Shown here: positions 1-64,000 of the stretch, one piece after another | Position numbering within the stretch: the first letter of the stretch is position 1 | How the letters are laid out: each line of letters starts with the position of its first letter | Assembly (NCBI GenBank): GCA_017450215.1 | Contig: JAFSVH010000087.1 | Coordinates: forward strand, 48,287 to 112,286 | Direction: 5' to 3' | DNA: 64,000 nucleotides | Source: Bacilli bacterium | GTDB taxonomy: Bacteria > Bacillota_I > Bacilli_A > ML615J-28 > CAG-698 | Notes under the pieces: model-generated | What the model was told of the DNA's origin: nothing | What the model saw: the letters and a program-made list of their open reading frames with translations, nothing else | Database searches by the model: none | Position numbers and translations under genes: made by a program

Positions 1-1841
1 CAATACAAATGGTTGTTGTATTTATTCCAGCAGAATTTGTTCAGATTTCAGCTGGTGTGTCCTATCCTATTTGGCAAGCTATATTAATATGTATGGCAGG
101 TGTTGTATTAGGTGCATCCATTATTTATTTCCTTGTTAATGTATTAAAATATGAAGGTCGTGCATCGAAGAAAGCTAGTAATCAGCTCGGAGCAATTGAA
201 AGAACTCAAAAGAAAAAAAGAAATGCTCAAATTTTGATGTATATTTTATTCATTATGCCAGCGATTCCTTTCGGGGCAATATGTTATTATGGTTCAAACA
301 AAAAAATACCATTTCATAAATACGTTTTAACATGTGCTACTGGTGTTATTCCATCTATTGCAACATCATGGGTGATGGGTAGAGTTGGAATTCATACACT
401 AGCAACTAATCCAAAGAATGTAGTTTGGATTGTTTTGGTTGTTGTCTTTCTAGCATTTTTGTTATTATTTATATTAGGCTTTATATTAAAGAAGATTTTC
501 TTCTCATCTGAAGTTGGTAAATATACACCAAATTCAATGTATGTTATTTTTAGATTATTAACTAATATCTTGGTAAGATTAAGTAGAAAAGTAGTTTATA
601 ATCGTGATAGATGTGATGAGATTTTAGGGCCAAGTGTAATTTTAGTTAATCATCAATCTTATCTTGATGTTGGTTTAGTTACGAACCTTTTAAAAGATTA
701 TGAGCTTACAATTGTTGCTAATAAGCACTTTGAAAGAAATCTATCTGGAGCAATGGCAAAAAAGAATCTAAAATTCATTTATAAGAAGTTATTCTATTTA
801 GATTTGAGTGCTGCAAAGAGTATAATTGGTGCTATCAATCAAGACCGTTATGTTCTTTTATTCCCAGAAGGTAGACTAACTACTGATGGAACATATATGG
901 AATCAATTGCTGACACAGCTAAATTACTCAAGAAATTAGGAGCACAAATTGTATTTGTAAATATTCAAGGTAATTATTTTGTTAGACCTAAATGGGCATT
1001 AAAATTAAGAAGAGGACAAACAAGTGTTTATATTAAAGATATTATTAATCCTGATGATTTAGTTAATATGACACTTGATGATGTAAAGAAAGCCTTAAAT
1101 GATAATTTAATAGTAGATGATTATAAATATATTGAAGATAACAAATTATCTTATAAATCAAAAGACATGACATTAGGACTTGATGGCATTCTTTATAAAT
1201 GTCCACATTGTGGACAAGAATTTAAAATGAGTACATATAAGAATCATATTAAATGTGAAGCTTGTGGATATGAAGTATTACTTAATAATAAATATGAATT
1301 CAAATATGAAATGAGCTTTGGTAAGATTGATAATAATGAATCACATATTAAAACTATAGTAGATTGGAATAAATATCAAAAAGAATCAATTAAAAAAGAA
1401 CTTGCTAATTTAGACAATTATAAATTTGTGTGTGATGTCAATGTTACTAGATATGATAATCGTTTAAAATATCTTGATATTAAAGGTGAAGGTAAATTTG
1501 TTATTGATAAAGATGGATATACATTTGAAGGCTTCTTGATGGAAATAGAAGAACATGATAAGATTCTTGTAAATCTTAAAAATAAGAAACCTAAGAATAG
1601 AGTTAGAAAATATTATAAATTTACAATTCCTTTTGATAAAATTGAAGGTATTCCATTCTCTTCAATTGAAAATGAATTTGAACTTTATTACAATGATAAT
1701 TTATATTATTTCTATCCAAGCACAAAAGCAAAAGGACTATGTGCTAAAATATCATTGATGGGTGATTATTTTAGAGATAATTATTATTATCCAGTAAAAG
1801 CAAATGAGAATAATTTAAATAATAAAGCTACTCAAAAATAA
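1..1841 (+). CDS. Fusion protein: DedA/TVP38-like membrane domain + 1-acyl-sn-glycerol-3-phosphate acyltransferase (PlsC/LPLAT) domain + C-terminal Zn-ribbon domain. Probably 5'-partial; the ORF track starts it at 9.
   Basis: N-terminus is multi-TM with a DedA-like 'FIPAEFVQISAGV' segment. Acyltransferase HxxxxD motif 'VNHQSYLD' and 'FPEGR' motif present. C-terminal 'CPHCGQEF...CEACGYE' Cys4 ribbon. No in-frame stop upstream within the window. Confidence 0.55.
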   Translation, partial: IQMVVVFIPAEFVQISAGVSYPIWQAILICMAGVVLGASIIYFLVNVLKYEGRASKKASNQLGAIERTQKKKRNAQILMYILFIMPAIPFGAICYYGSNKKIPFHKYVLTCATGVIPSIATSWVMGRVGIHTLATNPKNVVWIVLVVVFLAFLLLFILGFILKKIFFSSEVGKYTPNSMYVIFRLLTNILVRLSRKVVYNRDRCDEILGPSVILVNHQSYLDVGLVTNLLKDYELTIVANKHFERNLSGAMAKKNLKFIYKKLFYLDLSAAKSIIGAINQDRYVLLFPEGRLTTDGTYMESIADTAKLLKKLGAQIVFVNIQGNYFVRPKWALKLRRGQTSVYIKDIINPDDLVNMTLDDVKKALNDNLIVDDYKYIEDNKLSYKSKDMTLGLDGILYKCPHCGQEFKMSTYKNHIKCEACGYEVLLNNKYEFKYEMSFGKIDNNESHIKTIVDWNKYQKESIKKELANLDNYKFVCDVNVTRYDNRLKYLDIKGEGKFVIDKDGYTFEGFLMEIEEHDKILVNLKNKKPKNRVRKYYKFTIPFDKIEGIPFSSIENEFELYYNDNLYYFYPSTKAKGLCAKISLMGDYFRDNYYYPVKANENNLNNKATQK

Positions 1842-1872
1842 ATATCGATTTTGATTGAGTAGCTTTTTTATT
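1825..1872 (+). terminator. Rho-independent terminator (AAGCTACTCAA ... TTGAGTAGCTT + T-run)
   Basis: Perfect 11-bp inverted repeat overlapping the stop codon region, followed by TTTTTTATT. Confidence 0.6.
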
Positions 1873-1891
1873 ATGTATTGATATAAGATTC

Positions 1892-1920
1892 TTGTCATGA
1901 GCGATTAATAATGTTATAAT
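1892..1920 (+). promoter_or_regulatory. Sigma-70-type promoter: TTGTCA, 17-nt spacer, TGTTATAAT (extended -10)
   Basis: Read directly in sequence: -35 at 1892-1897, -10 at 1915-1920 with TG at -15/-14. RBS AGAGAGG precedes ATG 1961. Confidence 0.5.
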
Positions 1921-1960
1921 CTATATAGATAAAATTTAAAGAATAGAATGAGAGGCTATT

Positions 1961-4000
1961 ATGAGAAATATCAATAGAACATTATCTAAGTTTTTATTAT
2001 CTTTATTGTTTGTTATGTTATTTGTATCTATTCTCTCTGTATCAATAGTAAGTGCTGATACTGTTAAGACTGATGATGGTAGCTATAATTATACAACTAC
2101 TAGAGAGACAGTTAGAGAATTAACAAAGGGTTGTAATTTCATTTACAATCTAGGATATACTACAAGATCAAAAGTTAATTACGACCAAAGAGTAAGTTTA
2201 TTTTCTTGTGATGTAAGTGAGAATAGTGATATAAAGGTTGCTACATGGGCAATTCTAGATCCAAGTCATACTGGCTTTATTAGAAGAGGATTGCTTGAAG
2301 TTGCAAAAGATTATGAACGTCATAATCCAGGTTGGATTGTTCTTGCTGGAATAAATGCTGACCAATATTTTCCAACATTTGGAACAGGTATTGGAAGTAA
2401 TGGTAGTTATATGTATATTCCTTCTCCATATTATCCAATGGTATCAAATGGTGATAATTGGTTCACCATTTCAGCATTAGGTTATGCTACTATGAGTAAT
2501 GTAGTAGGCTTTAAGAATGATGGTTCAAAGGACCCTTTAGTTAATGGTCCAAGAACTGCAAATGGATTTATGTTATATGTTTATGATGAAAATGATAATG
2601 TAATTGATAAGCTTCCAGTTGATGGATTAAATTGTGATTTAGGTAGTAATAAAACTGTTGTATTTGCTACTTATAATGATGCAAAAGATTCATATAAAAG
2701 TATAACAAGAACAGCAAATAGTGATGAGACTATTTATTATGTAAGTACATCAGAATTATCTTATGTAAGTAATACAACTGCTTGGAAGAGTTGGAATGAT
2801 CGTGCACAAGATGCATTCTTCGGTAAAGGTGTTATTGCTTCTACTCCTGATTCAGTTACTTTAAATCGTGGTGCCTGCTTTGCTATTGTAACAAGTAATG
2901 CTGATGTTAAAGCTAAATTAGGTGTTGGTGTTAAAATTAAAGTTCAACTTGAATTTGATGATGGCTTTGCTGGAATTGAAGAAGCAATGGGATATCATAC
3001 AGTTCAAAGAAGAGGTGGAAAAGACCAAAACGTAGCTAATTCATACAATTCAAGAGCCTATCCAAGAAGTATGTTTGGTTGTGATGCTAATGGTAAAGTA
3101 TATTTAATGACTTGCTTTGGTGATAATTCTAGTCCTCTACAAGGTTTATATGCACAAGAATTCAATGCTGTATGTAAGAAATATGGTATCACTGATGCAT
3201 GGCAAATGGATGGTGGTGGTTCCGTTACTTCAATTGTAAGAGATGTTAACGGCACTGGTGAACTTAAATATAATGAAGCTTGTATTGAAGCATCACATAA
3301 TAAAAAGGTTGATACATATGAAGAATACCGTTATATCTTGAGCGGTTTATTTATCGTTATGAAATCACCTGAGTTAGATTTAGAAGTAACTGAGAAAAGC
3401 GATTCTAGCGTTAATTTAAGCCTAAATACAGCTAATCTACGCACTGCAAAAGGTGAAAAGTACGACTCTGTAACATTAAAGGTTTTAGACAAGAATAGTA
3501 AGGTATATAAGGATTTTGAAGTTGATTTAGAAAAAGAAGTAAATACATTTAATATTAAAGGTATGATTTCATTCAATGATTATTATTGTGAATTAAGTTA
3601 TACAAAAAATGGCTATGAACAACAAGGATATAAATATTTTAATTTCTATACTGACAAAGCAAAACCAAAGATAGATGTTTTAGAAGCAGTGAAGGTTGGA
3701 AATGGATATGAAATAAAGATATCTCTTATTGATACGGATGATAGTATTGAGAAAATGTATGCTGTTTATAATGATCAAAAATATGAAATGGCACTACATG
3801 ATGGTATTGCATCATGCACAATTACAGATAATATAGATATCAATAAATTAACTTATCAAGCTGAATGTATTTTTAAAGTTGCAAAGCAAGAAAAAGAAAC
3901 AGTTGATTTAGAAGTTCGTTATTTCAAATATCCAGTTAGTGATTTCTTTAGTCAAGCAATGAATAAAATAAATGAGATGATTGAAAGATTTAGTAGATAA
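1961..4000 (+). CDS. Secreted phosphodiester glycosidase family protein (NAGPA-like domain)
   Basis: N-terminal signal peptide. Conserved 'AWQMDGGGSVT' (DGGGS) block typical of the phosphodiester glycosidase family. Tandem paralog of 5698-7713. Confidence 0.5.
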   Translation: MRNINRTLSKFLLSLLFVMLFVSILSVSIVSADTVKTDDGSYNYTTTRETVRELTKGCNFIYNLGYTTRSKVNYDQRVSLFSCDVSENSDIKVATWAILDPSHTGFIRRGLLEVAKDYERHNPGWIVLAGINADQYFPTFGTGIGSNGSYMYIPSPYYPMVSNGDNWFTISALGYATMSNVVGFKNDGSKDPLVNGPRTANGFMLYVYDENDNVIDKLPVDGLNCDLGSNKTVVFATYNDAKDSYKSITRTANSDETIYYVSTSELSYVSNTTAWKSWNDRAQDAFFGKGVIASTPDSVTLNRGACFAIVTSNADVKAKLGVGVKIKVQLEFDDGFAGIEEAMGYHTVQRRGGKDQNVANSYNSRAYPRSMFGCDANGKVYLMTCFGDNSSPLQGLYAQEFNAVCKKYGITDAWQMDGGGSVTSIVRDVNGTGELKYNEACIEASHNKKVDTYEEYRYILSGLFIVMKSPELDLEVTEKSDSSVNLSLNTANLRTAKGEKYDSVTLKVLDKNSKVYKDFEVDLEKEVNTFNIKGMISFNDYYCELSYTKNGYEQQGYKYFNFYTDKAKPKIDVLEAVKVGNGYEIKISLIDTDDSIEKMYAVYNDQKYEMALHDGIASCTITDNIDINKLTYQAECIFKVAKQEKETVDLEVRYFKYPVSDFFSQAMNKINEMIERFSR

Positions 4001-4020
4001 TATTATATTTATCCATTAGA

Positions 4021-4072
4021 AGATAACTCTAGAAGTGATATCTTATCATTTTTGGAGTTATCTTTTGTTATT
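4021..4072 (+). terminator. Possible terminator (AGATAACTC ... GGAGTTATCT + T-rich tract), large loop
   Basis: 9-10 bp inverted repeat downstream of stop at 4000, followed by TTTGTTATTT. Confidence 0.35.
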
Positions 4073-4155
4073 TATGTTTAATTTTTATTTTTTTTAAGGC
4101 CAAAATGGTTTATAATGTTAATAGATTATAATTGTGAGGTTTCAAATCAGAAGTT

Positions 4156-5685
4156 ATGAAATTGCTTAGATTAATTTTTAGTAAATATTTTATATCAATA
4201 CTTATTATTCTTATTCAGATTACAGCAATTAATATTGGATTGAATTATTTGAAAGGTAAATTCTTGATTGCAGATGCGATAATATCACTTGTTGCATTTG
4301 TTATTTATTTTATAATTATTAATCGTAATCAAAATCCAGAATACAAAATTGCTTGGCTTGCCTTGGTTGCTACATTTCCAATAGTTGGTATTACTTTTTT
4401 CATTATGTTTGGTAATCCTAGACTAAAAAAGAAACAATCAGCAATGATGGAAAAGACTCACGAGAAGACTCAATTTTTAGTCGATTTAACAAGAGAAGAA
4501 AAAAAGAAATTATATGATTATTTAGGTGAATATGTAGGTATTGAAAAATATCTACGTCGTAATGGTCATACTGTAGGAAGTATGAACAGTAGAGTTACCT
4601 ATTATGATATTGGTGAGAAGATGTGGGAAGCTATGAAAGATGAATTAAGGAAAGCTAAAAAGTTCATCTTTATGGAATATTTTATAGTTGACCCAGGTGT
4701 GATGTGGAATGAGATACATGAAATATTAAAGGAAAAAGCAAAAGAAGGTGTTGAGGTTAGATTCTTATATGATGATTTAGGATCTATGACAATGCTTAAA
4801 AGTGGATATTATAAAACTTTAAGAGAAGAAGGAATTAATTGCTATAAGTTTAACAAAATTAGAGCAATTGTAAGTGGATCGTATAATAATAGAGACCACC
4901 GTAAAATCACAGTAATTGATGGCAAGGTAGGCTTTACTGGTGGTATTAATTTAGGTGATGAATATATCAATGTAAATAAAAGATTAGGCCATTGGAAGGA
5001 TGTTGGCATCAAGATTGAAGGAGAAGCAGTTAGAGATTTAACTGAATTATTCTTATTCAATTTTGATATGACTAGTAAAAATGTATCTAATTATGATAAA
5101 TATTTTGATTGTGACTATGAATCTTTTGAAAATTGTGGATACGTGCATCCATTTGGAACTGGCCCTAATCCATTCTATCCAGAACAAATTGGTGAAAATT
5201 TATTCATTTATTTGATTAATCATGCTAAACGTTACATCTATTTCACTACACCATATTTAATTATTGATTATAATCTTACTAATGCATTAAGGACAGCAGC
5301 CTTAAGAGGAGTAGATGTAAGAATTGTAGTACCTCATATTCCTGATAAAAAGCTAGTATTTAATATGACTAAATCTAGTTATGGATCACTCCTTAAAGCA
5401 GGAGTTAAGATTTATCAATATGAACCTGGTTTTATTCATGCAAAATCAATTATCAGTGATAATAAGATTGGTTTTGTTGGAACAATAAATATGGATTATA
5501 GAAGTTTAACTCACCATTATGAATGTGGTGCAGTCATCTATGATGCTCCTTGTTTAGTTGATTTGAAGGAAGATTTTCTTCATACATTTGATGTTTCTAT
5601 TGAGATAACTAAAGAAAATTATAAAATTAAAAGATTCCCAAAATTTATTATAACAATTATAAAAGCATTTTTCCCAATGTTTTAA
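4156..5685 (+). CDS. cls: Cardiolipin synthase (phospholipase D superfamily)
   Basis: Two HKD motifs ('HRKITVIDGKVGFTGGINLGDEY' and 'HAKSIISDNKIGFVGTINMDYRS'). N-terminal two TM helices. Length 509 aa typical for Cls. Confidence 0.85.
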   Translation: MKLLRLIFSKYFISILIILIQITAINIGLNYLKGKFLIADAIISLVAFVIYFIIINRNQNPEYKIAWLALVATFPIVGITFFIMFGNPRLKKKQSAMMEKTHEKTQFLVDLTREEKKKLYDYLGEYVGIEKYLRRNGHTVGSMNSRVTYYDIGEKMWEAMKDELRKAKKFIFMEYFIVDPGVMWNEIHEILKEKAKEGVEVRFLYDDLGSMTMLKSGYYKTLREEGINCYKFNKIRAIVSGSYNNRDHRKITVIDGKVGFTGGINLGDEYINVNKRLGHWKDVGIKIEGEAVRDLTELFLFNFDMTSKNVSNYDKYFDCDYESFENCGYVHPFGTGPNPFYPEQIGENLFIYLINHAKRYIYFTTPYLIIDYNLTNALRTAALRGVDVRIVVPHIPDKKLVFNMTKSSYGSLLKAGVKIYQYEPGFIHAKSIISDNKIGFVGTINMDYRSLTHHYECGAVIYDAPCLVDLKEDFLHTFDVSIEITKENYKIKRFPKFIITIIKAFFPMF

Positions 5686-5697
5686 AAGGAGTGAAAT

Positions 5698-7713
5698 ATG
5701 AAAATTAAGAATATAATTACAAAATGTTTTATTTTCTTGTTTGCTATTGCCTCTTCTTTTATCTTTATTAACTTAAATATAAAAGCAGAAGATACAGTAA
5801 AAACAGATGATAATAATTATTATTATACTACAAAAAGTGAAGTGACAAGAGAGCTTGCTAGTGGTGTTGAATATACAATTAATTTAGGTAAAACTGGACA
5901 CACAGCAAGTAATTTTGAAGAGAGAGTTAGTATATTTAGTGCTGATATTAGTAAGAATAGTGATGTGAAAATTGCTACATGGGCACCTCAAAATGGTAGT
6001 CATACGGGATATACTAGAAAAGCACTACTTGATATTGCGAAAGATTATGAAGCTAATAATCCAGGTTGGATTGTTCTTGCTGGAATTAATGCAGATCAAT
6101 ACTTCCCTTCATTTGGTACTGGAATTGGTAAAGATGGTTCTTATATGTATGTACCTTCTCCATATTATCCTATGATTACAAATGGAGATAATTTGTTCAC
6201 TTATACTGCACTTGGTAATGCTAGTAAAAATAATGTAGTAGGATTTAAAAATGATGGTTCGAAAACACCACTTGTAAATGGTGAAAGAACTATTGATGGA
6301 TTCTATATTACTGTATATGGTGATAGTGATGAAGTTATTAAATGCATGAAGATTGATGGATTAAATTGTGATTTAGGAAGTCAAGGAACTGTAGTACTTG
6401 CATCATATAATGTTGATAAGAATACTCAAGCTAGAATTACTAGAACTGGTAATAAGTATTATGTAGTTAATAATGCTGAACTATCATATGTAAGCAATAC
6501 AACTGAGTGGTTAAGCTGGAATAATAGAGCTGTTGATGCTTTCTTTGGTAAAGGTGTTATTGATGAAGTTAGAGATAATGTTGATATTACAGGTGGTAAT
6601 AAATTTGCAATTGAGACTAATAATGAAGAATTAAAAGCAGTTCTAAAAAAAGATGTAAGAATTAAAGTTGAAGTAGAATATGCAGATGAATTTAAAGACA
6701 TTGAAGAAGCAATGGGATATCATACAATTCAAAGAAGAGGAGGGCTTGATCAAAATGTTGACAACGCCTATAATTCTAGATGCTATCCTAGAAGTATGTT
6801 TGGTTGTGATGCCAATGGTAAAGTATATTTAATGACTTGCTTTGGTGATAATGCTGGTCCAACTAAAGGTTTATATGCTCAAGAATTCAATGCTGTATGT
6901 AAGAAATATGGAATTACTGATGCATGGCAAATGGATGGTGGTGGTTCTGTTACTTCAATTGTTAGAGATGAAAATGGAATCTTAGATTATGCTGAAGCAT
7001 GTATTGAAGCATCTCATTCAGGTGAAAGAAAATTCTCTGGTTATCGATTAGTCTTAAGTGCGTTGTTCATTGTTATGAAAGTACCTAATGCATCTATAAC
7101 AGTTAATGAAAAATATTCAACTGGTGTTAAGATGATTTGTGATTTAAAAGATATTTTAGGTAATTATGATGAAGCTAAATTAAAATTCTTTGATGAAGAA
7201 GGTAGTAATGTCTCTAATTATTCACTTGATTTAAGTAAAGCAATCAATGAATGCAATATTGATGGGTTGGAAGCTAATAGGAATTATACATATGAATTAT
7301 ATGTAAAGAAGAATGGCTATGATGAACAAAGAACATTTGTTAATGGTGCATTAAATACACTTAAAATGATTCCAGTTTTGAAAGCTTTAGAGATTGTATA
7401 TACTGATGATGGATTTATGATTGAAGCTTCTATTGATGATAAGCAAAAAGCGTTGATTTCATTATATGCATGGTTTGGTAATAGAAAAATTGCATTCAAG
7501 CAAAAAGGAGAAGTATATCAAGCCTTCGTGGAGGCTGAAAAAAATTATAATCCTCTTGATGTAGCAATATCAGCTGATTGTATGTTAGATTCTAAATTAA
7601 CAAAGCATGATGATTGTGAGTTAGAACTTAACAATGTCAGTTATCCAGCTTTAGCATTCTTTGCTTATCCTGAGAAAGCATTAGAAGAAATATTAAAGAA
7701 TTTGTATAATTAA
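5698..7713 (+). CDS. Secreted phosphodiester glycosidase family protein, paralog of 1961-4000
   Basis: Signal peptide. Same 'AWQMDGGGSVTSIVRD' block. Roughly two-thirds aa identity to the upstream paralog with near-identical nucleotide patches. Confidence 0.5.
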   Translation: MKIKNIITKCFIFLFAIASSFIFINLNIKAEDTVKTDDNNYYYTTKSEVTRELASGVEYTINLGKTGHTASNFEERVSIFSADISKNSDVKIATWAPQNGSHTGYTRKALLDIAKDYEANNPGWIVLAGINADQYFPSFGTGIGKDGSYMYVPSPYYPMITNGDNLFTYTALGNASKNNVVGFKNDGSKTPLVNGERTIDGFYITVYGDSDEVIKCMKIDGLNCDLGSQGTVVLASYNVDKNTQARITRTGNKYYVVNNAELSYVSNTTEWLSWNNRAVDAFFGKGVIDEVRDNVDITGGNKFAIETNNEELKAVLKKDVRIKVEVEYADEFKDIEEAMGYHTIQRRGGLDQNVDNAYNSRCYPRSMFGCDANGKVYLMTCFGDNAGPTKGLYAQEFNAVCKKYGITDAWQMDGGGSVTSIVRDENGILDYAEACIEASHSGERKFSGYRLVLSALFIVMKVPNASITVNEKYSTGVKMICDLKDILGNYDEAKLKFFDEEGSNVSNYSLDLSKAINECNIDGLEANRNYTYELYVKKNGYDEQRTFVNGALNTLKMIPVLKALEIVYTDDGFMIEASIDDKQKALISLYAWFGNRKIAFKQKGEVYQAFVEAEKNYNPLDVAISADCMLDSKLTKHDDCELELNNVSYPALAFFAYPEKALEEILKNLYN

Positions 7714-7767
7714 TAATTTTGAGTTTTTTTTAGTAATATGATAAAATGGTAGTGGAGTGAAAGAAAA

Positions 7768-8298
7768 ATGAATTTTGATGAATTACTACTTAAGAGATAT
7801 AGTTGTAGAAACTATATTGATAAAGAAGTATCTTTAGATGATATTATAAAAATCGTTAATGCTGGTAGATTATCTCCATCTGCTAGAAATTGTCAACCTT
7901 GTGAATATTATGTGATAAGAGGAAAAGAGAAAGTAGAGCAAATTAGAACAGAGCTTCAAAGGCCAGGCTTCAATAAATTTGTTCCTAATGTTTCTTCGTT
8001 TATTGTCATTGCTTTAAATGAAGCAATGTATAAAACTAAATTAGATGGATTGATGAGAGATTTTACAGATATTGACACGGGCATAGCAGTACATGCTATG
8101 GCACTAGAAGCTACTAATATTGGTTTAGCAACTTGTATCATGGGTGGCTTTGATTATGATGGTATAGCAAGACTTGTTGGTATTAAGGATTCAGGTCGAG
8201 TAAGGCTTGTCTTAGCTGTTGGTTATAGTAATGATGGAAAAATTCAAGATAAAAACGAAAGAAGAAAAAGAATGGAGGAAGTAGTTAAATACTATTAA
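7768..8298 (+). CDS. Nitroreductase family protein
   Basis: 'RYSCRNY...SPSARNCQP' N-terminal nitroreductase signature; size 176 aa. Confidence 0.6.
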   Translation: MNFDELLLKRYSCRNYIDKEVSLDDIIKIVNAGRLSPSARNCQPCEYYVIRGKEKVEQIRTELQRPGFNKFVPNVSSFIVIALNEAMYKTKLDGLMRDFTDIDTGIAVHAMALEATNIGLATCIMGGFDYDGIARLVGIKDSGRVRLVLAVGYSNDGKIQDKNERRKRMEEVVKYY

Positions 8299-8305
8299 AA
8301 AAAAT

Positions 8306-8857
8306 ATGGCAAAAGAAAAGAAGACTAAAGAACAAAAGAAAAAAGAAAGAAAAGGTATATTCAAAGAATTTATAGCATTCATTAATAAAGGTAATGCAAT
8401 GGCTCTTGCTATTGGTGTTATTATAGGTGCTGCATTTGGTGCTATTGTTACTGCAATTAATGTTAACATTATTTCACCATTAATTGCTTGGTTGATCGGT
8501 GATACTGATTTGAAAGATTCTCTTATTACTACATTAAAAGAAGCAGAAATAGATGGCGATACAGTTGTAAAAGCTGCTATTGAAATTAAATGGGGTGCAT
8601 TCCTTCAAGCAGTTGTTGATTTCTTATTAATAGCTCTTATTCTATTTATTATTTCTAAGATTGTTGGTGCAGTTGTAAGAAGAGTAAATAGACTTGCTGA
8701 AGAAGCAAAGAAGAAACTTGAAGCAAAGAAAGCTGAAGAAGAAAAGCCTCAAGAAGTTGTAGAACCTGAACCAGCTCCAGAACCAGTAGTTGATCCTAAT
8801 ACCGAATTACTTAAGGAAATTAGAGATTTATTAAAAGAGAGCAAAGAAGCTAAATAA
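8306..8857 (+). CDS. mscL: Large-conductance mechanosensitive channel MscL with extended charged/Pro-rich C-terminal tail
   Basis: 'GIFKEFIAFINKGNAMALAIGVIIGAAFGAIVTA' matches the MscL TM1 signature. Tail 'KKKLEAKKAEEEKPQEVVEPEPAPEPVV' makes it about 40 aa longer than typical MscL. Confidence 0.8.
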   Translation: MAKEKKTKEQKKKERKGIFKEFIAFINKGNAMALAIGVIIGAAFGAIVTAINVNIISPLIAWLIGDTDLKDSLITTLKEAEIDGDTVVKAAIEIKWGAFLQAVVDFLLIALILFIISKIVGAVVRRVNRLAEEAKKKLEAKKAEEEKPQEVVEPEPAPEPVVDPNTELLKEIRDLLKESKEAK

Positions 8858-8892
8858 ATTTTTAAAAATAACATAAATTAAAAAGTGTAATT

Positions 8893-8930
8893 AATAATCC
8901 ATCTAATTATTTGAATTAGGTGGATTATTT
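8893..8930 (+). terminator. Terminator hairpin AATAATCCATCTAATT/AATTAGGTGGATTATT
   Basis: About 15-bp inverted repeat (one G-U) downstream of the mscL stop, followed by TT-rich sequence. Confidence 0.45.
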
Positions 8931-8975
8931 AGATAAATAATTAATAAATAATAATTAATATTACAGAGGTTAGAA

Positions 8976-9689
8976 ATGAATAAGATAATTAATTATGACA
9001 ATTTAAGAAAATTTTGTTATTCAAATGATCATTTAATTAATGGTGAAATTAAAGGTATTGTTTTAGAATTTGTTGGTTTAGGTGGAATGACAATGTATAA
9101 TAATGATTTAGAGATTGGAATTAATTATGCTAAGAATAATATTGTTTACATTATTCCATATTATAATCCATGGTCATGGATGAATAAAAACACAATTTTA
9201 TTTGTTAATGAAATAATTGAAGTCATTATTAATCATTATGGATTGATGGATGCAAAAATTGTGTCAACTGGAAAAAGCATGGGTGGTTTATGCAGTTTAG
9301 TATATGCTCGATATGGAAAAATTAATAATGCAAAAGTAGTTAAGGTTGTTAGTAATTGTCCAGTATGTGATCTTGTATATCATTATAGTGAACGAGATGA
9401 TTTACCAAGAACTTTGTATAGTGCTTTCTTTAATGAAGAAGGTGATATTCAAAATGCATTAAGTAAATATTCGCCTATTCATTTAGTTAAAGAAATGCCT
9501 GATATTGATTATGTTATTTTTCATTGCTTAGAAGATAAAGCAGTGAATATTGATAATCATTCAAGGAAATTTATAAATTTGATGAATGAATATAATATAA
9601 AATTAATCGAAGTACCTGGTCGTGGCCATTGTGATTTGAGTGATGAAGCATTAAAGCTATTTTATGATGAAATCGCAAACATCCTATGA
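8976..9689 (+). CDS. Alpha/beta hydrolase fold esterase
   Basis: Nucleophile elbow 'GKSMGG' (GxSxG). Late 'GRGHCD' His. 237 aa. Confidence 0.5.
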   Translation: MNKIINYDNLRKFCYSNDHLINGEIKGIVLEFVGLGGMTMYNNDLEIGINYAKNNIVYIIPYYNPWSWMNKNTILFVNEIIEVIINHYGLMDAKIVSTGKSMGGLCSLVYARYGKINNAKVVKVVSNCPVCDLVYHYSERDDLPRTLYSAFFNEEGDIQNALSKYSPIHLVKEMPDIDYVIFHCLEDKAVNIDNHSRKFINLMNEYNIKLIEVPGRGHCDLSDEALKLFYDEIANIL

Positions 9690-9759
9690 TTTTATATATT
9701 TTTATTCTATTTTAGTAGTGTATGTGTTATAATCTTAATGTATTAAAAAGGAGCTTTTT

Positions 9760-11583
9760 ATGTTCAAATTTAAAAAAATATTTTTAATATTATGTATAGC
9801 ATTAACTATTTTTGTTATGACTGGATGTAAAGAAGAAGGTAATGACCCTGGTGGTAATACGGGTATAGTTACAAATTATTCAATTAATTTTGAATCTAAT
9901 GAAATATCTATTCGAGCTGGACAAGAGGAAGAATTATCTTATTCAACAAACCTTCCTGTTGAATTAGAATGGGAAAGTGATAATGATAAAGTTGCTGTTG
10001 TTGAAGAAGGAATTGTAACAGCAATTGATGCTGGTGTTGCTAATATCACAGCTAAAGGAACTGTCAATGGTGAAAGTTTTACTGCTAGTGTCAAAGTAAC
10101 TGTTACTAAAAAAGGTCCAAGCACTTTTAATGTTACAATAGGTGATAAAACATACAGTATTGCAGCTGGTAAACCAGTCTCTGCTTTAATTATGTCATTA
10201 TATGATGGTATTTATGAAAAGAAAGAAGGTTATGCATTTGAAGGTTGGTATATAGATCCTGCCTTTACAGTTAGCTTTGATATTTATCAAACACTTGATA
10301 AAGATGTAACTATCTTTCCAAAATATCGTGAAACAAGTGATAAAGTTGGTACACCTCTTGAAATAAATAAAACACTAAAATACAATAGTGGACTTGCTAC
10401 TGATTTGGGTAATGTATTTACAATTTCACCTGCTTATACTGGAAAAATGGATACAGCTCAATTGAGTAATTATACTGTTGTAAGTGCAAGATATGATATT
10501 CAAAGTAGTAAATATAAAGTCGTAGGATATCAATCTGGTAATTATGAGGTTCCTTATGATGGTATGTTAATAGGTATTAAGAATAGTTGGGAAAAATGTG
10601 ATGAAACATTACTTAAACTTATGACAGGTGCTACATTTGATTTAAATACTTATAGTGTTAATACTGCTACTAAGATTTATTTTGATCGTCAAATGGATAG
10701 TGGAAATGTTTATGAAGTAACTCCAGCAACTCTATCTTGTTCATTCTGTTCTGCTTATGATGTTACTTATGATAAATATTTATATACTAAGAATGGTGAT
10801 GGTAAAGCTTATCCTGCATCTACTACTAAGATAATTACAGCTATAACAGCATTGAAATATGCAAAGCCAACAGATACATATACAATTGGCAGTGAACTTG
10901 ATGTTATGTATCAAGGATCAAGTCCAAGTACAGCTGGACTTGTAAAGGGTCAAGTATGGACTTTACATCAATTATTATATGCTACTTTACTTCCTTCAGG
11001 AAATGATGCTGCATATGCTGTTGCAGCTCTTTGCATGGATGTAAAAGAACCTGGTAATAAATATGGAGCAAGAGAAAAGATAGATAAGTTTGCTGAATTG
11101 ATGAATGAAACTGCTAGAGAAGTAGGAGCAACTAATTCTCATTTCATGGTTCCTGATGGTAATAGTTATTATAAATCTAATGGTGCATGGGATGATAGAA
11201 TTACATATCATTATGTTACTGCTAATGATATGGTTAAGATTTGTAAATATGCTCTTACAATGGGTGAGTTTGCTGAAGTTGTTTCAACTCCAAGTGTAAC
11301 ATTTACTCTTGCTAATGGTAAACAATATTCATTTAATAATACTAATAATTTGATTAAACCATCTACTAGTTATTATTTAAGTGGCACAATTGGAATTAAG
11401 ACAGGTACAACTAATCCTGCTGGTAATTGTTTAATTACTGCAGTTGAATACAATGGTAGAGTAATTATTGTTGCTGTTCTTAATGCTAAAACATCAGCTA
11501 ATAGAAATATAGATTCTTTGAAAGTATATAGAGCTATATTCCCAGAAAGAACTGATGCAAGTTTAGTAAATTATGGTAAATAA
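9760..11583 (+). CDS. Lipoprotein with Big_2-like N-terminal domain and C-terminal S11 D-alanyl-D-alanine carboxypeptidase domain
   Basis: Lipobox 'LTIFVMTGCK'. PBP5-type motifs SxxK ('ASTTK'), SxN ('PSGND'), KTG ('KTGTT'). Confidence 0.65.
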   Translation: MFKFKKIFLILCIALTIFVMTGCKEEGNDPGGNTGIVTNYSINFESNEISIRAGQEEELSYSTNLPVELEWESDNDKVAVVEEGIVTAIDAGVANITAKGTVNGESFTASVKVTVTKKGPSTFNVTIGDKTYSIAAGKPVSALIMSLYDGIYEKKEGYAFEGWYIDPAFTVSFDIYQTLDKDVTIFPKYRETSDKVGTPLEINKTLKYNSGLATDLGNVFTISPAYTGKMDTAQLSNYTVVSARYDIQSSKYKVVGYQSGNYEVPYDGMLIGIKNSWEKCDETLLKLMTGATFDLNTYSVNTATKIYFDRQMDSGNVYEVTPATLSCSFCSAYDVTYDKYLYTKNGDGKAYPASTTKIITAITALKYAKPTDTYTIGSELDVMYQGSSPSTAGLVKGQVWTLHQLLYATLLPSGNDAAYAVAALCMDVKEPGNKYGAREKIDKFAELMNETAREVGATNSHFMVPDGNSYYKSNGAWDDRITYHYVTANDMVKICKYALTMGEFAEVVSTPSVTFTLANGKQYSFNNTNNLIKPSTSYYLSGTIGIKTGTTNPAGNCLITAVEYNGRVIIVAVLNAKTSANRNIDSLKVYRAIFPERTDASLVNYGK

Positions 11584-11680
11584 ATTTGAATAAGATTTAA
11601 TAACGGGAGATTTAATTAGTTCAGGCATCATTTTAGAAAAACAAGATTTAAGTTTTTTTTGGTAAGAGGAGCGAAAGATT

Positions 11681-13165
11681 ATGCACGGAATTAAGAATTC
11701 TTTGGACAATAAACTATATTTAAAATTACAAGGAGATAAAATCCTTGAAAGAGTATCACAATTCGATAAATTATATATTGAATTTGGTGGTAAATTATTT
11801 GATGATTATCATGCATCACGCGTTTTTAAAGGCTTTGAAATTGATTCAAAAGTAAGTGTACTATATAGTTTGAGAAGTAAAATTGAAATATTGATAGTTA
11901 TTAATTCTGATGATATTCAAAAATCAAAAGTAAGAAGTGATATTGGTTTATCATATGATAATGATGTTCTATATATGATTGATGAATATGAAAGTAAGAA
12001 ATTGTCAGTTTGTGGAGTTGTTTTAACTCATTTCAATAATCAACCTTCAGCAATTCAATTTAGAGAAAAATTAGATAATTTAGGAATTAAAACTTATTTA
12101 CATTATGTAATTGAAGGTTATCCTAAGAATATTGAAAAGATATTGAGTGAAGAAGGTTTTGGTATGAATGAATATGTTGAAACGACGAAGCCTATCATTG
12201 TTGTCACTGCACCTGGTCCAGGTAGTGGAAAGATGGCAACATGTTTATCTCAACTATATAATGAAAATGTTCATGGAATTAAAGCAGGGTACGCAAAATA
12301 TGAAACATTCCCTGTTTGGAATTTGCCACTTAAGCATCCAGTAAATCTTGCATATGAAGCTGCTACTGCAGATTTAAATGATGTTAATATGATTGATAAT
12401 TTCCATTTAGATGCTTATGGAGTATCTGCTGTTAATTATAATCGTGATATAGAAGTATTCCCAATATTAGAAAAGATATTTGCTAATATTTATGGTGAAA
12501 GTCCATATAAGTCACCAACTGATATGGGAGTAAATATGATAGGTTTTGCTATTATCGATGATGAAGCAGCACGGGAAAGTAGCAAGCAAGAAATAATTAG
12601 AAGATATTATGATGCTAAAAGCAATGTGAAAATTGGAAAGATGAAAGAAGAGGCTCTTGATAAGATAGAATTAATTATGAGTCAAATGGACATCAATCCA
12701 GAAGAAAGGGTTTGTGTTGCTGCTGCTTTACAAAAAGAAAAAGAAGCAGGTGTTCCTGCAGTTGCAATTGAACTTAATAATGGAAAGATAATTACTGGAA
12801 AAAGAAGTGATTTGTTTGAAGCGGAAAGTGCAGCTATCATCAATGCTATTAAATTATATGCCAAAGTAGATGATGAAATGCCATTACTTTCATATTCTAT
12901 TATTGAGCCTATTCAACAATTAAAACTAACAAAATTAAAGAGAAAGTCAGCTAGACTTACTCTTGATGAAGTGTTAATTACATTATCTATCAATGCAACA
13001 ACTAATGCAATGGCTCAAAAAGCATTAGAACAGTTGCCTAAATTAGCAGGTGCTCAAATGCATTCATCAATTATGTTGTTCCCTGATGCTCTAGCAACAT
13101 TAAAGAAACTAAAAATTGATGTTACTAGTGAGCCAATTCAAGATACAAAATTAATGCAAAGATAG
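11681..13165 (+). CDS. UPF0371 / DUF1846 family protein
   Basis: Strong resemblance to the conserved Firmicutes UPF0371 family: 'VVTAPGPGSGKMATCLSQLYNE', 'FPVWNLPLKHPVNLAYEAATADLNDVNMID'. Length 494 aa matches the family. Confidence 0.7.
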   Translation: MHGIKNSLDNKLYLKLQGDKILERVSQFDKLYIEFGGKLFDDYHASRVFKGFEIDSKVSVLYSLRSKIEILIVINSDDIQKSKVRSDIGLSYDNDVLYMIDEYESKKLSVCGVVLTHFNNQPSAIQFREKLDNLGIKTYLHYVIEGYPKNIEKILSEEGFGMNEYVETTKPIIVVTAPGPGSGKMATCLSQLYNENVHGIKAGYAKYETFPVWNLPLKHPVNLAYEAATADLNDVNMIDNFHLDAYGVSAVNYNRDIEVFPILEKIFANIYGESPYKSPTDMGVNMIGFAIIDDEAARESSKQEIIRRYYDAKSNVKIGKMKEEALDKIELIMSQMDINPEERVCVAAALQKEKEAGVPAVAIELNNGKIITGKRSDLFEAESAAIINAIKLYAKVDDEMPLLSYSIIEPIQQLKLTKLKRKSARLTLDEVLITLSINATTNAMAQKALEQLPKLAGAQMHSSIMLFPDALATLKKLKIDVTSEPIQDTKLMQR

Positions 13166-13222
13166 ATTAAATATATAGTCTCTGTTAATTAATTTGTTGA
13201 AATGTAATATTTTTAATATTAT

Positions 13223-13262
13223 AAAAAGAGAAGCGATATTTTATTAATATCGTTTCTCTTTA
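13223..13262. terminator. Bidirectional rho-independent terminator between convergent genes
   Basis: AAAAAGAGAAGCGATATT ... AATATCGTTTCTCTTT: 15-bp inverted repeat flanked by an A-run and a T-run. Confidence 0.6.
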
Positions 13263-13299
13263 TTTATTTTAATAATTATTTATTAATAATTATTTATAA

Positions 13300-15114
13300 T
13301 TATTTATTTATTTTACCAGTCTTAGGATCAACACCTAATCTCTTTAGTGTTTCCACAACGTAGCTTTCTTTATATTCATCTTCAGGTTTACGATTGTAAT
13401 ATGAGATGAAGAATTCTTCATTTGCTTTCTTGTAATCAATCTTTGCAAGATTAGCAATAATTCTAGTTGATCTATCGATTAACTTTTTATTAGTAGGTAA
13501 TACTTGAATCATCCAGTTACCCCATACACGACCCATCTTTGCCATTGTTGCAGTTGATAATGTATTGAAGATAAGTTTGATTGCTAAATGATACATAATA
13601 TCTTGGCAAGTGAATGGTACATCAATTGGGATGTGGATTTCATTTGAATATAATTTCTTCTTTGGATCAAATTTACCAATTCTAATTACTAGTCCACCAC
13701 TAAATTTAGAAACATTGTCATTGAACCACTTCATTACTTTTTCATTAGCAGATCCGTTAACATCGATTACTACAAGTTGAGATACTTCTCTTGAATATCT
13801 ACTTGGATCATCTTCATTACCGATATTGTATTTTAATACTTGTTCACTGCCAACTTTTGGAGGATTGTTAACGATATCTTTTTCAGCGTTCATTCTTACA
13901 TAATCTTCACTAGTCCAGTCTAAACCTTTGATAGGACGACGGAATACATGTTGCCATGCTACATCACTAGGATATAGTGGATCTTTAATGTATGCCCAAC
14001 TTAAGTTGTCTGTAACTTCATCAAACATTTTGAATGGAGGAAGTGTGAATGTAGGTTGACGTTCAGTTGTGTCTGTCATGATATCAAGTAGATAATCATG
14101 AGTTACATAAGTGATTAAACCTTTTTGTTCATATGTTGCAGCTTCGAAATCTACAGCTTTTGCAATTCCTCTTACAGTTTTACCACTTGATAATTGCTTT
14201 GATAGATTTTCAAACCATGTAGCATATTCTTGTGGTTCTAAAGCGATTGTGCCTAAAGTATCAAGTTCTGCTTTTGATAGATTTTCTTCTAACCACATTT
14301 TAGATGCAAGTTCTAGTGCAGCACCAGCAACTAATAATTCAACTGTAGTTACTTGCATACGTGTAGAACCAGCAACAGCCATATTGCCAACGAATAATGG
14401 AAGTTTGATTATTTTTTCTTCTTCAAATACAACACGAACTCTGTCTAAGTATTTGCAAAGAATCTCTTTTGGATTACAGAATAGATAGAAAGTAGTACAA
14501 CCTTGTCTAATTCCTTCTAATACTGAACCATTGATACTAGCAGATAATCCACATTCAGATAATCCAACTAATACATCACCTTCATGAATGTCAGCTTCAA
14601 TAACTTGTTGTGCACCAAAAGTCATATAGTCTTCAAAGTTTTCAACTGATCTAACTAATGCTCTATCTCCACCTGTTGTGAAAGATGATACAACTTCTGT
14701 TAATTTTGCAAATTGTTCATGACGCTCTGGTAAAACTTGAGTTAAGCCATTCCAGAATTTTCTCCAATCAGAATCAAGTGTGATAGCCATTCTTCCACTA
14801 GCACCAACTGATGAGAATACAACTTTCTTGCCTTCATCCATTGCTCTTTTTATTTCTTTAACCATGAATTTGAATTCTTCTGTTTCGAAGCATTCACTTG
14901 CTTTTTTTGCAATGTACTTATCAGCTTTGTAAACAGTTTGAACACCTTTTACAGTACTCTTTTGAATGTCATAGCTTAAGTTCTTTGTTAATGGATTTGA
15001 TTGTTCTGTAGGTATAACACCTAAGTGAAATTGCTTTTCATTCTCTAAAAAATCTTTAGAGGCAGCTTTGTAATTGTCTATTGTCTTATAAATCATATTT
15101 TTCTCCTTTTTCAA
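13300..15114 (-). CDS. Two-SIS-domain protein of the MurQ/GckR (N-acetylmuramic acid 6-phosphate etherase / glucokinase-regulator-like) family
   Basis: 'VVFSSVGASGRMA' and 'AGSTRMQVTTVELLVAGA' resemble the SIS-domain motifs of MurQ/GckR. 604 aa length fits the double-SIS GckR-like architecture. No search run. Confidence 0.35.
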   Translation of the reverse strand: MKKEKNMIYKTIDNYKAASKDFLENEKQFHLGVIPTEQSNPLTKNLSYDIQKSTVKGVQTVYKADKYIAKKASECFETEEFKFMVKEIKRAMDEGKKVVFSSVGASGRMAITLDSDWRKFWNGLTQVLPERHEQFAKLTEVVSSFTTGGDRALVRSVENFEDYMTFGAQQVIEADIHEGDVLVGLSECGLSASINGSVLEGIRQGCTTFYLFCNPKEILCKYLDRVRVVFEEEKIIKLPLFVGNMAVAGSTRMQVTTVELLVAGAALELASKMWLEENLSKAELDTLGTIALEPQEYATWFENLSKQLSSGKTVRGIAKAVDFEAATYEQKGLITYVTHDYLLDIMTDTTERQPTFTLPPFKMFDEVTDNLSWAYIKDPLYPSDVAWQHVFRRPIKGLDWTSEDYVRMNAEKDIVNNPPKVGSEQVLKYNIGNEDDPSRYSREVSQLVVIDVNGSANEKVMKWFNDNVSKFSGGLVIRIGKFDPKKKLYSNEIHIPIDVPFTCQDIMYHLAIKLIFNTLSTATMAKMGRVWGNWMIQVLPTNKKLIDRSTRIIANLAKIDYKKANEEFFISYYNRKPEDEYKESYVVETLKRLGVDPKTGKINK

Positions 15115-15288
15115 CTTACAAGATTTTTACATATAGGATTATAGCACTTTTTTTCAATAATAACAATTGTTATGTAATAAATGTTACTTATTGTATTTAT
15201 TAAGATTTATTGATTGTTATATTTTGGGGTTTGTGATAAAATGATATAAATAGCAAATAAATATTGAATATTAAAAAAGGAGTATAAT

Positions 15289-16611
15289 ATGAAAGATATT
15301 AAATTAGAAGAAATTAAAAAGTATAATGAATCTTATGATGGTAATTTTAAAAGACGTTTAATGGAAAATGTATTAAAATCTACAGCCATTGATGTTAGTG
15401 TAAGAATTAGTGATAAGGCTAAAGATACACTTCATAATTTTGAAGTTGACATTGATACAATGAGTGCTCCACATCAATATTCTAGTGGTAGATGTTGGAT
15501 TTTTGCTGGAACTAATGTATTACGTGAAATCGTAAAGAAAAAATGTAATCTTGATAATTTTGAATTATCACAAAGTTATATATCATTCTTTGATCGTTTT
15601 GAAAAAGCTAATTATTTATTAGAAGCTGTAATTGAATTAAAAGATGTATGCCATGATGATAGAACATTAGCTAGATTATTAGAAATCGGTGTTCAAGATG
15701 GTGGACAATGGGATATGTTTGTTAACGTTGTGAAAAAATATGGTGTATGTCCAAAGAGTGTATATAATGAAACTTTCCAATCAAATAATACACGTCAAAT
15801 GAATAGCGTTATTAACGTATTGATTAGAAGATTTGCTGCTTTTGCATCTCGCAATAAAGATAATATTGAATTAATTAGAAAAGAAAAAGAAAAAGTAATT
15901 GCTTCAATTTATGAATTTATGTGTACATGCTTAGGAAAGCCAGTTGAAAAGTTCGATTTTGAATATGTGACTAAAGATAAAAAATATAATCTAGTTCAAG
16001 ATTTAACACCAATAGAGTTTTATGATAAATATGTTGGCTGTGATTTAGATGAATATGTAAGTATTATTAATGCACCAACAAAAGATAAACCTTATTATAA
16101 TGTATTTACTGTTAAATACTTAGGTAATGTTGTTGGTGGAAAAGATATTAAATATTTGAATTTGCCAATTGAAGAATTTAAAGAATTATGTGTTAAACAA
16201 TTAAAAGATGGCCAAATTACTTGGTTTGGTTGTGATTGTGGAAAATATGGAAGTAGACAAGATGGCATTTGGGATAATGAAAGCTATGATTATCTTGGTG
16301 CATTTGATTTTGATCTTAAAGTAAGTAAAGAAGATATGCTTGATTATTATGTTAGTTCAATGGACCATGCTATGGTATTAACTGGAGTTAGTTTCAAAAA
16401 TGGTAAAGTAACTAAATGGAAGATTGAAAATAGTTGGGGAACTGACCACGCTAATAAAGGATATTATTTAATGAGTGATAGTTGGTTTGATAATTTTGTA
16501 TATCAAGCAGTTATTAATAAGAAATATCTAAGTGAAGAACAAAAGGCTGCTCTTGATAAAGATTTAATTAAATTAGAGCCTTGGGATCCAATGGGTACTC
16601 TTGCTGACTAA
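15289..16611 (+). CDS. pepC: Aminopeptidase C (bleomycin hydrolase family, peptidase C1B)
   Basis: Active-site block 'QYSSGRCWIFAGTN'. C-terminal 'ENSWGTDHANKGYYLMSDSWF'. 440 aa. Confidence 0.85.
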   Translation: MKDIKLEEIKKYNESYDGNFKRRLMENVLKSTAIDVSVRISDKAKDTLHNFEVDIDTMSAPHQYSSGRCWIFAGTNVLREIVKKKCNLDNFELSQSYISFFDRFEKANYLLEAVIELKDVCHDDRTLARLLEIGVQDGGQWDMFVNVVKKYGVCPKSVYNETFQSNNTRQMNSVINVLIRRFAAFASRNKDNIELIRKEKEKVIASIYEFMCTCLGKPVEKFDFEYVTKDKKYNLVQDLTPIEFYDKYVGCDLDEYVSIINAPTKDKPYYNVFTVKYLGNVVGGKDIKYLNLPIEEFKELCVKQLKDGQITWFGCDCGKYGSRQDGIWDNESYDYLGAFDFDLKVSKEDMLDYYVSSMDHAMVLTGVSFKNGKVTKWKIENSWGTDHANKGYYLMSDSWFDNFVYQAVINKKYLSEEQKAALDKDLIKLEPWDPMGTLAD

Positions 16612-16625
16612 TTAAGGGAATGTAA

Positions 16626-17270
16626 ATGAATAGTATTAGTAAGGGTAAATTATTAGATATTATTGCAATTTGTAGTACTTTATTGCTTTTTACAAATCTT
16701 GGTGCTTATAAAATACTTTACTCAGTACTAATCATTTATGGTTTTATTACAATAATTTTATATTTGATTCATTTAGATAATCTACATGGTGAGAGTAAGA
16801 CAATAGATTTAATATTAGGTATAATAAAACTAATTGGTGGTTTTACGTTATTATCTCTTCATAATTTGTTTGGTGATTATTATAAGCATATTATCTTATT
16901 CATTTGTTTATTACATGGTATAGGTAGAATGTTTATTAATAGCCATCGTGGATTAATCTTAAAGTTAGCTCAAATTGGAGTTGGTATATTATTTATTGCT
17001 TATGCAGTATTGAGTTTAGATTTTTTACATATAGGATTTTTAGGAGATTTTAAAACATCACTTTATGTGATGTTGGGTATTGTTTTTTTGGATATAATAA
17101 TTCTTGTTTTATCACGCATTCTTCCACGTAATGATTTAGAAAATGATGATGTTTCTATAAAATATGGTAGTGAAGAAGATAGAATAATGATGGAATATAA
17201 AAGTAAAATAAAACGGGATGAAGTTATTGATATAGATAAATTATTTAAGAATGAAGGAGAAGAAGTATGA
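16626..17270 (+). CDS. Integral membrane protein, unknown function
   Basis: 5-6 predicted TM segments. Stop overlaps the start of the next gene (ATGA). Confidence 0.4.
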   Translation: MNSISKGKLLDIIAICSTLLLFTNLGAYKILYSVLIIYGFITIILYLIHLDNLHGESKTIDLILGIIKLIGGFTLLSLHNLFGDYYKHIILFICLLHGIGRMFINSHRGLILKLAQIGVGILFIAYAVLSLDFLHIGFLGDFKTSLYVMLGIVFLDIIILVLSRILPRNDLENDDVSIKYGSEEDRIMMEYKSKIKRDEVIDIDKLFKNEGEEV

Positions 17271-17791
17271 AATATTGTAAAAACTGTGGTGGACAATTAG
17301 AAGATGATGCTAAGTTCTGTGTGTATTGCGGAAGCAAAGTAGAGGAAGTAAAAGAGGAAGTAGAAGTTGTTGAAGCGGAAGCTGTTGAAGTTGCATGTCC
17401 TATTTGTGGAACAAAAGTTTCAAGCAATGAAACAAATTGTCCAGTATGTGGTGCATTAATTAAAAAAGATTATTATAAAAAAGAAGTGACAGCTAATACA
17501 TCAAGCAAGAAAAAAGACCCTGTGATGATGGTGGGCTTTATATGCTCAATTGCTGGTTTTATTTTTAGCGGTAATGTTTTTGCTTTAATTATTTCTCTAG
17601 CTGGATCTATTATGGGTATTATTGGTATGTCAAGAGCAAAGACAAACAATAGCCCTAAAGGCTTTGCTGTAGCTGCTATTATTGTTGGTTTTGTTGGAAT
17701 TGCTACATCATTATTCTGGATTGCTTTCGGTGATCAAATTATGGCATATTTAAAAGAAATGATGGAACAATTAGCAAATGGAATGAATTAA
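17267..17791 (+). CDS. Zinc-ribbon domain membrane protein
   Basis: Two CxxC-x-CxxC ribbons ('CKNCGG...CVYCGS', 'CPICGT...CPVCGA') followed by TM helices. Translationally coupled to the upstream gene. Confidence 0.45.
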   Translation: MKYCKNCGGQLEDDAKFCVYCGSKVEEVKEEVEVVEAEAVEVACPICGTKVSSNETNCPVCGALIKKDYYKKEVTANTSSKKKDPVMMVGFICSIAGFIFSGNVFALIISLAGSIMGIIGMSRAKTNNSPKGFAVAAIIVGFVGIATSLFWIAFGDQIMAYLKEMMEQLANGMN

Positions 17792-17801
17792 GAGGTTTTT
17801 T

Positions 17802-19565
17802 ATGAATTGGGATTTAACATATTTATTTAAAGATGAACAAGAATTTGAAAAAGCATTTAATGAATCAAAAGAAATGGTTCAAAAGCTTGCTTCATTTAAA
17901 GGCAAATTAGGATGTGAAGAAGATTTTGTTGCTTATTTAAAGTTATCAAAAGAAGCTGAACTTAAGTTTTCTAAGGTTTATTTATATTCTCATTTGAGAA
18001 GTGATTTAAATAAAAAAGACATGACAAGTGCTGCATTGTTCTCTCGTGTTATGGGATTATATCAATTGTATGCTACATCTACATCTTTTGAAGGCCCAGA
18101 GATTTTATCTTTAGGCAAAGATAAAGTAATGACTTTCATTGATAATAATAAAGATATTGAAGAATTTAGATTTAAAATGGATAAGATGTTCCATTCTAAT
18201 GATCATTTCTTAGATGAAAAGAGTGAAGAAATTATTGCTGTAATGAGTGAAGCATGTGGAAGAAGTAGAGAACTTTATAGTGCTTTATCAGTTGCAGATG
18301 GTAAAGGAGTAGAAGTAGAATTAAGTAGTGGTAAAGTTACTGTTACACAAGGTAACTGGAGAATGTTGATTAGTGGAGCTGATAATAAAGAAGATAGAAA
18401 GAAAGTATTTGAAGCTATATTCAATTATTATGAGGTTCATAAAAATACTTATGCAACTATTTATGAAGGAGCTATTCTTGCTAATAAAGCAAGGGCAAAA
18501 AATAGAAAATATGATTCTATTTTAGATAGTTATTTAAGTCCAAATAATATTCCTACTTCTGTATATTTAAATTTAGTTGATGTTGCTAGTAATAATAATG
18601 CTGGATTAAAGAAGTATATTAAATTACGTGAAAAATATCTAGGTTTAGATCGTCATAATACTTATGATAGATTTTTAGAATTAGCAAAATCTGATAAGAA
18701 ATATAGCTTTGAAGAAGCAAAAGAAATATTCTTTGCTTCAATCAAGGATTGTCCACAGGACTTCCAAGATAAAGCAAGAGAAGCATTACAAGATGGTTTT
18801 GTTGACGTGATGGAAAAAGATGGAAAGAGAAGTGGAGCTTATTCATCTAGTGTTAGTGATATTCATCCATTTATTCTTCTTAATTTCAATGGAACACTTG
18901 AAGATGTATTTACACTTGCTCATGAATCTGGTCATTCAATGCATACTTTATATAGTGAAGAGAGTCAACCAGCAATGCTACAAGATTATACAATCTTTGT
19001 TGCTGAAATTGCATCAACTTTCAATGAACATATGTTACTTGATTATTTGATGAAATCAGATAAGCTTGATAAGAATGATAAGATTATGTTACTTCAAAAG
19101 GCTATTGATGAAATCTATGCTACATTCTATCGTCAAACATTATTTGCTGAATATGAATTAAGAGCAAACAAGATGGCTGAAGAAGATAAACCAATTAATC
19201 ATGAAGTTTTATCACAAATCATGATTGATTTGTATAAACAATATTATGATATTGATATTACACCAGAACGTGTAAAGCAATATGTATGGGCTTATATACC
19301 ACATTTATTCTACACACCATTCTATGTATATCAATATGCAACATCTTTTTCAGCGAGTTTCAAACTTTATAAGAATGTAAAAGAAGGTGGCAAAGAAGCA
19401 TTTGATAGATATCTAGGTTTATTAAAGGCTGGTGGAAGTAAATATCCAATTGATGAAACTAGGGATGCTGGTGTTGATTTCACTAATAAAGAAACATTCA
19501 TGGCCGTTGTTGAAAGAGTTGATGATTTAGTTAATCAATTAGAAAAATTATTAGAAGAAAAATAA
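17802..19565 (+). CDS. pepF: Oligoendopeptidase F (M3B)
   Basis: Zinc-binding 'HESGHSMH' (HExxH). Overall M3B layout. 587 aa. Confidence 0.85.
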   Translation: MNWDLTYLFKDEQEFEKAFNESKEMVQKLASFKGKLGCEEDFVAYLKLSKEAELKFSKVYLYSHLRSDLNKKDMTSAALFSRVMGLYQLYATSTSFEGPEILSLGKDKVMTFIDNNKDIEEFRFKMDKMFHSNDHFLDEKSEEIIAVMSEACGRSRELYSALSVADGKGVEVELSSGKVTVTQGNWRMLISGADNKEDRKKVFEAIFNYYEVHKNTYATIYEGAILANKARAKNRKYDSILDSYLSPNNIPTSVYLNLVDVASNNNAGLKKYIKLREKYLGLDRHNTYDRFLELAKSDKKYSFEEAKEIFFASIKDCPQDFQDKAREALQDGFVDVMEKDGKRSGAYSSSVSDIHPFILLNFNGTLEDVFTLAHESGHSMHTLYSEESQPAMLQDYTIFVAEIASTFNEHMLLDYLMKSDKLDKNDKIMLLQKAIDEIYATFYRQTLFAEYELRANKMAEEDKPINHEVLSQIMIDLYKQYYDIDITPERVKQYVWAYIPHLFYTPFYVYQYATSFSASFKLYKNVKEGGKEAFDRYLGLLKAGGSKYPIDETRDAGVDFTNKETFMAVVERVDDLVNQLEKLLEEK

Positions 19566-19592
19566 TTATTACATTGGAGGACTAATGGATAA

Positions 19593-20204
19593 ATGGATAG
19601 AAATAGAATTAATAAAGTTCTTATTGAAACAAAAGATGTTAATCTTGTTGTTGCAAGTAAGTATTTAGATTCTAAAGGAATTCTAGAATTATATGAATAT
19701 GGTATTTGTAATTTTGGAGAGAATAGAGTTGATGCTTTTTTAGAAAAGTATGAACAATTAAAAGAATATAATATTACATGGCATTTTATTGGTCATCTCC
19801 AAAAGAATAAAGCCAAAAATGTGATTAATAAAATTGATTATTTGCATTCTTTAGATTCATTAGACCTTGCAAAAATAATAAATGATAAATGTGATAAGAA
19901 ATTGAAGTGTTTTGTTGAAGTGCATCTCACTTCATCAGAAACTAAAAATGGAGTTAGAGAAGAAAATTTAGATTTATTTATGGAAGAAATAAAAAAATAT
20001 CAAAAAGCTGATGTCATCGGTTTTATGACAATGGCTGATGTGAATCAAAATGATGATGAAAAAAGAGAAGTATTCCATAAATTAGCACTTCTTGCAAAAA
20101 AATATGATTTAAAAGAGTTGTCTATGGGCATGTCTTTAGATTATCATATTGCAATGGAAGAAGGTGCAACGTTTGTCCGTTTAGGTCACATTATTTGTGA
20201 TTAG
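19593..20204 (+). CDS. yggS: YggS-family pyridoxal-phosphate homeostasis protein
   Basis: 'VVASKY...NFGENRVD...WHFIGHLQKNKAK' conserved YggS blocks. About 200 aa. Confidence 0.7.
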   Translation: MDRNRINKVLIETKDVNLVVASKYLDSKGILELYEYGICNFGENRVDAFLEKYEQLKEYNITWHFIGHLQKNKAKNVINKIDYLHSLDSLDLAKIINDKCDKKLKCFVEVHLTSSETKNGVREENLDLFMEEIKKYQKADVIGFMTMADVNQNDDEKREVFHKLALLAKKYDLKELSMGMSLDYHIAMEEGATFVRLGHIICD

Positions 20205-20215
20205 GAGGTTTTATT

Positions 20216-21028
20216 ATGAAAATATTAACAGTGCAAGATATATCATGTTATGGTCAATGCTCTACTACAGTAGCTTTACCTGTTCTTTCTAATTATGGAC
20301 ATGAAACTGTTATTCTCCCTTCAGCAATTCTTTCAACTCATACTGGAGGATTTAAGAATTTTACTGTTCATGATTTAACAGATGAGATGCCTAAAATCAT
20401 CTCACACTGGAAAAGCGAAAATATAACATTTGATGCTCTATATACAGGATATATTGGTGATGCAAGACAATTTGATTATATTTTAGATATTAAAAATAGT
20501 ATGATGAATAAAGGTGGGCTATTCTTTGTAGATCCTGCCATGGCAGATCATGGTAAGATGTATTATGGATTGGGAGAAGAAATTGTTAATGGAATGAGAA
20601 GAATGTGTGAAGTAGCAGATTATATACTTCCAAATATTACTGAAGCTTGCTTTTTAACAGGTACATCATATCAAGAAGTTCAAACTGAAGAATTCATTAA
20701 TACATTACTAGAAAGATTGTTAGCACTTGGTACTAAGAATGTTATTTTGACTGGATATGAAGTGGGTGGACAAATTGGTGCTATCGCTTATGATGGAAAG
20801 AATAAAGTATGTGTATTGAAAGATAAACAAATACCATCATATCATGGGACTGGAGATATTTTCTCTAGTGTTATTATTGGAAATATTTTAAATAACAAAT
20901 CAATGAAAGAAACATTGGATGATGCTACATCATTTATTGTAGATTCTATATTAGAAACTAGGTCAGATTCTACCCATGGATATGGTGTAAAATATGAACA
21001 AGTTATCTATAAGAAGTATTCTAAATAA
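20216..21028 (+). CDS. pdxK: Pyridoxal/pyridoxamine kinase (PfkB/HMPP kinase family)
   Basis: Pattern of the PdxK family ('DISCYGQ...', 'ALYTGYIGD', 'FVDPAMADHGK', C-terminal 'GTGDIFSS'). Adjacent to yggS. Confidence 0.65.
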   Translation: MKILTVQDISCYGQCSTTVALPVLSNYGHETVILPSAILSTHTGGFKNFTVHDLTDEMPKIISHWKSENITFDALYTGYIGDARQFDYILDIKNSMMNKGGLFFVDPAMADHGKMYYGLGEEIVNGMRRMCEVADYILPNITEACFLTGTSYQEVQTEEFINTLLERLLALGTKNVILTGYEVGGQIGAIAYDGKNKVCVLKDKQIPSYHGTGDIFSSVIIGNILNNKSMKETLDDATSFIVDSILETRSDSTHGYGVKYEQVIYKKYSK

Positions 21029-21051
21029 TTAAATAATTAAGGAGGTAATTT

Positions 21052-21444
21052 ATGAGTCCAAGAAAAAAGATTATGGCTATTACGCCAATTATGTGTTTGA
21101 TTATTTACCTAAGTTTAGGCTTTTTGATTAAAGAACCAAATATGTGGGGATGGGGATTGTTTGTTTTCTTACTTGTCCCAATTATGCCATATTTAATTGG
21201 TTTAAAGAAGTTAGTTATTTCAGTTTCAGCTACTATTACAATTGTATATGTAGTAGTCGGAAAATTATCAACTGTATTAAAATTTCCAGATGAACATGGA
21301 TTATGGCATCCATTGTGGATAATCTTCTTGCTTATTCCAGTTATTCATATTTTGATCACTCCAAATAAAAAGAAAGAAGAAAAGAAAGAACCTAAAAAAG
21401 AAGCATATGTAGATGTTGATAATAATACATATGATGCTAAATAA
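21052..21444 (+). CDS. Small membrane protein, unknown function
   Basis: Four hydrophobic helices; Lys/Glu-rich C-terminus. Confidence 0.4.
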   Translation: MSPRKKIMAITPIMCLIIYLSLGFLIKEPNMWGWGLFVFLLVPIMPYLIGLKKLVISVSATITIVYVVVGKLSTVLKFPDEHGLWHPLWIIFLLIPVIHILITPNKKKEEKKEPKKEAYVDVDNNTYDAK

Positions 21445-21463
21445 TTAGAAATTACGTAATATT

Positions 21464-21500
21464 AAAAAGGTCTATAGAAACTAATTCTATAGACCTTTTC
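21464..21500. terminator. Bidirectional terminator, perfect 15-bp inverted repeat AAAAGGTCTATAGAA/TTCTATAGACCTTTT
   Basis: Read directly; sits between the convergent genes ending at 21444 and 21537. Confidence 0.65.
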
Positions 21501-21536
21501 TAAACAATTCTATTAATAATTTTATTATTAATTTTA

Positions 21537-23327
21537 TTATTTCATAATATAATAAAGTGAATACCAATCTTTTCTTTCTTTTGCATACCTGCTATTCTTT
21601 AAGACATTGATTGAAAAATCAAGACTTGTGCGTTCAAAGAGTTCAGTTATTCCTTGCGTTCTTACTTGCATAATAAAGTCATCAATCATTTCATTACGAT
21701 ATTTAGTATCTAATGGTAGTCTTGTTATTTTTGCATAATAATATGAAAGGAATACATTATTAACACGTTTGAATATTTCTTTTTTATTTTTAACTGCTTG
21801 TAAAGCTTGATTTAAGATTTTACCAGCTTTATCTAAATTCTCATCAGTAAACATAGGATGATCACTATCATCATATAACCATAATTCATAAGGCTTTACT
21901 GCATCTTCCCAAAGATTAAGGTATTCTATGATATATGGACTAGCATCTTCATAATAAGCATTACAAAATTCTTTTATTAATTCATTTAAATCATAATTAG
22001 GATTCTTTAATAATCTAGCAGTAATATAACTTTTAAGTTCATCTAAATATCCTTTTCCACCTTGTGAGAAGTTACCTTCCATAAGGATGCCTTTTACATT
22101 ATATGCCTTATATAATTTAATGTTATCAGCCATACTTCTTATATTAGGGAAAGGAAGAAGATAATTTCGATAATTAACTGCATAATCCCAAATATATAAC
22201 CTATTAGTCATGTTGCTCCAACTATGTAGATCTTGTAAGAATAAATCATCACGTCCACCTGGGTTTTTACTTGCACTAACTCTTAATGGATTAGACCAAG
22301 AGCATTCAATGTTACATAGACGTACAATCACATTTTTATCAGGTATTACATTTGTTGGTGCTTTTCTTGAGAATTGATAAGCAAATGTATGAATTAGTTT
22401 ATCTGGATATTCTTTATTTATTTCCTTTGCTATTTTATTAACAAAGGAAATGATTGAACCACTTTGACTTCCGTTTTCTTCATCTATCTTTTTACAATTC
22501 TCACACTCGCAAGCCATTCTTGTAAAGTGCCCCATCCATTCATCTTGTGCAACACTGAATACTTTACATTCAGGATTATCTTTTATCCATTGTTTTACCT
22601 TTTTCACAACGATATTTAATACATCAGGATTAGATAAACATAATTCAGTATGTTCTTTAATTCTTTTTCCATCAATCATTGAGAAATATTCTGGATGTGA
22701 ATCAAAATATTCATTTGGGTTTATTAGGTCGGAGAATGAATGATGAAAATTATACCATTTAGTTTTTCCACCTAATTTATTAGATAGATCAGCAAGATTA
22801 CTATTTAAATAATTTTTAGATGCAAAAGATGAATTCCATGCATCAGTGAAATAAGCTTCACGATATTCAAATGGAAAATCAAAAACAATATCTAATGAAT
22901 CAAACATTATTATTTCTTTTTCATCCCATTTCTCACAATCAAATGTGAAACATTTAAAATTTATAGCAAGTTCAAGAAAATGATATACAGCATAAAGTGT
23001 TGCTCTTGGACTATTACCAACTATGATAATATCTTCATTATCGATTTCTCTTATTATAAATGCTTCATCAGATAAAGAATTTAAATCATTATAAATTTTA
23101 TCATATGCATTTTTGATTTGTTCATTATAATCATATCTTGAATTTTTACCGATTAAAATTTCTTTTCCTCTTTTTTTACATTTATCTGAAAAATATGGAA
23201 TAGAGCAAAGAGTAGATTTATATAAATATTTTGCAAGTTCAGTTGCAGCGAATCTTTCGCACTCACTTGCGTTAGTATTTGTGACTATATGGTAATCACT
23301 ATTTAAATTGTTTGTAAGTATAATCAT
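21537..23327 (-). CDS. Hypothetical cytoplasmic protein with a CxCxxC cluster; possibly a DUF4838-type glycoside-hydrolase-like protein
   Basis: Long ORF with good coding statistics and 'MACECENCKK' cysteine cluster. No signal peptide. Family assignment from memory only. Confidence 0.3.
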   Translation of the reverse strand: MIILTNNLNSDYHIVTNTNASECERFAATELAKYLYKSTLCSIPYFSDKCKKRGKEILIGKNSRYDYNEQIKNAYDKIYNDLNSLSDEAFIIREIDNEDIIIVGNSPRATLYAVYHFLELAINFKCFTFDCEKWDEKEIIMFDSLDIVFDFPFEYREAYFTDAWNSSFASKNYLNSNLADLSNKLGGKTKWYNFHHSFSDLINPNEYFDSHPEYFSMIDGKRIKEHTELCLSNPDVLNIVVKKVKQWIKDNPECKVFSVAQDEWMGHFTRMACECENCKKIDEENGSQSGSIISFVNKIAKEINKEYPDKLIHTFAYQFSRKAPTNVIPDKNVIVRLCNIECSWSNPLRVSASKNPGGRDDLFLQDLHSWSNMTNRLYIWDYAVNYRNYLLPFPNIRSMADNIKLYKAYNVKGILMEGNFSQGGKGYLDELKSYITARLLKNPNYDLNELIKEFCNAYYEDASPYIIEYLNLWEDAVKPYELWLYDDSDHPMFTDENLDKAGKILNQALQAVKNKKEIFKRVNNVFLSYYYAKITRLPLDTKYRNEMIDDFIMQVRTQGITELFERTSLDFSINVLKNSRYAKERKDWYSLYYIMK

Positions 23328-23640
23328 ATAATACTCCTAATAATTAATTGATAAATATATTATAATTCAAAGAAAACTAAAAATCAATTTTCGAATGAAA
23401 TAAGAAATATTTTGTAAATAATGATTCATTTATTAATTAATGATTAATGGTTAATTTATCTTATATAATTAATTGTTAAGAAAACTATAATATGTAATCA
23501 GTACATAAAAACAATTAAATAATTTAATAAAAGAATCAAAAAAGGGTTTTTATATGTAAACTAAAAGATTCCTTAAAGAAAAGAAAAAAATATTGACAAC
23601 GCTATTATTATTGTAATAAAATATGGTTGTGAGGTGAATT

Positions 23641-24552
23641 ATGAAAAAAATTAAAAAATCTATTTTCTCTTTTTTGTTGTTTTTATTATTTTCGTCTTTT
23701 TTTACACTATATATTGGAATAAATATTTATGGTGATGAAATAAGATATGGCGATTCAATTCTTGATGAATTTTATGCTCTTGATGATAGTATGCTTGAAT
23801 ATACAATTTATGGCTCTATGGAACCTTATTGGAGTTCAATCGATGATAATTTTGGCTATAATGTTGCTACACCAGGGACTTGTGTTAATCTTGCTACTGC
23901 AATGTATTTAGGATATTTTGATGATATTTATAATGACAATATTATTACAAATTCAAATTATGAACCTAATGATGGTATTGGGACTACTGAAGCTCTTCAT
24001 CAATATATGATAACTTATGGTGGAACAACAGGGCAACCAAATATTTTTAATACTGCTCTAACTGCATATTTTTCTAATCTTAGTCCCAACGTTTGTTTTG
24101 GTAATATTAGTTTCCAAACATATATTGGTTATAGTAATGCAGCTAATGTTTTGCAAAGTTACCCTTGTGTAGGCTTTTTTAGTGATGGTGAAACAGGACA
24201 TTGTGTTGTAACATGTGGAATTCTTGAATATAATAATGAAGAATTTGTTTTATGTCATATCGGTCATCATGTAAATCAACCGATTAGATTTATCCCTACT
24301 AGTTATTTTGTGGAATGTCGAAGAGTAGTTGGTCTTGAGTATGTTACTGGACATCAATATCTTTATGTTATGTATCCTAATAATCATAGTTTGGGCCATA
24401 TAAAAAATTGTGTAGATTGTGATTATTCCGCTTTTGAAGCACATAATTTAATTTCTATAGGCTTAAATAGATATCAATGTACTAAATGTGGATATACATT
24501 TAGATCAAATGGCCCTGTTCATGGTATTGAAAATATAGAATTAGGAGATTAA
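23641..24552 (+). CDS. Secreted hypothetical protein with C-terminal Cys-rich/zinc-ribbon-like region
   Basis: Signal peptide 'MKKIKKSIFSFLLFLLFSSFF'. C-terminal 'CVDCDY...CTKCGY'. Confidence 0.4.
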   Translation: MKKIKKSIFSFLLFLLFSSFFTLYIGINIYGDEIRYGDSILDEFYALDDSMLEYTIYGSMEPYWSSIDDNFGYNVATPGTCVNLATAMYLGYFDDIYNDNIITNSNYEPNDGIGTTEALHQYMITYGGTTGQPNIFNTALTAYFSNLSPNVCFGNISFQTYIGYSNAANVLQSYPCVGFFSDGETGHCVVTCGILEYNNEEFVLCHIGHHVNQPIRFIPTSYFVECRRVVGLEYVTGHQYLYVMYPNNHSLGHIKNCVDCDYSAFEAHNLISIGLNRYQCTKCGYTFRSNGPVHGIENIELGD

Positions 24553-24557
24553 TTATT

Positions 24558-25610
24558 ATGAGAAAAAATACTTTAATATTACCACTATTTTTAATAATTC
24601 TATTCTTATTAGTAGCCGGTCTATTAACAGCTTGTGAATATAAAAATGATGATGAAACACATATTAAATATAACAAATCATCATTAATGATTGGAGAATC
24701 TATTACTCCAACATTATGGAATGTTACAGATTGTAAAATAAGAACTAATGAAAAATTAAGAATGCTTGATGATGGAACAATAGTTGCAATGGAAAGTGGA
24801 CTTGGAATTGTGACTGTTGCTTTTGGAAGTGAAATAATTCAAACAATTGAATTAGAAATTTTTGCTAATGAGCTTGAATTTGATAAGTATTATCCAGATT
24901 ATATTACTATTTATGTAGGTGAAGAATTTAAGATTAAACCTCAAATTAAGACATTTTGTAAGTATAAATCTTCGAATAATGAAATTGTGAATAAAAGTGA
25001 AGTTAATAATAATATAGAATATAATGTAAAATATGATGATAAGATTGTAGTTTATGATTATAATGATAATATGATAAAAGCAATTGGTGAAGGTAAAGCA
25101 GAGATTGTTTTTGAATGCGATGGATTAGAAAAAAAACTAACATTATATGTTCTAGATGAAAATAAGATTTATGATTTTAATCTTCTTAATTCATTTTATT
25201 TTTCTTATAATATAGAGAAAAGTAATAATGATTTTATAAATAGAATTATGATGATTGGAAAAGGAACATTTGAATATGTTGTTCCTAGTGGTTTAGAATA
25301 TCAAAATATCTATGGTTGTCCTAGATATGAAACAGAAGATGGTGAATTGTATTTATACGGTAGATTTGAAAATGATGAATATGCTTTTTTCAAAATTATT
25401 GAATGTGAGACTAGTGAAGATGGAAAAATATTAAATAGCGATTATGAATATGCATACCCATATAATATTTCAAAAACTAAATTTGTGATTTTAGATGAAG
25501 TATATTCTCTTTCAGGTGAAGGAAAGTTAAATAAAAATGATGACTTAACTCAAAAAATGGTTCAAATTTTATATGATTATACTCACCCAACTGAAGTATT
25601 ATATCATTAA
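24558..25610 (+). CDS. Lipoprotein, unknown function
   Basis: Lipobox 'LLTACEY'. 4-bp gap from the upstream gene. Confidence 0.4.
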   Translation: MRKNTLILPLFLIILFLLVAGLLTACEYKNDDETHIKYNKSSLMIGESITPTLWNVTDCKIRTNEKLRMLDDGTIVAMESGLGIVTVAFGSEIIQTIELEIFANELEFDKYYPDYITIYVGEEFKIKPQIKTFCKYKSSNNEIVNKSEVNNNIEYNVKYDDKIVVYDYNDNMIKAIGEGKAEIVFECDGLEKKLTLYVLDENKIYDFNLLNSFYFSYNIEKSNNDFINRIMMIGKGTFEYVVPSGLEYQNIYGCPRYETEDGELYLYGRFENDEYAFFKIIECETSEDGKILNSDYEYAYPYNISKTKFVILDEVYSLSGEGKLNKNDDLTQKMVQILYDYTHPTEVLYH

Positions 25611-25643
25611 AAATTAATATTTAATTTATCTATAATTATCTAA

Positions 25644-25685
25644 GAAGACCTAATTAGTTAAATAATGTCTAGTTAGGTTTTTTAA
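25644..25685 (+). terminator. Terminator AAGACCTAATTAG ... CTAGTTAGGTTTTTT
   Basis: 12-bp inverted repeat with one mismatch followed by a T-run. Confidence 0.5.
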
Positions 25686-25813
25686 TTATTATCAAGATTT
25701 AAAGCTTTCAAATAGTAAACAATAATTTTAAAGATAGTACTTTTTAATTATAATAAAATATTTGAATTGTTTTTTTTGTGCTCAAATGTTATACTGAATA
25801 ATAGAGGTAGATT

Positions 25814-27487
25814 ATGAGTAATATAAAGTTTTTTGCACTTGGTGGCTTGGGTGAAGATGGTATGAATATTTATATTTGTGATTGTGATAATCAAATATTT
25901 ATTCTTGATGCAGGTCTCAAATTTCCAAATTCAGAATTATTAGGAGTTGATAATGTTTATCCAAACATTAATTATCTCATAGAAAATGAAGATAGAATTG
26001 CTGGTTTATTTTTAACCCATGCTCATGATGAGAATATAGGTGCAGCAATAGAAATAATTAAAAAGTTTAATATTAAGGTTTTTGGCTCTTTTTTTACTCT
26101 TTCTGTTTTGGAAAGTAGAATTGAAGATGAGGGCTTGAATGTTAGTGATTATAAATTATACAAAATTAATGAAACAAAGACACTTAAATTTGATAGTGCT
26201 ACTGTTGAATTTTATTTTGTATGTCATAACATTCCTGAAACAGCTAATATTGCTATTATTACAGATGATGGTGCATTTGTTTATGCTCCAGATTTCACAT
26301 TTGATATCATTAATGATAAAAGATATCGAATTAATTTCGATAAGATTACATCAATTGGTAGAAGTGGTGTTTTAGCATTGGCTTGTGGAAGCATGGGAGT
26401 GAATAACGTTAATGGTACACATAATAATAATGCATTAGAATATAATGTTAGTCAGCTAGCAATGAAGGATAAACGTATTATTATTTCTATGTATTCTACT
26501 GATTTGATTAAGCTACAAAGAGTAATTAATATTTGTATGTCTTATAATAGAAGAGTTGCTATATTTGGAAGAAAAACTCAAAGACTAATCTCTTCAGCAT
26601 TGACACATAAATATTTTTATGTTGATGAAGCAAAGCTTATTAATCTTAGATTTATGGATGATATTAATCAAAATAAAGATAAAGATCTTGCAATTATTGT
26701 TACTGGTGAACGTCATGAACCATATTTCTCTATTCAAAGAATGTGTAGAGGTTTAGATAAATTAATTAAAATTGATAGCGATGATGAAGTATTATTTATT
26801 GCTCCAGTAGATGCTAATTGCGAACGAATTGCTTCACGTGCAATGGATGAAATTTTGATGGCTGGTGCTAAATATTATTATATGAGGGAAGAAGAATTAA
26901 GAAGTGGTTATGCTGATGGTGAAGAATTAAAGATTCTTTATGATATGCTTAAACCAAAATATTTGATTCCGATTGTTGGTGAATATCGTCATCAATTTGT
27001 TCATCGAAAAATAGCCTTACAATATGGATTTAAAGATAGGGATATTGTGATGCTAGAAAATGGAGATGTTCTTGAAATAGAAAATGGCGATATTAAAAGC
27101 ATTGAAAAAGGCAAAATTGAATGCGGTGATGTTTTAGTTGATGGTTCATTTGTTGGTACTAATGTAAATGATGTAGTACTAAGAGATAGAGAATTATTAA
27201 GTGAAGAAGGTATTATTGTAGTTTCTATTTTAATCAATAAAACTAAAAAAGAAATAATTGATGGACCTATTGTGAAAAGCAGTGGTTATATCTTTGAAGA
27301 TGGTGAACCTACTATTGATGATTTAAAGAATGAAGCAATTAAATTTATGAATTTATATTTTAAAATGGTTATTGATAACACTGGACCATCATGTAATGAA
27401 TTGTTAAGAGATTATTTGTTGAGATATATGTTTCCAAAAATTCAAAAAAGACCAATTATTGTTCCAGGAGTTATTGCAATTATATAA
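25814..27487 (+). CDS. rnj: Ribonuclease J (metallo-beta-lactamase/beta-CASP)
   Basis: 'FLTHAHDENIGA' MBL motif. 557 aa. N-terminal 'FFALGGLGEDGMN' typical of RNase J. Confidence 0.8.
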   Translation: MSNIKFFALGGLGEDGMNIYICDCDNQIFILDAGLKFPNSELLGVDNVYPNINYLIENEDRIAGLFLTHAHDENIGAAIEIIKKFNIKVFGSFFTLSVLESRIEDEGLNVSDYKLYKINETKTLKFDSATVEFYFVCHNIPETANIAIITDDGAFVYAPDFTFDIINDKRYRINFDKITSIGRSGVLALACGSMGVNNVNGTHNNNALEYNVSQLAMKDKRIIISMYSTDLIKLQRVINICMSYNRRVAIFGRKTQRLISSALTHKYFYVDEAKLINLRFMDDINQNKDKDLAIIVTGERHEPYFSIQRMCRGLDKLIKIDSDDEVLFIAPVDANCERIASRAMDEILMAGAKYYYMREEELRSGYADGEELKILYDMLKPKYLIPIVGEYRHQFVHRKIALQYGFKDRDIVMLENGDVLEIENGDIKSIEKGKIECGDVLVDGSFVGTNVNDVVLRDRELLSEEGIIVVSILINKTKKEIIDGPIVKSSGYIFEDGEPTIDDLKNEAIKFMNLYFKMVIDNTGPSCNELLRDYLLRYMFPKIQKRPIIVPGVIAII

Positions 27488-27559
27488 TAATTGGTATATA
27501 ATCGAATAAGCAAAAAAAGGCAATGATTAAAGAATTTAATGAATGTGGTATATAGAGAT

Positions 27560-27760
27560 AAATGGGGTGGTGCAACATTTAAAAAGCGTTCATTAATGCT
27601 ACTTTATAGCTGAGAGTAATGATCTACGTTTATTGGCGTTAACAATAAAATGAGTGCAAACATATGATATGTTTGAAATAGGATGGTACCGCGATAATAA
27701 TCGCTCCTATATAGGATTGAAATTTATTCTAATTTCGTTTTATATAGGATTTTTTATTTC
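27560..27760 (+). promoter_or_regulatory. T-box riboswitch leader upstream of alaS (likely Ala specifier GCU), boundaries approximate
   Basis: T-box consensus 'AATAGGATGGTACCGCG' at about 27678-27695. Candidate specifier region 'AGCUGAGAG'. Downstream AT-rich palindromes 'CCTATATAGG' / 'TATATAGGATTTTTT' could form the terminator. Position 5' of an aminoacyl-tRNA synthetase gene is the classical context. Confidence 0.5.
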
Positions 27761-27837
27761 CTATTTTTGTAAATTAGAATAAAGAAAAAATATAAATTAT
27801 AGAAGAATTATAGAAGAATTATAGAAGGAATATTAAA

Positions 27838-30528
27838 ATGAAAAAATTAAAAGGTTATGAAATAAGACAAATGTGGTTAGATTTCTTTAAGAGTAAAGGA
27901 CATGATGTAATCCCTTCAGCATCTTTGATTCCATATAATGATCCAACATTATTATGGATTAATGCTGGTGTTGCACCATTAAAAAAATATTTTGATGGTA
28001 GAGAAGTTCCTCAAAATAAAAGAATGACAAATGCACAAAAATCAATAAGAACAAATGATATTGAGAATGTTGGTAAAACAGCAAGACATCATACCTTCTT
28101 TGAAATGTTAGGTAATTTCTCAGTTGGTGATTATTTTAGAGATGAAGCACTAACTTGGGCTATTGAATTATTAACTAGTAAAGAATGGTTTGATTTTGAT
28201 ATCAATAAACTATATTTTACTTATTATCCTAATGATTTAGATACCTATAATAAATGGATTGAATGTGGAGTAGATCCAAGTCATTTGGTTCCTGTTAAAG
28301 GCAATTTCTGGGAGATTGGTGAAGGACCATGTGGACCTGATACAGAGATTTTCTTTGATCGTGGTGTTAAATACGATAAGGATAATATTGGACCTAGACT
28401 TATTAAGGATGATATTGAAAATGATCGATATATTGAGATTTGGAATATCGTATTTTCTCAATTTAACGCAAAAGCTGGAGTGAAGAGAGAAGATTATAAA
28501 GAATTGCCTTCAAAGAATATTGATACTGGTTGTGGTTTAGAACGTATGGCATGTGTAATGCAAGAAGTTGAAACTAATTATGATACTGATTTATTCATGC
28601 CTATTATTAATAAGACAGAAGAAATTACTGGAAAAACATATGATGGATCAATGCCATTTAAAGTAATAGCAGATCATGTAAGAAGTACTGTCTTTGCTTT
28701 ATCTGATGGAGCAAGTTTTTCTAATGAAGGAAGAGGCTATGTTTTAAGAAGAATTTTAAGACGTGCTGTAAGATATGGTAAAAAGCTTGGAATGAATGAA
28801 GCATTCCTTTATAGATTAGTAAAACCATGTGTTGATAATATGAAGGTTTTCTATCCATATTTATTAGAAAAAGAAGAATTAGTTACTAAACAAATTAAAT
28901 TAGAAGAAGAGAAATTCTTATCAACTTTAGAAAGTGGTGAAAAGAGATTATTAAATTATATTAATAATAATAGTGGTGTTAAAGTAATTGGAAAAGACAT
29001 TGCTTTCCAATTATTTGATACATTTGGTTTCCCACTTGAATTGACTCTAGAAGTTGCTAGTGAATATGGTTTAGAAGTTGATGTTGAAGGGTTTAATAAT
29101 GAACTTGCAAGACAAAAGAAGATGTCAAGGGAAGCAAGAGGAAAACTTAATTCAATGTCTACACAAAATGAAGCAATGATGAAGAATACATTTAAAGCTG
29201 ATTTTATCGGATATGATACTTTAAGTTGCGATAGCTTTGTGAAATACATTTATTCAAATGGTGAAGAAGTTAGTGAAGCTAGTGGTAAAGTGTTAGTTAT
29301 TTTTGATAAGACTCCATTCTATGCTGAAAATGGTGGTCAAATTGGAGATAGAGGAACAATTTTACTTAATGGTGAAGAATTTGATTGCTTAGATACTATT
29401 AAGATGCCAAATGGTTGTTCTAGTAGTGTTATTGATATGATGGAAGTTAGTTTAAAAGTTGGTGATGAGGTTAAATGTATAGTCGATAGTGATTTTAGAT
29501 TAAGTATTACTAAAAACCATTCAGCAACTCACCTTTTAAATGAAGCATTAAGAGAAGTTGTGGGATCTCATGTTTTCCAACAAGGTTCAAATGTGGCTAA
29601 TAATGTTCTTCGTTTTGACTTTAATAATTTCGACCCTTTAACAAACTCACAAATATTGACTATTGAAGCAATTGTTAATGAAAAAATTAAAGAAGGTTTA
29701 ACTGTTGATATAAGTGAAATGGATATTAATAAAGCAAAAGAAAAAGGAGCTCAAGCTGTCTTTGGTGAGAAATATGGTAAAGTAGTAAGAGTAGTTGATA
29801 TGGGTTATTCTATTGAATTATGTGGTGGTTGCCATGTTAAGAATACAAAAGAGATTGAGCGTTTTGCTATTTTAGGTTTAGAAAGCAAGGGATCTGGTAT
29901 CTTTAGAGTAACTGCTTGTAGCAGTGATTTTGTTGAAGAGGAAATTGATAATGTACTTGTTAATGTTTATAAAGAGATTAATACATTAGAAGCAAAGATC
30001 GATGAACTTGCTAAGAACTTAAATGTTGATGCTAATTTAAATAAACCTGATGTATGGAAGAATAGTTATTTATATATTGTGAAAACTAAAGAATATTTAG
30101 AAGAATTAAAAGAAAAAGCAAAAGAATTATCTAAGCTTGCTATGAAGCAACAAAAAGAATCAAGTGTAAGTTTAGATGATTATGTAGCTAAGATGATAAC
30201 TATTAAAGATGCAAAAGTTCTCACTTGTAAAGTTAGTGAAAATAGCGGTCTTGATGTCAATAAATTAAAAGATTTAAGTGATAAATTGGCTGATAAAGTT
30301 GGTAAATCAGTAATAGTATTGGCTTTAGTAAGCAATGGTAAAGTTGTATTTGTAGTTAAGAGTAAAGTGGCTCAAGTTAATGCAGGAATGATTGCAAAAC
30401 TAGTTGCAACTATTACTGGTGGTAATGGTGGTGGTAGACCAGATTTTGCTCAATCTGGTGGAAAAGTTGCATCTAAGGTTGATGAAGCTCTTGTAGCTGT
30501 TAATAAAGAATTAGAGAGCTTAATCTAA
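27838..30528 (+). CDS. alaS: Alanine--tRNA ligase
   Basis: 896 aa. Class II motifs, 'HSATHLL' editing-domain HxxxH, C-terminal DHHA1-like 'GGNGGGRPDFAQ'. Confidence 0.95.
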   Translation: MKKLKGYEIRQMWLDFFKSKGHDVIPSASLIPYNDPTLLWINAGVAPLKKYFDGREVPQNKRMTNAQKSIRTNDIENVGKTARHHTFFEMLGNFSVGDYFRDEALTWAIELLTSKEWFDFDINKLYFTYYPNDLDTYNKWIECGVDPSHLVPVKGNFWEIGEGPCGPDTEIFFDRGVKYDKDNIGPRLIKDDIENDRYIEIWNIVFSQFNAKAGVKREDYKELPSKNIDTGCGLERMACVMQEVETNYDTDLFMPIINKTEEITGKTYDGSMPFKVIADHVRSTVFALSDGASFSNEGRGYVLRRILRRAVRYGKKLGMNEAFLYRLVKPCVDNMKVFYPYLLEKEELVTKQIKLEEEKFLSTLESGEKRLLNYINNNSGVKVIGKDIAFQLFDTFGFPLELTLEVASEYGLEVDVEGFNNELARQKKMSREARGKLNSMSTQNEAMMKNTFKADFIGYDTLSCDSFVKYIYSNGEEVSEASGKVLVIFDKTPFYAENGGQIGDRGTILLNGEEFDCLDTIKMPNGCSSSVIDMMEVSLKVGDEVKCIVDSDFRLSITKNHSATHLLNEALREVVGSHVFQQGSNVANNVLRFDFNNFDPLTNSQILTIEAIVNEKIKEGLTVDISEMDINKAKEKGAQAVFGEKYGKVVRVVDMGYSIELCGGCHVKNTKEIERFAILGLESKGSGIFRVTACSSDFVEEEIDNVLVNVYKEINTLEAKIDELAKNLNVDANLNKPDVWKNSYLYIVKTKEYLEELKEKAKELSKLAMKQQKESSVSLDDYVAKMITIKDAKVLTCKVSENSGLDVNKLKDLSDKLADKVGKSVIVLALVSNGKVVFVVKSKVAQVNAGMIAKLVATITGGNGGGRPDFAQSGGKVASKVDEALVAVNKELESLI

Positions 30529-30536
30529 ATGGTGAA

Positions 30537-30962
30537 GTGATGAAAATACTTGGAATTGATTTAGGCTCTAAAACCGTAGGAATGGCCATCTCTGATTATT
30601 TGGAGATTGTTGCAACACCTATTGGCACAAGCACTATAGAAGAAAATAACTTGGTTCAAGCATTGGAGTGTGTTAAAATAGTAGTGAAGGAAAGAGATGT
30701 AAAAAAAATAGTTTTAGGTTTACCTAAAAATATGGATGGAACTGAAGGTTACCAATCTGAATATTCTCTTAATTTCAAAAAAATGTTAGAGGAAGAATTA
30801 AAACTTCCTGTTGTAATGCTAGATGAACGTTTGACTACGCGTATGGCTCATAGTGTAATGCTACAAGCAGATATGAGTAGAAATAAAAGAAAGCAAAATG
30901 TCGATAAGATTGCAGCTACAATAATATTACAAACATATTTAGATACTCAAGCAAGACATTAA
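30537..30962 (+). CDS. ruvX: Holliday junction resolvase-like protein RuvX/YqgF
   Basis: 'ILGIDLGSKTVGMAISD' N-terminal motif. 141 aa. Conserved position after alaS. Confidence 0.85.
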   Translation: MMKILGIDLGSKTVGMAISDYLEIVATPIGTSTIEENNLVQALECVKIVVKERDVKKIVLGLPKNMDGTEGYQSEYSLNFKKMLEEELKLPVVMLDERLTTRMAHSVMLQADMSRNKRKQNVDKIAATIILQTYLDTQARH

Positions 30963-30988
30963 TATTAATAAGAAAAGGAGAAATAAAC

Positions 30989-31327
30989 ATGGCAAAAGAA
31001 AAAATTGTAAAAGAAGAAGTAGAAGTTAATGAAACACAAATTTCATTCGTAAAGGAAGATGGAACAGAAGAATTATGTCAAATTCTATTCACATTTGAAG
31101 ATGAAGAAACAAAGAAAAGTTATATGTTTTTCTATCCAATAAGTGTTGCTGATGAAGCAAGTGAAGATGAGGATATTGAAGTATATTGTGCAACATATGA
31201 ACTTATTAATGGTGAACTTGCTAATATTAAAGAAGTGGATAGCAGTGATGAAAAAGAAAATAAATTAATTGAAGAAGTATTCAATCAATATTTAGAAGAT
31301 TGTGCTTTAGAGGATGATGAAGAATAA
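30989..31327 (+). CDS. DUF1292 family small acidic protein
   Basis: Conserved alaS-ruvX-DUF1292 gene order in Firmicutes. Acidic 112-aa protein. Confidence 0.55.
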   Translation: MAKEKIVKEEVEVNETQISFVKEDGTEELCQILFTFEDEETKKSYMFFYPISVADEASEDEDIEVYCATYELINGELANIKEVDSSDEKENKLIEEVFNQYLEDCALEDDEE

Positions 31328-31352
31328 TTTGGGAATTCGTTAATAATAATTA

Positions 31353-31396
31353 TAAAAGTCGTGATTGTCATTAATTTGATATCACGACTTTTTTTA
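31353..31396. terminator. Bidirectional terminator AAAAGTCGTGAT ... ATCACGACTTTTTTT
   Basis: Perfect 11-bp inverted repeat between convergent genes (ends 31327 and 31418). Confidence 0.65.
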
Positions 31397-31417
31397 GAAA
31401 TATTCATTTATTGATAA

Positions 31418-32839
31418 TTAATCAAACAATATATCCGATGTGAAATCTTTTCTTACTATTCCAGAATAATTGTTTTTTTTCAAACCATTTAAAGTAATTA
31501 ATGTTAATTGAATAGATTTTTTTGTTTTTGTGTCTTCTCTAAATACGTTTATTTTATTCATGAGATTTGTCTCATATGTTTTATCGATTACGAATTCTGA
31601 ATTACTAAACTTGATTTCACAAAGATTAATGATGTTGTCTTTTCTATCAATTAATAAATCAATTTGTGCGCCACCTAATTTAGAGTTATAATATGAATAG
31701 TTTAATGAGTCTATGCCCTCAATTTTTAAAGCCTTTTTTATTGAATTGATATGGTTTATGCATACTATTTCAAATGCATATCCACACCAACTATAATATC
31801 CTGGCTGACCTACAAAGTTAGACCAAAGTTCAAAGTTTTTTTTCTTTAAAAAATTAATTGAGAACAATGTGAATGGATCAATTAATTGGTATAAAGCATT
31901 ATTAGCACTTGTTTTGAAGTTTGTATATTTCCGGATGAATCCACATTCTTCAAGCTCACACAATACTTTTGAAAAAGAACTGCCTGAAGCTAATTTTGTT
32001 GCTTCTAATAATTCGTTACGACTCATGCCTCTTTTTACTTTTGCAAGTTGGTTGATAATTTTTGAATGATTTTCATATTTATCAAATAGTGATGAAAAAA
32101 GATTCTCGTATTCATTGATTAAATCTCCTCCATCCCTGAAACATATATTATCAATGTTTTGAATAAGGGAAAAGTTTCTATTAATTAGATTTAAATAATA
32201 TGGAACTCCTCCAAATACCATATATGCTTCTATTATTTCTTGTTTACTTAAGTCATTACCATTTTGGACATTTACCAATAATTCAACTTCTTTAATGTTA
32301 AATGGCTGTAATGATATTTTTGCAGTAATTCGATTATGAAATCCACCTTTTTCATTTATTAGGTTTTTTAGTATCCATGATGTTGCTGATCCACACACAA
32401 TTAACACAAGATTATTTTGTGTTGATGCGAAAGAATTCCAAAAGAGATCAAAGGCTGCTTTGAAGTCGCTTCTACCATTATCAAACCATGGAAGTTCGTC
32501 TAGGAATATTATTCTTTTATTATATCTATTATCAATTTTGATTGTGTTATCGATAATCATACTTTTTAATCTATTGAATGCTTCAATCCAGTTTTCTGGT
32601 ATACTAGAAAACTTTGAACCGTATTCTTTTAATGATGTATTAAATGCATATAATTGTGTCTTGCTTTTTTTCGATAATACTCCAGTAGCATAAAAAGAAA
32701 ATTTATTTTGGAAAAATTCTTTAATCAAAAAAGTTTTTCCGATTCTTCTCCTTCCATATACAACTAAGAATTCAGGTTTATTACTTTTAAGTATGTCATT
32801 TAATTTGTTTTGCTCTTCAATTCTTCCAATTATGTTCAT
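31418..32839 (-). CDS. AAA-superfamily ATPase (archaeal-type ATPase domain + DUF234-like C-terminus)
   Basis: Walker A 'VYGRRRIGKTFLIKEF'. Walker B 'IIFLDELPWF'. 473 aa, typical of this widespread 'ATP-binding protein' family. Confidence 0.6.
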   Translation of the reverse strand: MNIIGRIEEQNKLNDILKSNKPEFLVVYGRRRIGKTFLIKEFFQNKFSFYATGVLSKKSKTQLYAFNTSLKEYGSKFSSIPENWIEAFNRLKSMIIDNTIKIDNRYNKRIIFLDELPWFDNGRSDFKAAFDLFWNSFASTQNNLVLIVCGSATSWILKNLINEKGGFHNRITAKISLQPFNIKEVELLVNVQNGNDLSKQEIIEAYMVFGGVPYYLNLINRNFSLIQNIDNICFRDGGDLINEYENLFSSLFDKYENHSKIINQLAKVKRGMSRNELLEATKLASGSSFSKVLCELEECGFIRKYTNFKTSANNALYQLIDPFTLFSINFLKKKNFELWSNFVGQPGYYSWCGYAFEIVCINHINSIKKALKIEGIDSLNYSYYNSKLGGAQIDLLIDRKDNIINLCEIKFSNSEFVIDKTYETNLMNKINVFREDTKTKKSIQLTLITLNGLKKNNYSGIVRKDFTSDILFD

Positions 32840-32855
32840 TTATATTACTCCTTAA

Positions 32856-32990
32856 TTACAATTAGATTATATTACTAGAATAGCCAAAAGTCAACTAAAA
32901 TATGTAATTTTGGCTATTCTAAAGCACTTTTATGCATTAAAATAGCCAAAACCTTGCTTTTTTACTAGGTTTTGGCTATTTTAGTGATTT
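32856..32990. promoter_or_regulatory. Two 14-bp inverted-repeat pairs built on AATAGCCAAAA (candidate operator sites) in the promoter region of the ATPase gene
   Basis: AGAATAGCCAAAAGT-(16)-ATTTTGGCTATTCT and AAATAGCCAAAACC-(14)-GGTTTTGGCTATTT read directly in sequence. Confidence 0.45.
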
Positions 32991-33000
32991 TTGTATAATA

Positions 33001-33040
33001 AAAACTATACTAATTGTATTTAATTAGTATAGTTTGTTTT
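33001..33040 (-). terminator. Terminator hairpin AAACTATACTAATT/AATTAGTATAGTTT downstream of the mrp/apbC gene
   Basis: Perfect 14-bp inverted repeat followed, on the minus strand, by a T-rich tract. Confidence 0.5.
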
Positions 33041-34011
33041 TATAATATTGATTGAATTATTGTTGCTAAATCAATGAATAATTTATAGTTTTCATCATTT
33101 TCGTCATATAGATATGATCTTGTTTTCGGCTTTTCATACGGAATAAAAGCTAGTGCAGGAATTCCTAATTTTTCAGTTAGATACTCTTCAGCAAAATTAT
33201 CAATAGTCTTTTTATTAATTACAACACCTAGTAAGTTTTGACCTAATTCCTTATGAGCTACTCCAGATTTTAGTGCTGTGTGAGCACTTAGCATATCCTC
33301 TTCACTAACAATAATTACATTTGCATCTTTCAAGTCTTTTGCAATTGACAAGAAGACATCTCCAGTTCCTGTTGGCATATCAACAAGTATATAATCTAAA
33401 TCTTTACTCCAAGCGACTTGATATAAGAAATTAGATATCATTGTATATAATGAAGAGCCTTGCCAGTATATTGGTTTTTCGTATTCTGAGAAGAATTCAG
33501 TTGAAATTATTTCCATATTCCATTTTTTAAATGGATTAATTTTATTGAATTCACCAACTGATATTTCATCTTTAAACATAGCAAGCATTGTTGGTACGCT
33601 TGCACCATAGATATCAGCATCAATTATGCCAACCTTTTTCCCAATTTTGTTTAATGCATAAGCTAAATTGACAGTAATGAAAGTTTTACCAATACCACCT
33701 TTACCACCTGAAATAAGAATGAATTTTGTATTTTTGCCTGCAATTTTATCTGATTTTTTTGTTTCCTCAAAATTGATTTTTACACCGCTAAAGCCATGAT
33801 CGATTTTCACAATCTTTGCAATTTGACGTTTTAAGATATTATCGTTGTTTAAATTGTTTTGACCAACTTCAATAACAAGTTCGATTACACCTTTTTCTTC
33901 ATCATATTTCATTGATAATATTTTATTCTTTAGTTTTAAACCAGTGGAATAATCAATTAATTCTTCAATTTTTTGTTTTATTATTTCTTTTGATTCATTT
34001 AAATTTCCCAT
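33040..34011 (-). CDS. mrp: Mrp/NBP35-family iron-sulfur cluster carrier ATPase (ApbC)
   Basis: Deviant Walker A 'SGGKGGIGKT'. N-terminal DUF59-like domain. 323 aa. Confidence 0.8.
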   Translation of the reverse strand: MGNLNESKEIIKQKIEELIDYSTGLKLKNKILSMKYDEEKGVIELVIEVGQNNLNNDNILKRQIAKIVKIDHGFSGVKINFEETKKSDKIAGKNTKFILISGGKGGIGKTFITVNLAYALNKIGKKVGIIDADIYGASVPTMLAMFKDEISVGEFNKINPFKKWNMEIISTEFFSEYEKPIYWQGSSLYTMISNFLYQVAWSKDLDYILVDMPTGTGDVFLSIAKDLKDANVIIVSEEDMLSAHTALKSGVAHKELGQNLLGVVINKKTIDNFAEEYLTEKLGIPALAFIPYEKPKTRSYLYDENDENYKLFIDLATIIQSIL

Positions 34012-34061
34012 AAAATTATCCCTTAATGAAATGTGTAATAATGTAAATTAATTACAATAAT

Positions 34062-35246
34062 TTAATATTTGATTGGAGTTTTAAACTCTAATTCATATGT
34101 TGATTTGTCAGTTAAGATATCAAATAGACGAGAAGATTTAAGTTCATATTCTAAAATATTAGGATAATTATCTAATTTACTTATGTTTGAAATAAGCATT
34201 TTTTTAGTATCTTTATCCAGCTTTGAGAGATATTTTTTCCCTTTTTCATTCATTCCTAATATTCTTAGATAAGTGAATATTTCCTTATCTTGTTCTTTTT
34301 GTTCTTTGTTTTCTAATAAAATATTAACGAAAATTCGATTTATTCTATTTAGATTATATCTCTTTGTTTGAACTAATTTTGTTAATTCATCATAATTGGT
34401 AGCTTTATTAATAAAAGATTGAATTCTATTTTCAATTCCTTCGTTTATTAAATGAATAGAATTAAAATATTCAATTGGATGAATTAGAAAATTATATTTT
34501 AATATTTCTAACATTCTCTCTTTTGCGATGTTCTCATTAATAAATAAATTTGAGCCAATCTTTTCATATTGAGCTGAAGGAATGTATTTATTAATATCAT
34601 TTTTATTATTGAGTAAAGCTCTTATTTGACTTGCAGAAGCAATATCAATGTCATTTGTTATTTTAGTATCATAATAATTATTCTGAGTTCGTTTAATTGT
34701 ATGAAGGTTAATATTTAAATTTAGTTCCTTTATTGCATTAATATAACCAATAGCAAGAGTGTTATTTGGCTTTGTATATTCATTAACATCATCCTTACAA
34801 ACACCTAAATCTAGAAGAGCTTTGTTGATACTTGTGCTATAAGATAAACCATTATCTAGATGGTTTTTAAGATACATATTAAATGATGGATTATCTTTTA
34901 ATGATGAATATTCCATTAATTTATTAATATCACCTATTTCGCTACCAAAGCAAAGATCAGTAATGTGAAAGGATGATAAAATGTTAATATTAAAAAGGCA
35001 AAATTTATCGCTTGAATTAATAGATAAATAATTTGGTAATTCTAAAACTAAGTCTATATTATTTTCTAAATATAATTTAGTTTTAGTGAATTTATCGATT
35101 AAACTAATTTCACCACGCATATTAAATGATGTAGTAGTTATTGCAATAACTAAATCATATTGATCTGTCGCTATAGCTTGTTCTATGAAATATTTATGAC
35201 CATTATGAAATGGGTTAGCTTCTAATATTAGACCGAGTATTTTCAT
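34062..35246 (-). CDS. tmcAL: tRNA(Met) cytidine acetate ligase TmcAL (YlbM/UPF0348, nucleotidyltransferase fold)
   Basis: 'ILEANPFHNGHKYFI' HxGH motif at the N-terminus. About 394 aa. Confidence 0.6.
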   Translation of the reverse strand: MKILGLILEANPFHNGHKYFIEQAIATDQYDLVIAITTTSFNMRGEISLIDKFTKTKLYLENNIDLVLELPNYLSINSSDKFCLFNINILSSFHITDLCFGSEIGDINKLMEYSSLKDNPSFNMYLKNHLDNGLSYSTSINKALLDLGVCKDDVNEYTKPNNTLAIGYINAIKELNLNINLHTIKRTQNNYYDTKITNDIDIASASQIRALLNNKNDINKYIPSAQYEKIGSNLFINENIAKERMLEILKYNFLIHPIEYFNSIHLINEGIENRIQSFINKATNYDELTKLVQTKRYNLNRINRIFVNILLENKEQKEQDKEIFTYLRILGMNEKGKKYLSKLDKDTKKMLISNISKLDNYPNILEYELKSSRLFDILTDKSTYELEFKTPIKY

Positions 35247-35274
35247 TTTTCCCTCATAAATTATGTGAATTATA

Positions 35275-36255
35275 TTAATCTTTATAATATTCTTTTGCGA
35301 TTAAACTAGCAAGTAAGCAATTGTTTTGTACTAGCTTGATATTTGATTCTAAGCTTTCTCCGTTTGTTTCTTTCACAATCTTAGCAAGTAGGAATGGAGT
35401 TATTTCTTTCCCAACAATGTGCTTATCTTCAGCTTCCTTTACTGCTTCATCAATTTTTTCATTGATTAAGGCTTCATCCATTTCGAATTCTTTTGGAATA
35501 GGATTTGTAACTAATACTCCACCATTTAAACCTAAATCCCATTTAGTTTTTAATAACTTACTAATCTCACCTGGATTATCGATTCTAACATCACATTCAA
35601 ATGGTGAATGAGATGTATAGAAAGCAGGCAAAGTTTTAGTTTTATAGCCAATGACTAAGACACCTTTGGTTTCTAAATATTCTAATGTTTTGCCTAAATC
35701 AAGAATTGATTTTGCACCAGCACATACTACACATACATTTGTTTTTCCGAGTTCTTCAAGGTCACATGAAATATCCATAGTGATGTGAGCATTACGATGA
35801 ACACCACCAATGCCACCAGTTGCAAAGATTTTAATTCCTGCAAGATTTGCTATAATCATGGTTGCTGAAACAGTAGTAGCACCATCTTTATTTAAAGATA
35901 CTATATATGGAATATCTCTACGAGATGTTTTGATTACTTTAGGTCCCATTTTACCTAAATAATCTAATTCATCATCAGTTAGACCAACTTTAATTTTACC
36001 ATTGATGATAGCAATAGTTGCTGGAACGCAGCCATTATCTCTTATTATCTTTTCACATGATTTTGCCGTCTCAACATTTTTTGGGTAAGGCATACCATGA
36101 GAAATGATAGTAGATTCTAATGCAACAACTGGAATATTGTTTTCTAATGCATGCTTAACTTCTTCATTTATTGATAAATAAGATTGATATTTTAAATTTT
36201 CTTTTTCCATTTTTATTTTCCTACCTAATTTATAAACTAATAAATTATTTGTCAT
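35275..36255 (-). CDS. psuG: Pseudouridine-5'-phosphate glycosidase
   Basis: 'VVALESTIISHGMPYP' and 'GGIGGVHR' blocks characteristic of PsuG/IndA. Confidence 0.8.
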   Translation of the reverse strand: MTNNLLVYKLGRKIKMEKENLKYQSYLSINEEVKHALENNIPVVALESTIISHGMPYPKNVETAKSCEKIIRDNGCVPATIAIINGKIKVGLTDDELDYLGKMGPKVIKTSRRDIPYIVSLNKDGATTVSATMIIANLAGIKIFATGGIGGVHRNAHITMDISCDLEELGKTNVCVVCAGAKSILDLGKTLEYLETKGVLVIGYKTKTLPAFYTSHSPFECDVRIDNPGEISKLLKTKWDLGLNGGVLVTNPIPKEFEMDEALINEKIDEAVKEAEDKHIVGKEITPFLLAKIVKETNGESLESNIKLVQNNCLLASLIAKEYYKD

Positions 36256-36397
36256 TTATATTTTGATTATAGCATTTAAGAATAATATTTTCAAATATAA
36301 CAACTATTGATTAAATTTGATGTCTAAATAATAGTGATAAAACACATTATATGATTTAAAATTATAAAGAAATGTGTTATAATCTTTATTAGAAGAG

Positions 36398-37198
36398 GTG
36401 TTAAAAATGAATAAAAACATTAATAATAAACCAATTGGTATTTTTGATTCTGGTATCGGTGGAGTTACCGTACTTGATAAAATTGTAGATAAATTTCCTA
36501 ATGAAGATTATGTATATTTAGGCGATACAAGAAATTGCCCTTACGGAATAAAAACAAAGGAGCAAATCATGAGTTATGTTCGCCATGCTATTAGGTATTT
36601 AGAAAAACAGGATGTGAAGATGATTGTCATCGGATGTAATACTGCAACAGTTAATAGCTATGATGTAAAATCAAGTGTAGGAATAATGAGAATAATCGAG
36701 CCAACTGCAAAAGAAGCTTTAAAAATTAAGAAAGAAAAAGACAATGATGGAAAAATTATTGTTCTTGCAACTAATTATACAATTGATGCAAAAGGGTATG
36801 ACCGTTTCTTAGGCGATGAAATGATTGGAGTTAGAAGCAGTGATTTCGTTACTATTGCAGAAGCGGGATTACAAAATAGTCCTGAATCATTAAAAGTATG
36901 TGAAGAAGTATTAAAGGAAGCTAAAGGCAAAGGTAAAGTAGTTATCCTTGGTTGTACTCATTTTGGTTTATTAGAAGATGATATTAGAAAAGTATTGGGT
37001 GATGATATCATTACTGTTGAAAGTAGTGCATGCATTGTCGGTAGTGTAAAAGAAGAACTTGATAGAATTGGCTATAATGAAAAGAATGAAACAGGAAAAA
37101 AAGGTCATATTTCAATCAGTGTAACAGGAAAAGCAAAAGATGTTCATATTGAATGGTTTAAAAAAGAATATGATGGCATCTTTGAAGTAGAAGATTAA
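36398..37198 (+). CDS. murI: Glutamate racemase
   Basis: 'IGIFDSGIGGVTV', 'YLGDTRNCPYG', catalytic Cys blocks 'IGCNTATV' and 'LGCTHFGLL'. Confidence 0.85.
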   Translation: MLKMNKNINNKPIGIFDSGIGGVTVLDKIVDKFPNEDYVYLGDTRNCPYGIKTKEQIMSYVRHAIRYLEKQDVKMIVIGCNTATVNSYDVKSSVGIMRIIEPTAKEALKIKKEKDNDGKIIVLATNYTIDAKGYDRFLGDEMIGVRSSDFVTIAEAGLQNSPESLKVCEEVLKEAKGKGKVVILGCTHFGLLEDDIRKVLGDDIITVESSACIVGSVKEELDRIGYNEKNETGKKGHISISVTGKAKDVHIEWFKKEYDGIFEVED

Positions 37199-37213
37199 TA
37201 GTGAGGTATTCTT

Positions 37214-38077
37214 ATGGGTCTTTTTTCAAGAAAAGGAAAGGTACAAACAAATATTGTTTATAAAGCGAATTCAATGGATGGTGCTATAGTACTACTTGAT
37301 ATGAACATTACTAATATAAGCATTGTCAATAATTTAAAGGAAAAATTACCTCAAGAGACAATATGCTATATTAATGATTTAGAATATGGTGAATATGAAG
37401 GACATGAACCTGCAGATATTAGATCAAGAATAAAGAAGATAATTGAATTTATTAAAAATAAAAATCCAAAGCTTCTTTATGTCATCAATAGTGTATATAT
37501 TGAATATGGTGAAGAATTCTTTACTGATTTACCATTCCCAGTATTAAATATTGTTACTGACCTAGTGAATTATGTAAATGTAAATTATCCAAACAAGGAT
37601 TTAGCATTCCTAGCTAATGATGGAATAATTGAAGCTAATCTTTATCAAAAATCAATTCATTATAATAGATTATATAATGCAAGATGTAATGCTTTAATTG
37701 ATTGTGTAAATAATAAAATGATGAAGACAAAAGAATCTTTTAATGCAGTAAAAGATGTTTATTTAACACTTCAAAAGAAAGAATTCTCTATTATTGTTAC
37801 ACCTGAAATTAATTTACTTCTTTTATATACTGAATTTGGTGAATATTTTAAAGATGTTGAACTAGTAAGGACTGATAATGCAGTGATTGAATCAATTAGT
37901 AATGAATTAGAATTTAGAAGATTATTAAATAAAGATAATAAAGATGGAAGTACAGGTGTAGATTTATATTTATATTTAAATGCTAATCAATTCCAAGATG
38001 AAAATGCATTTAGAAAATTACTTGATTCTTCAATTGTTATAAAGACAGAAAATTATTCATTAAAAGAAAATAAATAA
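37214..38077 (+). CDS. MurI-like paralog lacking both catalytic cysteines (probable non-catalytic racemase-fold protein)
   Basis: 'ICYINDLEYGEYEG' parallels MurI 'YVYLGDTRNCPYG'. Positions equivalent to the two catalytic Cys read 'YVINSVYIEYG' and 'SIIVTPEINLL' (no Cys). Placed 15 bp after murI. Confidence 0.4.
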   Translation: MGLFSRKGKVQTNIVYKANSMDGAIVLLDMNITNISIVNNLKEKLPQETICYINDLEYGEYEGHEPADIRSRIKKIIEFIKNKNPKLLYVINSVYIEYGEEFFTDLPFPVLNIVTDLVNYVNVNYPNKDLAFLANDGIIEANLYQKSIHYNRLYNARCNALIDCVNNKMMKTKESFNAVKDVYLTLQKKEFSIIVTPEINLLLLYTEFGEYFKDVELVRTDNAVIESISNELEFRRLLNKDNKDGSTGVDLYLYLNANQFQDENAFRKLLDSSIVIKTENYSLKENK

Positions 38078-38156
38078 TAAATAAATAATATATAAATAAT
38101 AAATACTATATAATTATTTATAATTATTAAATTATATTAAAAAAAATAGGAGTATT

Positions 38157-39659
38157 ATGAAATACATTTTATCAATTGACCAAGGTACAACAAGTTCAAG
38201 AGCAATTGTCTTTAATAAAAAAGGCGAGATTGTTGGTAGTGCAAGCCAAGAGTTTAAACAAATATACCCAAAGAGTGGTTGGGTTGAACATGATCCAAAA
38301 GATATTTTAGGTAGTACTTTAGCTGTAATTATGCAGGCAATAGTTAATGCTTCAATTGACTTCAAGTCAATAAGTGCTATTGGAATTACTAACCAAAGAG
38401 AAACAACAATTGTTTGGGATAAAATAACTGGTGAACCAGTTTATAATGCAATTGTATGGCAATGTAGAAGAACTAGTGAATATTGTGATGAATTAAAAGA
38501 ACAAGGATATGATAAAGTTATTTATGATAAGACTGGACTTGTTTTAGATGCTTATTTTAGTGCTACTAAGATTAAATGGATATTAGATAATGTTGAAGGG
38601 GCAAGAAAGAAAGCTGATGAAGGAAGATTATTATTTGGAACAGTTGATACATATTTAATGTGGTGCTTATCTGGTAATAAGAATGGAAGTACTCATCATA
38701 CTAGAATTCATGCAACAGATTATTCAAATGCTTCTCGTACAATGCTTTTTAATATTCATTCTCTAAAATGGGATGAAGAATTATTAAAATTATTTAATAT
38801 CCCAGTATCAATGCTTCCTGAAGTTCATCCTTCATCATATGAATATGGTTATACAGATGAAAGTGCATATGGTTTTCGTATTCCTATTACAGGAGTTGTT
38901 GGAGATCAACAAGGTGCTTTATTTGGTCAATTATGTGTTAACGAAGGTGATATTAAAAATACTTATGGTACTGGATGCTTTATGCTACTTAATGCAGGTA
39001 AAAACAAAATTAAGTCTCATCATGGTTTAGTTACTACTTTAGGTGCTAGTATTGATAATGAACCTCCATATGTACTTGAAGGTAGTGTCTTTGTTGGTGG
39101 TGCAATTGTTCAATGGTTAAGAGATGAAATGAAATTAATTGATAAAGCCAGTGATTCTGAAAAATTGGCTTTAAAGGTTGAAGATACTAATGGAGTGTAT
39201 ATTATTCCTGCTTTTGTAGGTTTGGGTGCTCCATATTGGAAGAGTAATGTAAGAGGTATTATTACTGGTTTAACTCGAGGAACAAAAAAGAACCATTTAG
39301 TTAGAGCTTGTTTAGAAGCAATTTGCTATCAAGTATATGATATATATAAGGCAATGGAAAATGATTTGGGTAAAAAGATAACAACACTAAAAGTTGATGG
39401 TGGTGCTTGTGCTAATAATTTCTTAATGCAATTCCAAGCTGATATATTAAATGCATCTGTAGTAAGACCAAAAGTAATCGAAGTTACTGCACTTGGTGCT
39501 TGTTATTTAGCTGGCTTAAAAGTTGGATATTGGAAAAATATCGATGATATTAAAGCAAATGTGGAGATGGAAAAAACATTCGAGCCATTAATTAATGATG
39601 AAAAACGAGATGAATTAACTAAAGGTTGGAAAGAAGCAATGAATATGCTTTTAAAATAA
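38157..39659 (+). CDS. glpK: Glycerol kinase
   Basis: '[17 protein letters not shown]' N-terminus, FGGY family blocks. 500 aa. Confidence 0.9.
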
Positions 39660-39678
39660 AAATAGAATTATAAAAAAA

Positions 39679-40059
39679 ATGAATGAATTAAAGAATTTAA
39701 AAGATTATTTTGTATCAAAAAACATAGATGAAATTATAAAATTAATAGATGATGAATGTAATTATAGATTCATGAATGATAATGCCTCTTTTGCAAATAA
39801 TAATGCAAAGAATAAAGATGATTTCATTCTTCATTTAAAGGAATTGTTTACTTTAGAGATAATAGAGGTTAATAAATTATATCAATATGATGATAAACAT
39901 TATTCTAATGATAAACATAAAGATTATACAAGAATCGCTATTTTTATCACTTTTAAAGGTGGTAAAGATATTTATGATAAAAAAGTAAACATCTTCTTTA
40001 AATTAAATAATGAAAAAATAATTGATATAGAAGAATATCTATTTAATGTTTTTAAATAG
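39679..40059 (+). CDS. Hypothetical protein
   Basis: 126-aa ORF with coding-like composition; no recognisable motif. Confidence 0.35.
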   Translation: MNELKNLKDYFVSKNIDEIIKLIDDECNYRFMNDNASFANNNAKNKDDFILHLKELFTLEIIEVNKLYQYDDKHYSNDKHKDYTRIAIFITFKGGKDIYDKKVNIFFKLNNEKIIDIEEYLFNVFK

Positions 40060-40084
40060 ATATAAATTATAATAATATGATTAT

Positions 40085-40822
40085 ATGATAAAAAATAAAA
40101 TGAGTTTTGAAGATGCATCAGCTAAAGCATTAAGTCATAATCTCCATCCTCAAGGAATTGGAGAATATAAAGAAAAAGTGATGCATAGTATTTTAAAAAA
40201 TTATTATGAAGATGATTTGAATAAACAAGAAATCAAGATTGATCGCTTTTATTGTGATATCTTAAATGAAAATGGGATTATAGAAATTCAAACAGCCAAT
40301 TTCAACATGTTAAGAGAAAAATTAAAAGTATTTCTTGAATCTTACGATGTTACAATTGTATATCCATTAGTTCATAATAAGTTCATTAATTGGGCAAATT
40401 CTAATGATGATTATATGCGAAAAAGTCCAAGACATGATTCAATTTTTAAAGCAAGTCGTGAGCTTTATAAGATTAAGATGTTTTTGAATAATCCTAAATT
40501 ACATTTCATGTTTGTCTTTTGTGATATGATTGAACTTAAAAATTTAGATGGATGGAATAAAACAAAGAAAAAAGGTGCAAGTAGCATTGTGAAAATACCA
40601 AATAGAATTGAAAAAGAAGTTTATTTGCATCATATCGATGAAATGAAAGAATATATCAATAATAATGGTAGTGAATTTAGTGCCAGTGAATTTGCGAAAA
40701 TGAATAAAGTAAGTTTGCGGATTGCTCAATTAACTCTTAATATATTAAAACATGTAAATGCTGTGAGTGTTGAAAGAATTGAGAAAAGAAAATATATTTA
40801 TAAAATTAATCATAGTGATTAA
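40085..40822 (+). CDS. Hypothetical protein
   Basis: 245-aa ORF; no recognised motif. Confidence 0.35.
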   Translation: MIKNKMSFEDASAKALSHNLHPQGIGEYKEKVMHSILKNYYEDDLNKQEIKIDRFYCDILNENGIIEIQTANFNMLREKLKVFLESYDVTIVYPLVHNKFINWANSNDDYMRKSPRHDSIFKASRELYKIKMFLNNPKLHFMFVFCDMIELKNLDGWNKTKKKGASSIVKIPNRIEKEVYLHHIDEMKEYINNNGSEFSASEFAKMNKVSLRIAQLTLNILKHVNAVSVERIEKRKYIYKINHSD

Positions 40823-40848
40823 TTATATTATTAGGAGATGAATAAAAA

Positions 40849-41634
40849 ATGGAAGAAAATATGAAAATAGAAAAAATTGTTTCTTGGAATGTTAATGGAT
40901 TACGAGCTGTAATTGGTAAAGAATTCTTTAAAATTATGGATAATTTCAATGCACAAATTGTTTGTATTCAAGAAACTAAAATGCAAGAAGATCAAATTAC
41001 ATTTTTAGATGATAATCATAAATATAATGATTATTATTTTTATTCATCTAGCGCTATTAAAAAAGGTTATTCTGGTACAGCTATATTTACTAAAATTGAA
41101 CCATTAAGTGTTAAATATGGACTTGATGATGGTAAATATAATGATGAAGGAAGAATAATAACATTAGAATTTGATAAATTTTATTTGGTTAATATGTATG
41201 TACCTAATGCCAGAGAAGGTTTAGTTAGAATTGATTATCGTCTTGAATATGAAGATGATATTAGGTCATATCTAAGTGAACTTAAGAAAACAAAGAATGT
41301 TATTGTATGTGGTGATTTGAATGTTGCTCATAATGAGATTGATTTAAAGAATCCACAAAGTAATATTGGTAATCCAGGTTTTAGTTATGAAGAACGTGAT
41401 GCCTTTGGTAAATTATTAAATAGTGGTTATATTGATACATTTAGACATTTATATCCAGATAAAGTTAAATATAGTTGGTGGAGTTATCGCTTTAATGCGA
41501 GAACGAAAGGAATTGGTTGGAGAATAGATTATTTTCTTGTGAATAATGAATTTATTGATGCGGTTAAGGATAGTGAAATATATGATGATATTTATGGTAG
41601 TGACCACTGTCCTGTTGCTATTATTTTAAAATAA
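40849..41634 (+). CDS. xth: Exodeoxyribonuclease III (AP endonuclease, EEP family)
   Basis: 'IVSWNVNGLRA', 'QETK', 'GDLNVAHNEIDL', C-terminal 'SDHCP' motifs. Confidence 0.85.
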   Translation: MEENMKIEKIVSWNVNGLRAVIGKEFFKIMDNFNAQIVCIQETKMQEDQITFLDDNHKYNDYYFYSSSAIKKGYSGTAIFTKIEPLSVKYGLDDGKYNDEGRIITLEFDKFYLVNMYVPNAREGLVRIDYRLEYEDDIRSYLSELKKTKNVIVCGDLNVAHNEIDLKNPQSNIGNPGFSYEERDAFGKLLNSGYIDTFRHLYPDKVKYSWWSYRFNARTKGIGWRIDYFLVNNEFIDAVKDSEIYDDIYGSDHCPVAIILK

Positions 41635-41644
41635 TAATTATTAG

Positions 41645-42409
41645 GTGTTTATTATGAATAATATAGATAATAAAAAACTACAAAAATTATATGAACTCAT
41701 AAATAAAAGCAATCGTATTGTTTTCTTTGGTGGTGCTGGTGTTTCAACTGCATCTGGTATTCCAGATTTTAGAGGTGCTAACGGTTTATATTCTTATACT
41801 CCTGAAGAGATAATAAGTCATTCTTTCTTTGTGAGAAATCCTAAAATGTTCTATGATTTCTATCTTGATAAAATGGTATATCATGATGCTTTGCCTAATG
41901 CTTGTCATAAGTTACTAGCAAAATTAGAAGAAGATGGTAAATTATTATCTATTGTGACTCAAAATATTGATGGCTTACATCAAGAAGCTGGAAGTAAAAA
42001 GGTTAGAGAATTGCATGGATCTATTAAAAGAAATTATTGCATGAAATGTCATAAATTCTATACATTAGAAGAACTAGAAAGTAGTTTAAAAGATGGAGTT
42101 CCAAGATGTAGTTGTGGTGGGATTATAAAGCCTGATGTTGTTTTATATGAAGAACCACTAGATAATGATACAATGTATGAAGCAGTTGATGATATTAGAC
42201 GTGCTGATTTATTAATTGTAGCAGGAACTAGTTTAGTTGTTTATCCTGCTGCTGGATTTATCAGATATTTTAATGGTGATAATATTGTCGTTATTAATCT
42301 TGGTAGAGCTAATGAAAATGCCTTCTATGGATTAAATAAAGATATATTATATATTGATGGTAGAGTTGAAGAATATTTAAATATTGGTAATTTAAATAAT
42401 TTGAAATAA
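41645..42409 (+). CDS. cobB: NAD-dependent protein deacylase (sirtuin, CobB family)
   Basis: 'GAGVSTASGIPDFRG', 'TQNIDGLH', zinc CxxC...CxxC ('CMKCH...CSCGG'). Confidence 0.8.
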   Translation: MFIMNNIDNKKLQKLYELINKSNRIVFFGGAGVSTASGIPDFRGANGLYSYTPEEIISHSFFVRNPKMFYDFYLDKMVYHDALPNACHKLLAKLEEDGKLLSIVTQNIDGLHQEAGSKKVRELHGSIKRNYCMKCHKFYTLEELESSLKDGVPRCSCGGIIKPDVVLYEEPLDNDTMYEAVDDIRRADLLIVAGTSLVVYPAAGFIRYFNGDNIVVINLGRANENAFYGLNKDILYIDGRVEEYLNIGNLNNLK

Positions 42410-42440
42410 GGTATATTAAAAAAGATGAAATGGTGGATGT

Positions 42441-43976
42441 ATGAGCAGCAAGGAATTAAAAGATATTGAAAGAAGCTTGATAAAGAAATTTAGAGGAGAA
42501 ATTTGGGCTAAGTTTGTTCAAGCAGTTGATGATTATAAGTTAATTAATGAAGGTGACAAGGTTGCTGTTTGTATGTCTGGTGGTAAAGATTCATTCTTAA
42601 TGGCTAAACTTTTTCAAGAATTGAAAAAGCATTGGCTTGTAAAATTTGATCTTGTTTTTTTGTGCATGAATCCTGGCTATAATGAAGTTAATAAAAGTAA
42701 AATTATTGAAAATGCCAATTACTTAGATATCCCACTTGAAATGTTTGAAACATCAATATTTGATAGTGTTAATAACATTGAAGATTCACCTTGTTATATT
42801 TGTGCAAGAATGAGAAGAGGATATTTATATCGTGAAGCCAAGAAGAGAGGATGCAATAAAATTGCATTAGGTCATCATTTTGATGATGTAATTGAAACTA
42901 CTTTAATGAGTATGCTTTATGGTAGTCAAGTTCAGACTATGGTACCAAAGATTATTAGTTCTAATGTAAGTGGAATGGAATTAATTAGACCAATGATAAA
43001 AATCAAAGAAGAAGATATCATTAGATGGTCTAATTATAATGGACTTGAATTTATTAATTGTGCTTGCAAGATGACTGAGAAAAAGCTTGATGAAGATAAA
43101 GATCAAGGTAAAAGAAAAGAAATCAAGAATTTGATTAAAAAATTAAAAGAAGTATATCCTATTGTTGATATTAATATTTTTAAATCAATGGAAAATGTTA
43201 ATTTAAATATGGTATTAGGATATAAAGATGATAATACGAAATATAATTTTTTAGATATTTATAATGCAAATAAAAACATTAGTGATTATAATTATAATGA
43301 TGCTTTATCTAGACAAATCGCTTTAATTGGCTTAGAAAAGCAAGAAAAGATTAAAAATAGTAAAGTCTTAATTTTTGGTCTTGGTGGTGTTGGTAGTTAT
43401 GCTTTAGAAGCAATAGTAAGAAGTGGTGTTGGTGAAGTTGGGATTGTTGACAACGATTGTTTAAGTGTTAGCAATCTTAATAGACAATTAATTGCTACAC
43501 TTCCTAATATTGGCAAGAAAAAGATTGATGTTTGTGAAGATAGAATTAAATCAATTAATCCAAACTGCATTGTGAAAAAATGGGATAATTTTGTATTAAA
43601 TAATAGTAATGAAATCTTTGACTTTAAATATTATGATTATGTCATTGATTGTATAGATACTGTTTCAGGGAAAATTGATATTATTACTTCGTGCACTAAT
43701 TTAGGTGTTAAAGTTATATCATCAATGGGAACAGCAAGAAAAATGGATCCTACAAAATTAGAAATAACTGATATTTATAAGACTCAAAATTGCCCTCTTG
43801 CTAAGGTTATGAGACATGAACTAAAGAAAAGAGGAGTTAAAGAATTAAAGGTAGTTTATTCAAAAGAAGATCCAATCATTAACGAAGATACTCAAGTATT
43901 GGGTAGTGTAAGCTTTGTACCAAGTGTTGCAGGGTTATATATAGCAAGTTATGTTATAAATGATATTGTGAAGTAA
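42441..43976 (+). CDS. Fusion protein: N-terminal TtcA-family PP-loop tRNA thiolase domain + C-terminal ThiF/TcdA-type E1-like domain (tRNA threonylcarbamoyladenosine dehydratase-like)
   Basis: N-terminal 'CMSGGKDS' PP-loop with Fe-S cysteines 'CYIC' and 'CAC'. C-terminal 'KVLIFGLGGVGSYALEAIVRSGVGEVGIVDNDCLSVSNLNRQ' Rossmann E1 motif without a rhodanese domain (TcdA/CsdL-like). Total 511 aa. Confidence 0.7.
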   Translation: MSSKELKDIERSLIKKFRGEIWAKFVQAVDDYKLINEGDKVAVCMSGGKDSFLMAKLFQELKKHWLVKFDLVFLCMNPGYNEVNKSKIIENANYLDIPLEMFETSIFDSVNNIEDSPCYICARMRRGYLYREAKKRGCNKIALGHHFDDVIETTLMSMLYGSQVQTMVPKIISSNVSGMELIRPMIKIKEEDIIRWSNYNGLEFINCACKMTEKKLDEDKDQGKRKEIKNLIKKLKEVYPIVDINIFKSMENVNLNMVLGYKDDNTKYNFLDIYNANKNISDYNYNDALSRQIALIGLEKQEKIKNSKVLIFGLGGVGSYALEAIVRSGVGEVGIVDNDCLSVSNLNRQLIATLPNIGKKKIDVCEDRIKSINPNCIVKKWDNFVLNNSNEIFDFKYYDYVIDCIDTVSGKIDIITSCTNLGVKVISSMGTARKMDPTKLEITDIYKTQNCPLAKVMRHELKKRGVKELKVVYSKEDPIINEDTQVLGSVSFVPSVAGLYIASYVINDIVK

Positions 43977-43986
43977 AGGAAGAAAA

Positions 43987-44526
43987 ATGATTAATTTAGT
44001 ATTATTTGAACCTGAGATTCCTCAAAATACAGGTAATATTATGAGAACATGTGTAGGTACTAATACACATCTACATTTAATTGAACCACTAGGATTTAGA
44101 CTTGATGAACATCATATTAAGAGAAGTGGTGTTAATTATATTAAGTATTTAAAATATGATGTCTATATGGATTTTGATGATTTCATTGAAAAAAGAATTA
44201 AAAGTAATCCTAATGCGAGAATGTTCTTTTTAACAAGATATGGTAGACATCATCTTCATGAAGTTGATTGTCATAATAAAGATTTAGATTATTATTTTAT
44301 TTTAGGAAAAGAATCTACTGGAATACCTAAAGACATATTGAAAGATTATTTAGATACTTGCATTAGACTTCCTATGACAGATAAAGTAAGAGCACTGAAT
44401 GTAAGTAATGTTGCTGCTATAATGGTATATGAAGCATTAAGGCAACAAGGCTTCCCAGGTTTATATGAATATGAACCTAGTGCTGATAAAGAAGGCTTTA
44501 AAGGTGAAGATTACCTTGAAAGATAA
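43987..44526 (+). CDS. trmL: tRNA (cytidine/uridine-2'-O)-methyltransferase TrmL (SpoU/TrmH family)
   Basis: 'INLVLFEPEIPQNTGNIMRTC' N-terminus. SPOUT fold size 179 aa. 'LGKESTGIP' motif. Confidence 0.7.
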   Translation: MINLVLFEPEIPQNTGNIMRTCVGTNTHLHLIEPLGFRLDEHHIKRSGVNYIKYLKYDVYMDFDDFIEKRIKSNPNARMFFLTRYGRHHLHEVDCHNKDLDYYFILGKESTGIPKDILKDYLDTCIRLPMTDKVRALNVSNVAAIMVYEALRQQGFPGLYEYEPSADKEGFKGEDYLER

Positions 44527-44603
44527 GTCCTAGTAGCTCAGTTGGATAGAGCGATAGCCTCCTAAGCTGTAGGTCGGGGGTTCAATTCCCTTCTAGGACG
44601 CCA
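44527..44603 (+). tRNA. tRNA-Arg (anticodon CCT), CCA encoded
   Basis: Cloverleaf readable. Acceptor GTCCTAG/CTAGGAC. D-arm GCTC/GAGC. Anticodon stem ATAGC/GCTGT with loop CTCCTAA. T-loop TTCAATT. 3' GCCA. Confidence 0.85.
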
Positions 44604-44657
44604 TATTAGTTGTACTATATTGATACCAAGAAAAATATCAATATTTGTAATAAAATT

Positions 44658-44688
44658 GGGTAAAATCGGTGTATTTTGCCCTTTTTTT
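44658..44688 (+). terminator. Rho-independent terminator after the tRNA (GGGTAAAAT cggtgt ATTTTGCCC + TTTTTTT)
   Basis: 9-bp stem (one G-U) plus a 7-T run. Confidence 0.6.
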
Positions 44689-44753
44689 ATGCTTTTATAG
44701 TAAAAATGATGAGAAATATAGGATAAAAATCTTAAAAAAAGTTGATCATCAAT

Positions 44754-44832
44754 AAATTTTTACACGATTACAATTGATTTTACACGTTTTACACGATTTG
44801 AAGACAATTTTACACGATTTTACACGATTTAA
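44754..44832 (+). repeat. Iteron-like direct repeats, family A: five copies of (TTT)TACACGATT(T) at about 10/20-bp phasing
   Basis: Copies start at 44761, 44781, 44790, 44811, 44821. Confidence 0.7.
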
Positions 44833-44837
44833 AAAAG

Positions 44838-44925
44838 AACCTTTTAGAGGTTCGTGAACGATTTGGGGGGTTCGTAAACGATTTGAGGGTTCGTGAACGA
44901 TTAGGGGGTTCGTGAACGATTTCAG
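44838..44925 (+). repeat. Iteron-like direct repeats, family B: four copies of GGGG(G)TTCGTGAACGATTT at 19-20 bp spacing, preceded by the palindrome GAACCTTTTAGAGGTTC
   Basis: Copies start at 44851, 44871, 44890, 44909. Each core has a mini-palindrome TCGT-GA-ACGA. Family A and family B share the ACGATT core. Confidence 0.7.
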
Positions 44926-45557
44926 ATTTTCATGCATTTTTTATCATTTACTAGTCTAAAAAATGTTCCTCTAGATACTCCTATTATTTTAGCAGCTTCT
45001 ATGTTGGTAAGTTGATGATTTATATATTGGGTTAGAATCTCATCGGTGTTAGGTGGGGTGACCGCTCTAGGTCTTCCAAACTTAACACCTTTTTCTTTTG
45101 CTATTCTTATTCCTTCCATCTGTCTTTCTCTTATGTTGTTCCTCTCATTCTCCGCAACAAAGCTTAATACTTGTAAAACAATATCACTTATAAACTTACC
45201 GACTAGATTCTTGCCTTCTATTCTAGTATCCAAAAGGGGCATATCTAATACTTTAATATCAGCACCTATTGTTTTTGTGATTCTTGTCCATTCTTCTAAT
45301 ATCATATGATAATTTCTACCTAAACGATCTATTGACTTAATAATCAGTAGGTCGTCTTTTTTTATTTTCTTTATTAATCTTTGGTAATTAGTTCTATTAA
45401 AGTCTTTCCCTGATTCTTTGTCTATATAAATGTACTTGTCTTCAATATTAAGAGTTTTAATCTCTTCATATTGCCTGTCTATTTTTTGTTGTTTCGTGGA
45501 AACACGTATGTATGCATATATCATTGAATTAATACCTCCGCTCTCATATATAGCCAT
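44922..45557 (-). CDS. Small serine recombinase (resolvase/invertase family) with C-terminal HTH
   Basis: N-terminal 'YAYIRVSTKQQ' catalytic-Ser motif, 'DRLGRN' motif, C-terminal 'AAKIIGVSRGTFFRL' HTH. 211 aa. Confidence 0.85.
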   Translation of the reverse strand: MAIYESGGINSMIYAYIRVSTKQQKIDRQYEEIKTLNIEDKYIYIDKESGKDFNRTNYQRLIKKIKKDDLLIIKSIDRLGRNYHMILEEWTRITKTIGADIKVLDMPLLDTRIEGKNLVGKFISDIVLQVLSFVAENERNNIRERQMEGIRIAKEKGVKFGRPRAVTPPNTDEILTQYINHQLTNIEAAKIIGVSRGTFFRLVNDKKCMKI

Positions 45558-45800
45558 AAAAGAAAAAATTATTCAAGCAAAACAGGTATAAAAAAAGAAG
45601 CATCAAAGAAGATATAAAAATGTATACCTTTTGATACTTCGTTATTTCTTTTATTATACCATGATTTTTATGAAAATTCCACGAAAAAATTGAATAATAA
45701 GCTAATTTTGAAATTTTTTGATATAACTTCAATCATTCTAATTAACCATACAATTTTAGACTAACAAGATTGTGTAATCTTAAAAAGAGGTAATTAGAAC

Positions 45801-46751
45801 ATGGATTTTATTAGATCACCATTAAATTATACTGGAAATAAATTTAGGATTTTAGATCAAATAGTTCCTTTATTTCCAAAAAAAATATCATGTATGATTG
45901 ATCTGTTCTGTGGTGGAGCTACTGTAGGATTGAATGTAAAAGCGAATAAAATAATTTTTGTTGATTCAAATGAGCATATCATCAATTTGTTGGTCTATTT
46001 ATCAAAGCATTCTTTCGAATCAGTACTTTGTTCTTTTGAAAACATTATTAATAAATATAATCTTTCTTATTCATATAAGTACGGATATAAAAAATATAGA
46101 GATTATTCAAAAAATAAAAATGATAATAATGGATTAAAAGAATACAATAATAAAGGCTTTTACCTGCTTCGTGATGACTATAATTCTTTGATAGATAAGA
46201 ATACAGATGAAGCCAATGCTATGCTTTATATATTAATGGTATATGCATTTAATAATGATATACGATTTAATTCGGATGGTGATTTTAATCTTCCAGTTGG
46301 AAAAACGGATTTAAATCGAATGAATGTAAATAAAATACGACAATATATAGATAGAATTAAAAGTATTAATGCAGAGTTTGTTTGTACTGACTTTACAAGT
46401 GATGATTTTCAATTATTGGTCAAAAAAGCTGACTTCATATATATGGATCCACCATATTTATTGGGTGATGCTGTATACAATTCTTGTTGGAACAATGAAA
46501 TGGAGCATAAATTATTAGATTTCATTGATTATATTAGAAATGAAAAAATTGATTTTGCCTTATCAAATGTTATGACAAAAATTGGAAAAACAAACGAGCC
46601 ACTTTCCTATTGGGTTTATAAAAATAAAGATTATTTAAAAGTAAATCACATTAAATATAATTATCGCAGCTCAAGTTATAACAAAATAATGCGCGATGCA
46701 AAAGAAGATGAAGTACTCATTTGTAATAAGAGGTATCGCCATGAAAATTAA
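45801..46751 (+). CDS. Dam-like (D12 class, alpha group) N6-adenine DNA methyltransferase 1
   Basis: 'YTGNKFRIL' N-terminus, motif I 'DLFCGGATVG', motif IV 'IYMDPPYL'. RBS AAGAGG. Confidence 0.8.
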   Translation: MDFIRSPLNYTGNKFRILDQIVPLFPKKISCMIDLFCGGATVGLNVKANKIIFVDSNEHIINLLVYLSKHSFESVLCSFENIINKYNLSYSYKYGYKKYRDYSKNKNDNNGLKEYNNKGFYLLRDDYNSLIDKNTDEANAMLYILMVYAFNNDIRFNSDGDFNLPVGKTDLNRMNVNKIRQYIDRIKSINAEFVCTDFTSDDFQLLVKKADFIYMDPPYLLGDAVYNSCWNNEMEHKLLDFIDYIRNEKIDFALSNVMTKIGKTNEPLSYWVYKNKDYLKVNHIKYNYRSSSYNKIMRDAKEDEVLICNKRYRHEN

Positions 46752-47751
46752 TAATAGACGATACATAGGATGTAAAACGAAATTATTAGACTTCATTTAT
46801 GATTCAGTTGAAAGATACAACATTTCTAAAGACTCGGTATTTGCTGATATTTTTGCAGGAACGGGAGTTGTAGCTTATAGATTTGCTTTAGAAGGATATA
46901 AAACAATTTTAAATGATACTTTATTTTCAAATTATGTGATTTATAAAACTATTTTTAATAATGAAATAATGAGAATAGATTTGTTGAAAAACGAAATAAA
47001 TTATTTTAATTCAATAGATAGTGATTCATTAAAAGCAAATTATTTTTCAAACACTTATGGTGGAAAATACTATTCTTTTGATAATGCCAAAAAAATAGGA
47101 TTTATAAGAGATTACATTGAAGAAAACAAACAAAAGTATAATGAAAGGGAATATTACTATTTAATTACCTGTTTATTATATGCATGCGATAAAATTGCAA
47201 ATACAGTTGGACATTTTGAATCATATCTACATAGTGCTCCTAAAGGAGAAAAACTTATGTTAGAAGAGTTTGAGATGAATAGCAATCTTCCTGAATCTTA
47301 TATATATAACGAAGATGCTAATAATCTTGCAAAAAAAATAAATGCAGATATTGTATATATTGATCCTCCTTACAATGCTAGACAATATGTGAATTTTTAT
47401 CATGTTTTAGAAAATTTAGCAAGGTGGAATAAGCCGACTGAATTTGAAGGAAAATCAATGAAATTTAAACGAGACAATCTTAAAAGTGATTATTGTAGAA
47501 GTAAAGCACCTTTATTGTTTGAGGATTTAATTCAATCACTAAAATGTAAATTAATTGTTGTCTCATATAATAATACATACAATGCAAAAAGTGTATCCTC
47601 TAATAATACAATTAGTGAAGATCAAATAATTGAAATATTAAGTAAAAAAGGAAATGTAACTATTAAGACAATTGATTATAGTGCATTTAATGCTGGCAAA
47701 ACAGATTTAAAAAATCACAAAGAATATTTGTATATATGTGAGGTATTTTAA
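46741..47751 (+). CDS. Dam-like (D12 class) N6-adenine DNA methyltransferase 2. Start chosen at ATG 46741 (RBS AAGAGG) rather than the ORF-track start 46696.
   Basis: 'RYIGCKTKLL' Dam N-terminal signature, motif I 'DIFAGTGVVA', motif IV 'VYIDPPYNA'. Overlaps MTase 1 by 11 nt. Confidence 0.8.
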   Translation: MKINNRRYIGCKTKLLDFIYDSVERYNISKDSVFADIFAGTGVVAYRFALEGYKTILNDTLFSNYVIYKTIFNNEIMRIDLLKNEINYFNSIDSDSLKANYFSNTYGGKYYSFDNAKKIGFIRDYIEENKQKYNEREYYYLITCLLYACDKIANTVGHFESYLHSAPKGEKLMLEEFEMNSNLPESYIYNEDANNLAKKINADIVYIDPPYNARQYVNFYHVLENLARWNKPTEFEGKSMKFKRDNLKSDYCRSKAPLLFEDLIQSLKCKLIVVSYNNTYNAKSVSSNNTISEDQIIEILSKKGNVTIKTIDYSAFNAGKTDLKNHKEYLYICEVF

Positions 47752-48668
47752 TGACAATACTTGAATACTATATTAAACAACAATCCATTGATATTTGGTA
47801 TGAAAAGTTCATTAGTAGTTCAAATAAACAAAGTGGAAAATCATTTAGTTATGTTAATACTAACTATAGAAATTTACTTTCATTTTTAATTCAATTTGAT
47901 CGATTTAGATCAAAAGTAGGAATTGAACGAAAAGATTGGAATGACAAATTGCCTGGTGGACAAGAATTAGACAAACATAGAATATCTAATTTGATTTTGT
48001 CGGGATTTATTCGAAAGGAAGACACTTATTATTACTATACACCAAAAGGTGTTGCTGCTTTGGATTTAATAGATAAAAACTATGGTGATTCCATAAAATG
48101 GATATTATTATACTTACTTCTTTTAGATTATAAAAGTGAAAATAGAAACTGCGATATTATTCACACTACAAAAGATCTTTTTTCAAAGTTACAATCAATT
48201 GGTTATACAAATGAATGTATATTAAATAGTCTAAGAAAAATAATAAAAGTAACTGATAAAATAAAACTTTTTAACGAAGATATATTTTGGTTGATCTCGT
48301 TTGTTAATGATGAAGATTTTATTAAAATGTATAAGAATAGTAGCGAACAAGAAAAAAACGATTTGAAAGAATTTGTAATTAATCGTTCAAAAGACGAACA
48401 TAGTACTGATTTGATAGCACACAAATACACACCTGGTGGAATTTATAGTGGAATAATGTTTAGGGAAGATGTTAAGGTATTTTATTATACATATAAAATA
48501 ATTGGAATACTTTCAGAGCCATTTGATTCATTTATTAATGAAATAATAAAAGTATATTGTGAAGATTTTTGTTCAGAAAATGACGCTGATATAATAAAAG
48601 AATTCATTAGCAGTCATAAAAGTATTTATATTAAAGTTAAACAAGAATTATTAATGGGGGTAAAGTAA
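47751..48668 (+). CDS. Hypothetical 305-aa protein, translationally coupled between the MTases and the GmrSD-like gene; candidate restriction endonuclease or specificity partner
   Basis: Start ATG overlaps the MTase 2 stop (TAATG). No recognised motif. A loose D...(D/E)xK candidate sits at 'TDLIAHK...FREDVK'. Position after paired MTases is where Type II REase genes sit. Confidence 0.3.
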   Translation: MTILEYYIKQQSIDIWYEKFISSSNKQSGKSFSYVNTNYRNLLSFLIQFDRFRSKVGIERKDWNDKLPGGQELDKHRISNLILSGFIRKEDTYYYYTPKGVAALDLIDKNYGDSIKWILLYLLLLDYKSENRNCDIIHTTKDLFSKLQSIGYTNECILNSLRKIIKVTDKIKLFNEDIFWLISFVNDEDFIKMYKNSSEQEKNDLKEFVINRSKDEHSTDLIAHKYTPGGIYSGIMFREDVKVFYYTYKIIGILSEPFDSFINEIIKVYCEDFCSENDADIIKEFISSHKSIYIKVKQELLMGVK

Positions 48669-48669
48669 A

Positions 48670-50742
48670 ATGCCAAATGTAAGACCTGATAGATTTGAAT
48701 TATTAAGATTTTTTAAATATGCTCCAAATACCCAATTTGTAATCCCTGTATATCAAAGAAATTATATATGGACTGCCAAAAAACAAGTAAGAAAATACTT
48801 AGATGATTATAAAGCTGTATTAAGTGGTGAGCGTGTAAAACATTTTATTGGTATTATAATGTACTTACAAATACAAAGAAGCATTGGATTTTTTGAATTT
48901 TCTGTAGTTGATGGTCAGCAGAGATTTGTAACCACATTTTTGATGCTATATGCTTTAAAGAAAATTGCTATGGAAGCTGGTAATCTTACTTTCGCGACTC
49001 AAATTAATGATTTATATTTAACAAATCAATATGCGAAAAATTATAATGATAAACTAAAATTAAAACCATTGGTATCTGATGATGATGTATTCAGCAAAAT
49101 AATAAAAGATGATCTACAGAATTTAACAAAAGAAGAAAAAAAGTCGAATGTTTATATTAATTATATTACTGTAAAAAAATATTTAAAAGAACTATATGGA
49201 CATTTTCAACTAGAACAAATGTTAGAAGCTTTTGATAAGTTTTATTTTGTTGCAATTCCATTAGATAGTAGTGAAGATGATGCTCAAAAGATTTTTGAAA
49301 CCATAAATTCTGCTGGTGCTGCATTGACAAAATCAGACTTAATTCGAAATTATATTTTGATGAATATGCAGAGCTATGAGCAAGATAGATTATACAAGGA
49401 ATATTGGTATCCTATGGAAAAATCTTTTGCTAGTTCTGGAAAAATAGAAAATTTCTTTAGAATGTTTTTGGCTAATAGAAATTACAATCTAAGTAATATG
49501 GAAGACATTTATGATGTTTTTCAAATTTGGTTTGATAAAAACAGATCAAATTATGGAATAGAACAGTCTTTAAAAACAATTTGTAAATATGCAAAATATT
49601 ATAATGATTTATTTATTAAAGAAAAGGTTGAAATTGCTCCAGAAATAGATGTTGCTTTAAAAGAATTCAAAAAAAATGCAATAGAACCTACTGCTCCTTT
49701 GTTAATGGAAATTTATAATCTATACGATAGTAAAGATGATAAGAACGACCGCCTTGTTTCAGCTATGGAATTTGCAAAGATTATTAATTTATTTAATATT
49801 TATAATGTTAGAAGAAATATTTGCAATCAAAGAACTGGTATATTAACTCGTATAGTTCCATTAATGTTGAAGTATGTTCTTGATAATTGCGATGGTGTCT
49901 ATTCAAAGATTTATGAACATTGTGTTCGTTATCTAGTAGACAATTCAAAAGGCAAGCAATCATTTATGCCAGATGATGAATATTTGAAATTAAATTTATC
50001 TGGTGCTAATGCTTATAGTTTGAGAAATTATGTAAAAACTATATTTGAAAAGATAGAGTCATATAATAATCCTGCAGTAATTGATTTTTCAAATTTAAGT
50101 ATAGAACACTTAATGCCACAGACTCCAACGGATGAGTGGCTTAAAACTTTGAATATAAAAAAGGAAGACTACGAATTTAATGTTCATAGACTTGGTAATT
50201 TAACTCTTGCTACGTCAGTAGATAATAGTAAAATGTCAAATAATCCATTTGAATATAAAAAGCAAGTTCTTCAAAATACATCTCATTTAAAAATGAATAT
50301 GGAGATAATTAACAAACCAACGTGGGGAATAAAAGAAATAGAGGAAAGAACTGCATATTTAATTCAAAAAATATGCGATTTATATCCATATGTTTCAGTT
50401 GGAGAGCAAACTGTTAATCATTATAATGTTTATTTAAAGAATGATAATTCTGACATATCTGCATTTTTGTTTTCGGATGAAACAATTGAAATTCAAGAGG
50501 GTAGCATAATAAAATGCTCATATAATAATTTCATTAGGGACTTGGTTGAAGATGGAATAATAAAGGAATCGGGAGAAAAATACGAATTTTTGCAACCATA
50601 TTCATTTAGTAATATTGAAGAAGCAACAAATACAATGGCACCCGATATTACAAATTGCTGGGAATCATGGGTAGACTATAATAAACAACCATTAAGTCTT
50701 GAATTAAGAGCAAAGTTGCTAAATTCTAAAGCAAAAAAATAG
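48670..50742 (+). CDS. GmrSD-family Type IV restriction-endonuclease-like protein (N-terminal DUF262 ParB-like NTPase/nickase + C-terminal DUF1524 His-Me finger nuclease)
   Basis: DUF262 'VVDGQQRF' (DGQQR) motif. C-terminal 'IEHLMPQTP...HRLGNLTLATSVDNSKMSNNPF' HNH-like DUF1524 motif. 690 aa. Starts 1 nt after the previous stop. Confidence 0.75.
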   Translation: MPNVRPDRFELLRFFKYAPNTQFVIPVYQRNYIWTAKKQVRKYLDDYKAVLSGERVKHFIGIIMYLQIQRSIGFFEFSVVDGQQRFVTTFLMLYALKKIAMEAGNLTFATQINDLYLTNQYAKNYNDKLKLKPLVSDDDVFSKIIKDDLQNLTKEEKKSNVYINYITVKKYLKELYGHFQLEQMLEAFDKFYFVAIPLDSSEDDAQKIFETINSAGAALTKSDLIRNYILMNMQSYEQDRLYKEYWYPMEKSFASSGKIENFFRMFLANRNYNLSNMEDIYDVFQIWFDKNRSNYGIEQSLKTICKYAKYYNDLFIKEKVEIAPEIDVALKEFKKNAIEPTAPLLMEIYNLYDSKDDKNDRLVSAMEFAKIINLFNIYNVRRNICNQRTGILTRIVPLMLKYVLDNCDGVYSKIYEHCVRYLVDNSKGKQSFMPDDEYLKLNLSGANAYSLRNYVKTIFEKIESYNNPAVIDFSNLSIEHLMPQTPTDEWLKTLNIKKEDYEFNVHRLGNLTLATSVDNSKMSNNPFEYKKQVLQNTSHLKMNMEIINKPTWGIKEIEERTAYLIQKICDLYPYVSVGEQTVNHYNVYLKNDNSDISAFLFSDETIEIQEGSIIKCSYNNFIRDLVEDGIIKESGEKYEFLQPYSFSNIEEATNTMAPDITNCWESWVDYNKQPLSLELRAKLLNSKAKK

Positions 50743-50749
50743 AGGACTA

Positions 50750-51409
50750 ATGATGATGACAAAAGGATTTATTTATATTTTAACTAATCCATCTTTCGAA
50801 GGTCATGATTGGGTGAAAATAGGCTACACAAAGAATGTGGAAAAAAGAAGAAAGGATTTGTCCACTACCGCATTACCTTTTGAATATGAGATATACGCAT
50901 ATTATGAATTACCAGAAGGAGTTGAACTAGCAGATAAAGCTGTTCATAATCTTATCCAACAATTGAATCCAGGCATTAGATTAAATCCCAATAGGGAATT
51001 CTTTGATATGAAACCAGAAGATGCATATAATTTATTAAATTGTATTGCTAAAATTAATGGTAAGGAACTAGTTAATGGACCTGGTAGAATAGAATATGAA
51101 AAAACTTTACAAATAAAAACAAAAGATTCGCCCAAAAAATATCCTAAAATGGATTGGCTAATGGAACAGGGAGTAATTAAGCCAGGTGATGACATTTATG
51201 TCGTAAACCATCCGGAAGATGTTGCAACTATAATTGATGCTGATACTGTGGAATATAATGGCGATAAATTATCTTTTAATCAATTTGGATGTAAAGTTAC
51301 TGGATGGAGTGCTATACAGACATATGCATTAATGAAAAAGGTTGGTTGCAGCGAAACACTTCATGAATTAAGATTGGCAAAAATGCAGGAAGTTAATTGG
51401 AAAGGTTAA
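50750..51409 (+). CDS. GIY-YIG-like (T5orf172) nuclease-domain protein with C-terminal DUF4357
   Basis: 'GFIYILTNPSFEGHDWVKIGYTKNVEKRRKDL' matches the T5orf172/GIY-YIG pattern. C-terminal region is of DUF4357 type. 7 bp after the GmrSD-like gene. Confidence 0.65.
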   Translation: MMMTKGFIYILTNPSFEGHDWVKIGYTKNVEKRRKDLSTTALPFEYEIYAYYELPEGVELADKAVHNLIQQLNPGIRLNPNREFFDMKPEDAYNLLNCIAKINGKELVNGPGRIEYEKTLQIKTKDSPKKYPKMDWLMEQGVIKPGDDIYVVNHPEDVATIIDADTVEYNGDKLSFNQFGCKVTGWSAIQTYALMKKVGCSETLHELRLAKMQEVNWKG

Positions 51410-51527
51410 TAATATTATTATATCGATAGCACTAGAGATAATATCAAAGGTGCTTTTTGTATATTAGGGAGGTGATGATATGTTAAAATAAATAAAATAT
51501 TATCTTTTCTTATTAGGAGGTGATTAA

Positions 51528-53000
51528 GTGTTAGGAAAAGAACAATATTTGAAATTGCAAGAATTAAAAGAATTGGGATTATCAAAACTAAAAGTATCTG
51601 AAAAACTAAATCTTTCATATAAGACTGTTTGTAATTGGTGGGATAAGGACGAATCATATTTTGAATCTTTTGAAAAAGAACATGAGTTTATGCTTGATAA
51701 TTATCGTCAATACATTATTGAGATATTAAAAATAAGTCCTCAAATTCATAATACAGTAATATTAAGAAGGATTAAAGATGACTTTAAAGATTTTGATGTT
51801 CCAAAGCAAACATTTTTTAGGTACATTAAAAAACTGAGAGAACAATCTGGTTTAATTAAACCACCTAGAAAGTTTCAAATTAGAGAACAAACAGAACCAG
51901 GATATGAAGGACAAGTTGATTTTGGTCAGTATGTTATGCAAACGGCATACAAGAAGAACATAAGAATATATTTCTTTTGTATGACATTATCATATTCCAG
52001 AATGAAGTTTGCTTGTTTTAGTGTAGAACCATTTGATGCTAGAATGGTAGTAGATGCTCACATTGCCGCATTCAAGTACTTTGGTGGAAGACCGCAAATG
52101 CTAGTATATGACCAAGACAAAACAATGGTAGTATCAGAGAATTTAGGAGAAGTAGTATTTGTTAAAGAATTTGAAGATTTTATCAAACAAACAGGATTTT
52201 CAATTTATCTATGTAAAGGTTATGATCCATCTACTAAAGGTAAGATTGAAAAAACTGTAGACTTTGTTAAACATCAGTTTTTAGATGGAAGAATCTATTA
52301 TGGCCTTGATAGACTTAATTGTGAATTTATTGATTGGTTAGATCGTGAAGGAAATGGATTAATTAATGACACAATAAAGAAAGTTCCACGAGATATGTTT
52401 AAGCATGAATATCCAAAACTTCAAAAGTTTTATGAAATTAAAAATGATGATATTGTGGTTCATACTGTTTATCATGATACTGTTGAATATAAGGATAATC
52501 TGTATAAGCTTCCTCAAGCATTAGTTGATGAAGGAGATAGAATTAGAATTGAAAAGTACGACGATGATTTACTATTTTACCATGCATTAACAAGTGAACT
52601 ATTGTGTAAACATAAGATAGTTGGTGGAATGGGTAATATTGTAACACTAAAAGATGAGAAAATAGTTAATGATACAGTAGAAGAAGTATTATTAAAAGAT
52701 TTCAAAGATAGTGATGTAGCGATTAAGTTTATTAAAAGAATGAGAGAACAAAAACCAAGATATGTATATCCTCAGTGTAGAAGGCTCCAAAGTATGAGAA
52801 AGTATTATTCTGATAAGGCGATAATAGATGCAATGGAATATTGTGTTAGTGTTGACACATGTACGATATTTGAATTATCTAGTTATCTAATTTATAAAAT
52901 GGGAGATACAATAGCTAAGAAGTTTATAACTACACATGTTATAAGACATTATAAGGATAGAGCAGAAGAGATTAGAAAGGAGTTAATTAATAATGGCTGA
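51528..53000 (+). CDS. istA: IS21-family transposase IstA (HTH + DDE integrase core)
   Basis: N-terminal HTH 'LSKLKVSEKLNLSYKTVCNW'. DDE core 'GQVDFGQ'. 490 aa. GTG start with RBS AGGAGGTG. Confidence 0.85.
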   Translation: MLGKEQYLKLQELKELGLSKLKVSEKLNLSYKTVCNWWDKDESYFESFEKEHEFMLDNYRQYIIEILKISPQIHNTVILRRIKDDFKDFDVPKQTFFRYIKKLREQSGLIKPPRKFQIREQTEPGYEGQVDFGQYVMQTAYKKNIRIYFFCMTLSYSRMKFACFSVEPFDARMVVDAHIAAFKYFGGRPQMLVYDQDKTMVVSENLGEVVFVKEFEDFIKQTGFSIYLCKGYDPSTKGKIEKTVDFVKHQFLDGRIYYGLDRLNCEFIDWLDREGNGLINDTIKKVPRDMFKHEYPKLQKFYEIKNDDIVVHTVYHDTVEYKDNLYKLPQALVDEGDRIRIEKYDDDLLFYHALTSELLCKHKIVGGMGNIVTLKDEKIVNDTVEEVLLKDFKDSDVAIKFIKRMREQKPRYVYPQCRRLQSMRKYYSDKAIIDAMEYCVSVDTCTIFELSSYLIYKMGDTIAKKFITTHVIRHYKDRAEEIRKELINNG

Positions 53001-53655
53001 TAATATTGAAATACAAGCACTTGCTAGAGTACTTAATTTACAAAACATAGCTAATGGTAATATTGATCTAAATAATGAAAGAATATCAAATAAAGATTAT
53101 TTATATCAGATTTTACTTGAAGAAGTAAATATTAGAAATAAAAACAAGTTAATGGATATTAGAAAAATGGCTAAGCTTCCTAATAAGGTATTTGATGAAA
53201 CAAGAATAACTGAAGGATTAAAGTGGCAATTATCTAAACTTAAAGAATTTGATTTTAAATTAAACAAACAAAACATATTTATTGTTGGGGACTGTGCAAC
53301 AGGAAAAACTTCTCTTGCAACACTATTAGGCAATAAAGCACTTGACAAAGGTGCTAAAGTATCTTACATTACTTATGATGATTTAGTTATTGAATCTAAA
53401 ATAAAGAAAAGAGTATGGAATCATATTTTAGAATCTGATGTACTAATACTAGATGATGTGTTTTATTTACCACCAACTGAAGAAGAACTAATTCAAATAT
53501 ATAAGGTTTTAATGTTTTTACAAGAAACAAGGAGTATTATTGTAATTACTAATAGAAGCTTATCTAGTTGGAAAGATATGAAGGTAGATACACATTTAAT
53601 TGAGACATTGCAAAAAAGACTGATGCAGAACGCTCAAATAATTACACTTGGCTAA
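52993..53655 (+). CDS. istB: IS21-family helper ATPase IstB
   Basis: Walker A 'FIVGDCATGKTSLA'. Walker B 'VLILDDVF'. Overlaps istA by 8 nt. Confidence 0.85.
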   Translation: MADNIEIQALARVLNLQNIANGNIDLNNERISNKDYLYQILLEEVNIRNKNKLMDIRKMAKLPNKVFDETRITEGLKWQLSKLKEFDFKLNKQNIFIVGDCATGKTSLATLLGNKALDKGAKVSYITYDDLVIESKIKKRVWNHILESDVLILDDVFYLPPTEEELIQIYKVLMFLQETRSIIVITNRSLSSWKDMKVDTHLIETLQKRLMQNAQIITLG

Positions 53656-53934
53656 AGAGTAGTAGGTTCATCAGTTGCCATAAAGATAACCTCCTTTGTG
53701 ATAAGTGATGAGTTTAATATTTGACTGTTAGGAACTCGTAGGAGTGTATAAAAATTCTCAAAAATTACCAATTAATTAGCAAAATTTGAGAATATTTTAT
53801 AAAAAAGGGGTAGGGGGGTCTAAATCTCTGTACCTTTTTACCCGGGCATCGGCCTGGGGTTTCGTGCGAATTTTTTTGAGTTCAAACTGTGAAAATAGTA
53901 TTATCGTAACAATTCCATTCAATTGGATTAATGT

Positions 53935-54184
53935 GGTTGGTAATAAAGTTGGTAATAAGGTTGGTAATAAAGTTCTAGGGAAAGATGAAAAGGCAGACTT
54001 GACCGAAAACAGAAAGAAAATAATAAGTGAAATTAGAAACAACCCTAATATCACAAAAGAACAATTATCGATGATTATAGGAATTAGCACAACAGCTATT
54101 GATAAGAATTTAGAATACTTAAAAGTGCATAATTATATTGAAAGAGTAGGCTCTAAGAAAACAGGATATTGGAAAGTAAAATAA
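53935..54184 (+). pseudogene. C-terminal remnant of a wHTH transcriptional-regulator/ATPase gene (RecG-C-terminal-like 'HATPase_c_4 + wHTH' family), preceded by VGNK tetrapeptide-repeat linker; 5' part missing
   Basis: 'KKIISEIRNNPNITKEQLSMIIGISTTAIDKNLEYLKVHNYIERVGSKKTGYWKV' is the characteristic C-terminal wHTH of that family. Upstream 'VGNKVGNKVGNKV' is encoded by 3 tandem 12-bp repeats at 53947-53982. There is no upstream ATPase domain; an IS sits immediately 5'. Confidence 0.5.
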
Positions 54185-54317
54185 AAAAGATTGATCTGAT
54201 AGAATAATACATAGTGACTATTTCACTTATGAAATTTACAATTAAAGAAGGAGGTGTTGTTTTACGAAGAATAAATATGGAAAAAACAATTTTATAATTG
54301 CTATAATATCTATATTT

Positions 54318-54806
54318 TTGATTCTTATTAGTTTTATTTGGATGTTTACATATGAGCCTCCTAAAATGGAATCATTAAAAACAACAACCGGTATCATTAA
54401 AGAATACGAACAAAAAGACAAAAAATGGTATTCAAAATTACTTGGTAATGAAGATGTGCCACGTTTCAGTATAAAATTAGTTAATGGTGAATTTTATAAG
54501 GCAACAGGAATAATGTATGATAATATTAATCATGAGTTATTTGATGTAATTGAGTCGGGAAAAGAAATCAAAATTACATACATTGATGGTGGCTTTTGGT
54601 CGCAAAATGATATTATGCAAATAGAATATGAAGGTATCAGTTATCTTAAGGTTGATGATATTATAGAAGACATGAAGAAAAGTGATAGAATTAGTAAAAT
54701 AATATGTTCTTGTATTATTGTAATCACAACAGTTTTATCTTTTTCGTTGTTTATATTAAATTATAAAAAATATCGGGGTGCAAAAAATTCACACGATTAT
54801 AAGTAG
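54318..54806 (+). CDS. Small membrane protein (N- and C-terminal TM helices), unknown function
   Basis: 162-aa ORF. Start codon uncertain (ORF-track start is probably a non-ATG codon). Confidence 0.35.
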   Translation: MILISFIWMFTYEPPKMESLKTTTGIIKEYEQKDKKWYSKLLGNEDVPRFSIKLVNGEFYKATGIMYDNINHELFDVIESGKEIKITYIDGGFWSQNDIMQIEYEGISYLKVDDIIEDMKKSDRISKIICSCIIVITTVLSFSLFILNYKKYRGAKNSHDYK

Positions 54807-54858
54807 GGGTGTTAAAATTGTATTAAAACATTTCTACTTAGACATATAAAAATAATTG

Positions 54859-54908
54859 CATTGATACTATAGCAAATGTTATTTGCTTTTGTATCAATGT
54901 TTTTTTAT
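54859..54908 (+). terminator. Rho-independent terminator, nested hairpin (ATTGATAC[AGCAAA..TTTGCT]GTATCAAT) + TTTTTTT
   Basis: Read directly in sequence. Confidence 0.55.
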
Positions 54909-54994
54909 AAAAAACTATATCAATTACAAGATATAATATCATTATTATAACACTTTTATAAAATTCGGCAATATTATAAAATTGCAGAAACATA

Positions 54995-55024
54995 TTGAAA
55001 TATTGGAATTATTTATGATATAAT
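54995..55024 (+). promoter_or_regulatory. Promoter for the abiEi-like gene: TTGAAA, 18-nt spacer, TGATATAAT
   Basis: Near-consensus -35 and extended -10, 25 bp upstream of ATG 55049. Confidence 0.45.
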
Positions 55025-55048
55025 GATGCTACAAAGGAATGTGATATT

Positions 55049-55630
55049 ATGAATAAAAATGAAGTTACATTTGACAAAAGATATTATGATATTAAAGAAC
55101 TACTATCAATGGGATTTAGTTATTATAAAATAAAGAATCTTGTAGATATAGGCATATTTAATAAACTTAGTAAATCACTTTATGAAAATAATAATTATCA
55201 AGGTAATATTAATGATTTTGAAACTGTATGTGCTTATGTTCATCAAGGTGTTGTTTGTATGCTTTCTGCTGCAAGATTTTATAATCTCACTAATTATATT
55301 CCTGATTCAGTCGATATTGCGATAGATAGGAAGATGAAAATATCTAGTTATCCTGCTTCACCATCTATAAATGTTTGGTATTTTAGTAATGAGCGCTATG
55401 AGGAAGAAGTAATTACAGTAGATAAAGAAAGGCAATTTAAAATCTATAGTATTGAAAAAACCGTTATTGATATTATTTATTATCGTAATCGTGTAGGAAT
55501 AGAGGAAACTAAAGAAGTGCTGAACAATTATCTAAAAAGGAGCGATAGAGATCTTATTAAACTACATAAACTTGCAAGTAAGCTTGGTTGCATAAAAATA
55601 CTTAAGACATATTTAGAGGTATTAGTATGA
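55049..55630 (+). CDS. AbiEi-family antitoxin-like transcriptional regulator (type IV TA)
   Basis: Size (193 aa), N-terminal wHTH-like region, and its stop overlapping (ATGA) the start of an AbiEii-like N-terminus. Family call from pattern memory. Confidence 0.55.
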   Translation: MNKNEVTFDKRYYDIKELLSMGFSYYKIKNLVDIGIFNKLSKSLYENNNYQGNINDFETVCAYVHQGVVCMLSAARFYNLTNYIPDSVDIAIDRKMKISSYPASPSINVWYFSNERYEEEVITVDKERQFKIYSIEKTVIDIIYYRNRVGIEETKEVLNNYLKRSDRDLIKLHKLASKLGCIKILKTYLEVLV

Positions 55631-55912
55631 TTAGTGCTGATTCAGTCAAGAATAGACTATATAATAAAGCTAAAGCAACAGGTAAAAAGGAATATAGTTA
55701 AATTTCCGGAAGATTTAATGTTTCAATTGACAATATCCGAATATAATAAAATCTTGATGTCACAAAATGTGACATCAAACTGGTTATTGGAAGGTTTTAA
55801 AATAATGAAAGATCTAGTAGATGTAACTAGTTTTGATACTTTGCAAAGAATTAAATCTTTCTTCATAAGTGATAATGAAATTACATTCCATGAATATTGT
55901 GATAAATTTTAA
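55627..55912 (+). pseudogene. Frameshifted and 3'-truncated AbiEii/AbiGii-family nucleotidyltransferase toxin gene
   Basis: Frame 1 'MISADSVKNRLYNKAKATGKKEYS*' matches the typical AbiEii N-terminus and stops at 55699-55701. It continues in another frame ('FPEDLMFQLTISEYNKI...') to a stop at 55912, about 100 aa where full-length proteins are about 280-300 aa. No NTase GG(S/T) motif. Confidence 0.5.
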
Positions 55913-55941
55913 GAATTATAATATTTTTGATTAATTATTTA

Positions 55942-55970
55942 AGATACTAGAGAGCATCTAGTATCTTTTA
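55942..55970 (+). terminator. Rho-independent terminator AGATACTAGA gagca TCTAGTATCT + TTTTAATTTCCTTTT
   Basis: Perfect 10-bp stem, 5-nt loop, T-rich tail. Confidence 0.65.
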
Positions 55971-56090
55971 ATTTCCTTTTAATTTTAAATTTGTTATAAT
56001 CTAAATATAAATATTTTGTTTAATAGCTTTATTTTTAGAGGCTAAAATTGGCTGTGTGAAATCTAGCTATTAGAAATGCTTAGGTGATAT

Positions 56091-58181
56091 ATGAAGAGAT
56101 TATTAAGTTCTATTTTTGTTTTATTAATGTTATTTTTAGTTGTTGGTTGTGATAACCATAATAACCAAGTTGTATATTATAACGTTACAGTTAATTTGAT
56201 GGATGATGTTGATGATCCAACAATTCTTATGCAAAAGGTTTTAAGTGGTAATAAAGCAGTAGAACCAGAAGTTCCTTTGATTCCTCATATGAAGTGTTTA
56301 GGCTTTTATGATGGTGATACATTATGGGACTTTGAAAATGATTTAGTTACTAAAGACTTAGAATTAATTGCGAAATGGGAAGAAGGTATTCAAGATTACG
56401 AAGAAGCTGAAGAATTGATTGCTGCAATTGACACTAAAGATTTTGAATCAATTAAGTTAGCTAGAAATAAATATGATAGCTTGGCAGATGATGTGAAGAA
56501 ATATGTATCAAATTATCGTAATCTTTATAGAGCTGAGATTGAATATTATAACGTAGAAGTTGAAAAAGCTGATACTGTAGAGAGATTATATGAAATTATT
56601 GACTTGATTAAAGATTATCCTTCAGATACTTTACTTCGTATGGGAAAGAATGTACAAATTCCATTTAATAAATTGTTTGAACTTTACTATGGAGAAAAGA
56701 TTAGTAATGCTAATGATGATCAACAAAATGTAATTAAAGCTATTGCTAATGCCTTTCTTTATAAAGGTGTTTATAATCAATATGACCAAACGAGAAGAGT
56801 TGCTGGCTCTAGTCCATATGATGCAAGTATTTACGATACTTTGTATTTAGATTGTAGTGCATATATTTATAGTGTTTATACATATGCATTTGGTACTTCG
56901 CATCATTTACAGCTTAATACAGCGATGAATGATAATTATGCTAGTAGTCATATTGGTACTAGTGAAATTGTATATTATGTTGATGTTAGAGATTATCCTG
57001 ATGAGAAGAGTCAAAAAGCATTGCTTTCTGAAATCTATAGTAATTTACAAGTTGGTGACTGTATTAATTATCGACATGGTACTTCATCTGGTACTGCTGG
57101 TCACATTGTAATGTATATTGGTAATGATACTATTATTCATTCAACTGGAGATGATATGAGCGCTAATGAATATTCAAGTAATCCTGAATTATTCCAAGAA
57201 ATGCAAACAAACAAGGAAAAGGTCGATGGAACTGTATTTACATTTTCTGCTCAAGATATGTTTGTAAATGATTCTAGTCATAGATATTTGTTTAAAAAAA
57301 CAGCATCAGATTCTGTTTGGACATTTGCGATAATTAGACCACTTGCTAATAGTACTAAGATGAAAATTACTGATAAAGCATTATCTAATTATCTACTTAG
57401 TGATGTTGATATTTATAAGACATCAAGTGCTGGTTCTAGAACTAGTGTGAAAAGAGGACAAGAAGTTACTTTTACTTTGACTTTTGTCAATCATAGCAAT
57501 GTTGATATTGAGAATGTTCCTGTATATAAAGATTTAGGAAATAATTCATATGATTTTATTAGTACTAGTGATAATGGTATTTATATTGAAAATGCTGGGG
57601 TATTTCATCTTATAAATATTAAGGCTAATGAAACTAAAGAGATTACTTATACTGTGAGAGTCAAAGAAACAGCTTCAGGAACAATATCTGAAGGAGATAC
57701 ATATGTTCATAATATTGTAATACCTAAGATTACAAATACTGTATGTACTGATTTTGATCATAAAGAATTTACTAGAATTGCTACTGAATTACTTAATACT
57801 AAACAATACAATTCAACATTAGAATTGATTGAAGATAGTTATAAGCAAATGGGTATTGAGATTGGTGATTTGTTTGATTTGTCTTTAGAAGATGAAGCAT
57901 TTATCAATGGAATTGATTATCGAGTATCTGATTTACGTAAAGGTACAAAGGTAAAGAGGTTGCAACAAAACACAATTGAGATTGGTGATATATTGTGCAC
58001 ATATAATCAAAAGACTGGTGAATATACTAATTATTTATATATTAGAGAAGATTTATTAGTTAAGATTGTTGATGGAAGAGTTAGTAAAACCTCGGTTCCA
58101 TCAGGTGTACAATTTATCTTAGATAAGTTCTTTGCTTTCTCTAAGTGGGAGGTAATGAGACCAACAATAATTAAGAAATAA
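56091..58181 (+). CDS. Lipoprotein with NlpC/P60-like (C40 peptidase) domain and additional beta-rich domains
   Basis: Lipobox 'LVVGCDN'. 'LDCSAYIYSV' and 'GDCINY...AGHIVMYIGNDTIIHS' resemble the NlpC/P60 Cys and His motifs. Confidence 0.45.
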   Translation: MKRLLSSIFVLLMLFLVVGCDNHNNQVVYYNVTVNLMDDVDDPTILMQKVLSGNKAVEPEVPLIPHMKCLGFYDGDTLWDFENDLVTKDLELIAKWEEGIQDYEEAEELIAAIDTKDFESIKLARNKYDSLADDVKKYVSNYRNLYRAEIEYYNVEVEKADTVERLYEIIDLIKDYPSDTLLRMGKNVQIPFNKLFELYYGEKISNANDDQQNVIKAIANAFLYKGVYNQYDQTRRVAGSSPYDASIYDTLYLDCSAYIYSVYTYAFGTSHHLQLNTAMNDNYASSHIGTSEIVYYVDVRDYPDEKSQKALLSEIYSNLQVGDCINYRHGTSSGTAGHIVMYIGNDTIIHSTGDDMSANEYSSNPELFQEMQTNKEKVDGTVFTFSAQDMFVNDSSHRYLFKKTASDSVWTFAIIRPLANSTKMKITDKALSNYLLSDVDIYKTSSAGSRTSVKRGQEVTFTLTFVNHSNVDIENVPVYKDLGNNSYDFISTSDNGIYIENAGVFHLINIKANETKEITYTVRVKETASGTISEGDTYVHNIVIPKITNTVCTDFDHKEFTRIATELLNTKQYNSTLELIEDSYKQMGIEIGDLFDLSLEDEAFINGIDYRVSDLRKGTKVKRLQQNTIEIGDILCTYNQKTGEYTNYLYIREDLLVKIVDGRVSKTSVPSGVQFILDKFFAFSKWEVMRPTIIKK

Positions 58182-58196
58182 AATTCTTTTTCTTAC

Positions 58197-58238
58197 AAAA
58201 ACGACTCAACTCAATAATGAACTGGGTCGTTTTTATTA
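58197..58238 (+). terminator. Possible terminator AAAACGAC ... GTCGTTTTTATT
   Basis: Short stem with a large loop followed by a T-run. Confidence 0.35.
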
Positions 58239-58428
58239 TGTAAAAAATGTATTATTTAGTATAGTCATAATAGTAAATATTATTTTTTAATTTATAATAC
58301 ACATATTTTAAATATATTTGTTTTTCTTGTTTTATTAAAAAGCATAATATGATATAATGGATATGGTGAGGCTAATAATATTGCCTTTATCGTAATAAAA
58401 CTACAGAATATAAATTATAGGAGGAATT

Positions 58429-59583
58429 ATGAAAAAATTTATTTTTGTATTTATGTTAGTTTTTGTTTCTTTATTTGCTTTAGTTGCTTGTAAAGAGAAT
58501 GGTGATGATGATAAGACTTTTAAAGTTGCTATGGTAACTGACTATGGTGACATTACTGACCAATCATTCAACCAAGCTACTTATGAAGGATGCAAAGATT
58601 GGTGTCAAAAGAATAATGTTGATTTCAAGTATTACAAACCTGCAACAAACTCTGATGATGACCGTATTGCTTCTACAAAAGAAGCTATTGCTGCTGGATA
58701 TAATGTAATTGTTATGCCTGGTTATGCATTTGCTCCAACTATTGAAGCTGTTGCTACTAAATATGCTGATGTATATTTCATCGCTCTAGATGTTGCTTTA
58801 GGTGATTTACTTGCTGCCCATTTCCCAGATTACAATTATGATCCAAGTGATTCAAAGTGGGCTAGTTATTCACTTCCTGCTAATGTATATTGCGCTGTAT
58901 ATCAAGAAGAAATCGCTGGATATTTAGCTGGTTATGCTGCTGTTCAAGAAGGGTATACTAAGCTTGGATTCTTAGGTGGAATGAGTGTTCCTGCTGTTGT
59001 AAGATATGGATATGGATTCGTTCAAGGAGCTGATAAGGCTGCTCAAGAAAAGGATGTTGAAATTTCAATTAATTATGTATATGGTGGACAATTCTTTGGT
59101 GATAGTGATATTACTGCAGTTATGGACACTTGGTACAATGGTGGAACTGAAGTTGTATTCGCTTGCGGTGGTGGTATCTTCAGTAGTGCTGCAGAAGCTG
59201 CAAAGAAGAAAAACGCTAAAGTTATCGGTGTTGACGTTGACCAAAGACCTACAATTGATGGGTTATATGGCGAAGGTATGACTGTTACTTCAGCAATGAA
59301 AGGTTTATATGCTACTGTTCAAACTTCTTTAACTAACTTAATTACAGATGGTAAATTTGTTTCTAAAATTGATACATTAGGCTTAGTATCTAAAGATAAT
59401 TTATCTTTGAACTATGTTCAATTACCAACTGAAGGCTGGGCTATGAAGAACTTTACAGTTGAACAATATAAAGATTTAGTTGCTAAGATTTTCGATAAGG
59501 AAATTGTTATCTCTGCTGATATTTCAGCTCATCCAACAGTATCTGATAAGACTGAAGTTGATTATCAAGCTGATATTAAGTAG
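58429..59583 (+). CDS. BMP-family (PnrA/Med/TmpC-like) ABC transporter substrate-binding lipoprotein, probably nucleoside-binding
   Basis: Lipobox 'ALVACKE'. 'FKVAMVTDYGDITDQSFNQATYEG' BMP family signature. Confidence 0.8.
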   Translation: MKKFIFVFMLVFVSLFALVACKENGDDDKTFKVAMVTDYGDITDQSFNQATYEGCKDWCQKNNVDFKYYKPATNSDDDRIASTKEAIAAGYNVIVMPGYAFAPTIEAVATKYADVYFIALDVALGDLLAAHFPDYNYDPSDSKWASYSLPANVYCAVYQEEIAGYLAGYAAVQEGYTKLGFLGGMSVPAVVRYGYGFVQGADKAAQEKDVEISINYVYGGQFFGDSDITAVMDTWYNGGTEVVFACGGGIFSSAAEAAKKKNAKVIGVDVDQRPTIDGLYGEGMTVTSAMKGLYATVQTSLTNLITDGKFVSKIDTLGLVSKDNLSLNYVQLPTEGWAMKNFTVEQYKDLVAKIFDKEIVISADISAHPTVSDKTEVDYQADIK

Positions 59584-59676
59584 TAAAATTATTTATTTTT
59601 AAAGGTATTTAAAAAATTACAATTTAGGGGAAAGTAAAATATTTACTTTCCTCTTCTTAAGATTAGGAGTACATTT

Positions 59677-61239
59677 ATGGAAGAATATAAAATAGAGATG
59701 TTAGGTATTAGAAAAGAATTTTCTGGATTAGTTGCTAACGATGACATTACTCTTCAGCTTAGAAAAGGTGAAATACATGCATTACTTGGTGAGAATGGTG
59801 CTGGAAAGTCTACTTTGATGAGTATTCTTTTTGGTATGTATCAAGCTGATAAAGGTGTTATTAAGATTGATGGTGAAGAGGTTAATATAACTGACCCAAG
59901 TGTTGCTACTAAATATCATATCGGTATGGTTCATCAACATTTTAAGCTTGTTGAAATATATACAGTTTTACAAAATATTATTCTTGGTGTTGAACCAAGA
60001 GGATTTATGGGCTTTATTGATATGAATAAGGCACGTAAGCGTGTAACTGAATTAATAGATCGATATGGATTAGGTGTTGATCTTGATGCTAAGATCTCAG
60101 ATATTACAGTTGGTATGCAACAACGTACAGAAATCTTAAAAATGCTTTATCGTGATAATGATGTACTAATTTTTGATGAACCTACTGCTGTATTAACTCC
60201 ACAAGAAATTGATGAACTTATGGAGATAATGAGGGGACTAAAAAAAGAAGGTAAATCAATTTTATTCATTACTCATAAGCTTAATGAGATTATGGCTGTA
60301 GCTGATAGATGTACCGTTTTAAGAAAGGGAAAGTGCATAGGAACTATTAATACTAGTGATACTACTATTGAACAATTATCAGAGATGATGGTTGGAAGAA
60401 AGATTGATTTAAATATTGAAAAGAAAGATCCAACTATTGGAAAAGAAGTCTTAAGAGTAGAGAATCTTGTTGTAGCTGATAAGGTTCATAAAAAGAATGC
60501 TGTTAATGATGTCAGTTTCAATGTTAGACAAGGAGAAGTAGTAGTAATTGCTGGTATAGATGGAAATGGCCAAAGTGAATTAGTATATAGTCTTACAGGC
60601 TTGTCGCTTGTTAAGAGTGGCCATATCTATCTTAATGGTCAAGATATTACAAAAGTATCTGTAAAGAGAAGAAATGAATCAGGTATGAGTCATATTCCTG
60701 AAGATAGACATAAACATGGTTTAGTTCTTGATTTTACATTAAGTAATAATTCAGTTTTAGAATTATTTGAACATAAAGAATTCAATACTTTAGGTTTCAT
60801 TAATCAAAAAAATGTAAAAGCATATACTGATCAAATTATTGAAAACTTTGATGTAAGATCTACACAAGGTGCAAGTACTATATCAAGAAGTATGAGTGGT
60901 GGTAATCAACAAAAAGCTATTGTTGGAAGAGAAATCAGTAGAGATACAGATTTATTAATTGCTGTTCAACCAACAAGAGGTCTTGATGTTGGTGCTATTG
61001 AATATATTCATAATAGATTAATAGAGCAACGGGATAATGGTAAAGCTATTTTGTTAGTATCATTTGAACTTGATGAAGTAATGAATTTAGCTGATCGTAT
61101 TCTAGTAATGCATGAAGGTGAATTAGTTGGTGAATTTGAATATAATAAAGTTACTAGAAATGAATTAGGTCTTTATATGGCTGGTGCTAAAAAAGATGAA
61201 GTCAATGCGATAAAGGAGGGAAAAAATGGACAAAATTAA
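59677..61239 (+). CDS. ABC transporter ATP-binding protein with two fused ABC domains
   Basis: Two Walker A motifs ('GENGAGKST', 'GIDGNGQS'), LSGG-like signatures, Walker B 'LIFDEPTA'. Confidence 0.85.
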   Translation: MEEYKIEMLGIRKEFSGLVANDDITLQLRKGEIHALLGENGAGKSTLMSILFGMYQADKGVIKIDGEEVNITDPSVATKYHIGMVHQHFKLVEIYTVLQNIILGVEPRGFMGFIDMNKARKRVTELIDRYGLGVDLDAKISDITVGMQQRTEILKMLYRDNDVLIFDEPTAVLTPQEIDELMEIMRGLKKEGKSILFITHKLNEIMAVADRCTVLRKGKCIGTINTSDTTIEQLSEMMVGRKIDLNIEKKDPTIGKEVLRVENLVVADKVHKKNAVNDVSFNVRQGEVVVIAGIDGNGQSELVYSLTGLSLVKSGHIYLNGQDITKVSVKRRNESGMSHIPEDRHKHGLVLDFTLSNNSVLELFEHKEFNTLGFINQKNVKAYTDQIIENFDVRSTQGASTISRSMSGGNQQKAIVGREISRDTDLLIAVQPTRGLDVGAIEYIHNRLIEQRDNGKAILLVSFELDEVMNLADRILVMHEGELVGEFEYNKVTRNELGLYMAGAKKDEVNAIKEGKNGQN

Positions 61240-62461
61240 GTCATTCTTTGCTAGATTGATTAGAAAAGATGTCTTTAAAACCCTTTTAACAAGCTTCTCT
61301 TGTGCTTTGGTTGGATTATTAATAGGTTTTATTATTTTACTTATTGTTAGTCCTGAAGCATCACTTAAAGGATTTAAGACTTTAGCTTTAGGATTTTTAG
61401 ATGTCCCAACTAAATATGGATTGAGGCTTGAAAGCTTTGCTAAGACTTTAACAAGAACTGCTCCATTGATTGTTTCTGGTGTTGCTATCTTAGTTGCATA
61501 TAAAGCAGGTTTATTTAATATTGGTGCAAGTGGTCAATTCACTATGGGAGTATTTGCTGCTTTATTTATGGCATTAGTATGGCATCTACCTTGGTATTTA
61601 TGTATGCTCGGTGCTGTTATCTTTGGTGGCTTGTATGGTGCTATAGTTGGTGTGTTAAAGGCATTCTTGAATGTTAATGAAGTTATATCGGGTATTATGC
61701 TTAACTGGATAGGTTTGTATTTTACTTCGATGATTATAAAGCAAAATAGTACAATGTGGGATTCAATTAAATATGAAACAATACCAATTGAAAGAGTATC
61801 ACCTGGATCTTTAATTCCTACACTTGGACTTGATAAATTATTTAATGATTATAAATATATTACTATTGGTATATTTATTGCGATAATTGTTGCTGTTTTC
61901 TATTATATTGTAATTGAAAAGACAACTTTAGGCTATAAAATGAAAGCAACAGGATTTAATAAAAATGCTGCTAAATATGCTGGAATGAAAGAAAAATTAA
62001 ATATTGTTATTATTCTAGCATTATCAGGTTCTCTTGCTGGTTTATCTGGTGCTCTTTTATATTTAACAGGAATAGAGAATTGGTATTGTCCAACAAATGT
62101 ACCTTCAATGGGATTTGATGGTATTAGTGCAGCCTTCTTAGGTGGTTTATCTCCACTTGGTTCTATTCTTTCATCATTCTTTATTACACATATTACAATT
62201 GGTGGATCTAGACTTGATACAAGCTTCTATTCTCCTGAAATTGCAAAAGTTGTAACAGGTGTTATTATTTATCTTTGTGCATTTGTGTTATTTATTAAGG
62301 ATCAATTGAATAAGAGAATTCTTAAGAAAGATAGAGAACTTGGTTTAGAATTATTAAAACCAAATGATAATGGTGATAATAATATTAAGGAAGAAACGAA
62401 AGAAGAAGAATCAATTGTACCAAATGAGCCTTCTTTAAAAGAAGAGGAGGTGAATAAATAA
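61226..62461 (+). CDS. ABC transporter permease (BMP-system type)
   Basis: Multi-TM; overlaps the ATPase gene by 14 nt. Confidence 0.7.
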   Translation: MDKIKSFFARLIRKDVFKTLLTSFSCALVGLLIGFIILLIVSPEASLKGFKTLALGFLDVPTKYGLRLESFAKTLTRTAPLIVSGVAILVAYKAGLFNIGASGQFTMGVFAALFMALVWHLPWYLCMLGAVIFGGLYGAIVGVLKAFLNVNEVISGIMLNWIGLYFTSMIIKQNSTMWDSIKYETIPIERVSPGSLIPTLGLDKLFNDYKYITIGIFIAIIVAVFYYIVIEKTTLGYKMKATGFNKNAAKYAGMKEKLNIVIILALSGSLAGLSGALLYLTGIENWYCPTNVPSMGFDGISAAFLGGLSPLGSILSSFFITHITIGGSRLDTSFYSPEIAKVVTGVIIYLCAFVLFIKDQLNKRILKKDRELGLELLKPNDNGDNNIKEETKEEESIVPNEPSLKEEEVNK

Positions 62462-63402
62462 TGTTGTTATTAATACAATATACATTAATATTTGCTTCAG
62501 TTTTATCAGTTGTTGCTATTGGAGGAATGTTCTCTGAAAGAAGTGGTGTTATCAATTTAGGTCTTGAAGGATGTATGGTTATGGGTGCACTTGCTGGTGC
62601 ATTAGTAATGTCATTCATTCCAGAAACAGTACCAGGCTTCTTTGTGGTTATTCTTACACTTCTTGCAAGCATTACAACTGGTATGTTGTTTTCAATGTTA
62701 CTTGCTGTTGCTGCAATTAAGTTTAAAGCAGATCAAACTATCACAGGAACTGCGATGAATATAATAGCTCCTGCACTTGCAACTGCAATTGTAAAAGCTA
62801 TTACACTTAATACTGGGGAGAAGAAAGCTACACCTTATTTATATTATATTCAAACACATGAATATTTTATTATTAAGATTGGCTCATTTGAACTTAATTG
62901 GTTCATCATTTTGATGGTTTTAGTAGTAGTTGCTGCTTGTATTGTTCTTTATAAGACAAGACTTGGATTGAGATTGATGAGCTGTGGTGAGCACCCTCAA
63001 GCAGCAGCATCAAATGGTATTGATGTTATCAAGATGCGTTATACAGGAGTTTTAATCAGTGGTGCTTTAGCTGGACTTGGAGGAATTGCTTTTATCAATT
63101 CAGCAAATTCAAGCTGGCCATTTGATTCTGGTGTTGTTGGCTTTGGTTTCCTTGCTTTAGCAGTTATGATATTTGGTAAATGGAAACCAATTAATATATT
63201 CTTTGGTGCAATTCTATTCTCATTGTTTAGAGCCTTAGGTTCAGTTTATACAGGCTTTGAATTCTTAAAGAATTTAGAAATCAATGCAACGATTTATAAT
63301 ATGCTACCATATATAGTATGCTTAGTAATTCTTGCTATTTCATCTAAGAATTCGAAAGCACCTAAAGCAGAGGGTATACCTTATGATAGAGGAATGAGAT
63401 AA
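62461..63402 (+). CDS. ABC transporter permease (second permease of the BMP system)
   Basis: Multi-TM; start overlaps the previous stop. Confidence 0.7.
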   Translation: MLLLIQYTLIFASVLSVVAIGGMFSERSGVINLGLEGCMVMGALAGALVMSFIPETVPGFFVVILTLLASITTGMLFSMLLAVAAIKFKADQTITGTAMNIIAPALATAIVKAITLNTGEKKATPYLYYIQTHEYFIIKIGSFELNWFIILMVLVVVAACIVLYKTRLGLRLMSCGEHPQAAASNGIDVIKMRYTGVLISGALAGLGGIAFINSANSSWPFDSGVVGFGFLALAVMIFGKWKPINIFFGAILFSLFRALGSVYTGFEFLKNLEINATIYNMLPYIVCLVILAISSKNSKAPKAEGIPYDRGMR

Positions 63403-63557
63403 AATTAATAATCATTATAAAGACAAGAGATTTATGCATATTTATCTCTTGTCTTTTATTATTTTTCCATTTATCAAAAAGTAATTATTTTATATAAGTA
63501 TTAGGTGTGATATAATCTATTCATAAATTATGAATAATTTTAAAAGGCGTATATTAA

Positions 63558-64000
63558 ATGAAAAAAATAAAATCTTTGTTTCTTAAATTAAAATCTAAGA
63601 CTACTGTTAAGTCTTACCAAAATCCTTTGTTACTAACAATATTAACACTATTATTGATAAATTTAATAATCATTATTATTGCATCAATTGTTGGTATAAT
63701 TATTGATCCTGATTATTTTGAAAATAATATATTTAATGCATTAGCACATTTCTTTTCATGTATGCTTACTGCTAATACAATTACTAAACTTCTCGATATT
63801 ATTAAAACTAATATTGAAGTATTTTTATTAAGTGTTGTTGTAATTGCAATTGAACTTGTTTTATTCTCAGGTGCTATTATTGCAACTCTTACAACAGCAG
63901 TAAGAAATTTTATTGATAAGAAGAGCAATGCAAAAGGTAAAATTTACCTTGATAATCAATTTGTAATACTTAATTATAATAGTAAAGTTCCTGATATAAT
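63558..64000 (+). CDS. Membrane protein, 3'-partial (runs off the window)
   Basis: ATG at 63558, open to the window end. Two hydrophobic helices. Not in the ORF track because there is no stop in the window. Confidence 0.4.
   Translation, partial: MKKIKSLFLKLKSKTTVKSYQNPLLLTILTLLLINLIIIIIASIVGIIIDPDYFENNIFNALAHFFSCMLTANTITKLLDIIKTNIEVFLLSVVVIAIELVLFSGAIIATLTTAVRNFIDKKSNAKGKIYLDNQFVILNYNSKVPDI

What the first reader, a model, noticed from the sequence alone, without database searches (positions are those of the whole stretch)
42441..43976. Single-polypeptide fusion of a TtcA-type tRNA thiolase with a ThiF/TcdA-type E1-like domain
The N-terminal half has the PP-loop (SGGKDS) and Fe-S cysteines of TtcA/TtuA-type tRNA thiolases. 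The C-terminal half has the E1-like Rossmann motif (GLGGVGS...NLNRQ) of TcdA/CsdL. In archaeal, Thermus and eukaryotic systems a TtuA/Ncs6-type thiolase works with a separately encoded ThiF/Uba4-type E1 that activates the sulfur carrier. A covalent fusion could be a self-contained sulfur-relay module. Alternatively it is a bifunctional enzyme modifying positions 32 (s2C) and 37 (ct6A) of the same anticodon loop. It sits directly upstream of trmL (position 34 methylation) and a tRNA gene, so the three genes form a small anticodon-loop modification cluster.
Basis: partly seen in the sequence, partly recalled or inferred. Interest (0 to 1): 0.55.

Follow-up and report, generated by a model that had tools for sequence, protein, structure and literature searches.

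The report
Fused tRNA thiolase–t6A cyclase enzyme
One gene in an uncultured gut Bacilli bacterium joins two known tRNA anticodon-loop modification enzymes (a TtcA-type cytidine-32 thiolase and a TcdA-type t6A-37 cyclase). This is one of several independent fusions of a gene pair that sits side by side in many Clostridia and Bacilli, a link the literature I searched does not describe.

Summary
Window 42441-43976 (+) is one 511-aa ORF. Residues 1-~270 are a complete TtcA-family PP-loop/[4Fe-4S] thiolase. Residues ~285-511 are a complete TcdA-family E1-like module. An AlphaFold2 model joins them by a low-confidence tether.

It is not a chimera: the identical protein (MBQ7276899.1, "ThiF family adenylyltransferase") occurs on 8 contigs.

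In 80 reference-genome loci, ttcA and tcdA abut or overlap as separate genes in 19 and are fused in 2, in both orders. At least six clean fusion lineages exist. One synteny block shows fused (window, L003), split (L092) and ttcA-only (L004-6) states.

The C-half is TcdA-type, not a sulfur-carrier E1. It has no Zn CxxC motifs and no conserved cysteine. No rhodanese domain and no nearby GG-tailed carrier gene were found. The "self-contained sulfur relay" reading is therefore not supported. The "position 32 + 37 bifunctional enzyme" reading fits best.

The trmL/tRNA-Arg neighbourhood is local synteny only.

It is a new architecture built from known parts. The recurrent TtcA-TcdA coupling may bear on why E. 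coli TcdA depends on CsdA/CsdE.

The parts
42441..43976 (+). ttcA::tcdA fusion ORF, 511 aa (identical to MBQ7276899.1)
42441..43286 (+). TtcA-family module (residues 1-282): PP-loop ATP pyrophosphatase / [4Fe-4S] tRNA 2-thiolase fold
   Evidence: NCBIfam TtcA 6.6e-58. 70-72% identical to stand-alone TtcA-family proteins P0026/P0029. Fold matches TtuA/NcsA.
42576..42593 (+). PP-loop SGGKDS (residues 46-51)
   Evidence: Invariant in alignments A2 and A3
42792..42803 (+). CYIC (C118, C121), aligned with the E. coli TtcA cluster ligands C122/C125
   Evidence: PMC4081106
43059..43067 (+). CAC (C207, C209), aligned with the second E. coli CxxC; supplies the third cluster ligand
   Evidence: at least 97% conserved in 235 homologues
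43203..43295 (+). TtcA C-terminal tail plus junction (residues ~255-285): the low-confidence tether joining the two modules
   Evidence: AF2 pLDDT 51-62 here against 90-96 in the domain cores, pTM 0.52. Junction compared with the split ortholog L092.
43287..43973 (+). TcdA-family module (residues 283-511): E1-like t6A37 cyclodehydratase fold, complete including the C-terminal helix
43377..43394 (+). GLGGVG nucleotide-binding motif (residues 313-318; E. coli TcdA G37-G42)
   Evidence: invariant
43479..43487 (+). NRQ (R348 = E. coli TcdA R72, ATP phosphate contact)
   Evidence: PMC13139853 section 52
43521..43523 (+). K361, placed by my own count from the alignment blocks at E. coli TcdA K85, which is an invariant column
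   Evidence: PMC13139853 section 52
43647..43658 (+). DCID (D403, D406 = E. coli TcdA D127, D130; D130 equivalent essential in yeast Tcd2)
   Evidence: PMC13139853 section 52
43779..43835 (+). KTQNCPLAKVMRHELKKRG (residues 447-465): counterpart of the TcdA-specific segment 170-189 that occludes the MoaD/ThiS docking surface; T172, P176, A178, R182, L185 invariant
   Evidence: PMC4405576 section 22
43987..44526 (+). trmL-like SpoU methyltransferase, 10 nt downstream; probably co-transcribed; lineage-specific neighbour only
44527..44603 (+). tRNA-Arg(CCU), anticodon loop C32-U33-C34-C35-U36-A37-A38: candidate substrate of both modules; lineage-specific neighbour only
44658..44690 (+). Terminator-like hairpin plus T-run that closes the co-directional gene array 39679-44603

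Best explanation
The gene encodes a bifunctional tRNA anticodon-loop modification enzyme made of two autonomous catalytic modules on a flexible tether.

N-module (TtcA family, inferred chemistry): it uses its PP-loop to adenylate C2 of cytidine 32 and replaces the oxygen with sulfur held on a [4Fe-4S] cluster bound by C118, C121 and C209, giving s2C32.

C-module (TcdA family, inferred chemistry): it adenylates the carboxylate of t6A37 (GLGGVG, R348, K361, D406) and lets it cyclise to ct6A.

Origin (shown): the fusion arose when the stop/start overlap between two translationally coupled genes, ttcA and tcdA, was lost. The pair is adjacent in about a quarter of the sampled Clostridia/Bacilli loci and has fused independently at least six times, in both orders.

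Likely reason for the coupling (inferred): the two enzymes share clients. By the E. coli rule, the AGN-decoding tRNAs (Arg-UCU, Ser-GCU) carry both s2C32 and t6A37. In this 28% GC genome, 78% of Arg codons are AGA/AGG. Co-expression at 1:1, or tethering, would let one tRNA encounter serve both positions.

Shown: architecture, residue conservation, synteny, repeated fusion. Inferred: both activities, the substrates, and the selective reason.
For: Single ORF with two complete domains.

TtcA half:
- SGGKDS is present, and C44/C118/C121/C138/C207/C209 are conserved in at least 96% of 235 homologues.
- These cysteines align to the E. coli ligands (PMC4081106).

TcdA half:
- G37/G39/G40/G42, R72, K85, D127 and D130 are invariant against E. 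coli TcdA. Mutagenesis of the equivalent residues is reported in PMC13139853.
- The fold superposes on E. coli TcdA over the full length (target-normalised TM 0.81-0.85, rmsd 1.9-2.8 A).
- The nearest stand-alone relatives (53-55% identity) that carry a source name are called tRNA threonylcarbamoyladenosine dehydratase.

Tether: AF2 gives confident cores and a junction of pLDDT 51-62, with pTM 0.52.

Gene-pair linkage:
- 19 of 80 reference loci have abutting or overlapping ttcA and tcdA, in both orders, and 2 are fused.
- Junctions show an RBS inside the upstream gene and an ATG overlapping the stop.
- The syntenic split ortholog L092 has an 8-nt overlap.

Independent fusions:
- Every clade is closer to unfused sequences than to other fusion clades.
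- Bootstrap: clades A, B and C score 98-100%, while unions of clades score at most 27% in one tree and 0% in the other.

No sign of neofunctionalisation: TtcA proteins linked to tcdA and those not linked are interspersed in the tree.

Substrates:
- s2C32 occurs on tRNA-Arg ICG/CCG/UCU and tRNA-Ser GCU (PMC5372739). t6A occurs on ANN decoders (PMC13139853).
- Codon usage in the window: AGA 71% + AGG 6.6% of Arg codons, AGY 43% of Ser codons.
- The adjacent tRNA-Arg(CCU) has C32, U36 and A37.
Against: - Neither half reaches NCBIfam's equivalog cut-off (TtcA 196 vs 272 bits; TcdA 132 vs 304 bits), so exact specificity is not guaranteed.
- I found no report of s2C32 or ct6A being measured in these lineages.
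- About 56 of the 80 ttcA loci have no tcdA within the flank, and B. subtilis has TcdA/YrvM without TtcA (PMC4014445; PMC5372745). The partnership is therefore facultative, which fits shared clients but does not prove it.
- Repeated fusion is more typical of enzymes with a mechanistic dependency than of enzymes acting on different nucleotides. E. coli TcdA also has an unexplained tie to sulfur trafficking (PMC4405576).
- The AF2 monomer model gives no information about a dimer or a tRNA-bound geometry.
Confidence: 0.6

Rival explanations
1. Sulfur-relay reading. The TcdA-like module serves thiolation: it receives or recruits persulfide sulfur, as E. coli TcdA does from CsdA/CsdE, or it acts as an E1 for a sulfur carrier, and it feeds the TtcA module.
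For: - E. coli TcdA is persulfurated by CsdA/CsdE in vitro, and ct6A needs them in vivo for unknown reasons (PMC4405576; PMC5372745).
- TtcA-family proteins are often fused to sulfur-delivery domains: rhodanese-TtcA (L014, L022) and full ThiF + rhodanese + TtcA (P0035). TcdA therefore occupies a position that sulfur donors occupy in other fusions.
- In L014, L022 and L064, tcdA directly precedes a ttcA ORF with an N-terminal extension of ~110 aa. Pfam confirms that extension as rhodanese in L014 and L022.
Against: - No cysteine is conserved in the TcdA module across 79 sequences. The best position, C451, is Cys in 73% and Asp in the rest, as in E. coli.
- The crossover loop that carries E. coli C220/C234 is almost deleted in the window clade.
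- There are no Zn CxxC motifs, and the TcdA-specific segment said to block MoaD/ThiS docking is conserved (PMC4405576).
- No GG-ended small ORF lies in the window or the linked loci.
- No cysteine desulfurase or carrier protein is encoded next to the fusions whose gene contexts I looked up.
- TtcA has its own PP-loop and needs only cluster-bound sulfide.
- Most ttcA loci lack tcdA.
Confidence: 0.12
2. Sequential chemistry on one nucleotide. The TtcA-like module does not target C32 here. Instead it thiolates the product or intermediate of the TcdA module, for example a carbonyl of the ct6A hydantoin ring or the adenylated t6A carboxylate. This would make an undescribed sulfur-containing t6A derivative.
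For: - The N-half is below the TtcA equivalog cut-off, and this Firmicutes subfamily has not been characterised experimentally as far as I could find.
- Tight translational coupling and repeated fusion are the classic signature of consecutive pathway steps.
- TtcA-type chemistry (O-adenylation, then O-to-S exchange) could in principle act on a carbonyl.
Against: - No such nucleoside is known.
- TtcA proteins linked to tcdA and those not linked are interspersed in the tree, with no subfamily split.
- Most ttcA loci have no tcdA nearby.
- The cluster and PP-loop residues are the same as in E. coli TtcA.
Confidence: 0.06
3. Artefact. The ORF is an assembly chimera or a sequencing frameshift that merges two adjacent genes.
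For: - Close relatives have two separate overlapping genes (L092), so a 1-nt error could create a fusion.
- One apparent fusion lineage (clade D: P0009/P0011/L030) is indeed a frameshift-type join that reads the last ~35 codons of tcdA out of frame.
Against: - The identical protein occurs on 8 contigs from independent sources.
- Four further 90%-identity clusters at 68-84% identity have the same end-to-end, in-frame architecture.
- Both modules are complete to their termini, including the TcdA C-terminal helix.
Confidence: 0.01

Closest known systems
E. coli TtcA (tRNA cytosine(32) 2-sulfurtransferase; Bouvier 2014, PMC4081106)
   Same: The PP-loop SGGKDS and the three [4Fe-4S] cysteine ligands align. 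It is the best NCBIfam model for residues 11-287. There are no extra Zn-finger CxxC pairs.
   Different: Identity is about 30%. The score is below the equivalog cut-off. The second motif is CxC rather than CxxC. Here the module is fused to TcdA. Activity in this Firmicutes subfamily is untested.
E. coli TcdA/CsdL and B. subtilis YrvM (t6A37 to ct6A dehydratase; PDB 4D79/4D7A/4RDH/4YED)
   Same: GxGGxG, R72, K85 and D130 are invariant, and the TcdA-specific 170-189 segment is conserved. The fold matches over the full length, with target-normalised TM 0.81-0.85. There is no Zn site.
   Different: Identity is about 30%. It is shorter: the 187-200 insert is missing and the crossover loop is nearly deleted, so C220 and C234 are absent. 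It is genetically coupled to ttcA rather than to csdA-csdE (for the E. coli locus).
TsaN of Pandoraviruses (TsaD-TsaC-SUA5-TcdA fusion; PDB 8IDE, PMC10484737)
   Same: It is a precedent for a TcdA module fused to another enzyme of tRNA/nucleoside modification. The TcdA module matches in sequence and fold.
   Different: TsaN fuses consecutive steps of one pathway (t6A, then ct6A) and acts at the nucleoside/nucleotide level rather than on tRNA (PMC10484737; PMC13139853). The present fusion joins enzymes for two different nucleotides (32 and 37), with thiolation chemistry.
TtuA-TtuB-TtuC and Ncs6/NcsA-Urm1/SAMP-Uba4/UbaA sulfur relays
   Same: A TtuA/Ncs6-family PP-loop [4Fe-4S] thiolase is functionally linked to an E1-superfamily protein. 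The N-half fold matches TtuA/NcsA.
   Different: Those E1s are MoeB/ThiF-type, with a Zn site, and they adenylate a GG-tailed carrier protein. The C-half here is TcdA-type, with no Zn site, and no nearby carrier gene or rhodanese domain was found.
P0035-type ThiF(MoeB/MoeZ-like)-rhodanese-TtcA and rhodanese-TtcA fusions in Clostridia
   Same: The same TtcA subfamily (about 60% identity to the window's N-half) is fused to an accessory domain.
   Different: The accessory domains are bona fide sulfur-mobilisation modules: a full 238/238 ThiF profile at 276 bits with CxxC motifs, plus rhodanese. They are not TcdA.

Membership tests
TtcA family (PP-loop [4Fe-4S] tRNA C32 2-thiolase) | PP-loop SGGxDS ATP-pyrophosphatase motif | tested here: met
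   SGGKDS at residues 46-51, invariant in A2 and A3
TtcA family (PP-loop [4Fe-4S] tRNA C32 2-thiolase) | Three cysteine ligands of the [4Fe-4S] cluster (E. coli C122, C125 and the last Cys of the second CxxC; PMC4081106) | tested here: met
   C118, C121 and C209 align with them and are at least 98% conserved in 235 homologues
TtcA family (PP-loop [4Fe-4S] tRNA C32 2-thiolase) | No N- or C-terminal Zn-finger CxxC pairs of the TtuA/Ncs6 group (feature recalled from my own knowledge of Jager 2004 and the TtuA structures) | tested here: met
   The only cysteines in the N-half are C44, C75, C118, C121, C138, C207 and C209
TtcA family (PP-loop [4Fe-4S] tRNA C32 2-thiolase) | Score at or above the NCBIfam equivalog cut-off for TtcA (NF007972, 272 bits) | tested here: not met
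   196.3 bits. It is the best model by far (next: TilS N-domain 72 bits), so I file it as TtcA-family, not as a proven TtcA equivalog.
TtcA family (PP-loop [4Fe-4S] tRNA C32 2-thiolase) | Forms s2C at position 32 of tRNA | not testable with these tools
   Needs LC-MS or complementation
TcdA/Tcd family (t6A37 cyclodehydratase, E1-like) | E1-like Rossmann site: GxGGxG, Arg72, Lys85, Asp130 (PMC13139853) | tested here: met
   G313/G315/G316/G318, R348, K361 and D406 occupy invariant columns in A1
TcdA/Tcd family (t6A37 cyclodehydratase, E1-like) | No MoeB/ThiF Cys4 Zn site; TcdA-specific segment 170-189 present (PMC4405576 section 22) | tested here: met
   No CxxC in the C-half. T172, P176, A178, R182 and L185 are invariant.
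TcdA/Tcd family (t6A37 cyclodehydratase, E1-like) | Closer to solved TcdA than to MoeB/ThiF in sequence and fold | tested here: met
   phmmer: TcdA 3e-32, MoeB 5e-18, ThiF 5.5e-16. Foldseek target-normalised TM: 0.81-0.85 against 0.67-0.73.
TcdA/Tcd family (t6A37 cyclodehydratase, E1-like) | Score at or above the NCBIfam equivalog cut-off for TcdA (NF011696, 304 bits) | tested here: not met
   131.9 bits over model positions 9-187 of 268. The window lacks two E. coli segments, the 187-200 insert and the long crossover loop. Source-named relatives at 53-55% identity are nevertheless called TcdA.
TcdA/Tcd family (t6A37 cyclodehydratase, E1-like) | Cys234 proposed as thioester nucleophile in E. 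coli TcdA | tested here: not met
   Absent. It is also absent from active yeast Tcds and its role is unproven (PMC13139853 section 53), so it does not define the family.
TcdA/Tcd family (t6A37 cyclodehydratase, E1-like) | Converts tRNA t6A37 to ct6A with ATP | not testable with these tools
   Needs LC-MS at neutral pH, or complementation of a tcdA deletion
Sulfur-carrier-activating E1 (MoeB/ThiF/TtuC/Uba4/MoeZ) | Zn-binding CxxC...CxxC motif | tested here: not met
   No CxxC in residues 283-511; compare P0035, which has CYRC and CRVC
Sulfur-carrier-activating E1 (MoeB/ThiF/TtuC/Uba4/MoeZ) | Cognate ubiquitin-like carrier with a C-terminal GG encoded nearby, or a fused rhodanese domain | tested here: not met
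   No 55-110 aa ORF ending in GG in the window or the linked loci. No rhodanese domain in the window protein. Only the neighbourhood was tested, not the whole genome.

The most novel reading that the evidence does not exclude
The recurrent coupling of TcdA with a sulfur-inserting enzyme reflects a real mechanistic dependency between t6A cyclisation and thiolation. The evidence for coupling is adjacent, translationally coupled genes in many Firmicutes and at least six independent fusions. The dependency could be that TcdA docks sulfur-transfer partners for TtcA, or that the two reactions are ordered or coupled on the same tRNA. If so, the Firmicutes fusion would be the natural 'Rosetta stone' explaining why ct6A formation in E. 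coli needs the cysteine desulfurase CsdA and the sulfur acceptor CsdE even though ct6A contains no sulfur.
Probability: 0.12. Interest if true: 0.8.

Novelty: new variant of a known kind. Interest (0 to 1): 0.5.

Why it matters
Both modules belong to known enzyme families. However, a single polypeptide predicted to modify two different anticodon-loop positions (32 and 37), and the wider ttcA-tcdA gene pairing behind it, are not described in the literature I could search. NCBI labels the protein only as "ThiF family adenylyltransferase".

It matters in three ways.

1. Annotation. Hundreds of gut Clostridia/Bacilli genes are probably under-annotated.

2. tRNA biology. It predicts that s2C32 and ct6A37 are installed together on AGN-decoding tRNAs in low-GC Firmicutes, whose tRNA modifications are largely unmapped.

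3. An open question. TcdA's dependence on the CsdA/CsdE sulfur system has been called enigmatic since 2013-2015 (PMC4405576, PMC5372745). This is a second, independent genomic tie between TcdA and sulfur chemistry, in another phylum. It offers a compact fusion protein in which cross-dependence can be tested with point mutants.

Tried and rejected
- The exhaustive search of 50%-identity representatives was uninformative about fusion diversity. Clustering collapsed the fusions, and only P0001 appeared as a full-length match.
- The promoter scan gave no signal above shuffles (44 found vs 43.6 expected), so I claim no promoter.
- I searched for ThiS/MoaD-like ORFs ending in GG in the window and in 25 linked loci. 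There were none apart from one spurious hit in a phage region of L091.
- I tested whether trmL, Sir2, ExoIII or tRNA genes recur next to ttcA/tcdA elsewhere. They do so only in the window's own lineage, so I rejected the 'three-gene anticodon-loop cluster'.
- I looked for cysteine desulfurase or sulfur-carrier genes beside other fusions (L001, L003, L089, L091) and found none.
- A PatB/MalY-like class I/II aminotransferase overlaps the ttcA start in L092, but it recurs near ttcA in only 2 other loci. That is too weak to build on.
- The BREX/phosphorothioation paper that mentions TtcA and ThiF turned out to be irrelevant.
- I first counted seven fusion lineages. Clade D (P0009/P0011/L030) proved to be a frameshift-type join that loses the TcdA C-terminal helix, so I count six clean lineages.
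- I considered whether the window has a second TtcA or TcdA paralogue. It has none in its 64 kb. The rest of the genome could not be searched.
Full report
**1. The observation**

Window 42441..43976 (+) is a single uninterrupted ORF of 511 aa.
- Pfam places a PP-loop domain (ATP_bind_3) at residues 40-205 and a ThiF domain at residues 289-440.
- In NCBIfam the best model for residues 11-287 is TtcA (6.6e-58). The best for residues 285-463 is TcdA (3.3e-38), ahead of MoeB (1e-28) and ThiF (3e-27). Both are below the curated equivalog cut-offs.
- The next gene (43987..44526) is TrmL-like. A tRNA-Arg(CCU) gene follows it at 44527-44603 with no gap.
- The genes from 39679 to 44603 are co-directional with gaps of 0-31 nt. 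A terminator-like hairpin at 44658-44681 closes the array.

**2. Not an artefact**

- The protein is 100% identical to MBQ7276899.1, "ThiF family adenylyltransferase [Bacilli bacterium]". That sequence is recorded on 8 contigs from NCBI, ENA and Logan assemblies.
- Fused relatives with the same end-to-end architecture occur at 84, 72, 71 and 68% identity in other assemblies.
- The window is 28.3% GC and uses TGA as a stop codon. Its closest named relatives are uncultured Bacilli MAGs.

**3. What each half is**

N-half:
- It aligns with E. coli TtcA at about 30% identity. The PP-loop is invariant, and cysteines align with the [4Fe-4S] ligands defined by Bouvier et al. (C118, C121, C209) (PMC4081106).
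- Six cysteines are conserved in at least 96% of 235 homologues.
- There are no extra CxxC pairs of the TtuA/Ncs6 type.
- The AF2 model of this half matches TtuA and NcsA, the solved [4Fe-4S] thiolases.

C-half:
- It aligns with E. coli TcdA. G37/G39/G40/G42, R72, K85, D127 and D130 are invariant, as are five residues of the TcdA-specific segment 170-189.
- R72, K85 and D130 are the residues whose equivalents were shown by mutagenesis to matter in yeast Tcd2 (PMC13139853 section 52).
- Segment 170-189 is the one reported to block the MoaD/ThiS docking surface, and TcdA lacks the MoeB/ThiF Zn site (PMC4405576 section 22). The C-half indeed has no CxxC.
- By sequence it is 14 orders of magnitude closer to solved TcdA than to MoeB.
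- By fold it covers essentially the whole E. coli TcdA chain (target-normalised TM 0.81-0.85, rmsd 1.9-2.8 A), against TM 0.67-0.73 for MoeB/ThiF.
- Its nearest stand-alone relatives (53-62% identity, 226-247 aa in most cases) are named tRNA threonylcarbamoyladenosine dehydratase wherever a source names them.
- The crossover loop that carries C220/C234 in E. coli is almost deleted.
- No cysteine is conserved in this module across 79 sequences.

**4. How the halves are joined**

- AlphaFold2 (47-sequence alignment) gives mean pLDDT 84.5, with domain cores at 90-96.
- Residues ~255-285 score 51-62, and pTM is only 0.52. These are two confident domains with no confident mutual orientation.
- The syntenic split ortholog shows the join is simple. 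In L092, TtcA ends ...FLDEYDTFNYCTGEDNE* and TcdA starts MNEGFNRTINLIG, with an 8-nt overlap (ATGAATGA).
- The window reads ...FLDIYNANKNISDYNYNDALSRQIALIG straight through.

**5. The wider pattern, which is the main result**

Scanning one genome per GTDB species returned 80 loci. I classified them with stop-to-stop ORFs and BLASTP of each half.
- ttcA and tcdA are separate but abutting or overlapping genes in 19 loci. Eleven are ordered ttcA>tcdA, including Mobilitalea sibirica DSM 26468 and Lachnospiraceae bacterium COE1. Eight are ordered tcdA>ttcA.
- In 2 loci tcdA lies ~0.6-2 kb upstream of ttcA.
- In 2 loci they are fused (L008, L030).
- In the remaining loci no tcdA lies in the fetched flank.
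- Junctions have a Shine-Dalgarno sequence inside the upstream gene and a start codon overlapping or next to its stop, which indicates translational coupling.

In the protein database the fusion occurs in both orders.

Domain-wise identities show that each fusion clade is closer to unfused sequences than to any other fusion clade.
- Example: the clade A TtcA module is 71-72% identical to stand-alone P0029/L004 but only 51-59% identical to other fusion clades.

In 100 bootstrap NJ trees per domain:
- Clades A, B and C are each recovered at 98-100%.
- No union of fusion clades is recovered consistently (best: B+C, 27% in one tree and 0% in the other).

One lineage, clade D, is a frameshift-type join that reads the last ~35 codons of tcdA out of frame. 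I therefore count at least six clean, independent fusions: three ordered TtcA-TcdA and three ordered TcdA-TtcA.

**6. Three states in one synteny block**

- The order DUF8091-ExoIII-Sir2-[...]-TrmL is shared by the window, L003, L004-L006 and L092.
- At the same position, the window and L003 have the fusion. L092 (GCA_045598145.1) has overlapping ttcA and tcdA. L004-L006 (GCA_017642525.1) have ttcA alone.
Given section 2, though, it shows where the fusion came from, not that it is false.

**7. What is not conserved**

- TrmL, Sir2, ExoIII and the tRNA-Arg(CCU) gene accompany ttcA only in this lineage, and in none of the 80 reference loci.
- The 'three-gene anticodon-loop cluster' is therefore local synteny.
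- No cysteine desulfurase, rhodanese or GG-tailed carrier is encoded beside the fusions whose gene contexts I looked up.

**8. Mechanism**

The best-supported reading is two autonomous activities on one chain: s2C32 formation by the TtcA module and t6A37-to-ct6A cyclisation by the TcdA module.

The likely reason for the coupling is shared clients.
- In E. coli, s2C32 is found on tRNA-Arg(ICG, CCG, mnm5UCU) and tRNA-Ser(GCU) (PMC5372739).
- t6A/ct6A marks ANN decoders (PMC13139853), so the AGN decoders carry both.
- In this window's 48 long ORFs, AGA+AGG make up 78% of Arg codons and AGY 43% of Ser codons.
- So if the E. coli rule transfers (an inference), most TtcA clients here are also TcdA clients.
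- The adjacent tRNA-Arg(CCU) has C32, U36 and A37.
- E. coli TtcA is a dimer (PMC4081106), and E. coli TcdA is a dimer that binds two tRNAs (PMC4405576), so a fused homodimer is plausible. This is inference; it was not modelled.

**9. Rivals**

The sulfur-relay reading has real attractions.
- E. coli TcdA is persulfurated by CsdA/CsdE, and ct6A needs them in vivo although ct6A contains no sulfur. The literature calls this relation 'enigmatic' (PMC4405576; PMC5372745).
- This TtcA subfamily is often fused to rhodanese, and once to a full MoeB-like E1 plus rhodanese.

The evidence against it:
- The module has no conserved cysteine and no Zn site.
- Pfam finds no rhodanese domain in the protein, and no GG-tailed carrier ORF lies in the neighbourhood.
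- The carrier-blocking segment is conserved (PMC4405576 section 22).
- tcdA is missing from most ttcA loci.

A more exotic rival is that the thiolase acts on the TcdA product or intermediate. I cannot exclude this because the subfamily is uncharacterised and below the equivalog cut-off. However, linked and unlinked TtcA proteins do not separate in the tree.

**10. Comparison with what is known, and novelty**

- Each module passes the residue-level and fold-level tests for its family. Each fails only the strict NCBIfam equivalog score, so I file them as TtcA-family and TcdA-family modules, not as proven equivalogs.
- The closest precedent for a fused TcdA is the pandoraviral TsaN, which fuses consecutive t6A/ct6A steps (PMC10484737).
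- I found no paper linking TtcA and TcdA by operon or fusion. The public annotation is generic.
- This is a new architecture built from known parts. It reveals a broad gene association that appears to be undescribed.
- Its main value beyond annotation is that it gives a second, independent genomic tie between TcdA and sulfur chemistry, and a compact protein in which that tie can be tested.

Noticed in passing
window 44604-53655: Immediately 3' of tRNA-Arg(CCU) lies what looks like a defence/mobile island: a serine recombinase (44922-45557, minus strand), two D12-class N6-adenine DNA methyltransferases (45801-46751, 46696-47751), a 305-aa ORF with no Pfam hit (47751-48668), a GmrSD type IV restriction enzyme (48670-50742), a T5orf172 protein, and an IS21-like IstA/IstB pair (51528-53655).
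   Followed up: partly
window 44770-44920: There are two sets of short direct repeats between the terminator and the recombinase gene: about 5 copies of TTTTACACGATT-like units, then about 4 copies of GGTTCGTGAACGATT-like units. I read these by eye. They may be recombinase or att-related sites.
   Followed up: no
L089 6001-7983 (P0035), L090: A 660-aa triple fusion: a full MoeB/ThiF-type E1 (238/238 of the Pfam profile, with CYRC and CRVC motifs), then rhodanese, then a TtcA-family thiolase. This MoeZ/Uba4-like sulfur-activating module is covalently joined to the thiolase, yet no ThiS/MoaD-like gene is nearby.
   Followed up: partly
L014 6862-8001, L022 6751-7929; P0039, P0043 etc.; P0121: Rhodanese-TtcA fusions (~380-395 aa) are common among the Clostridia hits, many from Lachnospiraceae MAGs. 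In L014 and L022 the rhodanese-ttcA gene directly follows tcdA. A 737-aa form adds a second PP-loop (NAD-synthase/QueC-like) domain after TtcA.
   Followed up: partly
L030 6500-6760; P0009, P0011; compare L083 5990-6200: The clade D 'fusions' (TcdA-TtcA order) arise from a frameshift about 35 codons before the tcdA stop. The conserved TcdA C-terminal helix (GSVSFVPSVAGL...) is still encoded, but in another frame, and the fused ORF reads a Cys-rich out-of-frame peptide instead. This could be a real mutation shared by three clusters, an error, or recoding.
   Followed up: partly
L092 8845-10014; L086 7990-9174; L022 2784-4010: A class I/II aminotransferase (PF00155; it resembles PatB/MalY-type C-S lyases, from memory) overlaps the start of ttcA by 14 nt in L092. 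Homologues (42-43% identity) lie within ~1-3 kb of ttcA/tcdA in two other loci. It could be a sulfide source, but the recurrence is weak.
   Followed up: partly
window residue C451 (43791-43793); alignment of 79 TcdA domains: The position equivalent to E. coli TcdA D175, within the TcdA-specific segment, is Cys in 73% of Firmicutes-type TcdA modules and Asp in the rest. This Cys/Asp alternation is unexplained.
   Followed up: no
L062 ~7380-7450 (Mobilitalea sibirica tcdA): The crossover loop of this stand-alone TcdA carries a Cys-rich insert (NSCKVGCICPPGAERKC). The insert is absent from the window clade.
   Followed up: no
L004-L006 8885-12618; L092 11690-16854: Large collagen-repeat/Flg_new genes are inserted between ttcA(/tcdA) and trmL in the syntenic relatives, in opposite orientations in the two genomes. 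The window and L003 lack them.
   Followed up: no
L088 7017-7949 (E. coli K-12 ttcA): In NP_415860 numbering the second CxxC is C210/C213. Bouvier et al. call these residues C219/C222, while both numberings agree on C122/C125. This discrepancy should be kept in mind when citing the residues (vs PMC4081106).
   Followed up: no
window 40085-40822: This 245-aa ORF had no Pfam hit at E<=0.01. Its syntenic counterparts in L003, L004 and L092 are recorded with PF26351 (DUF8091).
   Followed up: no

Follow-up and report, generated by a model that had tools for sequence, protein, structure and literature searches.

The DNA immediately 3′ of the tRNA-Arg(CCT) gene in the 64,000-nucleotide stretch analysed here (the window) is a real island, most of which is, by our comparisons, a single mobile element of 10.2 kb. 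The data support an accessory, horizontally acquired, serine-recombinase-associated island that carries defence genes and has a layered history, and it is very likely that the whole of 44604–54844 (10,241 bp) is explained by one integrated element. This element belongs to a large, apparently undescribed family in low-GC gut bacteria whose members place restriction-enzyme cassettes precisely at the 3′ CCA ends of many tRNA and tmRNA genes.

The genes that an earlier note on this DNA had listed for the island are all found between 44604 and the start of an NlpC/P60 lipoprotein gene (56091–58181, + strand), the right flanking gene outside the island, which is followed by Bmp and ABC transporter genes. 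The abrupt switch from housekeeping genes that it described is also there, as the upstream genes encode SIR2, a TtcA–ThiF fusion and TrmL. The integration target, tRNA-Arg(CCT), lies at 44527–44603 on the + strand (ARAGORN; Rfam tRNA, 66 bits). In sister lineages the gene order upstream is preserved, as is the trmL–tRNA-Arg pair (91–92% identity), but divergence begins at the first base after CCA, with different content 3′ of the tRNA in each lineage. The sister lineages lack the island, while all 18 same-species contigs listed per lookup carry an identical one. Among these contigs neither an empty site nor an excised circle of the 44604–54844 element was found, which is formally the pattern that the earlier note had held against an island; however, they are near-clonal (99.98–100% identical) and therefore say little. 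Base composition, also proposed as a check, deviates weakly and is uninformative: the island GC of 0.25–0.30 is the same as elsewhere in the window, and the tetranucleotide z of at most 2.2 in the island is reached by housekeeping segments as well.

The serine recombinase is encoded on the − strand at 44922–45557 (PF00239, E 4e-26) and has an N-terminal catalytic domain and a C-terminal helix-turn-helix (HTH); translation probably starts at M12 (45524), giving a protein of 200 aa. Its closest solved structure is Sin/Bin3 (2r0q, E 5e-30) and its catalytic motifs are intact. Because this is a small resolvase-type protein and not a classical large serine integrase, the claim that a tRNA gene followed by a serine recombinase is the signature of an integrated island needed to be demonstrated, not assumed. 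The family bears it out, being found at the 3′ ends of 13 tRNA/tmRNA genes, and we infer that the small serine recombinase, the only mobility enzyme assigned to the element, is its integrase/excisionase. The recombinase clade is very large: members share 73% identity or more with the window protein, and homologues at 80% or above number in the thousands. Between the recombinase gene and the cargo operon lies a divergent intergenic region with presumed promoters (45558–45800), conserved beside the recombinase in up to 33–35 family loci.

A convergent tRNA or tmRNA gene lies within 900 nt of the recombinase in half of the informative loci (25 of 50), 13 different genes in all. Element homology begins 0–4 nt after CCA, and RRTAY starts at +18/+19 after CCA in 24 of the 26 tRNA/tmRNA junctions, including that of the window and spanning at least six unrelated left-end subtypes; the other two lack the motif. 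The remaining left ends abut right ends of other elements, all of which end in GTATYA-N17-CA. The backbone has been recently mobile: backbones 90–97% identical in DNA occupy 10 different tRNA/tmRNA sites with unrelated flanks. Members share a fixed order, which runs from a left end (spacer, TRATAC hairpin and subtype-specific iterons) through a recombinase gene convergent with the tRNA, the divergent promoter region and an exchangeable cargo, usually one restriction-modification (RM) system, to a right end with iterons and GTATYA-N17-CA. Unadorned elements are compact (4.6–5 kb), and bounded relatives of 4.65–4.94 kb hold only the recombinase, which is their sole mobility gene, small HTH proteins and one RM system. 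The cargo is mostly RM of Types I, II, IIG, III and IV, and at one tmRNA site flanks and ends are common while the cargo is unrelated. The window element is a member of a family with precise CCA junctions at 13 tRNA/tmRNA genes, matching end architecture and RM-dominated cargo.

The earlier note reported no direct repeat of the tRNA 3′ end, and indeed no long one exists, as the best 33-bp match in the repeat search is at chance level (119 of 300 shuffles score as high). A serine recombinase whose crossover spans 2 bp would not be expected to leave a direct repeat derived from the tRNA. The junctions instead fit a composite dyad site, GTATYA-N17-CA followed by N17-TRATAC, with 20 matches in 593 kb of loci, all element-oriented, against 1.7 expected (maximum 6), and its outer motif extends symmetrically past the enforced bases to AATTGTATYA. 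The 64-kb window holds a single match (54820–54867; 0.36 expected) with its CA at 54843–54844, and the element is therefore 44604–54844. This moves the right boundary inwards from the 55.97–56.09 kb previously given and leaves the AbiEi/ORF6N segment as a separate remnant.

At the left end (44604–44688, + strand) a 17-nt AT-rich spacer precedes the half-site TGATAC (44621–44626), which is the 5′ arm of a hairpin at 44617–44644; a second hairpin, with a T-run, lies at 44658–44681. Two iteron arrays on the + strand lie between the tRNA and the recombinase, each unique in the window and above every shuffle: array A, five copies of TTTTACACGATT at 44758–44829 (0.75 expected in the whole window), and array B, four copies of GGTTCGTGAACGATT at 44849–44921 with a 19–20 bp period (0.62 expected; no shuffle reaches 4), which abuts the recombinase stop codon. 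The right end (54775–54844, + strand) carries the iterons GGGGTGCAAAAAATTCACACGATT (54775–54798) and AGGGGTGTTAAAATTGTATTAAAAC (54805–54829), the half-site GTATTA (54820–54825) and the terminal CA. Both arrays and the right-end site at 54820–54844 had been missed by the earlier note. Both ends of the element bear subtype-specific direct iterons, those of the window being of the ACACGATT type in the same orientation, and other subtypes have their own iterons at the array-B position. The window right end is 86% identical over 72 nt to that of family locus L156, and that of L124 is of the same type; the right ends of both loci also contain the TTTTACACGATT motif and directly abut left ends of other elements. 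In the window, the adjoining 54845–54906 (+ strand) has the architecture of element left ends, with a spacer, TGATAC at 54862–54867, a hairpin at 54859–54899 and a T-run. Either this is sequence that originally lay downstream of the tRNA, or an older element, its recombinase since lost, had its left end here.

In the mechanism that we propose, a recombinase dimer would bind the constant GTATYA/TRATAC motifs of the ∼48-bp dyad site, and strands would be exchanged at the central CA, corresponding to the last two tRNA bases (44602–44603). This putative crossover position comes from junction comparison alone, because no family member offers a pair of occupied and empty sites. Across 54 family members the recognition helix of the HTH does not vary, in keeping with the constant half-site motif, whereas the iterons differ by subtype. 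At the target, the tRNA T-loop GTTCRA (−24 to −19) may stand in for the GTATYA half-site; in tRNA-Arg it reads GTTCAA and lies at 44580–44585, −24 to −19 from the 3′ end. Such mimicry would mean that any tRNA or tmRNA could serve as target, and as the right end would recreate a landing pad resembling a tRNA end, elements could stack in tandem. Insertion exactly after the terminal CCA leaves tRNA-Arg intact. Against this scheme, the T-loop and GTATYA are out of register by 1 nt, and the predicted half-sites, at ∼24 bp, exceed the ∼12–14 bp known for small serine recombinases.

The cargo of the window element, all on the + strand, comprises a Type II RM system (two methyltransferases and a candidate nuclease), a GmrSD Type IV enzyme and a T5orf172 protein. 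The two D12 N6-adenine DNA methyltransferases (45801–46751 and, with coordinates as called in metagenome contigs, 46741–47751; both PF02086) match PADLOC MTase_II with E values of 2e-84 and 7e-113. They also match PDLC03292/03287, each on the opposite half, and correspond to the two parts of fused double methyltransferases. Overlapping the methyltransferase stop codon with its start is orf305 (47751–48668), which belongs to an orphan family of 18 proteins and has no match in Pfam, NCBIfam or PADLOC; its position suggests that it may be the restriction endonuclease of the Type II system. The GmrSD-type (DUF262/DUF1524) Type IV restriction enzyme at 48670–50742 (PF03235, 7e-30; PF07510, 2e-25; PADLOC Orf5/HEC-06/mREase_IV) is recurrent cargo in the family, and the T5orf172 (GIY-YIG-like) protein at 50756–51409 (PF10544, 1e-13) matches the PADLOC candidate defence family PDC-S57 (2e-49).

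A conserved family hairpin, TAGCACTAGAGATAATATCAAAGGTGCTTTTT (51427–51458, + strand), marks the boundary between cargo and right-end module in relatives, matching L118 at 28/32 and L151 at 31/34 positions (scores 44–53 against a background of at most 30). The right-end region beyond it is now occupied by an IS21-family element, a winged-HTH (wHTH) remnant and orf162, all on the + strand. The IS21 insertion noted earlier is present directly 3′ of the hairpin, inside the element, as an istA/istB pair (51528–53000, rve domain; 52993–53655, IstB_IS21 domain). The supposed decayed regulator is the short wHTH ORF (53786/53933–54184; 83 aa as called from 53933), probably what is left of the C-terminal part of a larger protein. 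It has an N-terminal (GNKV)3 tandem repeat, its HTH_24/MarR_2 matches cover the C-terminal part only and its weak PADLOC matches fall on the C-termini of larger proteins. The last ORF, orf162 (54318/54366–54806; 146 aa as called from 54366), overlaps the right-end iterons with its 3′ end and is present in all same-species contigs; at 146–162 aa it has no family match in Pfam, NCBIfam or PADLOC.

The 1.25 kb beyond the right end (54845–56090; hairpin, orphan AbiEi and ORF6N fragment) forms an older, decayed layer separate from the element. The AbiE system described as decayed has lost AbiEii, but its orphan antitoxin/regulator AbiEi (55049–55630, + strand; PADLOC AbiEi, E 4e-72) is full length, covering PADLOC positions 3–193 of 194. 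A 24-codon ORF (55627–55701, + strand) is possibly the truncated AbiEii: it overlaps AbiEi by an ATGA stop/start, as does the 314-aa AbiEii of a genuine AbiE pair in L198, and this overlap alone speaks for a stub, the residue similarity not being significant. A 92-aa ORF (55634–55912, + strand) contains an ORF6N fragment (E 3.5e-8, aa 12–49 only) and shares 60% identity with a portion of a 301-aa ORF6N protein from L096; stub and ORF6N ORF (55627–55912) are decay products.

Could the island instead have accumulated passively, with the RM operon, IS21 and AbiE entering a hotspot at tRNA-Arg by homologous recombination in the flanks and IS activity, and a right end that is coincidental or belongs to another decayed element? 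Sister lineages do have many different small inserts at tRNA-Arg and no recombinase there, exchange of cargo between conserved ends does not require the element to move, and the distance from the hairpin at 51427–51458 to the right-end core (54820–54844) is 3.4 kb, filled by IS21, the wHTH remnant and orf162, against ∼150 bp in relatives. Such a history is nevertheless unlikely, as left and right ends carry the same type of iteron in the same orientation, the window has just one composite site, which is sensibly placed, and other family elements dock at the same type of right end. Mobilisation of all or part of the island by IstA/IstB, as a composite or cargo-carrying transposon, is scarcely credible: both proteins look intact, and frequent assembly breaks within istB hint that related copies exist, but the exact IstA is found only in the island context of the window, no convincing terminal inverted repeats and no target duplication were seen near the genes or at the island borders, and those borders match serine-recombinase family ends instead.

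A further alternative makes the recombinase a passenger, either a leftover resolvase of an integrated plasmid or transposon (the iterons would then be a plasmid origin or a res site) or an invertase that turns the RM operon on and off, the island having arrived by other means. The protein is of resolvase type, its best NCBIfam match is the Mpi invertase (far below the cutoff), its ∼50%-identical relatives are common plasmid resolvases, direct iterons beside an AT-rich stretch resemble theta-replicon origins, and the authors of TIGER/Islander warn of possible false positives among ‘Serine Core’ islands (PMC12424338). However, no rep gene is present, nor were inverted repeats found on either side of the promoter region at 45558–45800. 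None of 72,556 plasmids and 50,697 phages contains a member of the clade at 73% identity or more, their relatives reaching only ∼50–55% identity, and the recombinase keeps its position and orientation at the exact CCA ends of tRNA/tmRNA genes. Bounded elements have no other mobility gene, and backbones are near-identical at unrelated sites. We consider a passenger very improbable, and an element integrated by its own small serine recombinase remains the preferred explanation.

The closest precedent for such an element is the small serine integrase of phiRSM, ∼29% identical to the window recombinase. phiRSM Int, from the Ralstonia filamentous phages phiRSM1/3 and Rs551, is a resolvase-type integrase acting at the 3′ end of tRNA-Ser (PMC4471427; Askora et al. 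2011, cited in PMC7192596). It performs both integration and excision. Both proteins are ∼200 aa, have no large-serine-integrase ‘Recombinase’ domain and target a tRNA 3′ end. In contrast, phiRSM Int is carried by Proteobacterial inoviruses, is specific for tRNA-Ser and has a 13-bp core common to attP and attB, whereas the window family consists of RM cassettes in low-GC Bacillota, uses 13 tRNA/tmRNA genes, has no evident common core longer than CA, bears iteron arrays at its ends and would regenerate a docking site.

Sin/Bin3 and beta-type resolvases of Gram-positive plasmids and Tn552 share the domain order and catalytic motifs of the window recombinase, although plasmid relatives are only ∼50% identical to it. 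The accessory sites of Sin, with their directly repeated half-sites, are a precedent for direct iterons near a crossover. Resolvases, however, recombine two res sites within a single replicon and are not known to integrate elements at tRNA ends, the target of the window family. In the window family, moreover, the iterons vary by subtype while the HTH is invariant. IS607, also a small serine recombinase system, mobilises short elements with sub-terminal repeats and relaxed target choice (described in part in PMC7192596). The likeness lies in the small serine recombinase and in short elements with end repeats, but IS607 TnpA has its HTH N-terminal and its catalytic domain C-terminal, the reverse of the window recombinase, whose NCBIfam IS607 match is partial and scores low, at 25 bits where the cutoff is 110, and IS607 has little site preference whereas the window family sits precisely at tRNA/tmRNA 3′ ends or mimics of them. 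Finally, classical tRNA islands (P4-like tyrosine integrases, large serine integrases, tycheposons and ‘Serine Core’ islands) likewise form accessory islands 3′ of tRNA/tmRNA genes with defence cargo, tandem arrays and decay products, and TIGER/Islander lists islands with ‘Serine Core’ as their only recombinase, noting that these may reveal novel integrases (PMC12424338). The window family differs from them in having neither a tyrosine nor a large serine integrase and no duplicated tRNA 3′ segment; it inserts after CCA and not inside the gene, and a single recombinase clade serves many tRNA species.

The sole tRNA gene of the window, tRNA-Arg(CCT) at 44527-44603 (+) (called by ARAGORN and confirmed by Rfam), is preceded by housekeeping genes for an exonuclease, SIR2, a TtcA-ThiF fusion and TrmL. 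It is followed by a serine recombinase (44922-45557, minus strand, PF00239), two D12 methyltransferases (45801-46751 and 46741-47751; PADLOC MTase_II, E 2e-84 and 7e-113), a 305-aa product without family match (orf305, 47751-48668), GmrSD (48670-50742; PF03235 7e-30, PF07510 2e-25; PADLOC Orf5 3e-100), a T5orf172 protein (50756-51409; PDC-S57), IstA/IstB (51528-53655; PF00665 in the 490-aa product and PF01695, E 5e-28, in the 220-aa product), a short wHTH ORF (53786-54184) and an ORF without assigned function (54318-54806). Next come AbiEi (55049-55630) and a 92-aa ORF that is an ORF6N fragment (55634-55912), and from 56091 an NlpC/P60 lipoprotein gene followed by Bmp and ABC transporter genes. 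The earlier note's finding of a tRNA-linked island with mobile and defence genes and a layered history is real and its reading is supported, and ORF and profile matches bear out nearly all of its gene list, the exceptions being the state of AbiEi and the identity of the fragment behind it. Where a decayed AbiE with a truncated AbiEii had been proposed, AbiEi is intact (PADLOC E 4e-72, positions 3-193 of 194) and AbiEii is missing, the ORF6N fragment lying downstream instead. PADLOC, tblastn and alignment to genuine AbiEii detect no AbiEii downstream of AbiEi, and 55049-55912 does not hold the pair of AbiEi and AbiEii nucleotidyltransferase toxin that makes up an AbiE system. A stub of 24 codons shares an ATGA with the AbiEi stop, the same overlap as that of genuine AbiEii on a Clostridium plasmid; we rejected it as an AbiEii remnant, its residue similarity to genuine AbiEii not being significant.

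Two of the checks proposed in the earlier note were uninformative. Composition does not discriminate, as GC is 0.25-0.30 throughout and the tetranucleotide z of at most 2.2 is also reached by a housekeeping segment, and the search for att-like repeats found no tRNA-derived direct repeat, the best match (44614-44645 with 54914-54946) being equalled or exceeded in 119 of 300 shuffles. The proposed comparison with related strains gave a divided answer. Exact-protein look-ups of TrmL, the lipoprotein, IstA, AbiEi and T5orf172 returned 12-18 same-species contigs apiece. These stem from several ruminant-gut metagenomes, match the window at 99.98-100% identity and repeat its architecture, IS21 genes included; none carries an empty site or an IS21-free variant, and the island is fixed within this sampled, near-clonal population. 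Samples containing the strain include ERZ27256806, the XIEF21 samples and SRR12529384. Minor variants do occur inside the otherwise identical island in five of these contigs (GmrSD of 644 vs 690 aa, a lipoprotein split into 415 + 273 aa, an unknown ORF of 154 vs 146 aa). Two contigs from a single assembly (L003 and the contig of L006, ERZ27256806) overlap by exactly k=141 (window 44467-44607) and break at CCA+4 ('TATT'), an assembly-graph branch located at the left junction that hints at a co-existing variant with other content after the tRNA; a left end starting TATTGAAAC, as in loci L140 and L132, would share exactly these branch bases.

Sister lineages lack the window's content. No close representative of the species was found among GTDB genomes, the nearest relative having a TtcA-ThiF protein 56% identical and no remaining synteny. 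In sister lineages whose TrmL is 72-74% identical, upstream synteny is retained, as is the trmL-tRNA-Arg(CCT) pair, and the sequences part from the window at the first base past CCA, where housekeeping genes follow directly or various small inserts intervene, even between contigs with identical TrmL; several contigs end at the tRNA. Because the sister lineages diverge after CCA with different content, the 3′ flank of tRNA-Arg is a flexible site and the window's content was gained after the split. The site turns over even without a nearby recombinase gene, as in two sister-lineage loci with identical TrmL (L092 and L094), one with a MazE-like antitoxin ORF and the other with a glycosyltransferase-like gene right after the tRNA. 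Upstream, the window's TtcA-like PP-loop protein (42441-43976, 511 aa) is fused to a ThiF domain, and three sister-lineage loci (L088, L093, L095) have a TtcA of 277-285 aa without ThiF and two large collagen/Flg_new-repeat genes on the opposite strand between TtcA and trmL.

The recombinase belongs to a tight family with an unusually large number of homologues. All of its 120 best homologue clusters are at least 80% identical to it, and its plasmid and phage relatives reach only ∼50-55% identity or less. We fetched 81 loci encoding relatives, of which 50 were informative and fall in the clade at least 73% identical to the window protein (hereafter the family). A convergent tRNA or tmRNA gene lies within 900 nt of the recombinase stop in 25 of these 50, covering 13 kinds of target (Leu-CAA, Leu-GAG, Gly-TCC, Gly-CCC, Ser-CGA, Ser-TGA, Ser-GCT, Ala-TGC, Thr-CGT, Pro-CGG, Glu-CTC, Arg-CCG and tmRNA), and homologous element DNA starts 0-4 nt past CCA regardless of the tRNA. 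Copies of the ∼1.7-kb backbone (promoter, recombinase and left end) at ten different tRNA/tmRNA sites show 90-97% DNA identity, and their host flanks have nothing in common, which is hard to explain without recent movement. As the window and 25 loci have their junction at the tRNA CCA, and as bounded elements contain no mobility gene besides the recombinase, we infer that the recombinase itself is a candidate integrase acting at the tRNA 3′ end. For two family loci (L113 and L147) no common host right flank was reached within 6 kb. The commonest subtype ('650-type', e.g. L136:6642-6932 and equivalents) carries between tRNA and recombinase an 83-97-aa HTH protein (HTH_SB/HTH_23-like, with a Cys-rich tail) that could be a directionality factor or regulator; the window's element is without it.

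What the left ends of the family have in common is their layout, not their sequence: first an AT-rich spacer, then a hairpin with TGATAC or TAATAC in its 5′ arm and, further in, iterons (short direct repeats) in 3-5 direct copies beside the recombinase stop codon. The motif RRTAY begins at +18/+19 past CCA in 24 of 26 tRNA/tmRNA junctions, that of the window included. Left ends without a tRNA abut the right end of another element, and every such right end consists of 3-5 iterons followed by GTATYA-N17-CA. The resulting composite site, GTATYA-N17-CA-N16-18-NRRTAY, has 20 matches in 593 kb of loci, all in element orientation, where 1.7 are expected (maximum 6). The window has exactly one match (GTATTA 54820-54825, CA 54843-54844, TGATAC 54862-54867), and its halves are symmetric past the enforced bases (AATTGTATYA ... 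TRATACAATT). The window's right end is 86% identical over 72 nt to that of L156 and of the same type as that of L124, two loci in which this right end leads directly into the left end of another family element. The iteron ACACGATT is found at the window's right end and in five copies at its left end; iterons are subtype-specific at both ends (window 44758-44921 and 54775-54829; right ends of L124, L132, L156, L161 and others). They were considered as binding sites of the recombinase HTH and rejected, as 54 family members have an identical recognition helix, GVSRGTFFRLV, while the iterons vary by subtype; an invariant helix therefore fits the constant half-site. A crossover at the centre of the 'terminator-like' hairpins was likewise dismissed, since element homology starts right at CCA, upstream of the hairpin. 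Several subtypes (L113 to L167) also conserve, ∼75-105 nt past the tRNA, a degenerate tRNA 3′ half (e.g. CTAGGGTTCAAGTCCCGTTATTAGTAAAA) made up of a T-arm-like GGGTTCAAGTCCC and a pseudo-acceptor.

From these ends we delimit the window's element as probably 44604-54844, comprising the left end (44604-44921), recombinase, Type II RM genes, GmrSD, T5orf172, a hairpin, IS21 genes, a wHTH remnant, an ORF and the right-end core. The hairpin at 51427-51458 opens the right-end module in relatives (28/32 to 31/34 identities); in the window the IS21-family genes follow it at once, then the wHTH remnant, the unknown ORF and the right-end core, and only this first hairpin of the '650-type' right-end module was found. 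The IS21 assignment rests on adjacent, overlapping istA (DDE/rve transposase) and istB (AAA+ helper). Near these genes the search for terminal inverted repeats or a target duplication found only a 13-nt AT-rich repeat (51492-51504 with 53788-53800) and no duplication, and the exact-protein look-up found no second IstA copy that would define the IS ends. Although exact IstA was seen in this one context only, contigs of several samples start or end inside istB (∼53212-53217), which suggests that those communities harbour related IS copies or polymorphism elsewhere. At its start the wHTH remnant ORF encodes (GNKV)3 through three tandem copies of the 12-bp unit GGTAATAAAGTT (53929-53974). Past 54844 lie a left-end-like half-site with a hairpin (matched at 54858-54900 as mir-2831 in an Rfam search that otherwise returned the tRNA only), AbiEi without its partner, the ORF6N fragment and a terminator-like hairpin. 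The segment is an older layer, either a decayed earlier element without recombinase or part of the original flank.

Restriction-modification genes dominate among the 108 non-redundant neighbouring ORFs of family loci: Type I S and M subunits, Type II methyltransferases (D12, EcoRI-like, C5) and nucleases (HaeIII, TdeIII, AlwI), Type IIG, Type III and GmrSD. Where two sites bound an element, its length is 4.65-4.94 kb and it encodes nothing besides the recombinase, a single RM system and one or two small HTH proteins. At one tmRNA site in two strains, flanks, recombinase and ends are 97-98% identical and the cargo is unrelated; the cargo is therefore exchangeable within a conserved backbone. 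The window's two D12 methyltransferases match opposite halves of fused double methyltransferases. The adjoining orf305 has no detectable family beyond an 18-member orphan cluster and is by position a candidate nuclease of the Type II RM system, and the GmrSD polypeptide carries both DUF262 (GmrSD_N) and DUF1524 (GmrSD_C). One metagenome scaffold (L001:12122-12198, window 46108-46116) has a 10-N gap with foreign flanks that breaks the first D12 methyltransferase into pieces of 126 aa and 176 aa; an insertion at this point seems to be present in a subpopulation.

The recombinase's PF00239 match (E 4e-26, profile positions 1-144 of 145) is the sole domain found in a protein of 200-211 aa in which the catalytic domain precedes a C-terminal HTH, and YAYIRVSTKQQ, DRLGR and the E-helix align with Sin and γδ resolvase, leaving the catalytic motifs intact. 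End-to-end alignments extend over Sin residues 1-198 and γδ resolvase residues 3-182, and also to Tn3 resolvase, with Sin/Bin3 resolvase 2r0q as the closest structure (E 5e-30). By sequence the protein is thus a member of the small serine recombinase (resolvase/invertase, 'S-Core') superfamily. Large serine integrases (phiC31/Bxb1/TnpX/Ccr) have at least 400 aa and add a Recombinase (PF07508) domain and zinc-ribbon/coiled-coil domains to the catalytic one; the window protein matches XisF and CcrA, but in the catalytic domain only and far below cutoff, and at 211 aa without such domains it does not belong there. IS607 transposases carry an N-terminal MerR-like HTH before a C-terminal serine catalytic domain, the opposite order, and the IS607 model NF033518 scores 25 bits against a cutoff of 110. 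A DNA invertase switch of the Hin/Gin/Mpi kind is disfavoured by the score of the Mpi model NF009949 (78 bits, cutoff 272), and no significant inverted repeats bracket 45558-45800 or the cargo. Membership in the phiRSM Int clade was rejected at 28.6% identity to Rs551/phiRSM-like recombinases.

For this small serine recombinase, the junctions, the composite-site counts, the symmetry of the ends and the invariance of the HTH lead us to infer that the recombination site is a dyad of ∼48 bp and that strands are exchanged at its central CA. At a tRNA, this CA would be the last bases of CCA. The T-loop of tRNAs, GTTCRA, occupies -24 to -19 and is thereby shifted by one base from where GTATYA would be; in the most speculative step, the T-loop would mimic the GTATYA half-site, and such mimicry could explain the broad target range. 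The right end left behind would in turn mimic a tRNA end and provide a new docking site, so that tandem arrays of RM and defence cassettes could build up beside any gene for a tRNA or tmRNA, with the subtype-specific iterons as a possible further layer of control. The predicted attP after excision would read ...CATTTCTACTTAGACA followed by TATTAGTTGTACTATATTGATAC, and the predicted empty attB ...CTTCTAGGACGCCA followed by TATAAAAATAATTGCATTGATAC. As a whole, we offer as a tentative proposal, possible but somewhat short of probable, a very abundant, as yet undescribed family of compact elements in low-GC gut bacteria, driven by a resolvase-sized promiscuous integrase that reads the T-loop at a fixed distance from CCA, crosses over at CA and leaves a tRNA-mimicking right end, with iterons as a further layer of control.

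As a tRNA-linked defence island, the window's island is ordinary, a delimited element with defined ends beside a separate older remnant; the interest is in the driver and the family. Islands beside tRNA genes are usually ascribed to tyrosine or large serine integrases. The driver here appears to be resolvase-sized and comes from a clade that is annotated 'invertase/resolvase' and treated as a possible false positive by island finders. The family is of interest for its precise but promiscuous targeting of tRNA/tmRNA ends, its self-renewing docking sites and its iterons. Should the CCA end of any tRNA or tmRNA indeed serve as its integration site, this would explain the spread and stacking of RM systems in gut Bacillota. 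It would also allow a direct test of how a serine recombinase of 200 aa can behave like an integrase and choose its targets. As a possible tool, the family could yield integrases of very small size whose landing site is universal and non-disruptive.

Beyond one phage precedent and a caveat attached to island-finding software, we found no description of the recombinase family in the literature searched, and journals outside its coverage may hold one. The caveat, from TIGER/Islander, is that an island with a 'Serine Core' protein as sole recombinase may be either a false positive or the sign of a novel integrase (PMC12424338). In IS607 transposases the order of domains is the reverse of that in the window recombinase. 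Closest among described systems is phiRSM integrase, from filamentous phages of Ralstonia. Two reports describe this enzyme as a small serine recombinase resembling resolvases, which carries out integration and excision at a 13-bp core located at the tRNA-Ser 3′ end (PMC4471427; PMC7192596); its identity to the window protein is only ∼29%.

Follow-up and report, generated by a model that had tools for sequence, protein, structure and literature searches.

The closest described systems to the recombinase encoded at this locus are the Hin, Gin, Cin and Pin switches and the Mpi switches of Bacteroides, whose invertases are like it in domain order and in size. In these systems the recombination sites flank an invertible promoter that is found in both orientations in nature, as it is for the switch described below, and both the known hix sites and those found here are palindromes of ~26–28 bp with an A-tract (TTATCAAAAACC versus GTATCAAAAGGT), the central dinucleotide being palindromic here. 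The likeness to Hin/Gin-type systems covers the recombinase and its switch, not the two repeat arrays that are the subject of this report; known invertase systems have a Fis-binding enhancer inside the invertase gene, whereas the arrays at this locus are direct repeats on the 3′ flank of the gene.

Parallels for the arrays are found instead in integrative elements. The P′ arm sites of phage λ and the Cox boxes of phage P2 consist of several short direct repeats in one orientation and at roughly helical phase, as do the arrays; arm-type, Xis and Cox sites also occupy the arm that links the recombinase gene to the tRNA junction, and their sequence is element-specific, which again is the arrangement seen here. 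However, λ- and P2-type systems rely on a tyrosine integrase with a dedicated arm-binding domain or on a small Xis or Cox protein, whereas the sole recombinase here, a small serine invertase, has just one helix-turn-helix (HTH), which is invariant, and this copy of the element has no Xis-like gene. Short motifs are also stacked inside one element end in IS607, at the TnsB sites of Tn7 and in the multiple terminal repeats of IS21, but no such transposase is linked to the arrays (the IS21 element of the window lies 6.6 kb away and has no repeat in common with them), and the IS607 recombinase has an N-terminal MerR-like DNA-binding domain that is absent from the recombinase studied here.

Two phased repeat families between a tRNA gene and a recombinase gene

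The arrays are found within the window (the whole stretch of 64,000 nucleotides that was analysed) in a 320-bp arm that extends from the CCA end of a tRNA-Arg(CCT) gene to the stop codon of the recombinase gene. Family A (44758–44829, plus strand) comprises five units of TTTTACACGATT, four of them exact (44758, 44787, 44808 and 44818) and one degenerate, with one mismatch (44778), giving start-to-start steps of 20, 9, 21 and 10 bp. Family B (44849–44921, plus strand) comprises four units of GGTTCGTGAACGATT separated by G-run linkers, exact at 44849, 44888 and 44907 and with one mismatch at 44869, at steps of 20, 19 and 19 bp. All units of both families point the same way, with the core AAATCGT on the recombinase strand, and the two families have an ACGATT core in common: 8 of the 14 plus-strand ACGATT hexamers of the window fall within these 172 bp, all on a single strand, against at most four in 200 shuffles. 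An AT-rich stretch (44690–44757) adjoins the arrays.

The sequence-only reading of this region had described two phased repeat families with a common ACGATT core, too regular to be due to chance, and this description is borne out by mismatch counts, shuffled sequences and TRF. At up to one mismatch, TTTTACACGATT is matched six times in the 64-kb window (0.75 expected), a count that was reached in 0/100 shuffles, while at up to three mismatches GGTTCGTGAACGATT is matched at just the four positions given above (0.62 expected; four matches reached in 0/100 shuffles). TRF returned scores of 74 (period 10) and 118 (period 19). The same reading held that the region was not a CRISPR array, with which we agree, as units of 12–19 bp and linkers of 0–9 bp differ from CRISPR repeats of ~24–48 bp with unique spacers of similar length; no cas genes were present among the Pfam-scanned ORFs of the island.

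The palindrome that had been noticed between the two families, GAACCTTTTAGAGGTTC, is present at 44837–44853 and most probably serves the recombinase gene as its intrinsic terminator, detected by a terminator scan at 44831–44853 on the minus strand (GAACC-TCTAAAA-GGTTC, followed by T6). Family B is therefore located in the 3′ UTR of the recombinase gene, between the stop codon and the terminator, while family A lies beyond the terminator. On the recombinase strand, the 5′ stem half of this terminator is itself a family-B unit (44849–44863), the one farthest from the stop codon. The arrays adjoin the recombinase gene at its 3′ end (stop codon 44922–44924), not on its promoter side.

On the other side of the arrays, the tRNA-Arg(CCT) gene (44527–44603, plus strand) was identified by ARAGORN and matches the Rfam tRNA family at 66 bits, the tRNA being the sole Rfam match in a scan of the region, which returned no family for the arrays. 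The CCA end of the tRNA is the insertion junction of the element, and the likeness to the same arm in other flanks breaks off there, at ...TATTAG|CA. The terminal segment of the element (44604–44657) is 100 % conserved up to this junction in the related loci L177, L181 and L183 and contains an inverted repeat, the hairpin ATATTGATA-N10-TATCAATAT (44617–44644), which includes the hix-like outer half-site motif TTGATACC; comparable hairpins containing GATAC adjoin the tRNA in seven related loci. The terminal segment is followed by an intrinsic terminator on the plus strand at about 44658–44688 (GGGTAAAAT-CGGTGT-ATTTTGCCC, then T7; terminator scan).

The recombinase, its promoter switch and the defence cargo

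The gene adjoining family B (44922–45524, minus strand) encodes a small, Hin/Gin/Mpi-like serine recombinase of 200 aa, counted from a conserved Met; the open frame runs to 45557, and the start was set from homologues, which begin MIYAYIRVST. The protein has an N-terminal catalytic domain and a C-terminal HTH with the tail GVSRGTFFRLV (Pfam Resolvase PF00239, 3.8e-26, residues 13–158). It matches the PHROG 'DNA invertase' at 9e-49, and its top NCBIfam model is the Mpi master invertase, with a score under the cut-off. The recombinase family is very abundant in metagenomes at 80–98 % identity, a search having returned more than 8000 homologues.

When the sequences upstream of homologous recombinase genes were aligned, a 28-bp palindrome, GGTATCAAAAGGTA|TACNTTTTGATACC, proved to be conserved ~100 bp before the start codon, with a second, half-conserved site ~125–145 bp further out. 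The proximal site of the window, GATATAAAAATGTA|TACCTTTTGATACT (45611–45638), is a hix-like 28-bp palindrome found at the same place in ~15 homologous loci; it is the sole full hix-like site in the 64 kb, and 0/20 shuffles yielded one. The distal hix-like site, AGTCTAAAATTGTA|TGGTTAATTAGAAT on the minus strand (45735–45762), has a half-site score of 12.0, and its 'poor' inner half is kept among relatives. These sites delimit a 124-bp invertible segment (45625–45748) with an extended −10 promoter, TGG-TATAAT (45661–45653, minus strand), which, as read from the sequence, is aimed at the recombinase gene in the window.

Evidence of inversion came from the homologous pair L024 and L029, which are collinear at 95 % identity and have the inter-site segment in opposite orientations, the inversion breakpoints falling exactly at the GTA|TAC centres of the sites. 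Contigs of the same species as the window all have the switch in the window's orientation, and those encoding exactly the same recombinase all represent one locus with one switch orientation. The hix-like sites, the inversion between L024 and L029 and the promoter within the segment together mark the enzyme as a Hin/Gin-like invertase, predicted to run a promoter switch between its own gene and the defence cargo. The characteristic domain order, the two inverted palindromic sites and the occurrence of both orientations in relatives are all properties of this neighbouring recombinase and not of the arrays.

The defence cargo (45801–51409, plus strand) lies upstream of the recombinase gene and is divergent from it. 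According to Pfam, it encodes two Dam-class methyltransferases, a 305-aa protein with no Pfam family match, a GmrSD type IV nuclease and a T5orf172 protein, after whose gene lies the IS21 element. No Rep, Par, relaxase or tyrosine integrase was found up to the ABC-transporter genes at 58.4 kb. A search of the window for a second element end or array, using terminal 165-bp direct and inverted repeats, long-range exact repeats and hix-like motifs, returned no convincing candidate, and this copy of the element may be immobilised.

A degenerate copy of the family-B core had been suggested at 53857–53876, on the far side of the IS21. It yielded no match to the family-B unit at up to three mismatches, and the best local alignment was one of 11 nt with a score of 17, which is at chance level, being equalled or exceeded in 68/500 shuffles and in 30 of 628 other 101-nt stretches of the window. 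With the match at 53.86 kb at chance level, the accompanying proposal that directly repeated sites bracket the recombinase and restriction-modification module is not supported.

Mobility of the arm and occurrence of arrays in relatives

The arm segment 44604–44921 recurs at ~96 % identity in L177, L181 and L183, in each case beside a recombinase that is 94–98 % identical. The four flanks of the arm all differ: the tRNA-Arg in the window, another tRNA in L183 (Rfam, 41.6 bits) and two sequences that are not tRNAs. As the likeness of the arm stops exactly at the CCA end of the tRNA, at ...CAACTAATA|TG(G) (CTAATA|TG(G)), the arm represents the end of a mobile element; comparison of the four flanks places the arrays inside this element, which carries them in the arm beside the attachment junction. 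Relatives of the L022 type are likewise found at four flanks, with the junction ...TTTCTTAA|TG.

A tRNA or tmRNA gene lies tail-to-tail with the recombinase gene within 700 bp in 11 of ~31 close homologues (GTDB species-representative loci), and such a tail-to-tail spot next to a tRNA or tmRNA is the classical position of an att arm. In a metagenome scan with TrmL, two relatives (68–72 % protein identity) were found in which TrmL is followed by tRNA-Arg(CCT) with no island; these island-less relatives are too distant to fix the far boundary of the island. The suggestion that the arrays belong to an integrated element stands in so far as a mobile element, with its arm in four flanks, lies beside the tRNA; the part of it that invoked a replication or transfer origin is not supported, with no Rep or relaxase gene in the island and no plasmid or phage match of the arrays.

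Alignment of the four arm copies (window, L177, L181 and L183) revealed that the repeat cores vary in 1 of 96 columns and the spacers in 10 of 67 (Fisher p = 0.0007). All four 14-nt cores of family B are invariant in the four independent copies, with changes limited to the C/G-run linkers, and the ATCGTGT cores of family A are also invariant, save for the window's own degenerate unit. Judged from this alignment, the conservation of the cores suggests a cis-acting site that is probably bound by a protein.

Arrays are also found next to more distant recombinases. Direct repeats with periods of ~19–23 or 29–33 bp start at the recombinase stop codon or slightly ahead of it in L009/L012 (AAWTGCAACCMCCC, three units), in L014 and L015 (AGAAAAATGTCC, four units, two of which code the C-terminal tail) and in L041 (unit AAATCGTTTAATTTTGAAACCACC). 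Arrays are situated 85–190 nt downstream of the stop codon in L027, L043 and the distant L071, and L017 has about six units of the AAWTGCAAC type, beginning a few tens of nucleotides past the stop. TRF detected five qualifying arrays within a few hundred bp 3′ of recombinase stop codons; on 800 kb of unrelated control loci it detected only four, each with a period divisible by 3 and so a candidate coding repeat. The units of the window, L041 and L009 have AAATCGTT...(G/C)AACC in common and are therefore considered homologous, evolving by duplication. In loci L019, L026 and L180, the stop codon is just 15–61 bp from the tRNA and there is no array, so that an element can evidently reside at a tRNA without one.

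The fullest arrangement was seen in L009. Its 3956-bp unit has an array at either end and, between the two, a type IIG restriction-modification gene, the switch and the recombinase. A perfect 20-bp direct repeat with a hix-like half-site flanks the unit, and the arrays lie just inside both ends and in the same orientation. Arrays on both arms together with flanking direct repeats are thus seen in this relative, while the window shows no second end or array. As with arm-type sites, a core is flanked by arrays in L009, and it occurs at both element ends; the circularised unit would be expected to have the core flanked by arrays, i.e. the layout of an attachment site with accessory arms. A unit of 3.3 kb between direct repeats of ~55 bp was found in L016, and both L009 and L016 are minimal related elements, composed of cargo and recombinase only.

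Two further ideas about the units were considered and rejected. Mimicry of the tRNA T-arm by family B (GGGGGTTCG vs GGGGGTTCAA) is disfavoured by the units of other elements (e.g. GAAAAATGTCC), which are not T-arm-like, and by the position of the junction, which is at the CCA end and not in the T-loop. T-arm-like fragments are present in several related arms. Stacked remnants of older recombinase 3′ ends were discounted as the units of the window are unlike the end of the ORF, although an overlap of the first unit with the ORF end is seen in L041, L015 and L009.

Candidate roles of the arrays

The arrays form the subterminal part of the tRNA-proximal arm of a mobile defence cassette, in which a Hin-like invertase and an invertible promoter are combined with cargo for restriction-modification or other defence and which has landed exactly at the CCA end of tRNA-Arg. 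We tentatively favour the view, without going so far as to call it probable, that they represent element-specific, helically phased, putative protein-binding arm sites of this integrative cassette. The phased platform of protein sites would cause the arm to bend or to be wrapped, much as arm-type, Xis or Cox-box sites do, and in this way would help or regulate site-specific recombination at the element end; it might also insulate the convergent tRNA and recombinase transcription units from one another.

Under this arm-site reading, a protein presumably binds the arrays, and its binding would serve integration or excision. The protein in question is probably not the recombinase acting through its HTH, judging from the sequences compared below. 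A candidate binder of family A is the small HTH/zinc-ribbon protein of sister elements, which here would be supplied in trans. In L022, L024, L028 and L029, the same arm position is taken by an 83-aa HTH_28/zinc-ribbon gene, which is preceded by a motif resembling family A (TTCGTGTAAA, ACACGAT); the match is short, and two of the four copies are poorly conserved. No homologue of this gene was found in the window.

An unlikely alternative in which the arrays have no function of their own is that they are by-products of local tandem duplication where the recombinase gene ends, brought about by unequal exchange or slippage. This would fit the overlap of the first unit with the last codons in L041, L015 and L009, where the C-terminal tails vary with the unit, as well as the fast turnover of unit sequences between lineages and the three family members without an array (L019, L026 and L180). 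It does not sit well with cores that are invariant next to variable spacers in four separately inserted copies (p = 0.0007), nor with arrays that reappear in this position in distant members, one of them a Lachnospiraceae homologue of 54 % identity; moreover, such arrays are rare in control DNA, and their periods cluster near two or three helical turns.

The sequence-only reading had put forward a res-like binding array of the adjacent serine recombinase, and we consider it decidedly improbable that the arrays are res-like, site-II-like or enhancer-like accessory sites bound by this enzyme. There is precedent for the arrangement: Sin-type resolvases bind directly repeated half-sites at accessory sites, and the direct-repeat half-sites of Sin site II prove such a geometry possible. 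Multiple recombinase-related sites are clustered beside a small serine recombinase gene at res sites II/III of Tn3 and at resH site II of Sin, just as the arrays adjoin the recombinase gene in many family members, and most units have an A-tract followed by TG or CG (AAATCG, AAAATG), loosely like the inner half-site AAAATGTA. However, res sites are found upstream of the gene and have the half-site motif of the crossover site, whereas the arrays lie downstream and have a motif with no relation to that of the crossover site. With a matrix derived from 22 hix-like half-sites, no match scoring at least 8 was obtained in 44604–44925, which leaves the arrays under the threshold, and the outer GGTATC motif is missing from them. 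The recognition region of the recombinase, IGVSRGTFFRLV, is invariant across relatives with unrelated units (AGAAAAATGTCC, AAATCGTTCACGAACC, AAWTGCAACC and RTGCTGA), which argues against the arrays being read by the recombinase HTH, and L019, L026 and L180 do without an array. The recombinase's own predicted crossover sites lie elsewhere, at 45611–45638 and 45735–45762, and with the half-site matrix and the invariant HTH also speaking against it, the proposed binding array was not upheld.

A role at the RNA level appears very improbable. Family B would in this case be a C-rich repeat in the 3′ UTR of the recombinase mRNA, coupled to the terminator and setting mRNA stability or termination, e.g. 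as a Rho-loading site or a site for an RNA-binding protein that keeps invertase levels low. The position of family B between the stop codon and the minus-strand terminator, of which the unit at 44849–44863 forms half of the stem, is consistent with this. So is the base composition of the seven array types whose units end in a 3′ C-run (family B of the window, L009, L041, L015, L043 and the flanks of L181 and L177), the mRNA strand of their units being rich in C and poor in G; the L027 array is not C-rich. Against it, the strand bias is reversed in L071, family A is situated past the terminator, and the far-end array of L009 is outside any recombinase transcript. Furthermore, folding of both strands was no better than that of shuffled sequences (z = −0.37 and 0.03), so that no stable or unusual fold accompanies the absence of an Rfam family.

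There is a very slim chance that the arrays are the replication origin or partition site of an integrated plasmid-like element, with family B as Rep iterons, family A as DnaA-box-like sequences (TTTTACACG vs TTWTNCACA; 8/9 positions of the relaxed consensus, read by eye) and 44690–44757 as the unwinding region: plasmid iterons are tandem direct repeats of 19–22 bp with a second repeat family and an AT-rich stretch nearby, as here (the family-B period being 19–20 bp), and distant relatives of the recombinase are plasmid-borne, but the island lies in a chromosomal, tRNA-linked setting with no initiator (Rep), Par or relaxase gene, L009 and L016 make do with cargo and recombinase, the arrays are unmatched in 72,556 plasmids and 50,697 phages (where a BLASTn search with 44604–45800 matched the recombinase gene alone or nothing), and they have no match among viral contigs.

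Returning to the arm-site reading, a more general proposal may be built on it, which we regard as speculative and fairly unlikely. Hin-like small serine invertases, a widespread family in gut and rumen Bacilli and Mollicutes, would do two jobs, flipping a promoter and so phase-varying the linked defence genes, and integrating a 3–10-kb cassette at the CCA end of tRNA or tmRNA genes or at resident hix-like sites, with the arrays acting as the arm sites that give directionality.

For the locus itself, the analysis re-annotates the 'resolvase' as an invertase whose promoter switch is intact and precedes a DpnII-like/GmrSD defence island, and in the arrays it recognises a cis element that is conserved and open to test, and neither CRISPR-like nor a res feature. 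If the two-job proposal is true, the cassette would represent a novel type of mobile defence element that targets tRNA genes and depends on an invertase-type enzyme, and in which a serine invertase of ~200 aa both phase-varies and mobilises defence genes beside tRNA and tmRNA genes in uncultured gut Bacilli and Mollicutes. It could then offer a compact module for site-specific integration and could help to explain the shuffling of restriction-modification and other defence genes in reduced genomes.

tRNA and tmRNA genes as neighbours of the invertase

In about one-third of species, a tRNA or tmRNA gene lies tail-to-tail with a close homologue of the window's Hin-like invertase (loci L009–L049, L180 and L183). 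The neighbouring genes include tRNAs Leu-CAA, Leu-TAG, Cys, Glu-CTC, Ala-CGC, Pro-CGG and Thr and, on three occasions, tmRNA, and at these linked loci, the element sequence begins immediately at the CCA. Near-identical modules are located next to different tRNAs, an unusual pattern for site-specific integration.

Two related loci carry small cassettes (3.3–4.0 kb) flanked by direct repeats, each containing one defence gene, a switch and the invertase, the latter being the sole recombinase present. In L009, the repeat is 20 bp (796–815 and 4752–4771) and has a hix-like half-site within it, while that of L016 is ~55 bp (3455–3510 and 6740–6797) and consists of a host terminator.

Promoter switch, defence cargo and distal side of the island

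The promoter switch in the window is intact (45611–45762), with an invertible 124-bp segment bounded by two hix-like sites, and is placed between the recombinase gene and the restriction-modification genes. Its promoter is directed at the recombinase both here and in all contigs of the same species; comparison of two related assemblies (L024 versus L029) revealed the homologous segment in opposite orientations.

The cargo at 45801–48668 encodes two Dam-class methyltransferases and a 305-aa protein without a family match and looks like a DpnII-type system; GmrSD and T5orf172 genes come after these. In one same-species contig (L092, 11815–12833), the first methyltransferase is broken into ORFs of 126 and 176 aa.

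On its distal side, the island carries an IS21 (istA/istB, 51528–53655), directly past which lies a GC-rich patch (about 53800–53880). The ORF beyond the IS21 (53786–54184) may be a gene that the IS has disrupted; it has a winged-helix domain at its end and contains three units of a 12-bp tandem repeat, GGTAATAAAGTT (about 53940–53975).

Arms and flanks of related elements

All three of the non-tRNA flanks of these elements (L177, L181 and L029) possess further C-rich direct-repeat arrays of their own. The L177 flank (1006–1320) has three units of ATGCACCCT and four of GTGACA, the L181 flank (1000–1131) has three units of CCGTACCCCT and the L029 flank (7250–7330) has two units of TACTAGCACCC(C)TAG. 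The last of these flanks runs on into a pair of genes for large serine recombinases of 597 and 431 aa. Separately, locus L014 (3515–3880) bears the same arm twice, head-to-head; one copy is truncated, and the arrangement resembles the insertion of one element into another's arm.

Hairpin and T-arm-like sequences at the tRNA junction

Of the related loci examined, seven have GATAC...GTATC within the hairpin adjoining the tRNA; the distal arm of the window's hairpin (44617–44644) reads TATC, not GTATC. This motif corresponds to the outer portion of the hix-like half-site, where the helix-turn-helix makes contact, except that its polarity is reversed or its spacing differs by 1 nt. The hairpin could represent a degenerate landing site or, alternatively, a terminator acting in both directions.

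tRNA T-arm-like fragments (e.g. AGGGTTCAAGTCCCGTTATTAGTA and GGAGTTCAAGTCTC) were found in the arms of L012, L017, L022/L024/L028, L041 and L033, where they occupy the stretch separating the intact tRNA from the recombinase and share the tRNA's orientation. In the window, the direct repeat of family B, GGGGGTTCG, is similar to the T-arm of the adjoining tRNA (GGGGGTTCAA). The T-stem of this tRNA-Arg(CCT) (44527–44603) is GGGGG/CCCTT, with two G-U pairs, and that of two relatives without the island (L097 and L098) is GTAGG/CCTAT. Insertion may have altered the 3′ part of the window's tRNA-Arg(CCT).
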